From Bacillota bacterium (lineage in GTDB: Bacteria; Bacillota; SHA-98; UBA4971): a stretch of 64,000 nucleotides of DNA. The stretch is taken from NCBI GenBank assembly GCA_030024085.1, contig JASEJE010000012.1, positions 5,092-69,091 of the forward strand. The letters are read 5' to 3'. The notes beneath the pieces were generated by a model that worked only from the letters and a program-made list of their open reading frames with translations, was not told the origin of the DNA and made no database searches. Positions 1 to 64,000 of the stretch are shown here, in pieces (the first letter of the stretch is position 1; the number at the start of each line of letters is the position of its first letter). A program made the translations under genes and the position numbers.

Positions 1-485
1 CGGTCTGCGCTCGCGCCGACCTGCGTGATGGCGCCCTTGTACCCGTACCCTCGGACCTTCTCGAGCCAGTATTTCTCATACTCCCGGCTGCGGGTCATCA
101 CGAGGTAAATCGATGCCGCCTCAACGGAAATCGTGGTGGCGCCCTCGTCCTCCGCCATCCCCTTGACTATGTCTCTCGGGGATACGACCCCCACAAGCAT
201 GCCCTCCCCGTCCAGAACGGCCAGGGCCGGCGCATTGGAGTCGTTCAGAAGGGAGCATGCCTCGGACACGGTGCACTCGTCAGATACCTTGATGAGCCTC
301 GTGTCCATCACGTCGCGGGCAACCAGAGCATCCCTGGCCGGAGTAAGGAGATCCCTGTCCGATATGATGCCAATCGCCTGGCCGGCCTCGGTTACGAGGA
401 GAAGGTTGGTGCCACTGTTCAGCATGATCCTCCGGAGTTCCCCGGTGGGCGTGCCAGGCTCGACCGTCACCAGGTTCGAATCCAT
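1..485 (-). CDS. CBS-domain protein, truncated by the window edge (absent from the ORF track because no stop is reached)
   Basis: Manual minus-strand translation from ATG 485-483: MDSNLVTVEPGTPTGELRRIMLNSGTNLLLVTEAGQAIGIISDRDLL...VMDTRLIKVSDECTVSEACSLLNDSNAPALAVLDGEGMLVGVVSPRDIV. This gives two CBS-like repeats. The frame stays open to position 1 and begins 8 nt after the ispDF stop. Confidence 0.7.
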   Translation of the reverse strand, partial: MDSNLVTVEPGTPTGELRRIMLNSGTNLLLVTEAGQAIGIISDRDLLTPARDALVARDVMDTRLIKVSDECTVSEACSLLNDSNAPALAVLDGEGMLVGVVSPRDIVKGMAEDEGATTISVEAASIYLVMTRSREYEKYWLEKVRGYGYKGAITQVGASAD

Positions 486-492
486 TATCCGT

Positions 493-1830
493 CTAACTGT
501 CACCTACTCTACCTCCCAAGCTGCTCGTTTCGTGTCTGGGTTGTTCCTGCGTATATCGGACGCTGCACGAGGCATAGCAGGCCATTCCCTCGCCCCGCCC
601 GACGAACCCCATTCCCTCCATGGTAGTAGCCTTTATGCTGACGTCCTCCACTGCCACGCCCAGAACGCGGGCCACCGTTGCCCGCATCGCCGGCACGTAC
701 CCTGCTATCCTGGGACGCTCGGCGAGAAGCATTGCGTCCACGTTGTTGACGACAAACCCGGCCGCGCCGGCGCTGTCCCGGACCTTCCCGAGGATGATCA
801 TGCTGGATATGCCCGCAAGCGCCGGGTCCGTGTCCGGGAAGAGGTGCCCGATGTCGCCGAGCCCGCAGGCACCCAGAATCGCGTCGGCGATAGCGTGGAC
901 GATGACGTCGGCATCGGAGTGGCCATCAAGCCCCAGGTCGAACGGGACCACGACCCCGCCCAGAACGAGAGGCCTCCCCGGGACGAGCCTGTGCACATCA
1001 ATACCCACGCCAACTCTGACTCCGGGCGCAGACCCCGGCGCCTGTCTCGCCATGAAGGGCGCCCCTTCCCCCTTCGGTCCAGTCTCGTCCCTTGCCCCGA
1101 GGAGCGCCTCGGCGATTAGCAGGTCCTCCGGGGTCGTGACCTTGATATTATCGTATTCCCCGTGGACCACTTTGACTCTCACGCCTGTCCTTTCCACCAG
1201 CATGGAGTCGTCGGTCGCGTGGACCCCGTCACGGACACCGACCGCGTAAGCGCTCTCGATGATCTCCCTGCGAAATGCCTGAGGGGTGGCGGCTGCCCAC
1301 AGCGCGCTGCGGTCAAGCGTGCTCACTATTTCGTCGCCGCGCACCACCTTCATCGTGTCCCTGGCGGGCACAGCCACGACCGCGCCTCCGGACGCCCGCG
1401 CAGCTTCCACAGCCCGCGAGATCGTGCGCGGGCGAATCAAAGGCCGCGCGCCATCGTGGACCACCACGATCTCGCACGCGGCGTCGAGATGCCCGAGTCC
1501 GTGTGAGACCGATTCCTGTCGCGTGGCGCCGCCGGCCACGACATGCCTCACCCTGGAGACCTCGGCCCAATCCCCGATGAGGCGCCTTGTCGGCTCTACC
1601 TCGTCCGGCGCAACGATGACAACGACATCATCCACGCAGTCGCATGTCTCGAACGCACGAAGGGTGTGACGCAACACCGGCTCGCCGTAGAGGGGCAGAA
1701 ACACCTTGTTGATGTTCGCCCCCATCCGCTGCCCGGCCCCCGCCGCGGCTATCAAAGCGCACACGCTCACGCGCCCACACCCCTCATCATCCTCGCCATC
1801 CTCGCGCAGGGCAGACAGCCAAACGGGCAA
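493..1830 (-). CDS. ispDF: Bifunctional IspD/IspF (MEP cytidylyltransferase / MEcPP synthase), in-frame fusion
   Basis: The N-terminal half has IspD-like LIAAAGAGQRMG and VVVHDGARP. The C-terminal half has IspF-like VGIDVHRL, GHSDADV and HAIADA. No stop separates the halves. The true start may be a few codons downstream. Confidence 0.92.
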   Translation of the reverse strand: MPVWLSALREDGEDDEGCGRVSVCALIAAAGAGQRMGANINKVFLPLYGEPVLRHTLRAFETCDCVDDVVVIVAPDEVEPTRRLIGDWAEVSRVRHVVAGGATRQESVSHGLGHLDAACEIVVVHDGARPLIRPRTISRAVEAARASGGAVVAVPARDTMKVVRGDEIVSTLDRSALWAAATPQAFRREIIESAYAVGVRDGVHATDDSMLVERTGVRVKVVHGEYDNIKVTTPEDLLIAEALLGARDETGPKGEGAPFMARQAPGSAPGVRVGVGIDVHRLVPGRPLVLGGVVVPFDLGLDGHSDADVIVHAIADAILGACGLGDIGHLFPDTDPALAGISSMIILGKVRDSAGAAGFVVNNVDAMLLAERPRIAGYVPAMRATVARVLGVAVEDVSIKATTMEGMGFVGRGEGMACYASCSVRYTQEQPRHETSSLGGRVGDS

Positions 1831-1850
1831 CCGGCGGCTGTTCCCGTGGC

Positions 1851-2960
1851 TCAGATGGCCTTCGGCCTTGCGAATATCATCCTGCCGGCGGCGGTCTGGA
1901 GCACGCTCGTGACCATCACCCCGACCTCTTCACCAATGTAGCGCCTGCCCCCGTCAATGACGATCATGGTGCCATCGTCGAGGTACCCCACACCCTGGCC
2001 CACCTCTTTGCCGTCGCGGATGACGTGGACCGTCATCTCCTCGCCGGGCAGCACCACGGGCTTCAGGGCATTGGCAAGCTCGTTGATGTTCAGCACTTTG
2101 ACGCCTCGCAGCTCCGCGACCTTGTTGAGATTGAAGTCGTTGGTGAATATCTTCGCGCCGAGCTCCGCGGCAAGCTTCAGGAGTTTGGAGTCGACCTCGA
2201 GGCCCTCGCCGGGATCCGCGTCAACTATCTGGATCTGGACGCCTTCCTGCTTCTGCATGCTGTTGAGAACGTCAAGCCCCCTGCGCCCCCTGTTGCGCTT
2301 GAGCGGATCCGACGAATCCGCTATCCGCTGGAGCTCCTCCAGGACGAAAGCCGGGACGATGAGAGTCCCTTCTATGAAGCCGCTCTTGCATATGTCCAGT
2401 ATTCGTCCGTCGATTATGACGCTGGTGTCCAGCAGCTTACAGGTAGGGGCACCCTGATGCTTCGGACATCTTTCCCGGGATGTGGTCACGGCCCGCTCGA
2501 CGGAGCGCGGGACGGCCATGAACAGGTTGAGGAGATCCTCCCTCTTCCTGACGGCAACATGCATCCCGAGGTAACCCATGAAAAGCGTGAACCCTATCGG
2601 AAGATACACTCCTATGTACGGCAACTGCGAGAACGGCAGCGTCACAAGGACAGCAATGAGAAGGCCGACTATGGCGCCGAACGCACCGACCACGAGATCC
2701 TGGGTGGGCGTCTTGTGGAGATTCGATTCCACCTTGGACGTGACCCGTCGAAGCCCCTGGGTGACCACAGGGGCGATGAGGAGTCCGACCAGCCCGCCGC
2801 CCGATGCCAGGAGGACGAATACGGCAGTATCATTGCTGGTTCCCAGGGCTGCGGGAGCCACTCCCACGACCATCCTGTGGACGAACACCCCGAGAAGAGA
2901 CCCACCCACAAGGAAGATCAGGCGGATTAACTTGTCAAGCACGAGGGTTCTCACCTCCAT
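1851..2960 (-). CDS. yacL: PIN/TRAM-domain membrane protein (YacL-like)
   Basis: N-terminal TM helices, a PIN-like [13 protein letters not shown], and a C-terminal TRAM-like [30 protein letters not shown]. Its position between carD and ispD is conserved in Bacillota. The ORF is open to 3062; I chose the internal ATG at 2960 ([10 protein letters not shown]). Confidence 0.85.
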
Positions 2961-3182
2961 TCCGCTTGAAACAGTTGATCGCCCCCTGGGGTTCCGGGGG
3001 CGCAACCGGTTCTGAGACGTTTCGTGTTGGCTCTCGCGGTTATTATGGGAATTGCGCGCCATCGATATCCATGCCTCTCTGTAGAGAGATCCTCTTCCGG
3101 TTCCGGGCCATGCCCGGTGTCAACCTGCCTTAACTTTGAAACGCACTTACAGGTGTACAGGTTCCCCTGCACCCTCGCTTTA

Positions 3183-3680
3183 CTACTGGAGGACCTCCTC
3201 GATGGCCCTCTCCACCTCGGTCTCCTCGGCTTCCTGGGCGACCACGAGCTCACTTATGAGGATCTGCTTCGCATTGTCGAGCATGCGCCTCTCCCCTGTG
3301 GACAGGCCCTTCTCCCTGTCGCGGTAAGCCAGGTTTCTGACGACCTCGGCCACGGCGAACACGTCACCGCTCTTCATCTTCTCCAGATTCGCACGGTACC
3401 TGCGGTTCCAGTTGGATGACATTTTCGTCCTCGCCCCGGCCAGTATCTCGTACACCTTCTTGACGTCTTCCTCGCTAATCACGCTTCTCAAGCCGATGTC
3501 GCGCGCGCTGTTCAGGGGGACCATAACTTTCATGTCACCCAGGGGTATCCGCAGGATGTAATACTTCTGCCTTTCGCCGAGGACCTCCCTCTCTTCAACG
3601 GCCTCTATCACGCCAGCCCCATGCATGGGGTAGACTACTTTGTCCCCGACATTGAACACGGCCAAGTTCCCCCCAATCAC
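3183..3680 (-). CDS. carD: CarD-family (CdnL) RNA-polymerase-binding transcription regulator
   Basis: VGDKVVYPMHGAGVIEAVEEREVLGE..YYILR matches the CarD/TRCF RNAP-interaction domain. Length is 165 aa. Confidence 0.92.
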   Translation of the reverse strand: MIGGNLAVFNVGDKVVYPMHGAGVIEAVEEREVLGERQKYYILRIPLGDMKVMVPLNSARDIGLRSVISEEDVKKVYEILAGARTKMSSNWNRRYRANLEKMKSGDVFAVAEVVRNLAYRDREKGLSTGERRMLDNAKQILISELVVAQEAEETEVERAIEEVLQ

Positions 3681-3990
3681 ACGTCGCCGCCCCGCCCCGA
3701 CCCAGCCCGGCCGGTCCAGCGTATCGCGGCGGCACGACCCGGGTTCCTACTCCGCCGGACCTCAAAAGAAAGGCGGCTTTTCGTCTTCGCGTGTCGGCAT
3801 CACGCGCACCGCCTGCCGCAGGCCCGCCCGGGGTTCATGGTATCTGAGATGGGGATAACGACAGAATCTGAGGCACTTCTTACCTGTTAATTCTAACATG
3901 CGCGCCGTCGGAGTGTCAATTCTCTGACATAGGCTTCCACTCATGGGACATACTGCTAGCACCCCCGGGAGTTCCGTCGCCCTTGCCACA

Positions 3991-4020
3991 TTGACAACCT
4001 GCGAAACGCGTCGGTATAAT
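3991..4020 (+). promoter_or_regulatory. Near-consensus sigma-A promoter (TTGACA, 18-bp spacer, TATAAT)
   Basis: TTGACA at 3991-3996 and TATAAT at 4015-4020. It lies ~50 nt upstream of the GTG start at 4073. A GTGGCC/GGCCAC hairpin sits in the short leader. Confidence 0.6.
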
Positions 4021-4072
4021 GAAGGCGTGGCCGCACGGGCCACGGCGCCTTGCGTGAGACTTATGGAGCGAG

Positions 4073-4477
4073 GTGACGCGCGTGGAGCACGTTGACGTTC
4101 CGTCTTTCCAGGAAGCGGTCTCAGAATACCTGATCAGGCACAGGAGTATTCTCGACTGCATCTCCAAGTTCGACGAGGCGACCGCGCGGGTCAATCGTGC
4201 AATCATCAAGGCCGTCACGACTTGCGGCTGCGTGAAGATCTCCGCTTCTCGCCAGACATACCCACCCGATGCGTCCCTTGCCGATCTCAAGAAATACACC
4301 GTATCCCATCTCGACGGCACACTATGCCCCGAATGCCGTGAAGTGGTTGAGACCGAGCTCGGCCAGGCGCTTTTCTATGTCGCCGCCCTATGCGATCTCC
4401 TGCACCTCGACATGGAACAGATCATGGAGGTAGAGCGCAGGAGACTATCGACCCTCGGGATATTCAGCCTTACCTGA
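4073..4477 (+). CDS. Small Cys-rich protein with a MazG-like C-terminal helix pair (function unknown)
   Basis: 134-aa ORF with a GTG start after a GGAGCGAGG RBS. It carries CGC and CPEC cysteine pairs. The C-terminal ELGQALFYVAALCDLLHLDMEQIM resembles the MazG E.GD.LFY...L.ID helix (from memory). Confidence 0.6.
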   Translation: MTRVEHVDVPSFQEAVSEYLIRHRSILDCISKFDEATARVNRAIIKAVTTCGCVKISASRQTYPPDASLADLKKYTVSHLDGTLCPECREVVETELGQALFYVAALCDLLHLDMEQIMEVERRRLSTLGIFSLT

Positions 4478-4502
4478 ACCTTATCCCAACGCTGTTCGAG
4501 TT

Positions 4503-5597
4503 TCAGCCGCCTCGCGCCAGTCCGTCCGGTAGCGCCTGATCGCGCAAACGCTCGAGGCCATGCCTTATCGTTTGTGCGCGGGCCGCGCCGATTCCATCTA
4601 CCTGGTCGAGGTCATCGGTTGACGCGTCGAGTATTCCCTGCAGGCTCTTGAACCTCGCAACAAGGTTGTCGGCAACCGATCTCGGCAGCCTCCCGATCCG
4701 GGAGAGAATCCGGTAGCCCCGGGGTGAGACGGGACTGTCGAGAGAGGCCGTGCCCCCGGAGTAGCCCAGGACCCGCGCGATGGCGCCGGGCTCGAGGATG
4801 TCGTCCTGAGGCGACGTGTAGAGGTCGCGTCTTGCAGCATCGACGGACCGCCCATCCGGCTTCGCGATGTAGTCTTCTATCAGAAGATCGCCCTCGTCTT
4901 CGATGTTCACCATGAGTTCGGCAAGTTGCATGCGAACGAGGCGACCCTCGCTGCCAAGCTCGCAGATGTACTTCTCGATCTCCCTTGCGACACGGCGCAC
5001 CATCGTTGTGCGGAGCACTGCCGCGGCGACGTCGGCGATCGTCACCATGTTCTCGAACTCCAGCGCGCTGAGGCTCGCCATGGCCTGATCGCGCACGCTG
5101 CGGTATTTCTCGAGCGTTTGCAGGGCCTGGTTGGCCCGGGCCAGGGTTACGCTGATCTCCGGAATGACGTACCTGATGCCGCCCCTGTACAGCGTTATGA
5201 CGTTCCTCTTTTGCGAGATGGCGATCACAAGCTCTCCCGTCTGCCTCGCCACCCTGTCAGCGGTCTTGTGGCGCGTCCCGGTCTCGCCCGACGAAATGGT
5301 TGGGTCGGGGACGAGCAGGGCGTTTGCTAAGAGGATCCTTCGTGCGTCCTCGCTCAGCAGGATTGCGCCGTCCATCTTCGACAGCTCGTACAGACGCGCG
5401 GGGGTAATCTCGCAGTCGAGGCGAAACCCGCCGTCCACGATCCCCATGACCTCCGGGGAGCCTCCTATCACGATAAGGGCACCGGTCCTGGCGCTGATTA
5501 TGCTGTCCAGCCCCTCGCGCAGCACGGTGCCGGGCGCGACCGTCCTGAGCATCCGAAGGAGCGTGTCCTCCGAAGGTTTCCCGTCCGTAACAGGCAC
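4503..5597 (-). CDS. disA: DNA integrity scanning protein DisA (diadenylate cyclase)
   Basis: DAC-domain motifs TGALIVIG, DGGF, MDGAILL and ETGTRHKTADRVARQTGELVIAISQKRNVITLY, plus a C-terminal HhH (VDGIGAARAQTI). I chose the GTG start at 5597, 4 nt after the radA stop; the ORF is open to 5666. Confidence 0.93.
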   Translation of the reverse strand: MPVTDGKPSEDTLLRMLRTVAPGTVLREGLDSIISARTGALIVIGGSPEVMGIVDGGFRLDCEITPARLYELSKMDGAILLSEDARRILLANALLVPDPTISSGETGTRHKTADRVARQTGELVIAISQKRNVITLYRGGIRYVIPEISVTLARANQALQTLEKYRSVRDQAMASLSALEFENMVTIADVAAAVLRTTMVRRVAREIEKYICELGSEGRLVRMQLAELMVNIEDEGDLLIEDYIAKPDGRSVDAARRDLYTSPQDDILEPGAIARVLGYSGGTASLDSPVSPRGYRILSRIGRLPRSVADNLVARFKSLQGILDASTDDLDQVDGIGAARAQTIRHGLERLRDQALPDGLARGG

Positions 5598-5601
5598 CAG
5601 G

Positions 5602-6963
5602 CTACCCCCCCAGCGCGATCTCCAGGGCCTCGCCGACCGTCGCGACGCCTTGCACGGCGAGGCCATCTTGAGCCTTCATGGCCCTGGCATTGGATATCGG
5701 CACTATGCACCGCCCGAAACCCAGCTTCGCTGCCTCGGCCACGCGCACATCAACGCGGCTGGCCGCCCGCACCTCGCCCGAGAGCCCTACCTCTCCGATT
5801 ATCACCGTCTTCGGGTCACAGACGGTATTCCTGAAACTCGAGGCTATCGCGCATGCGATGGCGAGATCGGAGGCACGCTCGTCGAGCCGCGCCCCGCCCG
5901 CCACGCTCACATAGACGTCATACGTGGAAAGCAGGAGGCCGGCGCGCTTCTCGAGCACTGCCAGGATGATGGCCACGCGGCTCGTGTCCACTCCCGTGGT
6001 GGTGCGCCTCGGCGTGCCGAACGGCGCGGAGCACACCAGAGCCTCGATTTCCGCAAGGATTGGCCTCGACCCCTCCATGCTCGCTGTGATGGCGAGGCCG
6101 CTTACCTCGCGCACCCGACCCGAGAGGAAGAGTTCGGACGGATTCCTCACCTCTACAAGCCCTGAATCGCTCATCTCGAACACGCCGATCTCGTTCGTCG
6201 AGCCGAACCTGTTCTTCACCGCCCTCAGGATCCTGAAGCTGTGGTGCCGCTCGCCCTCGAAGTAGAGGACCGTGTCGACCACGTGCTCCAGGACCCGGGG
6301 ACCGGCGAGCACCCCGGTCTTCGTCACATGCCCCACGAGGAAGATGGGCACCTGCGCCTCCTTGGCCTTTCGGAGGAGACGCCCCGCGCACTCCCTGACC
6401 TGGGACACGCTCCCAGGCGCTGACTCGAGTTCGCGGGTGTACACGGTCTGTATCGAGTCCACCACCACGAGGCCGGGGCGGACGTCGTCGATGTGCTGCT
6501 CGATCCTGTCCATGTCGACTTCGGCGACGACGAGAAGCCCCGGCGAGCGCACATCGAGACGCTCTGCCCTGAGCTTTATCTGCCTTGCGGACTCCTCGCC
6601 CGAAACGTAGAGCACCGAGAGGCCGGCACTCACGGCGTTCGAAACCTGAAGGAGCAACGTGGACTTGCCTATGCCGGGGTCGCCCCCCACGAGGACGACG
6701 GAGCCCGGCACTATCCCGCCGCCCAGGACCCGGTCGAGCTCGGGCGAACCGCTGGAGAAACGATACTCCGACGTGGACTCGATCTCGGTGATGGGCACAG
6801 GCACGCTCGCGGCAACCCCTCCTCCTGACGAGGCGGCGACAGGTTTCGCCACGACCTCCTCCGCAAGGGACGCCCACGCCCCGCACCCCGGGCACTTCCC
6901 GAGCCACCTCGGGGTCTCGTACCCACACTCCTGGCACACATATCGCGTCCTCGGTTTCGCCAT
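5602..6963 (-). CDS. radA: DNA repair protein RadA/Sms
   Basis: Zinc ribbon CQECGYETPRWLGKCPGCGAW, Walker A GGDPGIGKST, a KNRFG motif, and a Lon-like C-terminus. The start is placed at MAKPRTRYVC. Confidence 0.95.
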   Translation of the reverse strand: MAKPRTRYVCQECGYETPRWLGKCPGCGAWASLAEEVVAKPVAASSGGGVAASVPVPITEIESTSEYRFSSGSPELDRVLGGGIVPGSVVLVGGDPGIGKSTLLLQVSNAVSAGLSVLYVSGEESARQIKLRAERLDVRSPGLLVVAEVDMDRIEQHIDDVRPGLVVVDSIQTVYTRELESAPGSVSQVRECAGRLLRKAKEAQVPIFLVGHVTKTGVLAGPRVLEHVVDTVLYFEGERHHSFRILRAVKNRFGSTNEIGVFEMSDSGLVEVRNPSELFLSGRVREVSGLAITASMEGSRPILAEIEALVCSAPFGTPRRTTTGVDTSRVAIILAVLEKRAGLLLSTYDVYVSVAGGARLDERASDLAIACAIASSFRNTVCDPKTVIIGEVGLSGEVRAASRVDVRVAEAAKLGFGRCIVPISNARAMKAQDGLAVQGVATVGEALEIALGG

Positions 6964-7014
6964 GTCACACGCTCCCTTGCGAGCAAGGTTCAAGTTCGAG
7001 CCCTGGGCTCGCTT

Positions 7015-8061
7015 TCAGCCTGCGCAGATGGCCGTCGTGAAGTCCGCCGGGGTGACACCCGGCGAGTCGATACTGAAGTCCTCGTAAAACCGGCCTATGG
7101 CCTGTTCGACCTCCGCCGCCTCGCGCCTCACCCCAGCGAGGGCTTCCTCGAGGCTGCCAAGCATCTCCCTCGGGTAGAACGTGAAATCCCCGGAAAGAGA
7201 TATATCCCGTATGGTCCCGTTCGAGACCGCGCACGTCACGGTAATGAGCCCGCCGGGAGCCTTGTAATTCTGCTCCAGCACCGAGACACCCTCTGCGATC
7301 TTGACGTAATCCTCGCGGGCCTTGCCCTTCTTGAAGAGGAACTCATCTCGCATGAACTCCTTTTCCAACTCGCGAGATGCCTCGAGGACGTCAGCCCCGA
7401 GGGGCACCTCCTCGAGCGGGCCGACCCTCGCGGCGAAATGCTTTGCGAGCAGGTCCTCCACCTCCCTACGTGGCGGGATCTTCCCGGTTTCGCGGAGGGT
7501 GGTCGTGAGGTTTTCCTCGAGGGACTTATGGACCTTGTCCCGGAACTTCTCGCTCGGCACCTTGAGGATGCTCGCCATAGACCTGTAGTCGAAGTCCAGG
7601 ATTATGTTTCCCACAAATACCATGCATTCTCCAATGTCGGCCCCGCCGAGCCCCGACACCTTGCGGCCGTCCCGCGTGATCACATCGTTCACCGGGCGGA
7701 AGGCGGCGTCGACGCCGAGATCCCGGTAGGTATCCACGCAGGGACCGGCCACGAGCTCATAGAGCGCCGCGATCTTCCTGGGGAATGCGGGATTGTCCCG
7801 CCTCATCACGAGCTGGAAGAAGATCTGGTTTTCGTCGAGGAATGTCGTGCCGCCGCCGATCTCCCGGCGCATCACCGAGATGCCGTGCGCCCGACAGTAG
7901 TCGAGGTCAGCCACTTTGCGGGTGTCCTGGAAGTACCCGATGCTGACTATGGGCCGGGCGGGCGATACGAGTATGACCCCCTCCCGTCCCATCCTGGCAA
8001 GAGCGTGGAAAATGACCATTGATTGCTGCCCCGGAATCTTCCCCAACCGGTACAAGTACAT
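7015..8061 (-). CDS. lplA: Lipoate-protein ligase (LplA family)
   Basis: Biotin/lipoate A/B ligase features RREIGGGTTFLDENQIFF and GRKVSGLGG. Length is 348 aa. Confidence 0.85.
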   Translation of the reverse strand: MYLYRLGKIPGQQSMVIFHALARMGREGVILVSPARPIVSIGYFQDTRKVADLDYCRAHGISVMRREIGGGTTFLDENQIFFQLVMRRDNPAFPRKIAALYELVAGPCVDTYRDLGVDAAFRPVNDVITRDGRKVSGLGGADIGECMVFVGNIILDFDYRSMASILKVPSEKFRDKVHKSLEENLTTTLRETGKIPPRREVEDLLAKHFAARVGPLEEVPLGADVLEASRELEKEFMRDEFLFKKGKAREDYVKIAEGVSVLEQNYKAPGGLITVTCAVSNGTIRDISLSGDFTFYPREMLGSLEEALAGVRREAAEVEQAIGRFYEDFSIDSPGVTPADFTTAICAG

Positions 8062-8079
8062 CGTCGGACTCCTCCCCCC

Positions 8080-8277
8080 TAAGTGCGGGTTCAGAAATCA
8101 CCGCCACTTCTCCATGGGTCGCCGGTGTTGCACTCCGGAGACGGCGCGCTTGCGGCGGGCCGTTTGCCGCGGGCCGCGTCGGATTCGGCATTCAGGCTTG
8201 CCGAATCGAGAGCGCGTCGTCGTGCAAGGGCCGGTCCCTGACTTGCCCCCGGAATCAGGGGCGATTTGCCAACCAGA
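8080..8277. repeat. Palindromic intergenic element, copy A (type 2)
   Basis: Starts TAAGTGCGGGTTCAGAAATCACCGCC and shares the core GCCGGTG.TGCACTCCGG...GGCGCGCTTGCGGCG...CGTCGTGCAAG with the copy at 33781. The two ends are imperfect inverted repeats. It fills the gap between the DUF1893-like gene stop and the lplA start. Confidence 0.75.
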
Positions 8278-8811
8278 TCATTTCCTTGATTCGAAGAACG
8301 TTCGCAAGGCGGCAACGACCTCGGCGGGCGAGCCCAGGCCATCGGTCATCTTTTCGAACGGGCACCTGTCGGTGCCGTCGCGGTTCAGGATGGCGGAGGT
8401 CGTCGCCTCGGCGACCACGGGGATCCTCGCCGACCGAAGCTCCAGGAGGGCGCCCTCTGAGGCAAGCGGCGTGTACACGGCGCCCGCATCGCAGTAGATG
8501 CATAGCATCGCAGATGCCCTCCCCACAACCCGGTCCCCGACGACCGCCCCTTCCAGGCCTTTCCCGGCGCCGAGCACAGCATGAAGCAGGGGACGCACCC
8601 CGCGCTCGCGCGAGCTTGCAACGACCTTACCATCTTTCACTGCAACGAGGCCGAGATCGCCGTTGCGAAGTAAGCTGCGTGCAAGCTGGATATCTCCCTC
8701 GATCCTACAGCGACGCGTTGTACAGCTCAATGTGGAAGCACTCCTGCCAAAGCGAAAGTTCGCGAGGAAACGGATACGCGATTGCCGCCCCCCACGAACC
8801 AATTCTACCAT
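8278..8811 (-). CDS. DUF1893 (TM1506-like) domain protein
   Basis: LARSLL..LGLVAVKDGKVVASSRERGVRPLL...VVGRASAMLCIY...PVVAEATTSAILNRDGTDRCPFE resembles the DUF1893 family as I remember it. The true start is probably downstream of 8811. Confidence 0.6.
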   Translation of the reverse strand: MVELVRGGRQSRIRFLANFRFGRSASTLSCTTRRCRIEGDIQLARSLLRNGDLGLVAVKDGKVVASSRERGVRPLLHAVLGAGKGLEGAVVGDRVVGRASAMLCIYCDAGAVYTPLASEGALLELRSARIPVVAEATTSAILNRDGTDRCPFEKMTDGLGSPAEVVAALRTFFESRK

Positions 8812-8894
8812 ACCTGCAGCATCCCTGAGGATACCCGAGGAATGCTTTTAAGGATCGCCGCAACACCGGTAAACCCGCGCCTTGACGCGGGCAG

Positions 8895-10262
8895 TCATCC
8901 GAACACGAGTGCCCGCACGAGCGGGATGAAGATGTCCGTCCAGGTCCTGAGCAGGCCGCCGAGGATCTTTTGCCGTGCGACAACCCCTGCACCGTACGTT
9001 GCCGGGTCGATGGACCTTCTGTCTCCCAGCAGGAAGAACGAATCCTCTGGTACCTCCACGGGCGGAAGATCGATGTTACCAGGGGCTTTCACGTACGGCT
9101 CGTCGAGTTCCTCGCCGTTCACAAGCACCCTCCCGCCTTTCACCTCGACCGTCTCGCCGGGCAAGCCCACCACCCGCGCGACACCGACATCCGCTGTGAC
9201 CTGGGAGCCGTCTCCCCCGAGGCCGAGGTTTATCGCTATGAAGGGGCGCCTGAGATCGCGGCGCGTGTGGTCATCACGGCAGAACACGACCACGTCGCCC
9301 CTCTTGGGCGGAAATGCCCGCACGTTGATCGGGACGTATGTCACCCCCGTGGTGACTTCTGACCCGCCAACGAAGGACGCCTCTTTCTCGCGGATCACCC
9401 GTATGTCGCGCGCCACCCGCTCGTCCATGGGGTCCATGAGCCCGGCCAAGGTGACGCCCCGGGCGCCCACAGTCTTGAGCGCCAGCTGGGGGGCCCAGCC
9501 CACGACGTCTGTCGCCGCTTCAAACACGACCAACACGAGCACAGCCATGAGCACCCCGTGCCCGTACGTCACCCTGAGCACCTGGATACGCAGGACGAGC
9601 GACCATATTGCGGTAATGAGGGCGACAACGACGATCCCGACGAGCCATCCCGGACCCAGACAGCCCTGAGGGCTTCCTGGAGGCGACCCTCTGAAGACCG
9701 TGAACCTGAGGACGATGGCCAGGATGACTCCGATTACTGTCTCAGGAAGGTATGTATATCCCCATAGCCTCGCCAGATCGCTTATCCGACCTCGCCCGCG
9801 GAGCGTGCGGGCGACAAGGTGCAGAACACCGAGGAACAGGAGGAGAATCACAAGACCCACGGGCGCTCCAGTGAGAACATATGCGGGCAACCACTCGATC
9901 CCAGGAAGAAGGACCTCCGCGAAGTAAGTGCCCGTCGCCCACCACCCGAGCCACGCGATCGCGAGGGAAGGCCACATGGGCACGCTCGCCTTCATGTCGC
10001 GAAGAAGGACACCGGGATGTAGGATGAACCTCGCAAGCCAGAGCCGGACACCCCGCATTCTTCGTTCCCCCTCCCTCACCTCAAGGACCACTTCAGAAGC
10101 ACGCGTCGCTTTGCCGGGGCTCGCCGGTGGTCCCGCTCCGGGGGCGGCGCGCTCGCGACAGGTGTCGCACTCGCGGATCGTCTCGGCGGAATCCGGACAC
10201 CGACAAACACGGATCGCACCACCAGACTCTCGTGATCCCATAAACCCGTGTTCAAATCCCAA
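8895..10262 (-). CDS. Yip1-like multi-pass membrane domain fused to a signal-peptidase-I (S26)-like domain with the catalytic Lys replaced
   Basis: The N-terminal half has 5 predicted TM helices with the Yip1-like LHLVARTLRGRGRISDLARLWGYTYLPE. The C-terminal half has S26 boxes: RGDVVVF (box C), VARVVGLPGETVEV (box D, where the canonical form is KRVIGLPGD, so K to A), and FFLLGDRRSIDP (box E). It overlaps the anti-sigma stop by 11 nt. The start is uncertain. Confidence 0.75.
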   Translation of the reverse strand: MGFEHGFMGSRESGGAIRVCRCPDSAETIRECDTCRERAAPGAGPPASPGKATRASEVVLEVREGERRMRGVRLWLARFILHPGVLLRDMKASVPMWPSLAIAWLGWWATGTYFAEVLLPGIEWLPAYVLTGAPVGLVILLLFLGVLHLVARTLRGRGRISDLARLWGYTYLPETVIGVILAIVLRFTVFRGSPPGSPQGCLGPGWLVGIVVVALITAIWSLVLRIQVLRVTYGHGVLMAVLVLVVFEAATDVVGWAPQLALKTVGARGVTLAGLMDPMDERVARDIRVIREKEASFVGGSEVTTGVTYVPINVRAFPPKRGDVVVFCRDDHTRRDLRRPFIAINLGLGGDGSQVTADVGVARVVGLPGETVEVKGGRVLVNGEELDEPYVKAPGNIDLPPVEVPEDSFFLLGDRRSIDPATYGAGVVARQKILGGLLRTWTDIFIPLVRALVFG

Positions 10263-10725
10263 GCGGGCTCACGCGCGCGAGCGCCAGCGCCGCCAACTTC
10301 GCCATCAGCCTCTCGAGGCCAAAGGCGCCTGCCACGTTCGAGATGGCAAGCCACAGCACCAGCCCTGACGCGAGCAGCGCCTCCGCGGGATGCTCGAGCA
10401 CAGGGCCTGCCACATCGTCCGCCCACGAGTTCAACTGTGCGACCAGGCTCCTCAGCCCCCGCCTTTCCGTCGCCCTCTGCCGCACGATGCGGGCGAGGCA
10501 GGCGGCGTCAGGCCCCGCCGCGGCCTCGTCGCGAAGCGCCCTTACGGCAAGGGTGACAGCCCCCAGTTCCTCAGCCAGCCGCCTGCAGGCCTCACACCCC
10601 TTGAGGTGAGCCTCGACCGCGTCACGTTCCGAGCCCTCGAGCTCACCCTCGGCATACATCAGGACCCTGTAGCGCAGGTCGCGGCATCTGGACGGACGAC
10701 CCCTGTTGCGTTGAAGCTCTCGCAT
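10252..10725 (-). CDS. Anti-sigma factor (zf-HC2 type, single C-terminal TM)
   Basis: C-x-L-x-Y-AEGEL...VEAHLKGCEACRRL matches the H-x3-C-x2-C zinc anti-sigma motif. It sits immediately downstream of the ECF sigma gene. Confidence 0.8.
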   Translation of the reverse strand: MRELQRNRGRPSRCRDLRYRVLMYAEGELEGSERDAVEAHLKGCEACRRLAEELGAVTLAVRALRDEAAAGPDAACLARIVRQRATERRGLRSLVAQLNSWADDVAGPVLEHPAEALLASGLVLWLAISNVAGAFGLERLMAKLAALALARVSPLGI

Positions 10726-10731
10726 ACCGCA

Positions 10732-11355
10732 TCACCCCTCCACGTAGCCGCGGAGTTTCTCACGTAGAGCCCTCTTCGCATAGAACAGCCTCGACATGAC
10801 CGTGCCCTCGGGGCACCCGAGCACCGACGCGATCTCACGGTAAGAGAGGCCTTCGATGTCGCGGAGGACCACTACCGCACGGTAGTAGTCTGGTAGCGAC
10901 AGTACGGCCTCTGTCAGCCTGGCGCGCAGTTCGGCGGTCTCGGCCTCCCGGAGCGGGTTGCCGGAAGGATTATGCGTGCCTGCCACGCTTCCGGCCGCGA
11001 TCGGGCTCTGCCTCGTTTCCGCGCACCCCTCGGCCTCCACCTGGTCCAGTGAAAGGGGTTCGCCGTGCCGGCGACGGCGCCGCAGAAAGTCGGTGCACAG
11101 GTTCATCGTGATGCGGTAAAGCCATGTGGAGAACGACGACTCCTCCCGGAACCTGCCGATGGACCGGTAAACCCTGACGAACGCCTCCTGTGTGATATCG
11201 TCGGCATCGTCAGGATCCCCGCTCATCTGGTACGCGATGCTCCAGACCCGCCGGTGATAGGCCGCGACCATCTCCTCAAAGGCCGCCTCCTCCCCGGCAC
11301 GGCATCGCCGTATGAGGGCATCGTCGGGCGTCGCCATTCCCGCGACCCTCCTCAC
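10732..11355 (-). CDS. ECF-type sigma-70 family RNA polymerase sigma factor
   Basis: Region 2 (DITQEAFVRVYRSIGRF..FSTWLYRITMN) and region 4 (LSYREIASVLGCPEGTVMSRLFYAKRALR). Length is 207 aa. Confidence 0.9.
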   Translation of the reverse strand: MRRVAGMATPDDALIRRCRAGEEAAFEEMVAAYHRRVWSIAYQMSGDPDDADDITQEAFVRVYRSIGRFREESSFSTWLYRITMNLCTDFLRRRRRHGEPLSLDQVEAEGCAETRQSPIAAGSVAGTHNPSGNPLREAETAELRARLTEAVLSLPDYYRAVVVLRDIEGLSYREIASVLGCPEGTVMSRLFYAKRALREKLRGYVEG

Positions 11356-11644
11356 CGCTGCCCCGCATCACACCCCACGTGGTTAGACGCTGTGGAACGC
11401 GGTTTATTCAGGGAAACCAGTCTGCCACAGGGTTCGCCACCGACGCAGAGATCCCTGTCACCAGGAAGCATGAAACGGCCGGGTCGGGGCTCACCATTTC
11501 GGATGAAGCCCCTGCCCGGCCGCCGTTCCCGCGTTTCACCGGTTGGCCGATGCCACCGGCACGGCCCGGAGATTGATGCGACTTGCGCGTGATCCCGCCG
11601 GGGCGCATGCCGCCGGAATCGCCCACGCATCGGAGGCTATGCCG

Positions 11645-14125
11645 CTATACCGTCGATGCCCGCCTTTCGCGCGCCTGGCTCGCGGCGACCCTCTCCTTCG
11701 GCTCGACGCGCTCTACGATCATCCGGCCGTCTTCGACGGAGACCGACACGGTGTCGCCGTCCTTGATGCGGCCCTGAAGCAGTTCCTCAGAGAGCTTGTT
11801 CTCGATCAGGCGCTCGATGGTCCTCCTGAGCGGGCGCGCGCCGAACTCCTTGCTGAAGCCTTCCTTCGCCAGGAGGTCCCTGGCTTCATCGCTCACCTCG
11901 AGGCGGATGTCGTGGTCTTTGAGCCTCGCCTCCACGTCGTTGAGCTGCAGATCGACGATCCGCCTGATCTGCTCCGGGGTCAGGGCGCGGAATACTATGA
12001 TCTCGTCCACCCTGTTCAGGAACTCCGGCCTGAATGTCCGCCGAAGCTCTGACGTGATCTTCTCCTTCATCTGCTCGTAGCTGTACTCCTCGTCCTCGCG
12101 CGCCGTGAACCCGAGCCTCCCCTCGCGGTCGATGAGGTTCGCGCCGACGTTTGACGTCATTATGATGACGGCGTTGCGGAAGTCCACGGTCCGCCCCTTG
12201 CCGTCGGTGAGCCTTCCGTCCTCGAGCACCTGCAAGAGGACGTTGAACACGTCGGGGTGGGCCTTCTCCACCTCATCGAAGAGCACCACCGAGTACGGAC
12301 GCCGCCTCACCCTCTCAGTGAGCTGGCCCGCTTCCTCGTAGCCGACGTAGCCGGGAGGCGCGCCTATGAGCCTTGAGACCGTGTGCTTCTCCATGTACTC
12401 GGACATGTCGAAGGCTATCATCGCGTCCTCGTCGCCGAACAGCGCCTCGGCGAGGGCCCTCGCAAGCTCGGTCTTGCCGACGCCGGTCGGCCCGAGGAAG
12501 ATGAACGACCCGATGGGGCGCCTGGGGTCCTTGAGCCCCGCCCGCGCCCTTCTTATGGCCCTTGCGAGCGCCTGGACGGGATCGTCCTGACCGATGACCC
12601 GCTTGTGGAGGATCTCCTCCAGCTTCAGCAGGCGCTCGGTCTCCTCCTCGGCAAGCTGCGAGACAGGCACGCCCGTCCACGACGAGACGACCTGGGCGAT
12701 GTCCTCCGCCGTGACGGTGGCCTCGTCCATTCCCCGCTTGCTCTGCCACTCGTTCTTCTTTGCGTCGATCTCTTCCTTGATCTTCTGCTCCTTGTCCCTG
12801 AGGTCCGCAGCCTTCTCGAACTCCTCGTTCTTGATGGCGGCCTCCTTTTCCGTCCTGATCCTGTTGAACTCGTCCTCGAGCTTCTTGAGGTCCGGCGGCG
12901 CGATGGTGGTCGCAAGCCGCACCTTCGACGACGCCTCGTCCACGAGGTCGATGGCCTTGTCCGGCAGGAACCTGTCGGTGATGTACCGGTCCGCCAGGCG
13001 CGCAGCGGCCCGGAGTGCCTCATCGGTGATCTTCACCCGGTGATGAGCCTCGTACCTGTCGCGCAGACCCTCAAGGATGGCGATGGTCTCGTCCACGGTG
13101 GGCTCGCCGACCATGATCGGCTGGAACCTCCGCTCGAGGGCGGCGTCCTTCTCGACATACTTCCTGTACTCGTCGATCGTCGTCGCGCCGATGCACTGAA
13201 GCTCGCCCCTGGCAAGCGCGGGCTTCAGGATGTTCGCCGCGTCTATGGCCCCCTCGGCGGCTCCGGCGCCCACTATGGTGTGCATCTCGTCTATGAAGAG
13301 CACCACGTCTCCCGAGGCCCTGATCTCGTCGACGATGCGCTTGAGGCGCTCCTCGAACTCCCCGCGGAACTTCGTGCCCGCCACTATGGACCCCATGTCC
13401 AGGGTGATGACGCGCTTTCCACGCAGTACCTCCGGCACGTCGCCCTTTGCGACATTCTGGGCGAGGCCCTCAACGATTGCGGTCTTGCCGACCCCGGGGT
13501 CACCTATGAGCACGGGGTTGTTCTTGGTCCTGCGGCTCAGGACCTGAATGACCCGCTCGATCTCCTTCGCTCGGCCGATGACCGGGTCCAGCTTGCCCTC
13601 TTCGGCCATGGCGGTGAGATCGCGCCCGAACTGGTCGAGAGTGGGCGTCTTGTGCGCCTTTTTCCCCTTCGCCGCCGCGCCCGGGGCCTCCCCGAGCAGG
13701 CTCACGACCTCCTTGCGCACCTTGTCGAGGTCCGCCCCCAGGCTCGTGAGCACCTGCGCGGCCACGCCCTCACCTTCCCGTATGAGCCCGAGAAGGATGT
13801 GCTCCGTGCCGATGTATCCCTGGCCGAGCTGTCTCGCCTCGGCCATGGCAAGCTCCAGCACCTTCTTGGCGCGCGGCGTGAGCGTCAGCATGCGCACCCG
13901 CTCCGGGTCGCCCTTGCCGACCATGCTCTCCACCGCCTGTCTGACGTTGTCCAGGTTTATGCCGAGGTTCTGAAGGGCCCGGGCGGCGATGCCCTGCCCC
14001 TCACCGACGAGACCGAGCAGGAGGTGCTCGGTGCCGACCACGTCGTGACCGAGCCTCCTGGCCTCTTCCTGCGAGAGCTGCAGCACTCGCTGCGCTCTCT
14101 CGGTAAGTCCTCCAAACATCATCAT
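11645..14125 (-). CDS. clpC: ATP-dependent Clp protease ATP-binding subunit ClpC
   Basis: [15 protein letters not shown] Clp_N repeats, two AAA+ modules (GDPGVGKT and GPTGVGKT), and a UVR-like middle region. Length is 826 aa. Confidence 0.97.
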
Positions 14126-14127
14126 AT

Positions 14128-15195
14128 CTATCTCCCTTCCTTCCTGGCCCTGATCTTCTCCCTTATGAGCGCCGCCCGCCTTACGTCCCTTTCCTGGGGT
14201 CCAAGTTCCTTCCCCATTATCCTTTGCAGGTAAGCAGGCTGGGTGATGACCATGAGTTCGTTAAGGGTCTTCGCGTCAACGCCCGCAAGCAGCCCGGCCT
14301 CGACGCCCAACCTGACATCGGACAGAAGCCCGAGGGCTTCCTGGGACGTTATGAGCCGCGCATGGGACAGCAGGCCGTAAGCCCTGTTCACCTTGTCCTC
14401 GAGCTGGTCTTTCCTCTCGCGCACCAGTCTCCCCCGAACGGTGCGCTCCTGGTCGATAACCTGCCTTGTCACGCCCGCAAGGTTATCTACGAGTTCGCCC
14501 TCGGAGCGGCCGAGAGTCACCTGGTTGGAGAGCTGGAACACGTTTCCGGTGGCCTCGGACCCTTCCCCATACAGCCCCCTGACGGCGACCCCGACGTTTG
14601 AGACGGCACCCAGCACGCGGCCCACCTGGCCTGTGACGGCGAGGGCAGGGAGGTGCACCATGACCGAGGCCCGCAACCCTGTGCCGACGTTGGTCGGACA
14701 GGCGGCGATGTACCCCAGCTTCTCGTCGAATGCATAACTCAGCTTGCTCTCGAACATCTCGTCCACCTGGCTCGCCAGCTTGAGGGCGTCCTCGAGCTGC
14801 AGGCCGGGCAGGAGCGCCTGGATGCGGAGGTGGTCCTCTTCATTCACCATCACGCTGACGCTCTCGTCAGGGCGTATCGCCACCAGGCGATGCTTCGCGC
14901 CCTGTGCGTGCTGGGGGCTGATGAGATGCTTCTCGACGAGGATCTGCCTGTCCAGCGCCGGGGTTTCGGACAGGCGGATCACCACGAGATCTGCAAGGCC
15001 ACTGGTTGATCTCATCGCCCTCTGGACCTCGTCCGCAACCTTCGCGAGGTCTGCCTCGGACGCCCGGTGCGGGAATGGAATGCCGGCGATGTTCCGGGCG
15101 AGCCTCACCCGGGAACTCAACACCACGTCGGCGGACGGGGCGTCGGCCCGCATCCATGCGCTGGACGTCCTGTCTATTATGTCCCCGAGAGACAT
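14128..15195 (-). CDS. mcsB: Protein arginine kinase McsB
   Basis: ATP:guanido phosphotransferase domain ([18 protein letters not shown]) positioned between mcsA and clpC. Confidence 0.95.
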
Positions 15196-15210
15196 GGCGA
15201 CAACCTCCCC

Positions 15211-15738
15211 TCAACCCTCGCCCGCAAGGTCCTTCTCCAGGACGCGGATCCTGTCGCGAACCTTCGCGGCTTCCTCGTATTGTTCCTTCGCAACCAGCCT
15301 GGCAAGCTCAGCCCGGAGGTTCTCGACCTCCCGCCTCTTGCCGGTCACGGCACCCGCCCTCCCAGGGACCTTTCCGGTATGGCGCGTGCTGCCGTGGATC
15401 CGCCTCAGCAGCGGCTCCAGCCTCGGGCGGAACTCATCATAGCAATCGGGGCACCCAAGGAACCCCGTGTTTCTGAAGTCGGAGAAATCCAGGCCGCAAC
15501 TGTGGCAGCGGCTGGTCACGCCGGCGGGAAGGCCGGTAGGCCCCGTCATGAAGCCGGGATCGTGCTGCAGCAGCCCCGCAAGGAGACTCGGAAACGAGAA
15601 CTTCGGCTCGGCGAAGAAGTCGAGTTCGCCCTTCTCACGCGCGCACTGCTCGCAGAGGTGCGACTCGCTCTTCACCCCGTTGATTATCTTTGTCAGATGG
15701 ACGTTCGCAGGCCTCTTTCCGCACTCGTCGCACATCAT
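15211..15738 (-). CDS. mcsA: McsA (zinc-finger / UVR-domain activator of McsB)
   Basis: Four CxxC pairs (CDECG, CEQCA, CHSCG, CPDCY) and a C-terminal UVR-like EEAAKVRDRI. Confidence 0.92.
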   Translation of the reverse strand: MMCDECGKRPANVHLTKIINGVKSESHLCEQCAREKGELDFFAEPKFSFPSLLAGLLQHDPGFMTGPTGLPAGVTSRCHSCGLDFSDFRNTGFLGCPDCYDEFRPRLEPLLRRIHGSTRHTGKVPGRAGAVTGKRREVENLRAELARLVAKEQYEEAAKVRDRIRVLEKDLAGEG

Positions 15739-15895
15739 CGCTTACACCCCCACATCACACATGATGCCCGGACCGGTCCACGAAATCATCGGGCTGGACC
15801 CCGGGGTCCCATCTCTCCGAAAGATACGGAGAGATCCCGAGAGATGCGCCGGCTCCATCCAGCCGGCCCTGTCTCGCAGACTCGTCTGCCACACC

Positions 15896-16357
15896 CTATT
15901 CCCGCAGCAGCAGCATGACCATGGCCTTCAGAAGGCTCGCCCGCACCGTCCCACGGTAGCTCGGATGGAGCCTTTCCGTCTCGCGCTCGAGGACGGCCCT
16001 CACGAACGCACGGTCACCCTCGTCGAGCAGGCCCTCGTCTTCGAGCCTCAGAAGCAGGGAATCGGCTCGCCTTTCGGTGATCTCGTCGCCGATCTCCGCT
16101 TCGATGAGGGACGCAAGGTTCTGGCTCGGCCGAAAGGACAGCCGGACTATCCTGATGTAGCCGCCGCCGCCCCTGCGGGTCTCCACAACATAGCCCCTGT
16201 CAGGGGTGAACCTCGTGGTGAGCACGTAGTTGATCTGCGAAGGCACGCAACTGAACATCTCCGCAAGCTCGCGCCTTTGCAACTCTATCATGCCCTGCTC
16301 GGCCTGTTCGAGAAGCCGCTTGAGATAGCTTTCGATGTAGTCTGCAAGATTGCCCAC
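15896..16357 (-). CDS. ctsR: Class III stress-gene repressor CtsR
   Basis: VGNLADYIESYLKRLL...CVPSQINYVLTTRFTPDRGYVVETRRGGGGYIRI includes the hallmark Gly-rich loop. I chose the GTG start at 16357 after a GGAAGGG RBS. The ORF-track N-terminal extension to 16663 looks spurious. Confidence 0.92.
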   Translation of the reverse strand: MGNLADYIESYLKRLLEQAEQGMIELQRRELAEMFSCVPSQINYVLTTRFTPDRGYVVETRRGGGGYIRIVRLSFRPSQNLASLIEAEIGDEITERRADSLLLRLEDEGLLDEGDRAFVRAVLERETERLHPSYRGTVRASLLKAMVMLLLRE

Positions 16358-16421
16358 GGATGACCCTTCCCGATATCCCTTAACGTTACCGGATCTACAA
16401 TGTGGTATTGCCGGGAACGCC

Positions 16422-16457
16422 TTTGACCTTTCCTGACCTTTCGAGCATATTATAACA
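16422..16457 (-). promoter_or_regulatory. ctsR promoter -10 (TGTTATAAT, extended -10) followed by a CtsR operator direct repeat
   Basis: The minus strand reads TGTTATAAT (16457-16449) and then AGGTCAGGAAAGGTCAAA (16439-16422). This matches the CtsR box (A/G)GTCAAA-N3-(A/G)GTCAAA with two mismatches in the first heptad. Confidence 0.8.
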
Positions 16458-16830
16458 CTTCCATTCCCGAAGCGTGCATCTCCGAATAGCCGGCGCAAAG
16501 CGCCATATGTGGCCGCGCTTGCAGGCCATTCGCCATGAGATCGCTGTGCCATTGTATCTCGCGTCCGCGCGCGGGCGCGCATGCTCGGACGACCTCTCTG
16601 GCCGGGTGCATCCATCCGCCTTTCTGCACGACCTGGGGACTCACAGGGACCAGGGATACCCACGGCGCCCCGGAAGTCAGGTCGTCAGCTACGCACGAGG
16701 CTCGCGGGCAGGCCAGGCATTGCCCTGGCGCAGCGCCCCCAGGCTCTGCGTGCCCTGTCCGGGGAGATCCAGAGGCCGGGGCTGAGCTACGGGGAATGGC
16801 ATGGGGCAACCCGGGCCCCTGATACTGCCG

Positions 16831-17412
16831 TGTCACATGGGGATGTCCTGGTAGCGACGTCACCTGAGCTGACAGGTGACGGGCGTCACGGGTTCGTCCT
16901 CAAGCGTTCCCTGCGTCCTCATTGAGAGCCGTCCGCTGATGTACATCACCGGTCCGGGGCTTACCCGTTCCCTGCGTCACACATGCAAGGGGAAGGATGA
17001 CGTACATCACTCGTCAGGCTCCTCCCGTTCCGTGTGTCACGCATCGGGAGCCAATTGCTGACGTGCATCATCGTTGTCGCGTCACCTGTTCCCTGTGTCA
17101 CGGGTTCTCCATGAGTCGTTCCACACGTCACTCGTCGAAGCGGGACGGGTGAGGTAGGTCACGGGTTCCTCGCCAACCGTTCCCTGTGTCATCATTGAGA
17201 GCCATCCAGTGATGTACGTCACTGGTACGGGCCCTACCCGTTCCCTGTGTCACACATGCAAGGGAATCGATGACGTACGTCACTTGTCAGGCTGTACGCG
17301 TTCCGTACATCACGGGTTCCCCGGGAACTGTACGGTCAAGGGCCGCCATGGCGAGGAGTCGCCCTACAAAACGAGCCCGCCAGACTTGCCAGACCGGATG
17401 ACATTTCGTATC
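16831..17412. repeat. Phased box array, locus 1: 15 fourteen-bp boxes at ~30.5-bp spacing
   Basis: GTTCC(C/G)T(G/A)(C/T)GTCA(C/T) boxes start at 16906, 16967, 17027, 17088, 17118, 17179, 17240 and 17300. They interleave with nTGAYGTRCRTCAY boxes at 16936, 16997, 17058, 17148, 17209 and 17270, plus GTGACGGGCGTCAC at 16876. The locus is noncoding, between the ogt stop and the ctsR promoter. Confidence 0.9.
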
Positions 17413-17437
17413 CGACAGAGCATCATCAGGCGGGGGC

Positions 17438-18001
17438 TCACTGTGTCCGCGATGCGCAGGACACGCGCCGCTCATGGGCGAGGAGCCATTCCTTGAGCGC
17501 GAGGCCGCCGCCGAACCCCACGAGCGACCCGTCTTTTCCGACCACGCGGTGACATGGGATGATGATGGGCAGCGGGTTTGTCGCAAGCGCCTTTCCTACC
17601 GCCCTTGCCGCGAGGGGCGTGCCTATGGCTGCGGCAACCTCGCCATAAGATGCTGTCGCACCATAGGGAATCCGGCGGGTCTCTTCCAGGACTCGTCGGA
17701 CGAATGCGCTGACAGTAAGGTGAATCCGGCAATCGAAGGCGCTTCGAGTGCCCCTGAAGTATTCATCGAGCTGCGCGTGGAACTCCGCGTTCTCACCCGC
17801 GGCGGGGACGGGGATGGCTCGCGGGAACTTCAGCGCTAGCCACGCTAGGATTCCGTCCTCGCCGGGGAGGGCCACCTTCACAAGGCCTTCCGGTGTCGAG
17901 GCAAGCCACAACCTCCCTACAGGTGAGTCCAGCGTGGAATGGAAAACCCGGTCCACCCACCCACAGCCCTGCGATGCGATAGCCACAGTCAGAACCTCCA
18001 C
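17438..18001 (-). CDS. ogt: Methylated-DNA-protein-cysteine methyltransferase
   Basis: The PCHRVV active site followed by GGLALKEWLLAHE. Length is 187 aa. Confidence 0.93.
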   Translation of the reverse strand: MEVLTVAIASQGCGWVDRVFHSTLDSPVGRLWLASTPEGLVKVALPGEDGILAWLALKFPRAIPVPAAGENAEFHAQLDEYFRGTRSAFDCRIHLTVSAFVRRVLEETRRIPYGATASYGEVAAAIGTPLAARAVGKALATNPLPIIIPCHRVVGKDGSLVGFGGGLALKEWLLAHERRVSCASRTQ

Positions 18002-18313
18002 CGAGGCACTGAGCGTGCGACCGCTCAGCCGCGCGTCCGTGCCTCAACTCTCTTTCATGCGTTCTCGCTCATCTGTCATTCGACTCGAGGGTCTTTCTTC
18101 CTTCTGTCGCCTGCAGGCTTGCGTGGGAGCAACGGGATCGCTGCCTTGCGGCAGTATCATCCCTGCCACAGCAACGCCCGGGCCCACGCCGACCTGCAGC
18201 GGGACCCGGGGACGTAGCTGTGGCAATACGTTATCTCGCCTCCGCTGGGGCGCTGAAGATCCCTGGCGCTCCTGACAAAGCGGGAGGCGCCGCTGGTCTC
18301 GCGCCTGGAAGCC

Positions 18314-19102
18314 TCACTGGCTTGCAAGGGCTTCTATAGCTTCGATCGCGGTCATGCCCGTCCTGGCACAGGCCATGAGATTCTCGCGAATCCACTCCTG
18401 GTCGCGGGTGCGCACAACCTCCGCAAGAGTCGCGCCCAGCCGAGCCTGGGTGCTTTCGTCGAGCTCGTCGAAAGACGGCGCGCCGCTCGCATCGTGGTCG
18501 ACCGATCCGTCCGCTCCCTGCGCGAGGTCGGGGAAGTAACCCTGCTGCACAAGCTCGGCCATGAGGCGGAGCGTGGCCGCCAGCTTCTCCTTATCGACCC
18601 CTGCCCTCCTCGCCTGGTACGCCACGCGAGCAGCGAATTCCTCGCCCAGTCCAAGCGACCGCGCGTACCCCGCCATATCCGAACCGTCAGAGGAATCGTC
18701 ATGATCGTTATTGTTGCCATCGTCATTGTTATTGTCATTGTCATTGTTGTTGTCATTGTTAGAGCCGTCGCCGCCGCCGCCTGCGCCATCCCCCGGATCG
18801 TCCTGGCCGTCATCATGCCCGTTCCCGGCGCCGTTGCCATCATCGCGACCATCGTCATCATGGCCGCCGTCGTCATCGCCGTCCTGACCGCCGTTGCCCG
18901 CGCCGTCCCCGCCGCCCTGGTCGTCATCGTCGTCGCCAGGCCCGCCCGAGCCCGTGGAACCGCCGTCGGCCCTGAGCGCCGGGCTGCCCGTCCCCGGAGC
19001 CCCCACAGAGCCGCTCGCCCATGCAGGAAGCGCAAAGGCAAGCATGAGGACGAAGATCCCTACCATCACAACCTTCCACCATTTCCAGACCCGCCGCTTC
19101 AT
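18314..19102 (-). CDS. Secreted protein with an extreme D/G/N-rich low-complexity region
   Basis: Signal peptide MKRRVWKWWKVVMVGIFVLMLAFALPAWA, then ~110 aa of D/G/N repeats (NNDNNNDNDNNNDDGNNNDHDD), then a helical C-terminal domain with no recognisable family. Confidence 0.7.
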   Translation of the reverse strand: MKRRVWKWWKVVMVGIFVLMLAFALPAWASGSVGAPGTGSPALRADGGSTGSGGPGDDDDDQGGGDGAGNGGQDGDDDGGHDDDGRDDGNGAGNGHDDGQDDPGDGAGGGGDGSNNDNNNDNDNNNDDGNNNDHDDSSDGSDMAGYARSLGLGEEFAARVAYQARRAGVDKEKLAATLRLMAELVQQGYFPDLAQGADGSVDHDASGAPSFDELDESTQARLGATLAEVVRTRDQEWIRENLMACARTGMTAIEAIEALASQ

Positions 19103-19221
19103 GGTGCATGTACCCCCTTCTGTTGTAGTCGCGCGGTCTGGCCTACAGAGTCCCGCGCGTTTTCTGCTTCCATTATCAGGTCACGGCGAACGAGAGCACG
19201 TTGCCGCGGTCACAAGGGGGG

Positions 19222-19237
19222 TGTGTTTTTCATCACA
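19222..19237. promoter_or_regulatory. CRP-like box (TGTGT-N6-TCACA, one mismatch)
   Basis: TGTGTTTTTCATCACA lies 120-135 bp upstream of the acidic secreted-protein gene and downstream of the crp stop. Confidence 0.4.
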
Positions 19238-19324
19238 TTCCCACAAGCAGTGAAGGCCCGCACGCAGCACGGGGTATGCAGAACGGAGCGGAAAACGCGG
19301 ACAGCGGCCGAAAGCGGAAGCGTC

Positions 19325-20020
19325 TCAGGTCACGAGCCCGCGCAGGGCGTCCTCGTTCTGGATGACGAGGCGCCTGTCGTCCTCGACCGCGACGAGCCGA
19401 CTGTCGTGAAGCTCAGCGAGCACCCTTGTGACCGTCTCCCTTGTCACGCCGGCGTAGTTTGCAAGCTCCTGGTGGGTCAGCCTGACCTTGAGGCGCACGC
19501 CCTGGGCCGCCCGCTCCCCGTGAGCGCGCGCAAGCTGTAGCAGGGCCTCGATGATCCTGCCGCGCGCATCGCGAAACGCAAGGCGCTCCAGGTCCTCGTT
19601 GGTCCTGCGCAAGCGCTCGGCAAGGGTAAGTGCGATGTCGGTGGCGAGCCCCGGGGTGCTTTTCATCAGACCGAGGAATGGGTCGCGATCGATGATGAGC
19701 ACCTCGCAGTTGGAAAGGGCCTGGGCGGCGGCAGACCTGGGCGCTCCATCGAAGATGCTCATCTCGCCGAAAAAGTCCCCGGCCTCCAGGATGGCAAGGG
19801 TCTTCTCGCGCCCGTCCTCAGAGACCTTGTGGATCTTGACTGCACCTGCGGCGATTATGAGGAGAGAGCCACCGGGGTCGCCCTCGAAGAATATCGGGCT
19901 GCCGCGTTCATAGCGGCGCCTGCGCGCGATGCCCGAAAGCTTTGCAAGGCCTGCCTGGTCCAGGCCGCTGAAGAGAGGCACCGTCCCGAGGATTTCGAGG
20001 GGCTGAGAGCCTTGCAGCAA
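19325..20020 (-). CDS. crp: Crp/Fnr-family cNMP-binding transcription regulator (CRP-type recognition helix)
   Basis: cNMP-binding beta-roll (FFEGDPGGSLLIIAAGAVKI...GDFFGEMS) and an HTH LTHQELANYAGVTRETVTRVLAEL. The RETVTR matches E. coli CRP R180-E181-x3-R185. Confidence 0.9.
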   Translation of the reverse strand: MLQGSQPLEILGTVPLFSGLDQAGLAKLSGIARRRRYERGSPIFFEGDPGGSLLIIAAGAVKIHKVSEDGREKTLAILEAGDFFGEMSIFDGAPRSAAAQALSNCEVLIIDRDPFLGLMKSTPGLATDIALTLAERLRRTNEDLERLAFRDARGRIIEALLQLARAHGERAAQGVRLKVRLTHQELANYAGVTRETVTRVLAELHDSRLVAVEDDRRLVIQNEDALRGLVT

Positions 20021-20035
20021 TTGACGCCACCTCCG

Positions 20036-20923
20036 TTACCTGCCGACCACAGGCGACCACGGGCCTCGGCAGCAGTCGTCGCCGTCGTCGTCAACGTCCG
20101 CGCAATCATCTTCAGGGTTGTCGCCGGGCTTGGCGTCGCCGGGCGGCCCTCCGACATGGCCACCGTCATGGTCGGGAGGGTTCCCGGCGCCCGGGTCCTG
20201 TTTGCCGCCCTTCTCATCGTCGTCGCCGTTGTCGTTCTCATCCCCGTCATCGCTATCGCCGTTTGCGAACCGGCCTTGCTCCTCCGCCCATACCCGCTTC
20301 TCGTCGTCGCCCATCGGCTCGGGCTCTGCAGGAGCATGGCCTCGCCTGACCCGGGTAGCGTAGCCTTGAGGCACGAGTACGGCCTCGCCCGCCCCGAACA
20401 CTTCAACGACCCCGGATGCGACCGAGACCGTTGTCGCAGACTCATCGCTCACGCACACGCTGAAGTGCGTCCCGCGCACGCCTACCACCGCGCTGGGGGT
20501 CTCGACGCTAAAGCCGGCGGCGCCCGACGCGGCGGACTTCACCTTCGCCCACAGCCTTCCAATGAAGAGTCGCAAGTACAGAAGGGAGTCGAACCGGACC
20601 TCGCACCCGGGGCCAAGCGTGATGGAGCCCCCATCCGCCAGGCCAAGGACCGCCCAGGAGTCCGGGCCGCATCTTATGCGGTCCCCGCGGCATATGAGGC
20701 GGCCCACCTCGATGTCGGCCCACTTCTCGGACCTTGCAGGGAGCAGCACGCATCTTCCCTCGACTTTCGCAACGGTGGCAACCGCCTCCGCTGCAATAGC
20801 CTGCGCGCGGGCACCGCCCAAAAGTCCCCGTCCCACCCACACGCAGAGCACCGCAAGCACAAGGAAGAGAAAGAGCGCCCTCGTCCCCTGCCTTACCTGC
20901 AAACCTACGCTGAGTTGCACCAT
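20036..20923 (-). CDS. FecR-domain protein with N-terminal TM and an acidic D/G-rich C-terminal tail
   Basis: VAKVEGRCVLL...GDRIRCGPDSWAVLGLADGGSITLGPGCEV...TPSAVVGVRGTHFSV is a FecR-type beta domain. The tail reads DSDDGDENDNGDDDEKGG... Confidence 0.8.
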   Translation of the reverse strand: MVQLSVGLQVRQGTRALFLFLVLAVLCVWVGRGLLGGARAQAIAAEAVATVAKVEGRCVLLPARSEKWADIEVGRLICRGDRIRCGPDSWAVLGLADGGSITLGPGCEVRFDSLLYLRLFIGRLWAKVKSAASGAAGFSVETPSAVVGVRGTHFSVCVSDESATTVSVASGVVEVFGAGEAVLVPQGYATRVRRGHAPAEPEPMGDDEKRVWAEEQGRFANGDSDDGDENDNGDDDEKGGKQDPGAGNPPDHDGGHVGGPPGDAKPGDNPEDDCADVDDDGDDCCRGPWSPVVGR

Positions 20924-21119
20924 GCTCTTTCACCACCTGGGTGGGCCACAGGCCGTGCCCCGCGCAGCCTCAGGATCTCTTCCCTTCGCCGGACCCGCCT
21001 CATCGCTGTCGCGCGGGCGATGGCACACTCGCCCGCCGGGCGGGCCCAGCCTGCGTGTATCGGGAACGGAGGGCCTGGAAGTCCCCACCTTTACTTTGGT
21101 GTCACCGGCACGCGTTTTC

Positions 21120-21135
21120 TGTGACCGGCGTCACA
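21120..21135. promoter_or_regulatory. Perfect CRP consensus core palindrome TGTGA-N6-TCACA
   Basis: TGTGACCGGCGTCACA lies in the cyclase/FecR intergenic region, ~200 bp upstream of the FecR-crp genes. Confidence 0.6.
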
Positions 21136-21163
21136 GATCCCGGCGTAAATGTCCCCGCCGGGT

Positions 21164-21190
21164 ATCACAGGACATCACAGCACATCACAG
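21164..21190. repeat. Three direct ATCACAG (minus strand CTGTGAT) half-sites at exact 10-bp spacing
   Basis: ATCACAG at 21164, 21174 and 21184. The last copy contains the cyclase stop codon. Confidence 0.7.
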
Positions 21191-23047
21191 GAGCTCGTAG
21201 ACGTCCACAGGCGCGGCTCTGCCCCTTATCTCGATGGAGCCGACCCTGCGCGCAGCCACTGAGCCGCGTATGGCGTGGTAGGTCCATTCGCACACAAGCA
21301 CCTGCCCCGGCAGAGCCATACCCTCGAGCCTCGCCGCGAGGTTCACGGCATCGCCGATGGCGGTGTAGTCCATCCGGGCAAGGGTCCCGATGTTGCCCAC
21401 CACGGCCTCGCCCGAGGCCATCCCCACACCCACGCTGAGCCTGACGTCGCCGCCGGGGGCCGTGTCGCCGCGTTCGGTCTCCGCCCTTGGCGACGAGCAG
21501 GCTTCCCTGGTGGCAATTGCCGCCCTGGCAGCCCGAATGGCGTGGTCCCCTTGAGGAACCGGCGCTCCGAAGACGGCCATGACACCGTCCCCCGTGAACT
21601 TGTCGAGCATGCCGCCTTCTCTAAAGATGGCCTCCACCATTATGGAGAGGTGCGCGTTCAGAACGTCCACCACCCGCTCAGGATCTTCCTTCTCCGCGAA
21701 TGCTGTGAACCCCCGGATGTCGGCGAACATGACGGTCACATCGAGCCGCCTTCCGCCGAGGGTCACCGCGCCGCGGGCCCTCAGGATGTCATCGACGACC
21801 GCGGGCGAAAGATACCGGCCAAGCGTTGCCCTGATCCTGGCCCTCTCGGCCTCGGTCGTCGCGTATGCGTCGATGAGATGGCGCCCCATGCCCAGAGCAA
21901 GGAGGGCGATGACGGGCGTAGGGTCGACCCAGACGTCCATCCGCCCGAAGAGAAAAAGGCTAAGAGACGCAGTGAAGACCGCAAGGGCGAGGGAGGCGGA
22001 CGCCGCGACGGCCGGGCGAAGCCTCCGGAACGCCACTGCAAGCGTCACGGAGAGTGCCACAAGAAGCACCGCCGTGAAAAGCTCAGGGGGCTCGCGCACC
22101 ATACGGCCTTCGAGGATCGCCTGCACCGTATTGGCGTGTACCTCCACACCCGGGACCGGGTTCCCTGCGGAGGACAGGGGCGTGAAATAGAAGTCGTAGA
22201 GGCCCCGGGCGGTCACGCCGACAAGGACAATCTTTCCCTCGAGTTCGCCAGTGGCAAACTCGCCGCGAAGGACCTCGTAATAAGACAGGGTTCTGTAGCC
22301 CGGGCCGCCGGGCGAGCCTGACGAGTACCTGATGAGCACACGGCCTGTCGCGTCCATCGGGACTCTGACCGGGCCTATGTTGAGTTCGCCGGCGGCGAGT
22401 GAGATCGCACACGGCGGAAGCCCCAGGAAGAGCCTGGCGATCTCCACGTCCATCGAGTAGCGCGGCCTTCCTCCGTCCAGCACGACGGGGACATGGCGGC
22501 GCAGGATGCCGTCGCCGTCCGGCACTGCGATCACGCTGCCGACAGCGGCCGAGCGCGCCAGCGCTGGGTACGGCGGCTTCCGCGCTCCGGAGGCATAGAA
22601 CACGTGGGCGCCTCGCGGAAGCACCTTGTTTTCGGCATGGAACGGGAACACAGCGCGGCCCGAGGCCGCTGCGGCCCTCGCAAGGGCGTCGTCGGCTCCG
22701 GGGTCGCCGGACTCCTCGGGCATGATGATATCGAAGCCTATGGCTTTCGCCTTTTCGCGAGTGAGGATCTCGATCAGCCTCGCGTGGTACGACCTCGGCC
22801 AGGGCCACTGCCCGAGCCTTGCAAGAGACTCGTCGTCGATGGCCACGATGACGATACGCGACGTCGGGCCCGGGCCGGGCGCCGCCCTGTGGAACAGGTC
22901 GTACGCGGCAAGCTCCGCGCGCTCGCCGGCGCCTGTGCCGTACAGGCAGGTGACCACCATCCCTATGAGGATACCTGCAGCTATCGTTCTGGACTGCGTG
23001 AACTGCCGGGGCTCGCTGCACCCCGCCTCGGATGTGCTGCGCTTCAT
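21185..23047 (-). CDS. CHASE2-domain membrane adenylate/guanylate cyclase (class III)
   Basis: N-terminal CHASE2 (VIVAIDDESLARLGQWPWPRSYHARLI), TM helices, and a C-terminal cyclase domain VTVMFADIRGFTAF...GDGVMAVFGAP. Confidence 0.9.
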   Translation of the reverse strand: MKRSTSEAGCSEPRQFTQSRTIAAGILIGMVVTCLYGTGAGERAELAAYDLFHRAAPGPGPTSRIVIVAIDDESLARLGQWPWPRSYHARLIEILTREKAKAIGFDIIMPEESGDPGADDALARAAAASGRAVFPFHAENKVLPRGAHVFYASGARKPPYPALARSAAVGSVIAVPDGDGILRRHVPVVLDGGRPRYSMDVEIARLFLGLPPCAISLAAGELNIGPVRVPMDATGRVLIRYSSGSPGGPGYRTLSYYEVLRGEFATGELEGKIVLVGVTARGLYDFYFTPLSSAGNPVPGVEVHANTVQAILEGRMVREPPELFTAVLLVALSVTLAVAFRRLRPAVAASASLALAVFTASLSLFLFGRMDVWVDPTPVIALLALGMGRHLIDAYATTEAERARIRATLGRYLSPAVVDDILRARGAVTLGGRRLDVTVMFADIRGFTAFAEKEDPERVVDVLNAHLSIMVEAIFREGGMLDKFTGDGVMAVFGAPVPQGDHAIRAARAAIATREACSSPRAETERGDTAPGGDVRLSVGVGMASGEAVVGNIGTLARMDYTAIGDAVNLAARLEGMALPGQVLVCEWTYHAIRGSVAARRVGSIEIRGRAAPVDVYELL

Positions 23048-23122
23048 AAGTAGGATCTTCTACAGCCGTCTGCTGGACTCCTGTCTCGCCGGCCCTTGCG
23101 CAACCATCACATGGAGCCATAC

Positions 23123-23455
23123 CTAGATCCGGATGAAGTCCTCCACCTCGGTGACGAAGACTATGGCGCCCCCGGCCTCCACCTCCACCGGAACCCCCGC
23201 CGACGGCATCTGGCCCATCCCGGGTGTGAACTGGGGAGACGCCTCGACCCGTCTCGGACAGCACTCCGCGATGATGCCGATGACCTCCTGCACCCTTTCA
23301 TCCTCCACGCCGATGAGAAACGTGGTGTTGCCTTCACGCAGGAACCCTCCTGTCGACGCCAGGCGCGTGGCGCCGATGTGCCTCTCAGCGAAGGCATCGA
23401 GGAGAGCCGAGGCGTCGCTGTCCCTCACGATGGCGAACACCAGTCTCATCCCCAT
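23123..23455 (-). CDS. darA: Cyclic-di-AMP receptor, PII-like (DarA/PstA, YaaQ family)
   Basis: MGMRLVFAIVRDSDASALLDAF..TRLASTGGFLREGNTTFLIGVEDERV...VPVEVEAGGAIVFV aligns along its whole length with B. subtilis YaaQ as I remember it. Its ATG shares one nucleotide with the MFS gene stop (TGATG). Confidence 0.85.
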   Translation of the reverse strand: MGMRLVFAIVRDSDASALLDAFAERHIGATRLASTGGFLREGNTTFLIGVEDERVQEVIGIIAECCPRRVEASPQFTPGMGQMPSAGVPVEVEAGGAIVFVTEVEDFIRI

Positions 23456-24879
23456 CACCCCTCCCTTGAGATGGTTGCGCGCCCGCGGCGCACCCACTGT
23501 ACACGCGGGATCACTCGAAGCGGCCGCTCCATGATTCTGGAGAGGAACAATAGCGACACCAGACGGACGCACGTCCCTGCGTAGAAAGTAACCTGGACCC
23601 CAAACGCCCTGTAGAACACGTCCCCCAGGAACGGCGCCACGAAGGACGCGACGTTTATCATCATGTTGAACACCGCAACCGCGCTTGCGCTCCTGCCTGG
23701 CTTCGCATAGGCGAGCGCCAGGTTGAACACGGCAAGGTTGATCCCGCCGATGCAAAGCCCTGACACCACCTGCATCGCGTAAAGGTAAGACACAGACCTC
23801 GACAGCATGTAGGTAGCAGGGAACAGCGCGAGCCCGGTCATGCAGATGAGCAGCACGATCCTGTTCCCGCAGCGCGATACCACTTTCCCCCAGTACACCG
23901 AGCTTGCGACCGTGGCGAGCCCCGCGAGCGTCGCAAACCCCCCGATGGTGGTGTTCGACAGGGACAACACTTCAACGTGGTATATCGGCCACATGGCCGC
24001 CGTGAACCCGAACCCGAACCACAGCATGAAGCAACTCAGCGAGAAGAACTTGAACTTGCGGCCGTATTCCTCGTCGGTGAGAAGGTCTTTCACCCGGAGG
24101 ATGAGGCCCGGCCTCGCCCCCACTGCGCCGTCGTGTGGCGGCTTCACCTCGCGCATTCTCGACATGAACGCTATCCCGAGGGCACCGAAAGCTGTGGCCA
24201 CAACGAACAGCGCAGTGTAGTTGACGGGGAAGGCCACAATATCCAGGAGGTGCCCGGCCGCAAGGGTTCCCAGGACGCCTGTGAGCCCGACATACATGTT
24301 CCGCAGCCCGAAAACCTCGCCCCTGCGGTTCTCAGGGAACATGTCCCCCACCATCGCCGTCCAGGCCAGGCCCGATATCGCGCCTGGGACGGACATGAAG
24401 GTGACAACGGCCACGAGCGCCGCGGCCTTCATTGCCGGAGGGACCGGCAGGAACGGGATGAACGCGAGGGGCAGATAGAGCATCCTGTGCAGGCCGGCCC
24501 AGAAAAGGACCATGGGAAGCCGCGCCTTCCTCCGCTCCACCACGCTCGCGGCAGGGAGGAAGACCAGCGCGTTGGCCAGGGCCGGGGCCGAGGTGATGAG
24601 TGCCACAAAGAAGCTGGAGGCTCCAAGAGCGATCGCGTACACCCCGAGGAAAGGGTTGACGAGACCGAACGCCGTGTTGGTGGACATTCCCTCGAGCGTC
24701 GTGTATATGAAGTTGTGCCGGACCGTGCTGAATGGTCTGCTCGTGCGCCGTCGTGCCGCCTGACGCTCGACCGTGCCACGGCGCGGCCCCGGCCGGCTTG
24801 ACTCCGGCCGCCGTCGCCTCGGTATGAGACTACGAATCGCGCAGCCTCTGACCATAGCCCTGATTGCCGTGATTGCCAT
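23455..24879 (-). CDS. MFS transporter
   Basis: 12-TM-like hydrophobic profile with an Arg-rich N-terminal tail. Length is 474 aa. The start is uncertain. Confidence 0.8.
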   Translation of the reverse strand: MAITAIRAMVRGCAIRSLIPRRRRPESSRPGPRRGTVERQAARRRTSRPFSTVRHNFIYTTLEGMSTNTAFGLVNPFLGVYAIALGASSFFVALITSAPALANALVFLPAASVVERRKARLPMVLFWAGLHRMLYLPLAFIPFLPVPPAMKAAALVAVVTFMSVPGAISGLAWTAMVGDMFPENRRGEVFGLRNMYVGLTGVLGTLAAGHLLDIVAFPVNYTALFVVATAFGALGIAFMSRMREVKPPHDGAVGARPGLILRVKDLLTDEEYGRKFKFFSLSCFMLWFGFGFTAAMWPIYHVEVLSLSNTTIGGFATLAGLATVASSVYWGKVVSRCGNRIVLLICMTGLALFPATYMLSRSVSYLYAMQVVSGLCIGGINLAVFNLALAYAKPGRSASAVAVFNMMINVASFVAPFLGDVFYRAFGVQVTFYAGTCVRLVSLLFLSRIMERPLRVIPRVQWVRRGRATISREG

Positions 24880-24891
24880 GATTCCTGCCCT

Positions 24892-25974
24892 TTAACCAGC
24901 GGATTTGTCTCGGCCGCCGTCCTTCTTGGGCGGACGGCCATGCAGGTAACTTGCCGCAACCGCGACGGCTCCGACGAAAAGCGTAAGGTAATATGTCACA
25001 CCCCGCCACAGGAGCACGAACACTCCGAGCAGCCTGAACGGCACTATCGACCCGAACAGCACCGCAAGGCTCGCCTCAGCCGCTCCGCTCGACCCCGGCG
25101 TAGGGGCATATGCCGCGGCAAGATAGAATATGCCGGCCACACCCATGGTCTGAGCGAAGGGCGGGTCCACGCCGAGACCCCGCAACACGAGAACCGGGAT
25201 GGAGAACGCCATCGCCCAGCTGACAAGGCTCAGGATCGACACAGCGACGAGCGCGGGCCTTCTCTCGCGGACGAACATCCTGAACGCCGCCCGGAAGTCC
25301 CTGACCTCCGTCTTCACTTTCTCGAGGAGAAAGTCCGCGGCGTGAGCGGGCACGATCCGCATCGCGAACCTGTTGTGAAGAACACGGTCGAGGACTGCTC
25401 CGACGGACTCGGGGTAAAGCGCAAAGAAGCCCATCAGCGTCAGAACGAGGATGTAGAGAACCAGGCCGATGAAGAGCGCGACCTCGATCCCTCCGGGCAG
25501 GTCCCACGACCGGCGACCTACAATGTACCATACCGGGAAGATGAGCGTCAGGGCAAGTCTGGCAAGGGAGCTCACTATCGTCTTGACCGCAATGACCGCG
25601 GTGGATTCCCCGGCCCCGATGCCGTGCCGGTGCAGTAGGTATACCTGCAGCGGCTCGCCGCCGGTGTCGAACGGGGTGACACAGGCAGCGAAAGCCCCAG
25701 CCAGGGTTATCTGGAGCGCGCTCCAGAACCGGAGTGTTCCTCCGAGCGCCCTTACCAGCGTCTCTATGCGGGCAGCCTCGAGGATCCACCCGACTACAAC
25801 CATCAGCCCTGCGGCCGCGAGGGACACGCGGTCCACGCGGAACAGGCTCGACCAGCCTTCACGGCCCGCTGTGAGACGCATGATGAGAAACATGGCAAGG
25901 GCACTGAACAGGACCGCGCCTGCAGTTCCCTGCACGAGGCTTTTCGTGCTTCTCGGGCTTCCCGGCTCAGCCAC
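24892..25974 (-). CDS. Flippase-like / lysylphosphatidylglycerol-synthase-TM-region family membrane protein
   Basis: Multi-TM protein with the C-terminal PTPGSSGAAEASL motif typical of the UPF0104/LPG_synthase_TM family (from memory). Confidence 0.7.
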   Translation of the reverse strand: MAEPGSPRSTKSLVQGTAGAVLFSALAMFLIMRLTAGREGWSSLFRVDRVSLAAAGLMVVVGWILEAARIETLVRALGGTLRFWSALQITLAGAFAACVTPFDTGGEPLQVYLLHRHGIGAGESTAVIAVKTIVSSLARLALTLIFPVWYIVGRRSWDLPGGIEVALFIGLVLYILVLTLMGFFALYPESVGAVLDRVLHNRFAMRIVPAHAADFLLEKVKTEVRDFRAAFRMFVRERRPALVAVSILSLVSWAMAFSIPVLVLRGLGVDPPFAQTMGVAGIFYLAAAYAPTPGSSGAAEASLAVLFGSIVPFRLLGVFVLLWRGVTYYLTLFVGAVAVAASYLHGRPPKKDGGRDKSAG

Positions 25975-25995
25975 GTCGTCCCACCTTTCATCCGG

Positions 25996-27327
25996 TCATC
26001 CGGGCCGTGCGGAACACGAAACCTCTTCCCGCGAAGGAGTGAAACTCCCGATTCGCAGGTCGGGGCACCTCGCCTGGAGATCGCGTACGAAGACATCGAT
26101 TCCGAGCACCCGCCCCCTGGGACCGGGAAGGGCCCCGGTGAGCACATCAGGATCGATGTTCAGGTTTCTGAGCTGTACCATGTCTATGTGGGCTCTTTCG
26201 ATGAGAGCACACAGCGCGTCCAGCTCCTCCTCCCGGTCGGTCAGGCCGGGAAACACCAGAAGGTTCAGGGAAACAAAAACCCCGCTCGCCTTCGCGATGG
26301 CCATGGATGCTTCCACATCGGCCAGCCCGTACCCGCTCGGACGATGGTACCCGAGGTAGATCTCCTCCCTGGCACTCACCATGCTCACTCTCATGCCGTC
26401 GAGGCCGGCCTCGCATATCTTCGCCACGGCGCCGGTAAGCCCTGCACTTGTGTTAACGTTTATGAAGCCTCTCCCTCTCACTTCTGCCCTCACCCTCGCG
26501 ATGGCCCGGGCGATGAGGTCGGACTGCAGCAAGGGTTCGCCCTCGCACCCCTGCCCGAAACTTATGATCGCGTGGGCCGCGTCGCGAAGGTGCGGGAGCG
26601 CGATCTCGACCACCTCGTCCAGCGTCGGGACGAAGTCGATGCGGGTCTGCGCAGACGGGCAGCACTCTGCGGGCTGAAGCGAGATGCAGCCTATACATGA
26701 GGCCGGGCACGCAGGTGATACCGGAATCCCCGCCTCCCAGCGACGGTAGAACACGTTCTGCGCCGTGAAACAGTGGTACTCCAGCGAGCACCTGGAAAGT
26801 TGCCGGAGGATGCGGTTGCCCGGGCATTCCCTCAGCCGCGCATCGACGAGCCCGCGAAGTCCGGGCGAGTCATATTCGCGCGGGTCCCACCTGGAAGGAT
26901 CGTCCGTCTTCATTGCCGCGACGTACGGCTGCCCGTCGCCCATTCCCACCGCCGCGTACCCGTATAGTGGAAGGGCCTGATGCGCCTGCCTGGTCCCGGC
27001 AGGCACAAAAGCCGGCAGCAACGTGCGGGTGAAGCCCGCTGGCAGGAGCGCCCCCACCGCCCAGCCGGGCGTCTCGCCTTCGCCACCTCTTGTGCGGGAC
27101 GCCTGGGACATGCGCGGCCGGAGCCATATCGCAAGCGCCTCGCCGGTTGCCGGGCTCATGCCGACGGCCTGTCGGCCGGGCAGCATGGCAAAAGTGGATC
27201 CCTCGGGGAGAGGGATCATGTCGCCGCCACGGAGCTCCCAGATTTCATTCCACGAACGCCCGAGGGCCGCGAGGCTTCCCTCATCAAACATGTTCCCCCG
27301 GTCGTCCGAGTATAGAGCCCGAAACAT
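25996..27327 (-). CDS. Radical SAM protein with a ~200-aa N-terminal extension
   Basis: The CPASCIGC (CxxxCxxC) cluster followed by GEPLL and a TIM-barrel-like region. The subfamily is not recognised. Confidence 0.8.
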   Translation of the reverse strand: MFRALYSDDRGNMFDEGSLAALGRSWNEIWELRGGDMIPLPEGSTFAMLPGRQAVGMSPATGEALAIWLRPRMSQASRTRGGEGETPGWAVGALLPAGFTRTLLPAFVPAGTRQAHQALPLYGYAAVGMGDGQPYVAAMKTDDPSRWDPREYDSPGLRGLVDARLRECPGNRILRQLSRCSLEYHCFTAQNVFYRRWEAGIPVSPACPASCIGCISLQPAECCPSAQTRIDFVPTLDEVVEIALPHLRDAAHAIISFGQGCEGEPLLQSDLIARAIARVRAEVRGRGFINVNTSAGLTGAVAKICEAGLDGMRVSMVSAREEIYLGYHRPSGYGLADVEASMAIAKASGVFVSLNLLVFPGLTDREEELDALCALIERAHIDMVQLRNLNIDPDVLTGALPGPRGRVLGIDVFVRDLQARCPDLRIGSFTPSREEVSCSARPG

Positions 27328-28005
27328 GAGACTGCATCCCCCGCCTTTATTCAGCTCGCATCACCGCGGCATCTCGCCATAATGGTGCCGCTCCCGCAGT
27401 CTTGCTGAACAATTATACCTTCCCCATCAGTCGGTCGCAAGGAGGCGGACCGGTGCGCCGGTGTGCCGGTACGTCGGAATTATCGCCATACATCCTACCA
27501 TTGCGACTACGGATTGTCAGCACCTCTGAAAGATCTGCCGGGAGGAATTCGCCTGGTGTCGGCGAATATTGATCGGAGATGCAGCGGCATGCGTCTCGCG
27601 GCACCGCGTCGACTGCGGGGATGGCGGGTTCAACCCACGGGTGCCAAGCGCCCGCGGTCGGCCCGCCAGTGTCGCCGCGCGGGAGCTCGTCATCACCGGG
27701 TCTGGCTAGGGCCCTCACGAGGGGCTTTGCCTGTTTCGATGGTCTCTCCGGACAGGGAGCATGAGAAAGTGCCGTCTGGCCGACGCTGGTTTCGGATGGC
27801 CTCCGCGCCCCGCACACCCTCGACAGAAGGCCTGGGGCCTGTAGACCTGTGAGGATCGACTCGACGCCGGAAGGGAGTGATGGCCTACTGGTTGCGAAGT
27901 AACCTGACGCTTCCAAAGGCAGGTATACGGGAAACCCGCATTGCACGAAGCAGGCAGTGATTACCTGCGAGCAAGGCGAGCGAGAACCATAAGGAGGTAA
28001 CGTGG

Positions 28006-29682
28006 ATGAGAAGAGTGCTTGTTGTGCTCGTGGCCGCCGTTGTGCTTGCGACCATGAGCGTCGGGCTTGTCAGTGCAGCCAAACCCCTGCCGAAGCTGGT
28101 ACTGCTTTCGGGCGACTCCCAGATCGCCAGGCTGTACGCCCAGGGAGTCCAGGAAATGATCAGAAAGAACCTGGGCCTCCCTCTTGAGATCGAGGCTGTT
28201 GACTTCAAGACAAGACTCCAGAAGATGAGAAATAAGGACTTCCAGATCGTGTTCGCCGGGTGGGGCGCCGACTATGATGATCCCATGACCTTCCTCGACA
28301 TGTGGATCACCGATGGGCCTTTCAACGACGTCATGTGGAGCAACTCCAGCTATGACAAGCTCATCCAGGTGGCGAAGACTTCTTCTGACGAGAAGGTCCG
28401 CATGGATGCCATGGCCAAGGCTGAGAAGATCCTCATCGGCGAGACGCCAATTGCGCCTCTCTACTGGCCGGCCTGGAACTTCGTAGAGCATCCCTACGTC
28501 AAGAACGTCATCCGCAAGACCGTCGGATCTGACTTCGAATGGAAGTGGGCCTACACCGAGGGGCGTCCGGGCGGCGACAAGGACCAGTTCCTCCGCATGA
28601 ACTTCGGCGAGGAGCCGCCGGACCTCGACCCGGCCACGTCCACCGACCAGGTATCCTTCTGGGTCATCAACGCAACATACGAGGGCCTTGCCAGGAAGAA
28701 CGCGGAGATGAAGATCCTCCAGGGTTCCGGCCTCGCCGAGAGCTGGACCGTATCGAAGGATCGTAAGGTGTACACCTTCAAGCTCCGCGATGCAAAGTGG
28801 AGCGACGGACAGCCCGTCACCGCGTACGACTTCGAGTTCGGCTGGAAGAGGGCCATCGACCCGCGCACGGCATCGCAGTATGCGTACATGATGTACGTCC
28901 TCAAGAACGCCGAGAAAGTCAACGGCATGGAGGTTCCCGACGACAAGGATGCCAAGAAGGCCGAGAAGAACAAGGCCATCGACGACGCGCTTGCAACCGT
29001 CGGCGTGAAGGCCCTCGATGCAAAGACTCTCCGTGTGGAACTCGAGGCGGCCACCCCGTTCTTCCTCGACCTCATCACCTTCATCACCTACATGCCCAGC
29101 CCCAAGCACATGGTGGAGAAACTCGGCGACGAGTACGCCTCCGAGGTCGACAAGATGGTGGCGTGCGGTCCCTTCAAGGTCACCAAGTGGCAGCATGAAT
29201 ACAAGATCACCCTCGAGAAGAACCCCGCGTACTGGGATGCCAAGTCCGTCAAGCTGCAGCGGATCGAGGCCGACATGATCAAGGATATCGCGACCCCGCT
29301 CAACATGTTCGACGCGGGAGAGCTCGACCTCGTCGGCGTGCCCGGCACCTATATCGAGCAGTACCGGAACAAGGGCATGAGAACCATCGCCGAGGCCACT
29401 GCCTGGTACCTCGAGTTCAACTGCAAGCATGAGATCTTCAAGAACGCGAAGGTCCGCAGGGCTTTCTCCCTCGCCCTCGACAGACAGGCCTACGTCGACT
29501 ACGTGCTGAAGAACGGCTCGCTGCCGGCGACCTCGCTCGTGCCGCCAACCATCCACGGCAAGGACGGCGTGTCGTTCCACGACGTGTACGTGGGTGACCT
29601 GCTGCCCAAGAAGGCCGACATCAAGCTGGCAAAGCAGCTCCTGGCGGAAGGCCTGGCCGAGCTGGGCTACGCCATGCCTTGA
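28006..29682 (+). CDS. ABC transporter family-5 (OppA/DppA-type) solute-binding protein, circularly permuted domain order
   Basis: RBS AAGGAGG, then a signal peptide. Residues ~30-190 match the usual C-terminal segment (GWGADYDDPMTFLDMW...APLYWP). Residues ~195-558 match the usual N-terminus to middle (NFGEEPPDLDPATSTD...LAESWTVSKDRKVYTFKLRD...). The protein ends at AKQLLAEGLAELGY. Confidence 0.88.
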   Translation: MRRVLVVLVAAVVLATMSVGLVSAAKPLPKLVLLSGDSQIARLYAQGVQEMIRKNLGLPLEIEAVDFKTRLQKMRNKDFQIVFAGWGADYDDPMTFLDMWITDGPFNDVMWSNSSYDKLIQVAKTSSDEKVRMDAMAKAEKILIGETPIAPLYWPAWNFVEHPYVKNVIRKTVGSDFEWKWAYTEGRPGGDKDQFLRMNFGEEPPDLDPATSTDQVSFWVINATYEGLARKNAEMKILQGSGLAESWTVSKDRKVYTFKLRDAKWSDGQPVTAYDFEFGWKRAIDPRTASQYAYMMYVLKNAEKVNGMEVPDDKDAKKAEKNKAIDDALATVGVKALDAKTLRVELEAATPFFLDLITFITYMPSPKHMVEKLGDEYASEVDKMVACGPFKVTKWQHEYKITLEKNPAYWDAKSVKLQRIEADMIKDIATPLNMFDAGELDLVGVPGTYIEQYRNKGMRTIAEATAWYLEFNCKHEIFKNAKVRRAFSLALDRQAYVDYVLKNGSLPATSLVPPTIHGKDGVSFHDVYVGDLLPKKADIKLAKQLLAEGLAELGYAMP

Positions 29683-29901
29683 GCGCCGGCGGGCGGCGCG
29701 ACCGAGTGATAGAGTCGGGCTTACGGCCGTAATCCGTTGAGGGACGTCGAACTCCTCCGCAAGTACGGCCGGGCCGGCATGGGACTATCCCGATAGGAAG
29801 GCGGCGAGGCCCTGCGCCGGGAGAGCAGGGCCTCGCTGTCGCCGGATGCGATTCTGTGGTGATCGCGATTGCAGTTCAGTCGCGACAAGGGAGTGGGTGT
29901 T

Positions 29902-30828
29902 TTGGGACGCTACATACTCAGGCGGTTCGGGCTGATGCTCGCCGCACTCTGGATAATCGTCACGGCGACCTTCTTCTTGATGCACTCCATCCCAGGCGAC
30001 CCGTTCCTGGGCGACAAGGTGACCGAGGCGATTCGCCAGAACATGCTGCGCAAGTACGGCCTCGATAAACCTCTCTGGGAGCAGTACGTGATCTACCTCG
30101 GAAACCTCCTGCGCGGCGATTTCGGCACCTCCCTCAAGATGCTCCACCGTTCTGTGAACGACATGATCCGCGACGGATTCCCCGTCTCGGCGCTGCTCGG
30201 TCTCGAGGCGCTCGCGTATGCGGTGACCATCGGCCTCGTGTTGGGTACCCTCGCAGGGTTCAGGCACAATACGTGGCTCGACTACCTTGCGATGTTCGTG
30301 GCGCTCATAGGCATATCAGTGCCGGGGTTCATCATGGGCGGCCTCATGCAGTACGTCATCGGCCTCAAGCTCGGGTGGCTCCCGATAGCGCGGTGGGAGG
30401 GGTTCAGGTATACGATCATGCCCGCCGCCGCCCTGGGCCTCGGCACGCTCGCGGTCATGGCGAGGATGATGCGCACGAGCGTGCTTGAAGTCACAAACCA
30501 GGACTACATAAAGACTGCCAAGGCGAAGGGCCTCTCGCAAAGAGAGATCGTCTTCCGGCACATTCTCCGGAACGCGATCCTCCCGATCGTGACCATCCTG
30601 GGTCCGCTTACCGCGGGCATCGTGACAGGCAGCTTCGTCATCGAGCTGATATTCGGGATACCGGGGCTCGGCAAGTATTACGTGCAGAGCATCTTCAACC
30701 GGGACTACACCCTCATCCTGGGGACGACGATCTTCTACGCCGTTCTCCTGGTGTTCCTGAACTTCCTGGTTGATGTGGCCTACGGAATCGTCGATCCGCG
30801 GATCCGGCTCATGAGAAGCAGGGAGTGA
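29902..30828 (+). CDS. Peptide ABC transporter permease (OppB/DppB-like)
   Basis: GRYILRRFGLMLAALWIIVTATFFLMHSIPGDP N-terminus. I chose the TTG at 29902 after an AAGGGAG RBS; the ORF is open from 29869. Confidence 0.9.
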   Translation: MGRYILRRFGLMLAALWIIVTATFFLMHSIPGDPFLGDKVTEAIRQNMLRKYGLDKPLWEQYVIYLGNLLRGDFGTSLKMLHRSVNDMIRDGFPVSALLGLEALAYAVTIGLVLGTLAGFRHNTWLDYLAMFVALIGISVPGFIMGGLMQYVIGLKLGWLPIARWEGFRYTIMPAAALGLGTLAVMARMMRTSVLEVTNQDYIKTAKAKGLSQREIVFRHILRNAILPIVTILGPLTAGIVTGSFVIELIFGIPGLGKYYVQSIFNRDYTLILGTTIFYAVLLVFLNFLVDVAYGIVDPRIRLMRSRE

Positions 30829-31760
30829 TGAGATTGGCATCAGCGCAAGAGATAACCCGGGATATGTTCGAACCGTTGCAGCTCGGAGCCGGCGAGGGCG
30901 AGGCGATCACGCGCCCTCCCATAAGCTACTGGCGGGAGGTTGTGAGGCGCTTCAGGCGCAACCGCCTTGCCGTGGTGGGCCTCGTCATCCTCATCGCCCT
31001 CCTCGTATTCGCATTCGCAGGTCCGCTCTTCACACACTGGGACCCGAGGGAGCAGAGCCTGTTCGACACGAACAAGCCGCCGTCTGGAGAGCACTGGTTC
31101 GGCACCGACAACCTCGGGCGCGACATGTTCGCGAGGCTGTGCTACGGCACCAAGGTCTCGCTCTTCGTGGGAGTCATGGCAGCCTTAATTGACCTCGTGG
31201 TTGGCGTGATCTACGGCGGCATTTCGGGGTACTTCGGCGGCGCGGTGGACGACGTCATGATGAGGGTCGTGGACATACTCTACGGCATCCCGTACATCAT
31301 CGTCGCCATCCTGCTCCTCGTGGTCATCGGGCCAGGCCTCTGGTCGGTAATCCTGGCCATGACCATCACCGGATGGGTCGGCATGGCGAGGCTGGTCCGC
31401 GGCCAGGTGCTCCAGCTCAAAGAGCAGGAGTATGTGCTGGCGGCAAGGGCCCTTGGCGCAAGCCACCTCGGGATCATCCTCCGGCATCTCATCCCGAATG
31501 CCATGGGCGTCATCATCGTTCAGATGACTTTCACGATACCTGGAGCGATATTCGGCGAGGCGTTCCTGAGCTTCATCGGGCTCGGGGTGCCACTGCCCCT
31601 CGCAAGCCTCGGCACCATGGCGAACGACGGGTACCAGTATCTCCGGATATACCCCTACCAGTTGATCATTCCTGCAATCGCAATCATCATGACGATGCTC
31701 GGGTTCAACTTCGTGGGCGACGGCCTGCGAGACGCGCTTGACCCGAAGCTACGGAGGTGA
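30828..31760 (+). CDS. Peptide ABC transporter permease (OppC/DppC-like)
   Basis: OppC-type N-terminal region followed by a BPD-transporter domain. Its ATG overlaps the upstream stop (TGATG). Confidence 0.9.
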   Translation: MRLASAQEITRDMFEPLQLGAGEGEAITRPPISYWREVVRRFRRNRLAVVGLVILIALLVFAFAGPLFTHWDPREQSLFDTNKPPSGEHWFGTDNLGRDMFARLCYGTKVSLFVGVMAALIDLVVGVIYGGISGYFGGAVDDVMMRVVDILYGIPYIIVAILLLVVIGPGLWSVILAMTITGWVGMARLVRGQVLQLKEQEYVLAARALGASHLGIILRHLIPNAMGVIIVQMTFTIPGAIFGEAFLSFIGLGVPLPLASLGTMANDGYQYLRIYPYQLIIPAIAIIMTMLGFNFVGDGLRDALDPKLRR

Positions 31761-31765
31761 GAGGG

Positions 31766-32812
31766 ATGGCCGGAGAAAGGCTTCTTGACGTCAAGGACCT
31801 GGAGGTTTCCTTCTACACCTACGCCGGCAAGGTCCACGCGGTGCGCGGCGTTTCGTTCCACGTCAACAGGGGCGAAACCCTGGCGATCGTGGGCGAATCA
31901 GGCTGCGGCAAAACCGTCTCCGTGCAGTCGACCATCAAGCTGATACCGATGCCTCCGGGAAAGATCGAGGGAGGCACGGTGCTTTTCGACGGCAAGGATC
32001 TCACTGCCATGAGCGACCGCGACCTCCAGAGTGTGAGAGGCGCAGAGATCGGAGTGATATTCCAGGACCCCATGACATCGCTCAACCCCACGATGACGGT
32101 GGGAAGGCAGATCACAGAGGGCCTCATAAAGCACCAGAAGCTCAGCGCCGAGAAGGCGAGGCAGCGCGCCATCGAGATGCTGTCGCTGGTCGAGATGCCG
32201 AACCCGAGGGAGAGGTTCCGCCAGTATCCACACCAGTTCAGCGGCGGAATGAGACAGCGGGTCATGATCGCCATCGCGCTATCGTGTAACCCCAAACTCC
32301 TCATCGCGGACGAGCCCACCACGGGCCTCGACGTGACCATCCAGGCTCAGATACTCGACCTCATGAAGAGCCTGCAAACAAGGATGAACACTTCCATAAT
32401 CCTGATAACCCATGACCTCGGCGTGGTCTCGAAGCTCGCTGACAGGATAGTGGTCATGTATGCGGGAAAGGTGGCCGAGGCCGGCAGCTCCGAGGATATC
32501 TTCTATGACGCTCAGCATCCATACACGCAGGCCCTCCTGAAGTCGGTACCGAGGCTTCACGAGGAGGCCAGGAGGGATCTCCTGGCGATCCCCGGAACAC
32601 CTCCGGATCTCTTCGTGCCTCCGAAAGGGTGCGCCTTCGCGCCCCGCTGCGGCTACGCGATGAGAGTGTGCCTGGACCACCAGCCCGGGGCCTTCCCGGC
32701 AGGAGACAACCACGCCGTGGCCTGCTGGCTCATGGACCCCAGGGCGGCGCATGTCAGGGACGGACACGCCGGCAGGGCCGAGGCTGCCGGGGCCAGGGGA
32801 GGCGCAAGCTGA
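31766..32812 (+). CDS. Peptide ABC transporter ATP-binding protein (OppD-like)
   Basis: Walker A GESGCGKT, signature FSGGMRQR, Walker B LLIADEPTT, and an oligopeptide-type C-terminal Cys motif. Confidence 0.93.
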   Translation: MAGERLLDVKDLEVSFYTYAGKVHAVRGVSFHVNRGETLAIVGESGCGKTVSVQSTIKLIPMPPGKIEGGTVLFDGKDLTAMSDRDLQSVRGAEIGVIFQDPMTSLNPTMTVGRQITEGLIKHQKLSAEKARQRAIEMLSLVEMPNPRERFRQYPHQFSGGMRQRVMIAIALSCNPKLLIADEPTTGLDVTIQAQILDLMKSLQTRMNTSIILITHDLGVVSKLADRIVVMYAGKVAEAGSSEDIFYDAQHPYTQALLKSVPRLHEEARRDLLAIPGTPPDLFVPPKGCAFAPRCGYAMRVCLDHQPGAFPAGDNHAVACWLMDPRAAHVRDGHAGRAEAAGARGGAS

Positions 32813-33783
32813 TGGTTCAAGATACGCATGCTCATGATGTAGTGCTCGAGGTCATAAACCTCAAGAAGTACTTTCAGTTCAGCCGCAAGGCCGTGCTGAA
32901 GGCCGTCGACGACGTGACTTTCTCCGTGAAGAAGGGCGAGGTCTTCGGCCTCGTGGGCGAGAGCGGCTGCGGCAAGACCACCGCGGGCCGCACCATCGTG
33001 GGGCTGTACACCCCCACAAGCGGCAGGATCGTGTATGAAGGAGAAGACGTAAGCAAGCTGCGCGGGGCCGATGTCAAACGGTTCAAGCGCCACATGCAGA
33101 TAATCTTCCAGGACCCGTATGCCTCGCTCGACCCGCGGATGACGGTGGGGGACATCATAGGAGAGGCTCTCGACATCCACGGTCTGGCCACGGGCAGGGA
33201 CCGTCTCGCGCGGATACATGAACTCCTCGACGTCGTAGGACTGTCGGCGGAGCACGCCAACAGATTCCCGCACGAGTTCTCCGGCGGTCAGCGCCAGCGC
33301 ATCGGGATAGCGCGCGCCCTCGCCGTGGACCCGAAGTTCATCGTCGCGGACGAGCCCATCTCGGCGCTGGACGTCTCGATCCAGGCCCAGGTCGTGAACC
33401 TTCTCTCGCGGCTGCGCGAAGAGAGGGGCCTCACGTACATCTTCATCGCTCATGACCTGGCCATGGTGAAGCATCTATCCGACAACGTCGGCGTGATGTA
33501 CCTCGGCAGGCTGGTTGAGCTTGCCCCCAGTGCGGAGCTGTACAAGAACCCGGTGCACCCTTACACCCAGGGCCTCCTGTCGGCTATTCCCATCCCGGAC
33601 CCCAGGGTTGAAAGGGAGAGGAAACGGATCGTGCTGGAGGGCGAGGTCCCGAGCCCTGTCAACCCGCCGAGGGGTTGCAGGTTCCAGACGCGGTGCAGGA
33701 CCGTAAAGCCCATATGCCGGGAGGAAGACCCGAAGCTCAAACAGGTGGCGCCGGGCCACTTTGCAGCGTGCCACCTTTACTAA
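32812..33783 (+). CDS. Peptide ABC transporter ATP-binding protein (OppF-like)
   Basis: Walker A GESGCGKTT, FSGGQRQRIGIARAL, FIVADEPISALD. Its ATG overlaps the OppD stop. Confidence 0.93.
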   Translation: MVQDTHAHDVVLEVINLKKYFQFSRKAVLKAVDDVTFSVKKGEVFGLVGESGCGKTTAGRTIVGLYTPTSGRIVYEGEDVSKLRGADVKRFKRHMQIIFQDPYASLDPRMTVGDIIGEALDIHGLATGRDRLARIHELLDVVGLSAEHANRFPHEFSGGQRQRIGIARALAVDPKFIVADEPISALDVSIQAQVVNLLSRLREERGLTYIFIAHDLAMVKHLSDNVGVMYLGRLVELAPSAELYKNPVHPYTQGLLSAIPIPDPRVERERKRIVLEGEVPSPVNPPRGCRFQTRCRTVKPICREEDPKLKQVAPGHFAACHLY

Positions 33784-33972
33784 GTGCGGGTTCGCAAATC
33801 ACGGCCACTTTTCCAGGGGGTTGCCGGTGCTGCACTCCGGGTGCGCCGCGCTTGCGGCGCGCCTCGTTAGAGCTGGCATTCGGGCTTGCCAAATCGAGAG
33901 CGCCCCGTCGTGCAAGCACCGTCAACCCGGAAGCTTCTCCCAAACCGGCATGGATTTGTGAACTCACACTCA
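33781..33972. repeat. Palindromic intergenic element, copy B (type 2)
   Basis: TAAGTGCGGGTTCGCAAATCACGGCC...GTTGCCGGTGCTGCAC...GGCGCGCTTGCGGCGCGCC...GTGCAAGCACCGTCAAC...GGATTTGTGAACTCACAC. The termini are inverted repeats. Its first TAA is the oppF stop codon. Confidence 0.8.
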
Positions 33973-34172
33973 AGACCAGGCCGCCTTTGCCAGGCCTCCT
34001 GTGCTGGGTGACCGGCTTCGGATCCTACCCTGGGCGCACAGGCCACCCGCGACTCTGCGGGTTTGCTTGCACCGCCTGTCTGGGGCCGGCAGCTGGCTCG
34101 GCCCAGGATAGTTCACGGCCGCCGCGCGACACCAGTTGAGATCCGGACCAGGCGAGGTCGGCTGACCCTCCC

Positions 34173-35483
34173 CTATCTCAGCGCCCTTACGTTCTCCGCA
34201 AACTCCGACTTCACCACGAGTTGACGGAACTCCTCGTTGTTCTTCGTGTGATGGAGCCGCTCCAGCATGAGTTCGGTCATCTCCGCGGTGCCAAGGTTCC
34301 CCATGGCCCGGCGCAGCACGTACATCATGTCGAGCTCTTCCTCGGTCAAGAGGAGCTCCTCCTTGCGCGTTCCCGACCTGTTTATGTCGATCGCCGGGAA
34401 GATGCGCCGCTCAGACAGCTTCCGATCGAGGTGCAGCTCCATGTTGCCCGTGCCCTTGAATTCCTCGTAGATGACGTCGTCCATGCGGCTTCCGGTCTCG
34501 ACCAGGGCGGTCGCCAGGATGGTGAGGCTGCCCCCCTCCTCGATGTTGCGCGCCGCTCCGAAGAACCGCTTGGGGCTGCGGAGCGCGTTCGGGTCGAGGC
34601 CTCCCGACAGCGTGCGCCCGCTTGGTGGCTCGACCACGTTGTACGCACGCGCCAGACGCGTGATGCTGTCCATGAGGATCACCACGTCTTTGCCGTGCTC
34701 CACCAGCCGCTTCGCGCGTTCGAGCACCATCTCGGCCACACGGATGTGGTTCTCCGGCGGAAGGTCGAAGGTCGAACTCGTCACGAGACCCTTCACCGAC
34801 CGCTCCATATCAGTGACCTCCTCCGGGCGCTCGTCGACGAGGAGCACCAGGAGTTCCACCTCGGGGTGATTGGTTGTTACGGCGTTCGCGAGCTTCTTGA
34901 GGACCGTCGTCTTGCCGGCCTTCGGAGGAGATACTATGAGGCCGCGCTGTCCCTTGCCGAGCGGCGCGATGAGGTCGATCATGCGGGTGGTTATCTCCTT
35001 CGATGTCGTCTCCAGGCGCAGGCGCTCGTTGGGGTATATCGGCGTCAGGTCCTCGAAGAACAGCCTCCTCGTGGCCATCTCGGGGTCTGTACCGTTCACC
35101 GCCTCTACCCTTAGAAGAGCGAAGTACTTTTCGCTTTCCTTCGGCGGCCTTACCTGGCCGGAGATCATGTCGCCGGTGCGCAGGGCAAACCGCCTGATCT
35201 GGGAGGGAGAAACGTATATATCGTCGGGGCTGGGGTTGAGCCCTGACACCCTGAGGAATCCAAACCCCTCCGCCATGATCTCCAGGATACCCTGGGCGAA
35301 GATGAGGCCCTCTTTCTCGGCCCGCACCTTCAGGATTTCAAAGATCAGGTCTTTCTTCCTGAGTTTCGTCGGGCTTATGATCCCGAGGTCCTTTGCGATT
35401 TCGTACAGGTCGTGGATGGTCTTGGCCTCCAGATCGCTGATGTTCATCGACTCCTCGGGAATGCCCTGTCCATTTCGTGCCAT
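34173..35483 (-). CDS. rho: Transcription termination factor Rho
   Basis: N-terminal [23 protein letters not shown], an RNA-binding domain, Walker A SPPKAGKT, and the C-terminal ATPase. The start may be the internal ATG at 35447. Confidence 0.96.
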
Positions 35484-35721
35484 CGATATATCCAGTCCTT
35501 TCGTTATAGATTCATCCGGTTATCGGCTCCATGCCCTCCAGGCCACGAGACGCTCGCCATGGGATTACGGAGCCATGCCACGGGAACGACCGTCAAGGTC
35601 GCATGATAGAAGGTTAACAAGAGGAACAGTTTAGGAAATACGTGAAAAAGATGATAGCGCCAACACCTCAAGTGCCTGGCAACAACACGCAGCGTCAGTG
35701 GAGGCCTGGTCACACACCGGT

Positions 35722-35730
35722 ATTATAGCA
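35722..35730 (-). promoter_or_regulatory. Candidate extended -10 (TGCTATAAT) for rho, implying a ~240-nt leader
   Basis: The minus strand reads TGCTATAAT. The identical 9-mer occurs upstream of argS. Confidence 0.4.
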
Positions 35731-35909
35731 TTGCCAGGGGGATTACGTAAAATCCAGGAACACCTCTTGCGATACCGGGGCATCCACCCCTTGCCAAGGG
35801 ACAAGAAGGCTCGACATGTCGAACGCGGGATGGCACGCATGACCCGTTTTGATACTTCGCCACAGAAACGGCAATTCCTTCCGCTTCGCTCGGTGGGATC
35901 CCTGCGAAA

Positions 35910-37580
<1,671 letters not shown>

Positions 37581-37591
37581 CTACAAGGCCA

Positions 37592-37775
37592 TGTGCAGGT
37601 TCAGGTTCAGGTTCAGAAATCGGCGCCGCTTTGCGAGTCGCTGCCAGTCATGCAACGCAGGGACGGCGCGCTTGCAGCGCGCCTCGTCACATCCGACGCC
37701 CAGGGGCTGCCACACCCTGAACGCCCCGTTGCGCAATCACCGGCAACCCGGGACGAAGCTGCGAACCCCACACTT
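37592..37775. repeat. Palindromic intergenic element, copy E (type 2), with an AGGTTC x3 microsatellite at one terminus
   Basis: GTGCAGGTTC(AGGTTC)2AGAAATCGGCGCC...GGCGCGCTTGCAGCGCGCC...GGCAACCCGGG...GCGAACCCCACACTT. Related to copies A and B. It lies between pyrG and the MBL hydrolase gene. Confidence 0.7.
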
Positions 37776-37783
37776 GGAGAGCT

Positions 37784-38512
37784 TTATCTATAGTCCAGTA
37801 CGTACACAATTGTAGCCTTCGGCAGCGACGCGGCACTGAGACGGACCTCGTTCGAGTCGCACCTGACCACGTTGTCGAGGCCTTTCAGGAACACGTCAAC
37901 CCCCGCAATAGGGATCTGGACGGCTGCGGTCTTGTAGTGCATTGGGATCACCACCCGCGGCGAGGTCGCTTCGACCAACCGTTTGGCCCCGGCGGCATCG
38001 ATAGTGTACGTGCCGCCTACAGGCACAAACAAGACGTCGACCCTGCCTATGTCGTCCAGTTGGCGCCTGGAGAGGTCATGGCCGATGTCGCCCATGTGCA
38101 CCAGCCTCACGCCGTCGACCTCCATGACGAAGATGGTGTTCGGTCCGCGTTTCGCGCCCTGCTCGGTGTCGTGGAAGCTGGCAACAGGGTAGATCTTGAC
38201 CCCGTCTTTCTCGTACCGGCCGTTCCCTTTCAGCACGGTCGGGTTGCCGCGCGCCGCGGACACGTTGTTGTGGTCGAAATGGTCGTGGCTCGAGGTCACC
38301 ACGTCTGCCTCGGCCTGCGGCACAGGATAGCCAACCGTGGAATCGAAGGGGTCAGTCAGGATCCTGACACCACTCGGCGAGGTGATGAGGAAACATGCGT
38401 GTCCGAACCACCTGACCGTGATCTCGCCGCGGGACGCAGCCCTGGCCGCGCCGCCCACGAGACACCCTGCCGCGACAACCGCCGCACCAGCCAGAACCAC
38501 CTTCGCAACCAC
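37784..38512 (-). CDS. MBL-fold metallo-hydrolase, probably a lipoprotein or secreted
   Basis: Signal peptide with AAGC (lipobox-like), and SSHDHFDH as the HxHxDH metal motif. Confidence 0.8.
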   Translation of the reverse strand: MVAKVVLAGAAVVAAGCLVGGAARAASRGEITVRWFGHACFLITSPSGVRILTDPFDSTVGYPVPQAEADVVTSSHDHFDHNNVSAARGNPTVLKGNGRYEKDGVKIYPVASFHDTEQGAKRGPNTIFVMEVDGVRLVHMGDIGHDLSRRQLDDIGRVDVLFVPVGGTYTIDAAGAKRLVEATSPRVVIPMHYKTAAVQIPIAGVDVFLKGLDNVVRCDSNEVRLSAASLPKATIVYVLDYR

Positions 38513-38524
38513 AGAAACACCCCC

Positions 38525-39286
38525 TCACTCTTTGGCTTCCGAATCTACCTCGGGCGATGACTCGTCGTCATCGAGCACCCCGTACTTCTCAAGGAGCGAC
38601 CTCGTGGCCCGGTTGCTCGCAAAGGCGATGACGCCCATGTATAACAGGCTGAAGGCTGGAGCCAGGACCACGGAGAGAACCGTCACGGCCGCCTCGAACA
38701 ACACGACGAGCAGCGAATAGAACGGGTTCGCCAGCGCAAGCAGCGCGGCCCTCTTGAAGACCTTGCGAAACCCGGTATCCTGCTGCACCATGATAGCAGG
38801 CAAATACGGCGCCATCATTGCCATGAAGATCAGAGCGTACAGCCACAAGCCCCCGATGATCTTGAACGCTACGCCCGGCCTCGTAATGAACCAGATGATG
38901 TCGACTACGACGATCGTCCCAAGGCCGACGGCTGTCGCGGCGATCGCGAGCGAGCGCAGGGAGAAACGCCTGAGACCCTCGACGAAGTCGCGAGGCGTAA
39001 CGTCCTGCCCCTTCATTATGAGTGCCATCACGTGAAAGGCCGCCCCTTGTGGGGGGGCGGCGAGGATCACCAGCACCGGCACCATGACGATGAGGGACTT
39101 GATAAAGAGGCTCAACAGGAGCGCGCCGCAGGCGAACCACCCGAACCACGCAAGGCTAACGAGCACCACGGTGCCGAGGTACCCGTAGGCGTCTCTCACC
39201 GACCCCCCTACCACGGCACCTGCCCTTACTACTTCTTCTCTGGGTCCTGACATCGCAACCTCCGGGTGCCGGCACTCCGCGCTCAC
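38525..39286 (-). CDS. Integral membrane protein (possibly DUF624/YesL-like)
   Basis: 5-6 predicted TM helices and an acidic C-terminal tail. The family call is weak. Confidence 0.55.
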   Translation of the reverse strand: MSAECRHPEVAMSGPREEVVRAGAVVGGSVRDAYGYLGTVVLVSLAWFGWFACGALLLSLFIKSLIVMVPVLVILAAPPQGAAFHVMALIMKGQDVTPRDFVEGLRRFSLRSLAIAATAVGLGTIVVVDIIWFITRPGVAFKIIGGLWLYALIFMAMMAPYLPAIMVQQDTGFRKVFKRAALLALANPFYSLLVVLFEAAVTVLSVVLAPAFSLLYMGVIAFASNRATRSLLEKYGVLDDDESSPEVDSEAKE

Positions 39287-40977
39287 ATCTTTTCAGGCGC
39301 CGAAATGCCGAGGATGTCGAGGCAGTTCCGGAGAACGGTACCAACTGCTCCCGAAAGCGCGAGCCTCGCCGATGTCAGCCCGGCGTCGTCGCTTATCACC
39401 CTGCAACTATTGTAGAATGAATGGAACAATCCTGCAAGGTCCAGAGCGTACTTTGCGAGCCTGTTCGGCGCGCGATCCGCGGCGCTCGTGGCGATCTCGT
39501 CCGGGTAAGCCGCAAGTTTACGGGCGATATCGAGCTCCACCTCTTCCACGAGGCGGGACAGGTCCGCGCCGGAGGGTTCCACGATCGTGACGCCGTTCTC
39601 CTCTGCCTGTCTGAAGATGCTGCATATACGGGCATGAGCATACTGCACGTAGTATACGGGGTTCTCCTGCGACTGGCTCTTCGCGAGGTCGAGGTCGAAG
39701 TCGAGATGGCTCTCGATGTTCCGCATCAGCAGGAAATAGCGCGCCGCATCGCGCCCGACCTCGTCGACGAGGTCGTCCATGGTCACGAACTCCCCCGCCC
39801 GCTTGGACATCTTCACCCGTTCGCCGCCGGACAGGATGGACAGGAACTGGAGCAGCAGCACCTCCAGGCACTCGCCAGGGTATCCTAGCGCCTGGAGGCC
39901 GGCCCGGGTCGGTATCACGTGACCATGGTGGTCAGGCCCCCAGATGTCAATGATGAGATCGAAACCCCGTCCCAGCTTGTTCCTGTGGTATGCTATATCC
40001 CCGGCGAGATAGGTGTACTCGCCGTCGCTCTTCACGAGCACCCTGTCCTTGTCGTCGCCGAAATCGGTGGTGCGAAGCCATGTCGCCCCATCCTTCTCGT
40101 AGACCATCCCCCGCTCGCGCAGGATCCCCAACATCTCCCGGTGCGCGCCGCTTTCAACGAGCGTGCGCTCGCTGAACCACACGTCGAAGTCCACCCCGAA
40201 GCGGGCGAGCGACCGCTTCTGGCTCTCGAGCATCCTCGCGAGCGCAAATTCCCGGAAGAACCGGGTCCGCTCGTCCGCCGCCATCGCCTTGAGCTTCTCT
40301 CCGTGCTTCGCCGCCGCCTCGCGGGCAATGTCCGTGATGTACGCGCCCTGGTAGCATTTCTCGGGAAACTCGATCCTCTCACCCTGAAGCTGTCGATATC
40401 TCAGCTCCACCGATTCCCCGAGGACCGCCACCTGGTTTCCGGCATCATTGATGTAGTACTCGGTGCTCACGTCGTACCCCGCAGCCCTCATGATGCTCGC
40501 GAGGGCCGCCCCCACGGCGCCAGCCCGGGCGTTTACGACGTTCATCGGGCCGGTAGGGTTCGCGCTCACGAACTCGATCTGCACGCGCCGGCCCACCGGG
40601 GCGTCGCTCGTCCCGTAGGCGGGGCCCGCGGCGTGCACGGCGCGGATAGTGTCCTCGAGCCACGCCCGGGAGAGGAAGAAGTTTATGAACCCCGCTCCGG
40701 CCACCTCGACGCGCCGGATGTAGCAGGTTTTCCGCGCCGTCGACCTTAGAGTCTCGGCTATGCTCTCGGCGATTTGCCTCGGCGGTCGCCTGAGCTGTTT
40801 CGCAAGAGACATGGCAACAGTGGTTGAGAAGTCGCCGTAGGACTTGTCCCGCGTAAGCTCCACAGGCACATCGCACGCCTGCACGCGCCCAACCTGCACG
40901 CCCAGCTCGCTCGATGCGATGGCCTCCGATACGGCGGTCCGAATCTCGTGTCTTACGTCTTCCGTGACGTTGTGCAA
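39283..40977 (-). CDS. argS: Arginine-tRNA ligase
   Basis: SANPTGPMNV (HIGH region), VKMSKRAG (KMSKS-like), and a DALR anticodon-binding C-terminus. TTG start after a GGGAGGAGGA RBS. Confidence 0.95.
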   Translation of the reverse strand: MHNVTEDVRHEIRTAVSEAIASSELGVQVGRVQACDVPVELTRDKSYGDFSTTVAMSLAKQLRRPPRQIAESIAETLRSTARKTCYIRRVEVAGAGFINFFLSRAWLEDTIRAVHAAGPAYGTSDAPVGRRVQIEFVSANPTGPMNVVNARAGAVGAALASIMRAAGYDVSTEYYINDAGNQVAVLGESVELRYRQLQGERIEFPEKCYQGAYITDIAREAAAKHGEKLKAMAADERTRFFREFALARMLESQKRSLARFGVDFDVWFSERTLVESGAHREMLGILRERGMVYEKDGATWLRTTDFGDDKDRVLVKSDGEYTYLAGDIAYHRNKLGRGFDLIIDIWGPDHHGHVIPTRAGLQALGYPGECLEVLLLQFLSILSGGERVKMSKRAGEFVTMDDLVDEVGRDAARYFLLMRNIESHLDFDLDLAKSQSQENPVYYVQYAHARICSIFRQAEENGVTIVEPSGADLSRLVEEVELDIARKLAAYPDEIATSAADRAPNRLAKYALDLAGLFHSFYNSCRVISDDAGLTSARLALSGAVGTVLRNCLDILGISAPEKM

Positions 40978-41187
40978 CGCAGCGTCCTCCTCCCCCGCAA
41001 GGCCGGCGCCGGGTCCCGGTATGGGTCTATAGACCCATGGCAGTCCCCCGGATGTATTTGAGTTGCCTGTGGTCGCGCGGCCGGACCCGTGCCGTGACCG
41101 GACCCCTGCCCTCGCGTATCACAATAGCACCGGGGTGGCCCACGGCGCTCGCCCCTCGCCCCTCGCCCGCCCCTCGCCCACGCTGGT

Positions 41188-41196
41188 ATTATAGCA
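41188..41196 (-). promoter_or_regulatory. Candidate extended -10 (TGCTATAAT) for argS
   Basis: The minus strand reads TGCTATAAT, overlapping the M16 peptidase stop codon. It is ~210 nt upstream of the argS start. Confidence 0.35.
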
Positions 41197-42463
41197 TAGA
41201 CGCGTCGAGCGCGGCAGCCATCTCGTCCTCCTTTTCAAACGGGCCCACCGCAGCGAGGCGCATGTTCTCCTTCTTGAAGAGATCCGAGGCGACCTCGGCG
41301 ATGTCGTCCGGCGTCACTGCCTCCACTTTCGCAAGCACCTCCTCCACAGGCACGATCTTGCCGGTGAGCACCATGTGCTCACCGTTGCGGAGAGCGAGGT
41401 TGAGCGTGTCCTCCAGGCGCAGCGCAAGGCTCCCCTTGTAGAAATCCTTCGCCTTTCGAAGCTCATCGTCTCCGATCCTTTCGTCGCGCAACCGCACAAG
41501 CTGTTGCAGGATCACGGCCACTGTGTCACTGCCCCTGGCCGGATCTACACCTGCATATACCCGCAGAATCCCGGCGTCGAGGTGCGCCGAGTACTGAGAT
41601 CCTACCGAGTAGGCGAGGCTCCGCTTCACCCGAATCTCCTGAAACAGCCTGGAACTCATGCCCCACCCGAGCACGGCGTTCAGGATCTCCAGGGCGTAGC
41701 GGCGCGGGTGAAGTCGCTCGTAGCCCGGAAAGCCCAGGACGAGGTTGGCCTGCTTGGTGTCACGCTTCTCGACCTTCGCAAGAGGCCCCTTCGTGGTGAA
41801 CCGGGCAGGAGCGAAATCCCTGCGCTTCTTCCCCGACTGCGCTGCGAAGTGGCCCGCCGCCGCATCTCCGACCTCCCTGGCGGTCACCTTGCCCGCGACT
41901 GACATCACCATGTTAGCCGGCTGATACAGGGACTGGAAATAGTCGAGCACCTTCTCCCGGCTCAGGGAGCGGATGACTTCCTCCGTGCCGGCAACGCTGC
42001 GCCCGAGAGGCTGGTCCGGCCACATCATCTCCTCGAGGAGAACGTGGACCCACGTGTCGGGCCTGTCCCTCACCATCCTGATCTCCTCTATGACAACCCC
42101 GCGCTCCATTTCGAGGGCCGCCGGATCGAAGAGCGAGTGAAGGACCATGTCCGCAAGGACGTCCAGTCCGAGCCCGAAACGCTCCGAGGGCACCTTCACC
42201 AGAAAGCACGTGGTCTCCTTGTTCGTAAACCCGTTTATCATGCCCCCGACTCCCTCGATGCCTTCGGAGATCTTGAGGTTGCTGTCGCGCTTTTGCGTGC
42301 CCTTGAAGAGCATGTGCTCGATGAAATGGGAGATCCCGTTTGTCTCAGGATCCTCATACCTGGCCCCCGCCCCGATCCAGACCGTTACCGACCCGGACCT
42401 CATGTGGGGCATTTCATCGGTTACCACGCGAAGGCCGTTGTCCAGGGTCTCAACTGACACCAC
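41189..42463 (-). CDS. M16-family (insulinase/pitrilysin-like) zinc peptidase
   Basis: HFIEHMLFKGT is the inverted HxxEH zinc motif. Length is 424 aa. Confidence 0.92.
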   Translation of the reverse strand: MVSVETLDNGLRVVTDEMPHMRSGSVTVWIGAGARYEDPETNGISHFIEHMLFKGTQKRDSNLKISEGIEGVGGMINGFTNKETTCFLVKVPSERFGLGLDVLADMVLHSLFDPAALEMERGVVIEEIRMVRDRPDTWVHVLLEEMMWPDQPLGRSVAGTEEVIRSLSREKVLDYFQSLYQPANMVMSVAGKVTAREVGDAAAGHFAAQSGKKRRDFAPARFTTKGPLAKVEKRDTKQANLVLGFPGYERLHPRRYALEILNAVLGWGMSSRLFQEIRVKRSLAYSVGSQYSAHLDAGILRVYAGVDPARGSDTVAVILQQLVRLRDERIGDDELRKAKDFYKGSLALRLEDTLNLALRNGEHMVLTGKIVPVEEVLAKVEAVTPDDIAEVASDLFKKENMRLAAVGPFEKEDEMAAALDASML

Positions 42464-43071
42464 GGTAGTCCATCCTCCTTTGACGCCGCTGTCACAGGTC
42501 GCCCCGCGACCATCTATTAGGTTTTCCGTCCCATTCGAAGATCACGCGAGGTTCCTCCCAGGTTTCCCTGAGGGTTTGTCAGTTCCTCCCTGTAGCTCCT
42601 CCCCGTTTTCCAGCGGTTGCCGGGCTCGTCGTGTCGCGCTCGGGAGCGGCGCCGCAGGCGGGGCGCGCTTCGCCGGAATCCGGCCCGTCCGGCAGCACTC
42701 GGATCTTGCTGGACCGTTCGGCCGGGGAATCACTGCCGTCAGCGGCCTTCGACTCCATGATCCCGGCGACGAATGCGCGTGTGACAGGACGGTATCGGGA
42801 AAACCTTACTAATGGGGCGTTTCGACGCGCCATCCGGGTTCCCTGCATTTCTACAGGAGTGCCAAAACTTGCACTTCTAGAAGGAAATGACCGCTATGCG
42901 CAGAATATTGATTGAAGCGAAGATTACCCAATCTTATCACGCATAACTCACAAGACTGAAGGGAGGTGGGCGGTGGTCAGGTCACGATAAGGAGTCTTCG
43001 TGAAGCCGTCTGATGCTCAGAGTTCCGGGAATCTCGAGAGAGCGCACGTGAGCAACGAAGGAGGTAGAGCA

Positions 43072-44754
43072 ATGTTCCATAGAGGCCGCATGACAGTCGT
43101 GTTGTTGCTGGTGGCTGCCATGGTGATCGGAAGCACGGCGCTTGCCGGCGGCGAAGAGCAGAAGCCCAAGTACGGCGGCATCTGGAAAGACGCCCTCGGC
43201 GCAGATCCCCCTGACCTGGACCCGGTGATGGCGACTGACACCACTTCCGCGGAGGTCGGCTACCAGGTATTCGAGACCCTGGTTGCAATCGACCCCGATG
43301 GTGAGCTTGCGCCGCTGCTGGCGGAGTCGTGGAAGGCTTCCGCCGACGGCAAGACCTTCACGTTCAAGCTCCGCAAGGGGGTCCACTTCCACAGGACCAC
43401 CGAGGGCGGCAAGCCCACGGCCAACGGCGGCCGCGAGGTCACCGCGGACGACTGGGTGTGGACGTTCAACTACATCTGCGACCCGAAGACCAACTCCCCG
43501 CGCGCGTACTTCATCGACATGGTGAAGGGGTACAAGGAGTTCCGCGACGGTAAGGCTCAGTCGATCTCGGGCATCAAGGCTCTCGACAAGTACACGCTCC
43601 AGATCGAGACCACCTACCCGTTCGCACCGTTCATCGCTGTGCTGAGCTACAACACCTTCGTGGTCCTGCCCAGGGAAGACGTGTTGAAATGGGGCAAGGA
43701 CTGGAACTTCCACGTGGTGGGCACCGGCCCGTTCAAGTTCGAATCGTGGAAGCACGATGACAAGCTCGTGCTATCCCGCAACGAGGATTACTGGATGAAG
43801 GACAAGTGGGGCAACAGGCTGCCTTACCTCGACGGCATCGAGTTCAGGATCATAACTGACGCCACCATTGAGTGGACGGAATTCAAGCTCGGCAACCTCT
43901 ATGCCGCCACCGTGGACGACCCGTACTACCCCGAAGCGTCCAAGGGCCTCAAAGTGATCAAAGGCGTGAAGACCGCCGTGAACGAACTCGGCACCTACCT
44001 CGAGAGGCCGCAGCTTGGTACCTACTACTACGGCATGAACCAGACGCTCCCGCCGTTCAAGGACAACAAGTACCTCAGGCAGGCGTTCAACTACGCCATC
44101 AACAGGCAGGCCCTCATCGACTTCGTGCTCAACGGCCGCGCCATGCCTGCCAAGGGTGTGCTGCCTCCAGGCATGTTCGCCTATAACGAGAACCTCAAAG
44201 GGTACACCTACGACCCGAAGATGGCGAAGGAACTCCTCAAGAAGGCAGGATATCCCAAGGGCATCCAGGTGACACTCCAGTATAACACGAGCCAGGGGCA
44301 CAAGAGGATAGCCGAGGCTCTCCAGGCCCAGTTCGGCCAGGCGGGCATCAAGATCGACCTCAAGAACGTGGACTGGGGCGCCCACCTCGATACGTGCGGT
44401 ACCCAGGGCAGCGTGCCGTTCTTCAGGATGGGCTGGGTCGTCGACTATCCTGACCCGGACAACTTCCTCTACGTGCTGCTGAACTCCGACAACATTGGAG
44501 ACGCAGGCAACTATACGAGGTATCAGAACCCTCTCTTCGACGACCTCACGAAGCAGGCCAGGCTCGCCACCGACCAGGAGGTCCGGAGGAAACTCTACCA
44601 GAAGGCCGAGCAGATCGCCGTCGAGGATGCACCATGGGTCTTCATTTACCACTACACGAGCCACAACATGCTGAAGCCGTTCGTGCGCGGTTACAGGCTC
44701 CCGTCGTTCGGCCAGTACTGCAACAAGTTCACGGAGATCTGGCTCGATCTGTAA
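43072..44754 (+). CDS. ABC transporter family-5 solute-binding protein (canonical domain order)
   Basis: RBS AAGGAGG and signal peptide MFHRGRMTVVLLLVAAMVIGSTALAG. It has the canonical order: LDPVMATDTTS...LAESWKASADGKTFTFKLRKG...GWVVDYPDPDNFL... The ORF is open from 43000. Confidence 0.92.
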   Translation: MFHRGRMTVVLLLVAAMVIGSTALAGGEEQKPKYGGIWKDALGADPPDLDPVMATDTTSAEVGYQVFETLVAIDPDGELAPLLAESWKASADGKTFTFKLRKGVHFHRTTEGGKPTANGGREVTADDWVWTFNYICDPKTNSPRAYFIDMVKGYKEFRDGKAQSISGIKALDKYTLQIETTYPFAPFIAVLSYNTFVVLPREDVLKWGKDWNFHVVGTGPFKFESWKHDDKLVLSRNEDYWMKDKWGNRLPYLDGIEFRIITDATIEWTEFKLGNLYAATVDDPYYPEASKGLKVIKGVKTAVNELGTYLERPQLGTYYYGMNQTLPPFKDNKYLRQAFNYAINRQALIDFVLNGRAMPAKGVLPPGMFAYNENLKGYTYDPKMAKELLKKAGYPKGIQVTLQYNTSQGHKRIAEALQAQFGQAGIKIDLKNVDWGAHLDTCGTQGSVPFFRMGWVVDYPDPDNFLYVLLNSDNIGDAGNYTRYQNPLFDDLTKQARLATDQEVRRKLYQKAEQIAVEDAPWVFIYHYTSHNMLKPFVRGYRLPSFGQYCNKFTEIWLDL

Positions 44755-44767
44755 TCGCGAGGTATCC

Positions 44768-44791
44768 GAGTCTGAGTCTGAGTCTGAGTCT
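44768..44791. repeat. Hexanucleotide microsatellite (GAGTCT)x4
   Basis: A perfect four-unit tandem repeat 14 nt after the SBP stop codon. Confidence 0.9.
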
Positions 44792-44796
44792 GGATT

Positions 44797-44878
44797 CGTG
44801 AGTGTGCGCCAAGCGTGAGTTCAGGAATCCATGCCGGTCTGGGAGAAGCTTCCGGGTCGCCGGTGTTTGCACGACGAG
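44797..44878. repeat. Half-copy of the type-2 palindromic element (reverse orientation)
   Basis: GTGAGTTCAGGAATCCATGCCGGTCTGGGAGAAGCTTCCGGGTCGCCGGTGTTTGCACGACG is approximately the reverse complement of the right arm of copy B (33901-33968). Confidence 0.75.
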
Positions 44879-44907
44879 ACCCCTGGAATCGGGTATGCCC
44901 GAATGCC

Positions 44908-45118
44908 TAAGTATGGCGCCATAAGTTTTCGCCACTTTTCTTGAGGGTGTTAGGGTTGCCGGTGCTTGCTAGGGCGGGGCGCCTGGAATTTGGCTGGCCC
45001 GTGTGCCAAATTCGAACGAGGCGCGCCGCGAGCGCGCCGTCCCCGGAGTGCAAGCACCGGCAACCCTGGAGGGCCCCTGCACGCCGAAAAGCAGCGCGGA
45101 TTTCTGGCGATGTACTTA
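44908..45118. repeat. Palindromic intergenic element, copy C (type 1, 211 bp)
   Basis: TAAGTATGGCGCCATAAG...GTTGCCGGTGCTTGC...GGAATTTGGC...GCCAAATTCG...GCAAGCACCGGCAAC...GGCGATGTACTTA. The arms pair into a ~100-bp imperfect hairpin. By eye it is roughly 85% identical to copy D. Confidence 0.85.
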
Positions 45119-45224
45119 GTCCCATGGAAGCGGGTGGAGGCGGGCCGCAACCGCGCCGCCCCTTGAGTGCAACACCGGCACCCCCCGGAAGAGCAGAAAC
45201 GTCCGAGGGAGGCTGGTTTCGGCC

Positions 45225-46145
45225 GTGGGAAGGTACATAGTGCGCAGGTTGCTCGCTGTGATCCCCGTTCTCGCTGGGGTGATCCTGGTCGTGTTCATCC
45301 TCAGCACCGTCGTGCCGGGAGATCCCGCCAGGATCCTCTCCGGTCAGAGGGGCGATCCCGAGACCATCGAGCGGATCCGGCGCGAGATGGGCCTCGACCG
45401 GCCGTGGTACATCCAGATGGCCAAGTTCTTCAGGGACGCCATCACATTCGACCTGGGACGGTCCTACCGGAATAACATGAAGGTCACCCAGGCATTGGCT
45501 GACAGGATCCCGGCCTCGGCGAAGCTGGCGGGAGCGGCTCTCCTGGTTGCCGTGCCTTTCGGGATGGTGCTCGGCATCACATCGGCGGTCAAGCAATACT
45601 CCATCTGGGACTACGCCAGCATGATCCTTGCCCTTCTCGGAGTCTCGGTGCCCGTGTTCTTCTTCGGGCTTCTCATGATCGTGGTGTTCTGCGTCAGACT
45701 CGGGTGGCTCCCTGGCACCGGCTATGGGGGCCTGCGTTATCTCATCCTTCCCGCCATAACCCTGGGTCTACGGCCCGCCGCCCTCATTGCCCGGATCACT
45801 CGATCGAGCATGCTGGAAGTCGTACGGCAGGACTACATAAGGACCGCCCGCTCGAAGGGGGTCCCCGAGGGGTCCGTGGTGTGGAGACACGCTCTGCGGA
45901 ACGCCATGATCCCCGTGATCACCGTCATAGGCGTGGACGTGCCCAGCCTGTTGAGCGGCGCCATGCTCACCGAGACCATTTTCTGCTGGCCAGGGATCGG
46001 CAGGCTTGCCGTCGAAGCCGTGATAAACCGGGACTTCCCGATCCAGCGAGGGGTTGTGCTCTTCATGGCCCTTGTTTTCCTCGGGGCAACTCTCATCGTT
46101 GACCTGTCCTACGGGTTCTTCGACCCGAGGGTACGTTACGAGTAG
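45225..46145 (+). CDS. Peptide ABC transporter permease (DppB-like)
   Basis: GRYIVRRLLAVIPVLAGVILVVFIL...PGDP N-terminus. GTG start after a GAGGGAGG RBS. Confidence 0.9.
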   Translation: MGRYIVRRLLAVIPVLAGVILVVFILSTVVPGDPARILSGQRGDPETIERIRREMGLDRPWYIQMAKFFRDAITFDLGRSYRNNMKVTQALADRIPASAKLAGAALLVAVPFGMVLGITSAVKQYSIWDYASMILALLGVSVPVFFFGLLMIVVFCVRLGWLPGTGYGGLRYLILPAITLGLRPAALIARITRSSMLEVVRQDYIRTARSKGVPEGSVVWRHALRNAMIPVITVIGVDVPSLLSGAMLTETIFCWPGIGRLAVEAVINRDFPIQRGVVLFMALVFLGATLIVDLSYGFFDPRVRYE

Positions 46146-46159
46146 GAGGACGGCACAAC

Positions 46160-47131
46160 ATGTCGGATACCGGAACCAGGATTCCAGAAGCCGGCGGCGC
46201 CACAGTGCCCCCCAGCGGGGCCTGGGCGACCGCTGCCCGCAAGGCAGGCAAGGCCGATAAGGAAGAGGTGGGCCGGAGCCTCTGGTACTACGCGTGGCTG
46301 CGTCTCAAGAGAAACAAATCGGCCATGTTCGGTCTCGCCCTTGTCCTACTGATAGTGTTGTCCGCGGTCTTCGCGCCCTGGGTAACCAGGTATGATCCCA
46401 TCGAACAGCTCATCTGGACGGAAGGCGCTTCAGCGCAGCTTGCTCCCCCGAGCGCAAAGCACTGGTTCGGGACTGACCTGTACGGCCGGGACGTGTTCTC
46501 CCGGGTGGTCTACGGCACGCGCGTGTCCCTCAGGCTGGCCCTCGCCGCGACGGTCATCTCGGTGGGCATCGGCACTGCTCTTGGGGCGCTCGCAGGCTAC
46601 TACGGAGGGTTCATCGACGATGTGGTATCGTGGCTCATAAGCGTGATCTTCGCCTTCCCATTCCTGCTGTTCGTCATAGCAATAGTCGCGTACCTCCCCC
46701 CCAGCGATACTCTGGTGTACACCGCGATCGGCGTGGTATCGTGGATAGGGGTGGCGAGGATCGTGAGGGGCCAGGTGATGGCCATCAAGGAGACGGAGTT
46801 CGTTCAGGCCGCTGTGGCTTCGGGTGCGAGCGATGCGAGGATCATCTTCAAGCACATATTGCCCAACGTAATCGCGCCTGTGATCGTGTCGGCCACCCTC
46901 GGAATGGGCGGGATCGTCATGCTCGAAGCCGGTTTGACCTTCCTGGGGTTCGGTACCCAGCCGCCCACCCCGAGCTGGGGATACATGATCTCGCGAGGCC
47001 AGGAGTACCTGCTCGCAGGCAAATGGTGGTGGTCAGTGTTCCCGGGCATCGCCATATGCGTGACCGTGCTCGGCTTCAACCTGCTGGGCGACGGCCTGCG
47101 CGATGCGCTGGACCCCAGGCTAAAGCAGTAG
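46160..47131 (+). CDS. Peptide ABC transporter permease (DppC-like)
   Basis: OppC-type N-terminal region (LRLKRNKSAMFGL) and a BPD-transporter domain. Confidence 0.9.
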   Translation: MSDTGTRIPEAGGATVPPSGAWATAARKAGKADKEEVGRSLWYYAWLRLKRNKSAMFGLALVLLIVLSAVFAPWVTRYDPIEQLIWTEGASAQLAPPSAKHWFGTDLYGRDVFSRVVYGTRVSLRLALAATVISVGIGTALGALAGYYGGFIDDVVSWLISVIFAFPFLLFVIAIVAYLPPSDTLVYTAIGVVSWIGVARIVRGQVMAIKETEFVQAAVASGASDARIIFKHILPNVIAPVIVSATLGMGGIVMLEAGLTFLGFGTQPPTPSWGYMISRGQEYLLAGKWWWSVFPGIAICVTVLGFNLLGDGLRDALDPRLKQ

Positions 47132-47238
47132 ACCAGGGGAGCGAGGAACGGCCGCAAGCGAACCTGGCGGTGCCTGCCGCGCGCCTGCCGCGCGCGAAAA
47201 CCATCGGCATTCGCGAGGGACGTGCGAGATCGGCAGTC

Positions 47239-47447
47239 TAGGTATGGCGCCATAAGTTTGCGACACTTTTTCTGAGGGCGTTAGGGTTGCCGGTGCTTGC
47301 TAGGGCGGGGCGTCTAGAATTTGGCTAGCCTTAAGCGCCAAATTCGAACGCATCTCACCGCACGCGCCGTCCCCGGAGGGCAACACCGGCAACGCTGGAG
47401 AGGACTTGCGCGCTGAAAAGTAGCGCGAATTTGTGGCGATCTACTTA
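47239..47447. repeat. Palindromic intergenic element, copy D (type 1, 209 bp)
   Basis: TAGGTATGGCGCCATAAGTTTGCGAC...GTTGCCGGTGCTTGCTAGGGCGGGGCG...GGCAACACCGGCAAC...GGCGATCTACTTA. Its terminal TTA is the stop codon (TAA) of V-ATPase subunit D. Confidence 0.85.
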
Positions 47448-48077
47448 CGCCTGTTTCGCCCGCACGATGTCCTTCACCTTCATGAGCCGCGTGAGGTTTC
47501 CGCGTTCCATCTCGTCCAGCTTCATCGTGATGTACCGGGCCGTGCTCCGGAGGTTCGGTATGAGCACGTACTCGAGCGCGTTGACGCGGCGCCTCGTCTT
47601 CTCGATCTCGTCCGCCAGGAGCTCGATGGACTTCTCCACCTCGGCGAGTTCCGCCATCATGGGAAGCAGTTCGGCGAGGCCCGCCACGGCGTCATCGAGC
47701 GACGCGCTTGTGCCGTGGAACCCGTACGGGTAGATGTCACTGGCCTTCTCGCCGCGCCACGTGAACTCGGGCACCCTCACGTTCATGATGGTCGTGGTGG
47801 ACACGTCGACACCGCATGACACCTTGGGCGCCATGAAGGCCTCCTCCAGCGCCTCGCCTGACATGGCGGCCCTGGCCTGGAGGAAAGCGGGCAGCGCTCG
47901 GCCGAGGCCAGCCTCCACACGCCCGCGCAGGGCCTGCTCCTTCTTTATGAGGTCCAGGAACCTCTTCATGAGTTCGTCACGCTTGTCCTTGAGCAGTTTA
48001 TGCCCGCGCTCAGCCATTGCGAGGCGCTTCTTGAGCCTCAGAAGCTGCATGCGGGTAGGGCTCACTCTGACCTCCAT
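47445..48077 (-). CDS. atpD: V-type ATP synthase subunit D
   Basis: MEVRVSPTRMQLLRLKKRLAMAERGHKLLKDKRDEL is the typical V/A-type D subunit N-terminus. Confidence 0.93.
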   Translation of the reverse strand: MEVRVSPTRMQLLRLKKRLAMAERGHKLLKDKRDELMKRFLDLIKKEQALRGRVEAGLGRALPAFLQARAAMSGEALEEAFMAPKVSCGVDVSTTTIMNVRVPEFTWRGEKASDIYPYGFHGTSASLDDAVAGLAELLPMMAELAEVEKSIELLADEIEKTRRRVNALEYVLIPNLRSTARYITMKLDEMERGNLTRLMKVKDIVRAKQA

Positions 48078-48168
48078 CAGCGCACCGCACCGGCGCCCCC
48101 GGCCTCCGTCGCCGAACGGGGCGCGCCTCGCGGTTCCCTCCCTTTCACATGGCCCGCCGGCCAGCCGC

Positions 48169-49560
48169 CTACGCGGTCCGCGCCTTCGGCATGTACTTCT
48201 CGATGTACTCCTCGCGCACCCTCTTAAGTTCCCTCACAGGAAGCATCGCCAGGAGTTCCCAGCCTATGCCGAGTGTCCGCTCAATCAACCGGTTCTCCTC
48301 CGGGCCTTGCTTCACATAACGCGCCTCGAACTCATCCGCGAACCTGGAGAACTGCTTATCAACCTCGGAGAGTGCGGCTTCGCCAAGGATCACCGCGAGT
48401 TCCTTGGCCTCCTTGCCGCGCGCGTACGCGGCGTAGAGCTGGTTCATGGTATCTGCGTGGTCCTCGCGGGTCTTGCCCTTGCCAATGCCCTTGTCCTTCA
48501 GCCGCGACAGGGACGGCAGGACGTCGATAGGCGGGTAGATGCCCTTGCGATGCAGCTCGCGCGAGAGGAATATCTGCCCTTCGGTAATGTAGCCCGTCAG
48601 GTCCACGATGGGATGGGTCTTGTCGTCCTCAGGCATGGTCAGGATGGGGATCTGCGTGATAGACCCCTTTCGCCCCTTGATCCTTCCGGCCCGCTCATAA
48701 ATGGTGGCGAGGTCGGTGTAGAGGTACCCCGGATAGCCGCGCCGCCCCGGCACCTCCTTGCGCGCCGCGGACACCTCGCGCAGGGCCTCGCAGTAGTTGG
48801 TCATGTCCGTCAGGATCACGAGCACGTGCATGTCCTTTTCGTATGCCAGGTACTCCGCTGCCGTCAAGGCCATCCTCGGCGTGGATATGCGCTCGATGGC
48901 AGGGTCGTTCGCAAGGTTCAGGAAGAGCACCGCGCGCTCGATGGCGCCTGTACGCCGGAAGTCAGTGATGAAGTAGTCCGCCTCTTCGAACGTGATGCCC
49001 ATTGCGCCGAAGACGACGGAGAACTTCTCCTCGGTGCCCAGCACCCGCGCCTGTCTTGCGATCTGCGCCGCCAGGCTCGCGTGGGGAAGGCCCGACGCAG
49101 AGAAGATGGGCAGCTTCTGGCCGCGCACCAGGGTGTTCAGGCCGTCTATGGCGGAGACCCCCGTCTGGATGAACTCCGAAGGATAGTCGCGGGCGTAAGG
49201 ATTCACCGGGTTGCCGTTTATGTCGAGCTTCCTGTCGGGGATCACCGCCGGGCCGCCGTCACGAGGACGCCCGAACCCGTCGAAGACCCGCCCGAGCATG
49301 TCGGGGGATACCGCCAGCTCTATGCCTCTCCCGAGGAACCTCACCCTCGCCCGGGCCAAGTTGAGCCCAGCAGATCCCTCGAAGAGCTGGACGAGGGCCC
49401 TGGAGCCCGACGCCTCGAGGACCCTTCCGCGCCTGGTCTCACCCGAGGCGATCTCTATCTCCACCAGTTCCCCGTACTTTATGTCCTGGACCTGCTCGAC
49501 CATCATGAGAGGCCCCGCGACTTCCGAAACCGTCAGGTATTCCTTAAGCAACCTCTTCAC
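48169..49560 (-). CDS. atpB: V-type ATP synthase subunit B
   Basis: 463 aa. Non-catalytic B-subunit features: [31 protein letters not shown]. Confidence 0.96.
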
Positions 49561-51316
49561 CCCCAGCCTGGGTCAGGGCGGCGAACGCCTTCGCTATGTC
49601 CTCGCGGACCTTATCGAGCCTGGCCGTATCGCTCTCCGGCACGTACTTCATCCTCGCGATGACGTCCCTCACGGGAAGGTCGAGGATGGCGTCGAGGCCC
49701 GCGCCCTGCTCTACAGCGGCAAGCGCCGCATGATGGAATTCGAGAATGGCCTTGAGCATCAGGCGCTGTTTCGCAAGGGACGTGTAGGTGTCCACCTCGT
49801 GGTACGCGTTCTGGTGCAGGAAGTCCTCGCGCAGGCTCTTCGCGGTCTCCAGCGTCAGCCTATCCTTGACAGAGAGCGCGTCCACGCCGACCAGCCGCAC
49901 TATCTCCTCGAGTTCGGCCTCTTCCTGGAGGATCTTCATCGCTTCCGCGCGAAGCACCCCGAAGTCGGACGCCACGGTCGCAGTTATGTGCTCCTCGAGC
50001 CTCTCAAGGTATAGCGAGTAACTGATGAGCCAGTTGATGGCCGGGAAGTGCCGCCGCGCCGCAAGAGAGTCGTCGAGGCCCCAGAAGACCTTCACGATCC
50101 TCAGCGTGGCCTGGGTCACCGGCTCCGAGAGGTCTCCGCCTGGAGGCGACACCGCCCCCACCACTGTGAGCGTGCCCTCGCGGTTGTCGCTGCCGAGACA
50201 CCTTACGCGGCCGGCCCTCTCGTAGAATTCCGCGGCCCTCGAGCCGAGGTACGCAGGGTATCCTTCCTCGCCCGGCATCTCTTCGAGTCGCCCGGATATC
50301 TCGCGCAAGGCCTCCGCCCACCGCGAAGTGGAGTCGGCCATGAGCGCCACGTTGTAGCCCATGTCTCGGAAGTACTCGGCCATCGTAATCCCCGTGTACA
50401 CCGAGGCCTCCCGCGCCGCGACCGGCATGTCGGAGGTGTTCGCCACGAGCACCGTACGCTTCATGAGCGGCTCCCCGGTGCGCGGGTCCGTGAGCTCCGG
50501 AAAGTCCATGAGCACCTCGGTCATCTCGTTCCCTCGTTCGCCGCATCCGACGTAGACGATGATGTCAGCGTCAGCCCACCTCGCAAGCTGGTGCTGCACC
50601 ACTGTCTTGCCGCTGCCGAACGGGCCGGGCACGCACGCTGTTCCGCCCTTGGCCACCGGGAAGAACGTGTCGATGATGCGCTGCCCGGTGATGAGCGGCT
50701 GGCAGGGTGCGAGCTTTTCCCTGTAAGGACGGCCCCGCCGCACAGGCCAGCGCGTGAGCATGGTTATGTCCCTTACTCCTGACGCCGTCTTGACCCTGGC
50801 CACCACATCGAGCACGGTGAATTCGCCGGCCCGGATATCCTCAACGGTTCCCTCGACGTCGCGGGGGACCATGATCCTGTGCTCCACCACGCTCGTCTCC
50901 TGGACCACCCCGAGCACGTCGCCTGGGCCTACCTGGTCGCCGGGTCTCACCCGCGGCTCGAAGTGCCACTTGCGCTCGCGGTCGAGGCCGGGTAGCTCCA
51001 CGCCGCGCTCGATGCGGTCGCCGACTGCGGCACGGATCTTGTCGAGAGGCCTCTGAATCCCGTCGTAGATGGACTCGATGAGGCCGGGTCCGAGCTCAAC
51101 CGAAAGGGCCTCCCCCGTCGAATACACCGGCTCCCCGGGCCCGAGCCCGGCGGTCTCTTCGTAGACCTGGATCGATGCCCTGTCGCCCCTCATCTCGATG
51201 ATCTCGCCGATGAGCTTCTTCTCGCTCACGCGCACCACGTCGTACATCCTGGCGTCCTGCATCCCTTCGGCTACGACGAGCGGCCCCGAAACCTTGATGA
51301 TCCTTCCTGAGTCCAT
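49544..51316 (-). CDS. atpA: V-type ATP synthase catalytic subunit A
   Basis: 590 aa. Walker [10 protein letters not shown] plus the characteristic non-homologous insert region. Confidence 0.96.
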
Positions 51317-51324
51317 GGACGATC

Positions 51325-51657
51325 CTACCCTCTCTCTTGAAACAGGATATCGGCTCCGACCGCCTTCTCGACGATCTTCTTCATCCTTTGCGAGGCAAGC
51401 CCCAGAGAACCGCCCACGCCCGGAATGATGAGCACCGCAGGAAGCGGTGCGCCACCGAACCCCTCGATGACGTCGGGCACGGCCTTTGCGACCTGCTCTG
51501 TCACGAAGATGCCGGCGTACCCGCCCTTGCGCGCCTCCTGGAGAACGGATGCAGCATCGTCTTCGCGCCCCACGATAAACACGTCAACCCCAAGTGCGCG
51601 AAAGCCGAAAACCGTCTCTTCTTCGCCAACGGCTGCGAACCTATACATGGGCATCAC
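51325..51657 (-). CDS. atpF: V-type ATP synthase subunit F
   Basis: 110 aa. [21 protein letters not shown] is typical of the F subunit. It sits between C and A. Confidence 0.88.
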
Positions 51658-52654
51658 GCAGCCTTTCTCTCACGCTCTCCCTGGACATGCCCGAGATCTT
51701 TCCCACAAGGACCAGCCTTACCAGCTTGAGCTCATGCAGCTTCGCGAACATGAACCCGATAAGGGGTTCGGGACCCAGGGGCACGTACCGAGCCTTGCGA
51801 ATACCCTCCCACATCGCGGCCTCCGAGAGCCTTTCCAGCTCAGCAAGGGGCTCCCCCGCGGCAAGCGCGGCTGCCGCCCGCCGTGCCAGGGCCTCATAGC
51901 CTGTGCCCGCAAGCCCCGCGGCCACCGCCTCCGGGGGTTGCTCATAACAGGCAATGAGCCGCAAGGGGCTGATCTTTCCCCCCGGCACCATGGCCTCCGC
52001 CGCCATGTCCCTCTCCCTTCCCATCCTCCTGGATCTGAAGAACACCGAGAGGTTGAGAAGGTCCACCTCCATCTCCACGAGGTCCACGAGATACTGGATG
52101 CCAAGGGACTTCGCTCCGGCCAGAAGGTAGCGATACATCTCCCGATCCACGGCGATGTCGATGGTCTCAGGCACGGCGCGGATGTCATGGGCGGCCCTCG
52201 CCGCACCGAGGGCTTTCGCGAGATGGGGAGGAAGGTCCCTGGTCTCGCCCTCGATGGCCCGCTCGATGACGGCGAGATCGACCGTCCCGTGCCTGGCCAC
52301 GGCCTTCTCCGGAGGAACCCGGTGCAGCCTGGCCTTGAGCATGACTTTCAGGTTGTGGAAGTCCCACCTGGCGGTGATGAACTCCATGAGCCGCGGGTCC
52401 GGTGTGGTTTCCCGGACCAGTCGCGCGAGCCTCTCCTCCTCGCCGGACACGATGTCATCGACGGTCGGACGCGCCTTTTCGGAGAGCTGCGCACCGGCGT
52501 AGCCTGCTTCTGCGAGCACCTTCAGCGCGCCCTCAACGTCGGGGGCATCGATCATGCGATCGATACGACCTCGGTCGAGAAGCCTCGTCTCGAGGACCCT
52601 CACGCGCCCGGTCGCATACGCATACTTCGATTCAAGCCCAAGCATCTGCCACAT
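51641..52654 (-). CDS. atpC: V-type ATP synthase subunit C (d-like)
   Basis: 337-aa helical protein in the conserved E-C-F order. Confidence 0.85.
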   Translation of the reverse strand: MWQMLGLESKYAYATGRVRVLETRLLDRGRIDRMIDAPDVEGALKVLAEAGYAGAQLSEKARPTVDDIVSGEEERLARLVRETTPDPRLMEFITARWDFHNLKVMLKARLHRVPPEKAVARHGTVDLAVIERAIEGETRDLPPHLAKALGAARAAHDIRAVPETIDIAVDREMYRYLLAGAKSLGIQYLVDLVEMEVDLLNLSVFFRSRRMGRERDMAAEAMVPGGKISPLRLIACYEQPPEAVAAGLAGTGYEALARRAAAALAAGEPLAELERLSEAAMWEGIRKARYVPLGPEPLIGFMFAKLHELKLVRLVLVGKISGMSRESVRERLRDAHV

Positions 52655-52685
52655 GTCACCTCCCGGGATGCCATGGTGTTCGGCA

Positions 52686-53285
52686 TCAGCCGAAGAGGAC
52701 CCTGGCTACATCCACCACGAGCGCCTCCCGCTCCCGCCCCAGGATCGCGTCGAACGTGCAGTTCACTTCCATGCTGCCTGTGCGTATCACGAAGCCACCG
52801 TCAAACTCACCTGGAGCGTCTGCGAGCCGAAGAGCCGCCTTGCGACCCTGCCGTGCCAGCTCCGCGTTCACCTCGGCGACGACCTCAGGACCCACGGTTT
52901 CAAGGTCACGCGGACACACGACGACCTGCTCGTCGCCGCTCTCCACCGCCTTCAGCATCTCCCGCTTCAAATAGGCTCTGTACCGGGCGGAATCGAGCGA
53001 AGCCAGGCGCTTCCGGGCTTCCTGGAAGACCTCATCGATGAGGGCAGCCTTCGTCGCCAGCACTTGCTTGCGAGCGTCGAGCTCCGCGAGGGTGAGGGTG
53101 CGCCGCCGATCCTCGTCAGCCCTCTCCTTCCCCCGCGCAAGCTCCTCATCGCGCTCACGCGCCGCCTCAGCTCGCGCCTCGGCCAGTATCGCCTCGGCCT
53201 CAGCCGTTGCTGCCCCAAGAATCTCCTTGGCCCTGGCTCTTCCATCCTCCAGGATCTTCTCCTGCATCTTCTCGAGAGCAGACAT
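52686..53285 (-). CDS. atpE: V-type ATP synthase subunit E
   Basis: 199 aa. A long charged N-terminal helix (ILEDGRARAKEILGAATAEAEAILAEARAEAARERDE) and a globular C-terminus. Confidence 0.88.
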   Translation of the reverse strand: MSALEKMQEKILEDGRARAKEILGAATAEAEAILAEARAEAARERDEELARGKERADEDRRRTLTLAELDARKQVLATKAALIDEVFQEARKRLASLDSARYRAYLKREMLKAVESGDEQVVVCPRDLETVGPEVVAEVNAELARQGRKAALRLADAPGEFDGGFVIRTGSMEVNCTFDAILGREREALVVDVARVLFG

Positions 53286-53780
53286 TCACGCCACTCCTTT
53301 AAGAGGCAGGCCGAACATGATGAGAAGCAGCGAGGCGAGGAACGCCAGCACTGCGTACGTCTCCACCATAGCTGCAAAAGTGACGGGCTTGCCGAGCTCC
53401 TCTGGCCTCTTGGCCACAACCCCGACGCCGGCAGCGGCGACCTTACCTTGGTGGATGGCGGAGAGCCACCCCACTATGGCAATAGGGAGCACCGCCATGA
53501 TGACGAGGAGCCCCTCAAATGTGGTCAGCCTGAGCACGTTCCCGCTGAACACGCCGAGCTTCATCATGAGGACGAACCCCGTGAGCAGCCCATATATCCC
53601 CTGCGTCCCCGGGATGACCTGCAGCAGCAATATCTGTCCGAACTTGTCAGGGTCTTCCGTCACAACCCCCGACCCTGCGGAGCCGACCAGACCGACCCCC
53701 ACTGCCGACCCGACACCCGGTAGCGCTACCGCCAGGGCTATGCCAAGGAACCCGAGAATCATACCAACAGTGACGCCCAT
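53286..53780 (-). CDS. atpK: V-type ATP synthase proteolipid subunit K (duplicated, 4 TM)
   Basis: 164 aa. LLLQVIPGTQGIYG, SAIHQGKVAAAG and FAAMVETYAVL are near-identical to the motifs of Enterococcus hirae NtpK as I remember it. Confidence 0.93.
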   Translation of the reverse strand: MGVTVGMILGFLGIALAVALPGVGSAVGVGLVGSAGSGVVTEDPDKFGQILLLQVIPGTQGIYGLLTGFVLMMKLGVFSGNVLRLTTFEGLLVIMAVLPIAIVGWLSAIHQGKVAAAGVGVVAKRPEELGKPVTFAAMVETYAVLAFLASLLLIMFGLPLKGVA

Positions 53781-53786
53781 CTTGTG

Positions 53787-55796
53787 TTAAGCCTCCCCTT
53801 CCTCCAGGACTTCGATGTACCTCGTTCTCTTTCTGAACGGCAGGAACCTCCGACCGCCGCCCTCGAAGAACTTGCTGAAGAACTCCACGTACTGGAGCCT
53901 GCTCGAGTGCACGTAAGACCCGACAACGTTTATGGCCAGGTTGAACCCATGCCCAACGGCGAGAAGCAGGGTCATCGGTATCCACCCCACGAACGGGATG
54001 CCGAGCATCCGAAGGGCCATGTCATCGATGACGACCGCGATCACGGAGGACGCAAGCCCTAGGGCAAGCAGCCTCGAGTAGGACAACACATCGCTGAGAT
54101 AGCCCGTGACGCCGTAGAGACTCAGAAGCCCGGACCCAAGGCGCTTGATGGGGTTCCTGTGCGCGCGGCCTTGCGTCAGGATGAGGCCTGCCGCGCCGGC
54201 GATGGCAAGCCACTGGCCAGCTGCGCCAAGCGAGGCGTTCTTCAGACCGGAGCCGCCCAGAATCAGAAGGAGGCCCGTGAGGAACACGTACCAGAACCCC
54301 TGATCGAAGATCCCGTCGAGCACCCTGCTCTGCCTGACATTGGCATAGAACTTGATTCCAAGACCGACATAGATCTGTATGACCCCAAGGCCGAACGACA
54401 CGCCCAGCATGAGCATGGGGTTATCCATCGGGTTGAACCACAGCGGCGGGATCTTGACCAGATTGCCCAGCCAGCCGCCGGTCAGCGCTCCCACTATCGC
54501 CGACGACACCCCGCACATGGCGAGGAGCGTGAAGAGCTTCTTCGCAAGGCCCGCCATCTTCACCTTTTTCAGCAGCAACAGCGACAGGGCCGTAAGCCCA
54601 ATCCCGTACCCGACGTCGCCGAGGGCCATGCCGAAGAATATGAAGAAGAACGGGGCCAGAGCGAACGTTGGGTCTACCGACCCGGTTCGCGGCATGCTGT
54701 AAATCTCCGTCACCGCCTCGAACGGAGTGACCGGGCCGGGGTTATCGAGCGCAACCGGTGGGACCTCGTCTGCGAGCGGATCACGGGACTCGATGTGAAT
54801 GAGATCGAACCTCGACGTGAGCGCCTCCTGCAAGGCCGGCACGTCGGACGCTCTCACCCAACCCTCGACCGCGAACGCCGTACGGGTCGCGGGGCAATCA
54901 CGCTCGACAAGTCGCCTCTCGCGCTCCATGGACAGGCTATCATACAGGGACAGCACCTTGACGCGCTCCGCAAGGAGCGGCTTGACCTCCTCCCGAACAC
55001 GCGCCAGTTCAACCCCGATTCGCGACAGTTCGTCGGAACACTTGCGGATCTCCTCGGCAGGAGTTCCCTCGAGCGCCGGCAACCCAGATGGCGATGTCCC
55101 GCATCCGGCCAGGATGTCGAGGACTTGCTGCTTGTCTGGGGCAAGACACATGATCACGGCAGCCACCGTGCGCTTGCCCTCCGGGCCGTGCTCCACGTGC
55201 ACTGCGTAGCATGCGTCTTCGAGCTCCTTTACGGCCTCATCGAAAGCCTTCACGGGAATCTCGCATGGAATGAGGCAGAACGCATGCCCCTCTGCAATGC
55301 TCGCGAGTGGAACATCCAGCCACTCCCATGGCTGAAGCTGCTTCAAAGTGGTGTTGACACGGCTCTCTTCGTTGCGGATCCTCGTGATCTCCTCATCCAG
55401 CTTGCGGCACTTTTCATAGATGCTGTGGCCCTCATCGCACAGGCCCTCGTACGCCTCGAACGACGATTCATCGAGGGGGATCTTGCCTCCGGCGAATTGC
55501 TGGATGAAGCCTTTCTTGACCTTCTCGAACCCGTCGAAGAACTCTATGCAGTATTTGAGCTCCGCGAGGCGCTGGTCGATCTCCTCGAAGTCGGCGACCT
55601 GCTCTGACGGAGGGGCGCCACCGCGTTGTGCGCGCCCATCGTGGAGGCCCGCGCCTTCGGAGGAATCCCCGCCGTCGAGTCCGTAGTCGCCTTTTGCGAT
55701 CTCGAGAACCCCGAGTTCCTGCAGGGTCTCAGTGATACGTTCAGCCTCAGGCGTGGGTGCAACCAGCAGGACCTTCTTCATCCTAGCGATTGCCAC
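53787..55796 (-). CDS. atpI: V-type ATP synthase subunit I (a-like stator/proton channel)
   Basis: 669 aa. A cytosolic N-terminal half plus a multi-TM C-terminal half with a conserved Arg region (SYSRLLALGLAS). Confidence 0.93.
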   Translation of the reverse strand: MAIARMKKVLLVAPTPEAERITETLQELGVLEIAKGDYGLDGGDSSEGAGLHDGRAQRGGAPPSEQVADFEEIDQRLAELKYCIEFFDGFEKVKKGFIQQFAGGKIPLDESSFEAYEGLCDEGHSIYEKCRKLDEEITRIRNEESRVNTTLKQLQPWEWLDVPLASIAEGHAFCLIPCEIPVKAFDEAVKELEDACYAVHVEHGPEGKRTVAAVIMCLAPDKQQVLDILAGCGTSPSGLPALEGTPAEEIRKCSDELSRIGVELARVREEVKPLLAERVKVLSLYDSLSMERERRLVERDCPATRTAFAVEGWVRASDVPALQEALTSRFDLIHIESRDPLADEVPPVALDNPGPVTPFEAVTEIYSMPRTGSVDPTFALAPFFFIFFGMALGDVGYGIGLTALSLLLLKKVKMAGLAKKLFTLLAMCGVSSAIVGALTGGWLGNLVKIPPLWFNPMDNPMLMLGVSFGLGVIQIYVGLGIKFYANVRQSRVLDGIFDQGFWYVFLTGLLLILGGSGLKNASLGAAGQWLAIAGAAGLILTQGRAHRNPIKRLGSGLLSLYGVTGYLSDVLSYSRLLALGLASSVIAVVIDDMALRMLGIPFVGWIPMTLLLAVGHGFNLAINVVGSYVHSSRLQYVEFFSKFFEGGGRRFLPFRKRTRYIEVLEEGEA

Positions 55797-56109
55797 TTGC
55801 CGTCACGATCCTCTCCACCACAAGATCCACCGCCTCAGCCATCCGGGCCCGCGCCTGGATCTCCAGGTCGCGGCACCCGGCCGCCGCCCTCTCCGCGATC
55901 CTGGCTGCGGCAGCCCGAGCCTCGGCCTCCTGGGCCTTTGCGCTCGCTGTAGCCTCGGCTGCGGCCTCCGCCGCCGCGTTTTCCACGATCATCTTCGCGG
56001 AGGCGCGGGCATCCTGGACGATAGACCTGGCACGCGCCTCGGCCTCCCTGACAACCTCGTCAGCACCCGCCTCGGCGTCCTGCAACCGCTTCAGGGCCTC
56101 ATAAGCCAA
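55783..56109 (-). CDS. V-type ATP synthase small peripheral-stalk subunit (G/H-like)
   Basis: Ala/Glu-rich coiled-coil EALKRLQDAEAGADEVVREAEARARSIV, first gene of the operon. I chose the TTG start at 56109 after a GGGAGGTGGGAGG RBS; the ORF is open to 56181. Confidence 0.75.
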   Translation of the reverse strand: MAYEALKRLQDAEAGADEVVREAEARARSIVQDARASAKMIVENAAAEAAAEATASAKAQEAEARAAAARIAERAAAGCRDLEIQARARMAEAVDLVVERIVTASGNR

Positions 56110-56134
56110 GCCTCCCACCTCCCGACCGTCACCT

Positions 56135-56163
56135 ATTCTACTACAACGCGTACAAAGCAACAA
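56135..56163 (-). promoter_or_regulatory. Candidate sigma-A promoter of the V-ATPase operon (TTGTTG, 17-bp spacer, TAGAAT)
   Basis: The minus strand has TTGTTG (56163-56158), a 17-bp spacer, and TAGAAT (56140-56135), ~25 nt upstream of the TTG start. Confidence 0.35.
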
Positions 56164-56711
56164 CCCCTGCACGCAGGCCAAAACCCTGGTTTCACTCCCA
56201 CCAGGGCTTCAGCGGGCCCCCAAAGGACGGGCCAACGCTCCTACTTTTTCGCCATGAGAGCGGGAGTTCCTTCCTTGGACGGGGAGGCAGCAAACGGAAA
56301 GCTGGAAAACGAGACGAAATTGCGCTCCACCCGGGAACCTTGGAACGCGACGCGCGTTATGAGTTAGTGAAAGCCGGATGAAAAGGGAACGACCAGAAAG
56401 GACCACCAGGTATCAAGGAGTGTTCGAGGCGCGCGCCCTTTACCATATACCGTGTGGGAACCGACAGGGCAACAACACACCCTCCCGGCAGCAACAACAG
56501 CGACAACCGACCCACGCCAATAGACCACCCAAAACCCGGCGGAGGCCGCCGAGGTCCCCATCCATGGGGTGCCTTCGGCGGCTCCCGCTGTACCACGAAC
56601 GCTCCCGCGAACGTGCTCGCCTGCGCATGGAGTCATGGGCCGCCGCGCCTCATCTCGCCGGCGGCCCGTCCCAAAGTCGGGGCATTTCTGCACCCCCACT
56701 TAGTACTGCTC

Positions 56712-57302
56712 TGTCGCATATGGACCTCCTCGTAGTGCCGTCACTTGAGCTGATGGGCGACACACGTCACGGGTCCCTCCTCAACTGTTCCCTACGTCAT
56801 CGTTGAGAACCATCGACTGATGTACATCACTGGTCCGGGCTTTACCCGTTCTCTACGCCACACATGCAAGGGGAAGGATGATGTACGTCACTCGTCAGGC
56901 TCTTTCCGTTCCATACGTCACGCATCGGGAGCCGATCGGTGACGTACATCATCGTTGCCGCCTCACCCGTTCCCTGCGTCACGGGTTCTCCATGAATCGT
57001 TCCATACGTCACTCGTCAAAGCGGGACGGGTGACGTACATCACGGGTTCCTCCTGAGCCGTTCCCTACGTCATCATTGAGAGCCATCCAGTGATGTACAT
57101 CACTGGTCGGGACCTTACCTGTTCCCTGTGTCACGCATGCAAGAGGAAAGATGACGTACGTCACTCGTCAGGCTCTTTCCGTTCCGTACATCACGGGTTT
57201 GCCAGGAACTACACGACTGCACAGTTAGGACCCACCGGGGCCGGGAGTCGCCCTGCCAGACGAGCCCGCCACGGCCACCAAACCGGATGGCATTTCGTAT
57301 CT
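56712..57302. repeat. Phased box array, locus 2 (direct copy of locus 1, offset exactly 39,881 bp across the array)
   Basis: GTTCC-type boxes at 56787, 56848, 56908, 56969, 56999, 57060, 57121 and 57181. Palindromic boxes at 56817, 56878, 56939, 57029, 57090 and 57151. A perfect 20-bp palindrome CCAGTGATGTACATCACTGG lies at 57087-57106. Confidence 0.9.
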
Positions 57303-57314
57303 AGCAGCGCAGTA

Positions 57315-58298
57315 TCAGTGCCCTGATATGTGCCTCTCCGCCTCGACGGCCGCTATGGCGCCGTCGGCGACTGCGGTAACGACCTGTCGCACCGCCTTCG
57401 CACGGACATCTCCCGCCGCAAAGAGACCGGGCGTTCGGGTCATCATGCGGTCGTCCGTCACGATGTAGCCGCGGGGATCCATGTCTGCGAGACCCGCCAC
57501 GAATCCAGTGTCAGGTCGGCTGCCGACGGCGACGAAGACGCCGTCTGCGTCCAGGCGTCGCGTCTCGCCTGTCCTGGTGTCCTTGAGGATGACCCCTTCA
57601 ACTTTCCGCGCGCCGAGGATCTCCTCCACCACGGAGTTCCACGCAAAGTCGATCTTCGGGTTCCTGAAGGCGTCTTCCTGCACCACCTTCGTCGCGCGCA
57701 ACTGCTCCCGCCTGTGGACCACCGTCACATTCGATGCAAACCTCGTCAAAAAGAGCGCCTCGACTATCGCCGAATCTCCGCCGCCGATGACCAGGACGCG
57801 CCCATCGCGGAAGAACGCGCCGTCACAAGTGGCGCAGTATGACACACCGGCTCCGCGCAGCCTGTCCTCGCCTGGAACCCCAAGACGCACCGGTTCCGTC
57901 CCTGTGGCGACGATCACTGCCGCTGCGTGGAGGTCCCCTTCGCTCGAACTTACGACCAGCCCTCCGTCGCCAGTCGCAACAGCGTGGACCTCTGCGTAGT
58001 GGAACTCAGCGCCGAACCGGCGGGCCTGCTGCTCCATCCTCTGCATGAGGTCCGGCCCGGCAATCCCCTCGGGAAACCCGGGGTAGTTCTCGATGAGATG
58101 TGTGGTGGAGGCCTGTCCACCCGCAGCGCCCCGCTCGAGGACGACCGTGGCAAGCCTTGCTCGCCCTGCGTAGAGCGCGGCCGCAAGCCCGGCAGGGCCG
58201 GCCCCTATCACCGCAACTTCAGTTCTCACCGGTATCCTTGTCGCCAATGCCGTCTCACTCCTTCGTCGGCAGGTCGGTGCAGCATCGTACCACTCCAC
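57315..58298 (-). CDS. trxB: Thioredoxin-disulfide reductase
   Basis: VAVIGAGPAGLAAALYA FAD motif, redox-active CATCDG, and a GGGDSA NADPH motif. Confidence 0.95.
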   Translation of the reverse strand: MEWYDAAPTCRRRSETALATRIPVRTEVAVIGAGPAGLAAALYAGRARLATVVLERGAAGGQASTTHLIENYPGFPEGIAGPDLMQRMEQQARRFGAEFHYAEVHAVATGDGGLVVSSSEGDLHAAAVIVATGTEPVRLGVPGEDRLRGAGVSYCATCDGAFFRDGRVLVIGGGDSAIVEALFLTRFASNVTVVHRREQLRATKVVQEDAFRNPKIDFAWNSVVEEILGARKVEGVILKDTRTGETRRLDADGVFVAVGSRPDTGFVAGLADMDPRGYIVTDDRMMTRTPGLFAAGDVRAKAVRQVVTAVADGAIAAVEAERHISGH

Positions 58299-58305
58299 TA
58301 CGGCG

Positions 58306-59553
58306 TTACCTCGACGAAGACCTGCGCCCCGCCCTTCGAATGATGCCTTTCAAGTTCTCCAGGAATGCACGGGGAAGAGACCTGCGGGGCATCCCGGTCG
58401 CCGCCACGAGGTCCACCGATGCCATCTCGTCCTTATCGAACAGGACCACCAGTCTCCCAAGGCTTTCGCCGCGCCGGACCGGCGCCTGTGGAACCCCGTC
58501 GATGAGTATTCTCTCCTCGATGAGATGGGCCAAATCATTACGCACTACAACGCGAAGATCATCCCCTGCCGCAAGGGAGATCTCGCGATCCATGCCCCCC
58601 TCAACGCGCGTTCTCGTAACCACCTGGCCCCGGGACGCAAAGCTCATTACCTTGTGGTGGCTAAACCCGTAGTCCAGCAGCTTCGCCGAGTCAGCCCACC
58701 TCGCGCCGGAATCGAGGACCACCGAGATGAAGTGCACCCCGCCCCGCGTGGCCGACGCAACCAGGCAGTACCCTGCGGCAGCGGTGGTGCCGGTCTTGAC
58801 CCCGTCGGCCCCCTCGAACGACCACAGCAGGGCGTTGGTGTTCGCCAGCTTCCGGCGCTCGAGCGCCTCGCCCTGCGTGAGCTCTATCTCTGCTTCGCGC
58901 GTGCTCACGATGTCGGCGAACAGCGGATACTGCAAGCCGTACCGTGCCATGAGCGCAAGGTCGAAGGCGGTGGAGTAGTGGTTCGGCTCGGTCAGTCCAT
59001 GAGGGTTCGCGAACCTCGTGTGCAGGGCCCCTATCTTCTGGGCCTTGATGTTCATCATCCGCACGAAGTTCGGCACTGATCCGGCGATATGCTCCGCGAT
59101 CGCGATGCAGCCGTCATTGCCCGACCTGAGCATCGTACCTCGGACGAGATCGTCCAGACGCAGCCTCTGGCCCTTGCGAAGCCACAGCGATGAGCCGGGC
59201 ACCCCTGCCGCATTGCCGCTCACGACCACCTCCGAATCCATGTCGCCGAGCTCGATGGCGAGGATCGCCGTCATGATCTTCGTGGTGCTGGCGGGGTGCA
59301 TGCGCACGTGCTCGTTCTTTCCATAAAGCACCGTCCCCGTGGTGCCCTCGATGAGGACGGCTGACGCTGCGGTCACCCACGGCCCCTCGGTGTAATAGGG
59401 CGCGTACACGACCTCCGGGTACCCGTGCGTCCTGGTGTAAAGCCGCGCCGTGGCGGCAGGCAGGATGTAGACGCTGCCCACGGACACAGCGCTGGCCAGA
59501 ACCACGGTAAACCCCACGAGCCAGTAGGCCACGATCCGCCTTGGCACGAACAC
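58306..59553 (-). CDS. D-alanyl-D-alanine carboxypeptidase (S11 family, PBP5/DacB-like)
   Basis: SxxK (ASTTK), SxN (SGND) and KTG (KTGTT) motifs, with an N-terminal TM or signal anchor. Confidence 0.9.
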   Translation of the reverse strand: MFVPRRIVAYWLVGFTVVLASAVSVGSVYILPAATARLYTRTHGYPEVVYAPYYTEGPWVTAASAVLIEGTTGTVLYGKNEHVRMHPASTTKIMTAILAIELGDMDSEVVVSGNAAGVPGSSLWLRKGQRLRLDDLVRGTMLRSGNDGCIAIAEHIAGSVPNFVRMMNIKAQKIGALHTRFANPHGLTEPNHYSTAFDLALMARYGLQYPLFADIVSTREAEIELTQGEALERRKLANTNALLWSFEGADGVKTGTTAAAGYCLVASATRGGVHFISVVLDSGARWADSAKLLDYGFSHHKVMSFASRGQVVTRTRVEGGMDREISLAAGDDLRVVVRNDLAHLIEERILIDGVPQAPVRRGESLGRLVVLFDKDEMASVDLVAATGMPRRSLPRAFLENLKGIIRRAGRRSSSR

Positions 59554-59737
59554 CTCTTGCCACCCGCTTCGGGCAGTCCTGGGTCGGCAACCTGCCCTGC
59601 ACTATCCCTATGCAAGCGGAAGGCGACGGATACCTGCTGGATCGGGCGGCGCAAACCGCATAACTCTACTCCACGTTGTCGCGTATCTGCCACCAGGGCG
59701 GGTTGCGCAGCACCTGCGGAGCGCGGGCATAGCCTCC

Positions 59738-60757
59738 TCACTCCGCGGGCGAGACCCCCAGGCCAGGCGCGTCGGCGAGCACAAGCTCGCCCCCATCCCG
59801 CACGCAAACGCCCTTCCAGGGATCGTGCGACAACAAGAGGTTTCCATCGAGGTCAGCCCAGTCGACAAGCCCGGCTATCTGGGCCGCAGCCGCGATGCTG
59901 ATAGACGTCTCTACCATGCACCCGAGCATGATCTTGAGGCCGCAGGCCCGCGCGGCCCTTATCATGCGAAGAGCGCCGGTGATGCCCCCGCACTTCATGA
60001 GCTTGATGTTGATGCCGTCCACGACCCCTGCCAGCCGGGGCACGTCCTCCCAGGTCACGGCGCTCTCATCTGCGACCACCGGCACGGCCGCCCGCTCCCG
60101 AACGAACTTCAGCCCATCCAGGTCCCAGGGAGGCACCGGCTGCTCCAGAAGTTCGACCCCGAGCGGCGCGATCTGCGCTGCGAGCGTGACAGCCTCTTTC
60201 GCCGTCCAGGCTGCGTTGGCGTCAACCCGGATCGTGGCGCCGGTACATCGCCTGATCGCCTTCACGATCTCGAGGTCGTCCGCGCTCCCGAGCTTCACCT
60301 TGAGCACGGAGAACCTCTTCGCCGCCTCGGCAGCGCGCTGCGCCATGGCGCCCGGATCGTCTATTCCGATCGTAAACGAGGTCCTCGGAAGCGCAAGACC
60401 GGAGAGGCCCAGCATACGGTGAACGGGCAGGCCGGAGAGCTTCCCGGCAAGGTCCCACATGGCCATGTCGACGGCCGCCTTGGCCGCCGGGTTGAGCCTG
60501 ATGGAGCGGTTCATCCTGTCGAACACCGCTTCTATCGCGAAGGGATCATCGCCAAGACACTCGGCCAGCCGGGGCACCGTCGCCATCACGTGTTCCGCGG
60601 ATTCCCCGTAGAACGAAGACGGTGCAGCCGCCCCCATCCCGGCTACACCATCATGGCTCAACTCCACCACCACGTTTCGAGCGATGGTCTGTGTTCCGCG
60701 GGAGATCGTAAAAGGCGTCGCGAGCGGCAACTCCACTATACGTGCAGATACTTCCAA
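59738..60757 (-). CDS. Dipeptide epimerase (L-Ala-D/L-Glu epimerase-like, enolase superfamily)
   Basis: The N-terminal capping domain is LPLATPFTISRGT. The barrel carries KVKLG, DANAAW, LEQP and ADES metal/acid-base motifs. Confidence 0.85.
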   Translation of the reverse strand: MEVSARIVELPLATPFTISRGTQTIARNVVVELSHDGVAGMGAAAPSSFYGESAEHVMATVPRLAECLGDDPFAIEAVFDRMNRSIRLNPAAKAAVDMAMWDLAGKLSGLPVHRMLGLSGLALPRTSFTIGIDDPGAMAQRAAEAAKRFSVLKVKLGSADDLEIVKAIRRCTGATIRVDANAAWTAKEAVTLAAQIAPLGVELLEQPVPPWDLDGLKFVRERAAVPVVADESAVTWEDVPRLAGVVDGINIKLMKCGGITGALRMIRAARACGLKIMLGCMVETSISIAAAAQIAGLVDWADLDGNLLLSHDPWKGVCVRDGGELVLADAPGLGVSPAE

Positions 60758-61073
60758 CAGACTCCCTCCTCTACCGCCGGATCGTTTCTACACCCGGCCG
60801 GGAACTCCTGCAGACGCGCCGCGGCATTGCGGCGCCGTTCCGGCGTTCCGCCGCTGCATCGTGCGCCATGCGCCGTTGCGCTGTGCGCCGCACACAGCTA
60901 AAGCCGCTGAGCCGCCGAACCGCGGTAGGCGCCCGGCACCGGACGCTCCCTGGATCACCCCTTTTGATCACCCATAAGCTGGCAGGACGCCGGGACCGTC
61001 CCGGCGAACCATCCCCCACATCCGGAAGCCCCCAGGGGCGCCGGGCAAAGAAATCGGAAAGGGCGGTGGTATC

Positions 61074-61640
61074 ATGAGTTCTCGTCTCATTCCCAGAGGC
61101 CTGCACAGCATCGCCGCAGCATCGGTTGTCCTCGCCATGATCGCCGTGGTCGGGCTGAGCGTCCCGACTGACGCCGGGACGTCGGACCAGGCGACGGTCC
61201 CCGTCACATGCAGGGTGCTCGCCTCGCTCGAAGCCTCATTCCCGGGGGCGGTGAGCCTGGGGGATCTCATCACAGGCGCTCCCCCAGCGTTATCGACGCC
61301 GCAAACCGTGACAGTGCGGTCCAACGCGCCATGGGCACTCAAGATCCGCTCGGATGCCCAGGACGGGCGCATGAGGCAGTGGGCCGGAACGGGCTACGCC
61401 ACGCCGGCTCCCCGGACAATGGCGGCTCCGCTCGAGTGGAAGCGGCAGGACGGCGCCGATTTCGCCCCGATCTCAGGAAGCGGGACCGTCGTCGCCGCAG
61501 GCATGCCGCCGACCGGTTCCTCGGGCGCCGCCGTGTCAGTCATCTTCAGGCAGGCAGCAAGCTATGACGACGAGGCGCTGCCCGATCCGGGGCACGCGTA
61601 CAGAATCGAAGTGACGTACGTGGCCACGCAGACCTATTGA
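61074..61640 (+). CDS. Small secreted WxL-like domain protein
   Basis: Signal peptide. Then VSLGDL...TVTVRSNAPWALKIRS (WxL-type motif) and a C-terminal AYRIEVTYVATQTY. It resembles the N-terminal domain of the partial gene at 63010. Confidence 0.65.
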   Translation: MSSRLIPRGLHSIAAASVVLAMIAVVGLSVPTDAGTSDQATVPVTCRVLASLEASFPGAVSLGDLITGAPPALSTPQTVTVRSNAPWALKIRSDAQDGRMRQWAGTGYATPAPRTMAAPLEWKRQDGADFAPISGSGTVVAAGMPPTGSSGAAVSVIFRQAASYDDEALPDPGHAYRIEVTYVATQTY

Positions 61641-61750
61641 GCGTGTGTCTGGCAACGACTGCCATGAACGCATACTCGCTGATGATCCGGATCGACGGTC
61701 TGGTTTCCGGATCTCAGACCATTAAGGACGAAGTGGAAGAGGTGATAAGC

Positions 61751-63001
61751 ATGAGCGAACCTGTGTCGAGGGCCATCTGGTTGAGCAGGGGAGCGACGGC
61801 GTTTGCCACGCTTGTCTGCGCAGGCGTCGTTTCGCTTGCCTCGCCTGGCGCGGGGTCGCAGGGCGTCTCGATCCGCGTCAGCCCCGCTAGTATAGCGACG
61901 ACGGTAAGAGACGGCGACGCGATCGGGCCGGTGCTCGTCACGAATCCAGGAACCTCCACCCTTGACGTGCGGGGGTCCTGTGAGGCGGGCGGCCATGACC
62001 ACGCGGGTGTGCCGGTGCACCAGGCTATAGAGGATCCTGGCACCGTCGGGGTGTATGTTACCCTCGACCCCGCGGAGTTCCGGCTGCCGCCAGGGGAGTC
62101 GAGGCTCGTTCGTGCCAGGGTCCACGTCAATCGCGGCTTCTCCGGGGGTGCATATCCTGTCATAGTGTTCCGGGCCAGGCAGGCCAAAGGACCGTCCCAG
62201 GGCAACATCGGCGCCAGCTCGCAGGTCGCCGTGCTCACGCTCCTGACAGTCGCGCCGCGCAGTCCGGCAGCGCGCCTGGAGGCGGAGCCCGTGCTCACCT
62301 CTCTGGCCATCGAGGAAGGCACCGAAAGGGACGGTATCCGGGTGATCGCCAGGTGCGAGAACGCAGGCAATATCCATGCAAGCTTTGCCGGAATGGTTCT
62401 CGTCAGGGATCGGGATGGCAAGGTGGTCACGCAAGCCTCGCTGGCGTCGGCCCTGTGTCTTCCGGGGTGCGTCCGTGCGCTGTCGGGCCTGGTGCACACC
62501 GCACGCCTCCGAGAGGGCACGTACATCGCGGAGGTGCGGCTCACCGGCGGCGGACGGGCCGCCGATTCCGGGATCATCGCGTTCAGGATACTCGATGGCG
62601 TCCGCGTGGCTTCCACCCGCGTCGACCTCCGGCCGAAGCCGGTGGTCCCGGAGAACGAACCCGGCACGGTCCCCAGAATAGTGCGGCTCAGCGTGCCCGC
62701 GGTCAGCGAAGGGCGCGATCTCCCCATCGAGCTGACGCTGGAGAACCCGGACGGCTCGCACCCCGATCCCCTCGGCTACGTGGAGATCTGGGACTACCAG
62801 ATGAAACGCGTGGGAGTGGTCGCCCTCGAAGGTGCGAGCGCGGCGCCGGGGAACTCCACGGTGATTCATCTCGCATGGCCTGAGGTCCTCTTGCCCGGTT
62901 ACTACACGGTCAGGGCCACCCTGCAATGGCGCAACGAACGTCTCTCGGTCTCAACGCCTTTCGTGGTGGGCGGCGGCATCACTGTCGGGAGCAAGAGGTG
63001 A
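61751..63001 (+). CDS. Secreted three-Ig-like-domain protein (DUF916/DUF3324-like, PapD-like fold suspected)
   Basis: RBS GGAAGAGGTGA and a signal peptide. It has repeated modules of the type VSPA...V.N.G...L, L.PGESR.V...V......GG.Y.VIVF, and ENAGNIH...VLVRDRDGKVV...REGTYIAEV. The ORF is open from 61637. Confidence 0.65.
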   Translation: MSEPVSRAIWLSRGATAFATLVCAGVVSLASPGAGSQGVSIRVSPASIATTVRDGDAIGPVLVTNPGTSTLDVRGSCEAGGHDHAGVPVHQAIEDPGTVGVYVTLDPAEFRLPPGESRLVRARVHVNRGFSGGAYPVIVFRARQAKGPSQGNIGASSQVAVLTLLTVAPRSPAARLEAEPVLTSLAIEEGTERDGIRVIARCENAGNIHASFAGMVLVRDRDGKVVTQASLASALCLPGCVRALSGLVHTARLREGTYIAEVRLTGGGRAADSGIIAFRILDGVRVASTRVDLRPKPVVPENEPGTVPRIVRLSVPAVSEGRDLPIELTLENPDGSHPDPLGYVEIWDYQMKRVGVVALEGASAAPGNSTVIHLAWPEVLLPGYYTVRATLQWRNERLSVSTPFVVGGGITVGSKR

Positions 63002-63009
63002 CATGGCGG

Positions 63010-64000
63010 ATGGCAACGAGGTGCAGGCGCGTGGCGTCAGTCGGAATCGTTGTGTGCATCGTGGCGGTGATGGCGTCCGCGTCCCCGGTGGCAACTTCGG
63101 GTCTTCAGCCTTTGCTCGAGATGGCGGTGGAGGCAGGAGAGGTGGACTTCGGGGAGATGAGTCCGGCTTCTTTGCCTCGCACCCTTCAGGACGCCGTCTA
63201 TATCGCGGTCAAGACGCAGAGGACAGGACCATGGAACCTTACGGTGAGGGCAACGGGCGACTTCGCAGCCGGCGAGGGCGGCGCGACTTTCCCCATCGGA
63301 AACCTCGAGGTCGCCGGGCGGTTGAACGGGCAGCCGGCGTCGTTTCAGCGCTGCAGCACGTCTCCTGTGACGCTCGTTACGAACGGGCCGGTAAGCGGAG
63401 GCGTCGTGGCCATGGATTACCGCCTGAGCGTCGGATACGATGCAGCGGTTCCAGCGAATGGAGCGCCGTACCGGAGCAGCCTGGTATACACGACGAGCTA
63501 CGGTATGCTCGCAGCGTCGTACGTGGATCCGAACCCTTTCGACCCCGCCATCCACCCGACCGTCGCGATAAAGTACTACTACTCCCGGCTTGCGTACCCG
63601 TATGTCAACGTGCGGATCACCGACTCCCAGGGAAAGGCGGTCTATACCAGGTCCTTTTCCAGACCCCCGGATGGATGGTACGTGGAAACCTGGGACGGCA
63701 GGAGTAGTGACGGCCAGGTGGTCCCTGACGGCATATACTCGTACTCGATCACTGCGTCCATCTACATAGTGGCCGGGGGCTACATCAGAGTTCAACGCAG
63801 TCCGCGAGGAGCATCGACACATGACAGCACGGGTGAGCAGCGCCCCGGCACGTTCCTCCAGCTCTCGGCCCTGGCCCGCCCGGTATCCGCCGCCGTCGGG
63901 GACATCGTGGCAATTGGCGTTTCACTTACGAACACGGGCCCGCTCGACCTTGCCAACGTGAAAGTGACTTTCGTACTCCCTCCGGGCCTTCGCCCTGTGC
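63010..64000 (+). CDS. Large surface protein, partial: WxL-like domain, FlgD-Ig-like domain, then a DUF11-like repeat. It runs off the window, so it is absent from the ORF track.
   Basis: Manual translation gives MATRCRRVASVGIVVCIVAVMASASPVA...GEVDFGEM...KTQRTGPWNLTVRATGDF...YRSSLVYTTSY...NPFDPAIHPTVAIKYYY...VRITDSQGKAVYTRSF..DGWYVETWDGRSSDGQVVPDGIYSYSI...DIVAIGVSLTNTGPLDLANVKVTFVLPPGL. There is no stop before position 64000. An alternative GTG start at 62998 overlaps the upstream stop. Confidence 0.7.
   Translation, partial: MATRCRRVASVGIVVCIVAVMASASPVATSGLQPLLEMAVEAGEVDFGEMSPASLPRTLQDAVYIAVKTQRTGPWNLTVRATGDFAAGEGGATFPIGNLEVAGRLNGQPASFQRCSTSPVTLVTNGPVSGGVVAMDYRLSVGYDAAVPANGAPYRSSLVYTTSYGMLAASYVDPNPFDPAIHPTVAIKYYYSRLAYPYVNVRITDSQGKAVYTRSFSRPPDGWYVETWDGRSSDGQVVPDGIYSYSITASIYIVAGGYIRVQRSPRGASTHDSTGEQRPGTFLQLSALARPVSAAVGDIVAIGVSLTNTGPLDLANVKVTFVLPPGLRPV

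Follow-up and report, generated by a model that had tools for sequence, protein, structure and literature searches.

Two in-register box arrays of an uncultured Bacillota genome are best explained as copies of a dispersed, TA-flanked mobile element

Introduction

Bacterial MITEs (non-autonomous DNA transposons) are usually simple elements of 100–300 bp, and among eukaryotic MITEs and foldback elements there are satellite-forming transposons with internal tandem repeats. A pneumococcal tandem module, boxB, is 45 bp long. The BOX element of Streptococcus pneumoniae, with the structure boxA-(boxB)n-boxC, is MITE-like, and its mobilising enzyme is uncertain (PMC3049150). RUP, also of S. pneumoniae, is a MITE mobilised by IS630 that inserts at TA (PMC2229807, PMC3049150). 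REP/BIME sequences consist of regularly spaced extragenic palindromic units, and according to PMC2817692 the units of E. coli bind host proteins.

The window, that is, the whole 64,000-nucleotide stretch of DNA analysed here, contains two long arrays of short boxes, hereafter locus 1 (16822–17426) and locus 2 (56703–57315). Taken as a whole, the best explanation is that each locus is one insertion of a TA-targeted MITE, designated family A, and we assign to this reading a probability of roughly 0.78. Family A has the marks of a MITE, namely inverted repeats, a target-site duplication, a length of 605–613 bp without a transposase gene, and many dispersed copies that are present at some orthologous sites and absent from others. 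Among described elements, the pneumococcal BOX comes nearest in architecture, and the TA targeting of RUP-type MITEs has to be added to it. Like BOX, family A is a composite, non-coding, dispersed intergenic repeat, in which unique end modules surround a tandem array whose unit number differs from locus to locus and from strain to strain; terminal inverted repeats and frequent proximity to other repeats are common to both, and neither has a firmly identified transposase. There is, however, no evident sequence relationship between the two, and homology is unlikely from the G+C-rich composition of family A (61%) and from its host. Moreover, family A is built of a 30/31-bp unit, alternates between two types of box and has a 273-bp higher-order repeat, whereas BOX has the single boxB module, and the canonical family-A element has 15 units against usually 0 to a few in BOX. 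The TA duplication demonstrated for family A also sets it apart from BOX, and BOX is predicted to fold as RNA, whereas family A is without covariation.

With RUP, family A shares terminal inverted repeats, TA insertion, stop codons in all frames and a preference for insertion beside or into other mobile elements. RUP, in contrast, is 107 bp long without an internal array, whereas family A is ~610 bp long with one, and the inverted repeats of RUP match IS630-Spn1, whereas no partner IS of family A was found in the window or in the 45 loci collected. Family A differs from both BOX and RUP in being long, in having two alternating box types, and in its exceptionally strict phasing. In REP/BIME the REP orientation alternates and the units are RAYT-linked, whereas family A has one orientation, inverted repeats and a TA duplication. 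Eukaryotic satellite-forming MITEs share with family A a minisatellite interior that changes by whole units, a likeness with one example in the literature which, coming from another domain of life, implies no relationship. In the searchable literature, we found no match to the element, nothing on UBA6811 (one of the host genomes described below), and no bacterial MITE with internal tandem repeats except BOX.

Results

Homology and register of the two loci

Pairwise alignment and blastn (E=1e-149) showed that 56703-57315 and 16822-17426 are homologous at an offset of 39,881 bp, and that the homologous unit exceeds the box array; the aligned stretches are 16820-17437 and 56701-57318. The genes neighbouring the loci are ogt, trxB, ctsR, an mcsA-like gene, mcsB, clpC and that of the V-ATPase I subunit (Pfam). 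The features are as follows, in window coordinates.

56641..56700, - strand: family-B MITE remnant, with the end TA followed by AGTGGGGGTGCAGAAATGCC, beside which the family-A element is inserted (complete ~125-bp copy at the L023/L025 site)
56701..56702, unstranded: left TA target-site duplication of locus 2 (junction ...cccccactTA followed by GTACTGC; empty site of L023/L025, GGGCAC-TA-AGTG)
56703..57315, + strand: family-A element of locus 2, 613 bp, comprising head, box array and tail (nhmmer score 683, model positions 2-612)
56703..56725, + strand: left terminal inverted repeat of locus 2, GTACTGCTCTGTCGCATATGGAC (left end conserved throughout the complete copies; the right end is complementary to it)
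56752..56922, + strand: 273-bp higher-order repeat, copy 1 (repeat search, spacing 273, 84% identity)
56757..57197, + strand: box array of locus 2, 15 boxes, P-box TGAYGTACRTCAC alternating with G-box GTTCCnnnnGTCAC at 30/31-bp spacing (gap-free versus locus 1)
57025..57195, + strand: 273-bp higher-order repeat, copy 2 (repeat search, same repeat family as copy 1)
57087..57106, unstranded: perfect 20-bp palindrome CCAGTGATGTACATCACTGG, a P-box with extended arms (read directly; extension not conserved elsewhere in the family)
57198..57290, + strand: unique G+C-rich tail, boxless and indel-prone (6 indel events per 118 bp versus 1 per 441-bp array, 14 copies)
57291..57315, + strand: right terminal inverted repeat of locus 2, CATTTCGTATCTAGCAGCGCAGTAT (copy alignment)
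57316..57317, unstranded: right target-site duplication of locus 2, now CA (TA with one transition; in-silico excision)
57315..57317, - strand: trxB stop codon TGA, formed by the duplicated dinucleotide and the last base of the element (relatives have CAC-TAA at the same position)
57315-58298, - strand: trxB ORF (Pfam Pyr_redox_2)
16822..17426, + strand: family-A element of locus 1, 605 bp, with flanks TG (16820-16821) and CA (17427-17428) (nhmmer score 664)
16822..16844, + strand: left terminal inverted repeat of locus 1, ATACTGCCGTGTCACATGGGGAT (end comparison)
16876..17316, + strand: box array of locus 1, in register with 56757-57197 (alignment and box positions)
17402..17426, + strand: right terminal inverted repeat of locus 1 (end comparison)

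The two elements are ~80% identical overall and have unrelated flanks. Their heads are 74% identical, their 441-bp arrays 85.5% identical with zero gaps, and their tails 72% identical with one 8-bp indel. Much of what the sequence-only reading had described is borne out by these measurements. Thus, all eight GTTCC-type boxes of locus 2 (56787, 56848, 56908, 56969, 56999, 57060, 57121 and 57181; one slightly degenerate per locus) lie exactly 39,881 bp from those of locus 1, no indel interrupts the array, and the ~15% divergence estimated by eye agrees with the measured array identity. The 273-bp super-unit common to both loci was likewise recovered, as 171-nt copies 273 bp apart with 84% and 81% identity. 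The basic period is not the 61 bp of the proposed sub-units but 30/31 bp, since palindromic boxes (TGAYGTACRTCA) alternate with the GTTCC boxes. The 20-bp palindrome is present at the place given, though other copies do not conserve it. The array periods were found by repeat search and regular expressions, not by Tandem Repeats Finder, which reported neither a 61- nor a 273-bp period, the units being too divergent.

Contigs L031 and L036, from an independent metagenome assembly, match both loci at 99.7–99.8% (the locus-1 copy is 99.7% identical to L036), so that neither locus is an assembly artefact, which had been named as one way in which the earlier interpretation might fail. As a separate observation, contig L031 terminates within the array.

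Anatomy of the family-A element

The element is laid out as a 54-bp head, the array, and a 118-bp G+C-rich boxless tail, with a canonical length of ~610 bp. Complete copies consist of TA, GTACTGCTCTGTCAC ... GACAGAGCAGTAY and TA, with no ORF; they start with TA followed by RTACTGCTCTGTCAcATAtGGA and finish with TTTCGTATCTGACAGAGCAGTAY followed by TA, and in short form the ends are TACTGCTCTGTCA or, with the target, TA followed by GTACTGCTCTGTCA. Imperfect terminal inverted repeats of ~23–25 bp are found in all complete copies (left end, GTACTGCTCTGTCAcATAtGGA; reverse complement of the right end, GTACTGCTCTGTCAgATAcGAA), and the flanks of these copies are TA or a TA variant with one transition.

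Within the array, the P-box is a GTGA-N6-TCAC palindrome and the G-box is half-palindromic, GTTCC...GTCAC, in the canonical order P G P G P G P G G P G P G P G. All G-boxes and GTCAC ends face one way, and the P-box is loopless. The boxes are better conserved than the spacers (majority frequency, 0.92 versus 0.86), with TGA...TCAC and GTTCC...GTCAC as invariant positions. A weak likeness, at ~12/14 positions by eye, links the G-box and the bases downstream of it (CTGTGTCACACATG) to the inner left repeat (CTCTGTCACATATG). No ORF of at least 60 aa spans the locus-1 or locus-2 element, and stop codons occur in every frame on both strands.

Several other interpretations of the array were tried and rejected. 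A coding function is contradicted by the lack of spanning ORFs and by the TGA present in every P-box on both strands, and a CRISPR array by would-be spacers that come back after 273 bp and are conserved from one dispersed copy to the next. Methyl-cytosine decay as a source of the Y/R variation in the boxes was also discarded, as CpG transition rates are not elevated.

Distribution of the family

The box-pair pattern, with an expected chance count of <1 in 596 Gb, matched 19 loci in species-representative genomes, 17 in Bacillota MAG107 (JBLNDE01) and 2 in Firmicutes UBA6811 (DKEX01), as well as 17 metagenome contigs, of which a single JGI sample contributed 16 and an ENA sediment sample the other one. 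An nhmmer profile built from eight full-length copies detected ~29 family-A copies, spread over three related genomes of uncultured Bacillota and two metagenomes. The two loci, which had been taken for locus-specific regulatory arrays, are instead two of dozens of dispersed mobile-element insertions with terminal inverted repeats and a TA duplication. Copies of canonical length (n=16, 14 of them non-redundant) align from end to end at 74–89% identity. Plasmid and phage collections contained no match to the element.

Family-A copies lie in both orientations relative to neighbouring genes; these calls are heuristic, and orientation and placement are stated only qualitatively, because the GC3-based gene caller mis-called mcsA/mcsB. 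An orientation tied to replication was not borne out, as the GC skew of the flanks, taken in the orientation of the element, was negative in 14/22 copies, a bias short of significance. The genomes carrying family A are also rich in other TA-flanked MITE families, and several family-A copies abut family-B ends. In L043, two family-A copies stand in tandem with one TA in common.

Phasing of the boxes

The spacing reported for the window is kept in the other copies. Among 374 recognised boxes in 29 copies, 322 of the 345 intervals measure exactly 30 bp (234 of them) or 31 bp (88), and almost all the remaining ones are sums of 30/31 bp at which a degenerate box was missed. Copies have ~12–24 boxes (11–21 recognised), and their arrays span 303, 424 (canonical), 484, 514 or 606 bp, so that they differ by whole units of 2, 3, 4 or 6, that is, by 61, 91, 121 or 182 bp. 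The period, 30.33 bp, is close to three helical turns. In the 14 non-redundant canonical copies, the 441-bp array has 664 minor-allele differences and 1 indel event, whereas the 118-bp tail has 193 differences and 6 indel events; per substitution, the tail has ~20 times as many small indels as the array.

The scarcity of small indels at ~20% divergence points to a real constraint on the phasing. The sequence-only reading had suggested selection on phasing, and a spacing constraint is indeed upheld by the interval counts and the rarity of small indels, whereas selection by the host at the trxB site is not (see below). The constraint is most likely imposed by the element itself. Because inserted copies seem unconstrained, we infer that it acts on the propagation of the element, in active lineages before insertion. 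The small-indel deficit could be partly mutational, the tail holding slippage-prone simple repeats. In addition, a change of unit number by unequal recombination, in whole units, would keep the phase automatically.

Insertion at TA and empty sites

TA is found on both sides of the element in L009, L016, L029, L039 and L043, and the targets are mostly C-TA-G or C-TA-A. At trxB, the insertion can be compared with a site that lacks it. L023 and L025, whose TrxB is 86% identical to that of the window, are without family A at the trxB site and read ...GGGGCAC-TA-AGTGAGAGTGC..., in which AGTGAG... is the end of a ~125-bp family-B MITE; the family-B copy in L023 has its terminal inverted repeats at 4943 and 5066 and is flanked by TA...TA. 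At the same trxB place, the window reads ...AGGGCAC-TG-(613 bp)-TA-AGTGGGGGTGC..., with AGTGGG after the TA. In-silico removal of 56703-57317 gave ...GGGCAC-TA-AGTG..., colinear with L023 through the junction. Because the excised window is colinear with L023 across this junction, the comparison places the insertion of family A in the TA that separated the stop codon of trxB from the older family-B element, with duplication of that TA. The ancestral trxB site reconstructs as CAC-TAG-ACG, which contains CTAG.

That both loci begin near stop codons had been noted from the sequence, and the adjacency is real: the end of the element overlaps the trxB stop at locus 2 and lies 11 nt from the ogt stop at locus 1. 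A meaning of this shared placement for the neighbouring genes does not follow, because the adjacency results from insertion into a TA within TAG/TAA/CTAG; TA-containing stop codons, and TA beside resident older MITEs, are preferred targets, which explains the placement. At locus 1, the flanks are TG and CA, and a comparison with L020, L021 and L022 is too rearranged to define the duplication. Family A is absent at the orthologous sites in L020–L028.

Orthologous sites and constraint by the host

The ortholog of window 51828-60140 in MAG107, L010, is 96% identical to it and has the same insertion. An out-of-phase deletion has removed 317 bp from the array of this copy (window 56800-57116, ~10 boxes), and there is a 5-bp insertion in its tail. 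The remaining element is 92.8% identical to that of the window, whereas the adjacent non-element intergenic DNA is 95.9% and the coding sequence 95.6–98.4% identical. Because ~10 boxes are lost out of phase and the element diverges faster than the neighbouring intergenic DNA, there is no sign of host selection on the array at trxB, the one comparable orthologous site.

The ogt-ctsR spacer of L020, L021 and L022, where synteny is conserved, has no family-A copy. In L021 and L022, this spacer is 320–370 bp long and keeps the ctsR promoter and the CtsR operator. In L020, the flanks of ogt-ctsR are 94–96% identical to the window, and the spacer is 1.8 kb long with other repeats. Since relatives are without the element at ogt-ctsR and the MAG107 array is partly lost, the arrays, judged from these genomes, are not conserved features of the intergenic regions, and the proposed comparison of box positions in orthologous regions came out negative both for the ogt-ctsR spacers and for the trxB copy of MAG107 lacking 317 bp. 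The L020 ogt-ctsR spacer also contains a second, unrelated phased palindrome array, TGGTCG-N6-GACCA, mostly in 32-bp steps.

Alternative explanations

It is possible, though doubtful, that family A is a transposon spreading a nucleoprotein scaffold, in which 12–24 operator-like palindromes of the TGA-N6-TCA type, set exactly three helical turns from one another, load a filament or wrap of a specific dimeric DNA-binding protein, so that each insertion forms a local protein-bound domain between operons. The protein may be the transposase of the element, with the array as a sponge or synapsis platform, or a host protein of the CRP/FNR-like or partition type. If this were true, the strict phasing across copies only 74–89% identical and the unrelated array of L020 would both reflect a general strategy of the lineage, that of mobile binding-site arrays.

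Host cis-regulatory or architectural arrays, that is, phased operators kept by selection for ctsR-clpC, V-ATPase, ogt and trxB, are unlikely. The copies, of which there are dozens, are scattered over unrelated intergenic contexts in either orientation, the ogt-ctsR region of relatives without the element has an intact ctsR promoter and CtsR box, and the trxB ortholog has lost its ~10 boxes out of phase from an element evolving faster than the adjacent intergenic DNA. What could speak for such operators is the strict 30/31-bp phasing, the conservation of boxes above that of spacers, and the form of the P-box, which we take to be a CRP/FNR-type palindrome, TGA-N6-TCA, together with a Crp-family regulator encoded in the window:

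19325-20020: Crp-family regulator gene (encoded in the window)

This gene, however, is conserved in relatives without the element, and P-box-like sites outside both elements occur at chance level in the 64 kb.

We regard as very unlikely a structured non-coding RNA or 3'-UTR element transcribed with the upstream gene, with the boxes forming a row of hairpins. Both window copies do lie directly downstream of same-strand genes, and their predicted folding is more stable than that of shuffled sequences (z = -4.2 and -4.0), but the z-score is the same on both strands, as DNA palindromes would give. Moreover, the RNAalifold covariation term is unfavourable (+1.42) with many pairs broken, the two variable complementary P-box positions show no significant covariation (Fisher p = 0.08) with one third C-A mismatches, and members of the family are found facing either way with respect to the genes beside them. 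A search of Rfam gave no match at the gathering score and only chance-level matches at E<=10.

A REP/BIME-type cluster spread by RAYT (an IS200/IS605-like tyrosine transposase), not by a DDE enzyme, is highly improbable, even though regularly spaced extragenic palindromes at 3' gene ends recall the BIMEs described in PMC2817692. The boxes are one-directional, with loopless P-boxes and non-palindromic G-boxes, the element has a unique head and tail and terminal inverted repeats, an empty site confirms its TA duplication, and no RAYT-like gene recurs among the loci.

Plasmid centromeres are composed of tandem units with a palindromic site, as in sopC with its twelve 43-bp repeats, each containing a palindrome. 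The tandem palindromic-site units of family A resemble them, and the second phased palindrome array of the L020 ogt-ctsR spacer could be cited in the same sense, for a centromere- or iteron-like array of plasmid or phage origin that recruited a partition or replication protein and was later dispersed. Such an origin is barely credible in view of the lack of similarity to plasmid or phage records, the dozens of chromosomal copies per genome, and the failure of partition or replication genes to recur beside the copies.

Finally, a local segmental duplication or assembly artefact, as might be suspected from two like-oriented copies separated by 39.9 kb of a single contig, is refuted by the divergence of the copies (~80% identity overall, with unrelated flanks), by the independent contigs L031 and L036 reproducing the loci, and by the many other copies, and its probability is negligible.

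Discussion

The reading of each locus as one family-A insertion draws on what the comparisons show: family membership, the inverted repeats, the TA duplication, the empty sites, the invariance of phase and, at one orthologous site, a lack of constraint by the host. In the proposed mechanism, family A is a non-coding MITE with ~23–25-bp imperfect terminal inverted repeats that duplicates TA at insertion, and its array would have arisen by nested duplication, of 30, then 61, then 273 bp. The unit number shifts by whole units, as unequal recombination would produce, keeping the phase, and the window copies are in register since both retain the canonical 15-box form common to most members.

Mobilisation would occur in trans by an IS630/Tc1-mariner-type DDE transposase, as we infer from the TA duplication by analogy with RUP and IS630-Spn1 (PMC2229807, PMC3049150). 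Neither in the window nor among the 45 loci did an end scan, a search for long-range inverted repeats or a comparison of shared ORFs bring up an autonomous element, or a transposase, with inverted repeats that match, and the only ORFs recurring among the loci are those of LacI-family regulators, Band_7 and ABC-transporter genes. Because paralogous copies are only 74–89% identical, there is no sign of recent transposition. The boxes are probably binding sites for a dimeric protein that serves the element, and their phasing, at three helical turns, would put them all on the same face of the DNA. The likeliest candidate for the binder would be the element's own transposase, at which the likeness of the G-box to the inner left repeat, itself weak, faintly hints. 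Nothing indicates that the element regulates its neighbouring genes.

Collectively, the finding is real but largely explained. Two arrays in register resolve to ordinary transposon biology, and the adjacency to stop codons gains a mechanism. The architecture is nevertheless unusual, with its long array, alternating boxes, few small indels, and strict phasing that survives ~20% divergence. The lineage is rich in TA-targeting MITEs, which is relevant to the assembly and annotation of MAGs, as the contig end of L031 within the array shows. If the boxes bind a protein, family A would be a mobile element that distributes multi-site binding platforms around the chromosome.

Sequences flanking family A at locus 1

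Compared with relatives (window 17430–17445 versus L021:6540–6570; L numbers denote loci or contigs from related genomes and metagenomes), the window ogt carries a 6-bp insertion, AGTGAG, which produces an earlier TGA stop immediately before the family-A element of locus 1, and Ogt is 187 aa long in the window as against 188–190 aa in the relatives. Between the left end of this element and the ancestral post-ogt sequence lies a stretch of ~77 bp (window 16745–16821) that is missing from L021 and contains GGGTTGCC-like motifs; it may be the remnant of another MITE.

The orthologous intergenic spacer of a relative, corresponding to window ~16590–17440, holds a second phased array:

L020:7200–7840, palindromic-box array unrelated to family A, ogt–ctsR spacer of MAG JBLNCJ01

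Its palindromic boxes, numbering 12 or more, follow the pattern TGGTCG-N5–7-GACCA. The steps from one box to the next, mostly 32 bp, with some of 41, 52, 64, 73, or 84 bp, approximate multiples of the helical repeat. Neither the window nor any of the other loci yielded a copy of this array.

Genes near family-A copies

Genes that recur near family-A copies include:

L008:4116–5222, LacI-family regulator gene
L015:1633–2952 (orthologue L016:2591–3835), LacI-family regulator gene
L018:3703–4836, LacI-family regulator gene
L003:3057–4196, SPFH/Band_7 gene adjoining family A
L014:5279–6256, SPFH/Band_7 gene adjoining family A

The LacI-family genes lie 0.3–1.1 kb from family-A copies at three independent loci, and are ~30% identical to one another; their proximity is probably due to chance in a sugar-utilising genome. 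The two SPFH/Band_7 genes are paralogues (69–74% identical) and may derive from a segmental duplication in which the element was copied as well.

As separate observations, tandem repeats occur within an ORF at window 18714–18759 (TTGTCA hexamer, 7.7 copies) and within the small gene upstream of V-ATPase subunit I at window 56030–56094 (33-bp unit, two copies).

Association of family A with other MITEs

Two further MITE families were recognised:

Window 56641–56700, 8080, 33781, and 3181, family B
L012:7241–7438, L014:7517–7713, and L023:4943–5066, family B
Window 44908–45120 and 47240–47450, family D, two direct copies

Family D, the third TA-flanked family (~210 bp, ends TA-AGTATGGCGCCATAAG), brackets two oligopeptide-permease genes (BPD_transp_1/OppC_N, window 45225–47131) with its two copies, and another copy is inserted within the family-A copy of L013. 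At L043:2120–2140, two family-A elements stand head to tail with one TA common to both (...ACAAAGCAGTAC-TA-GTACTGCTCC...). Family B, the second family (~125–200 bp), has the ends TA-AGTGAGGGTGCAG...CTGCACCCTCACT-TA and an internal hairpin, GGGTTGCCGGTG/CACCGGCAACCC. Its ends are frequently adjoined by family-A copies, which suggests that the TA next to resident MITEs is a favoured target of family A.
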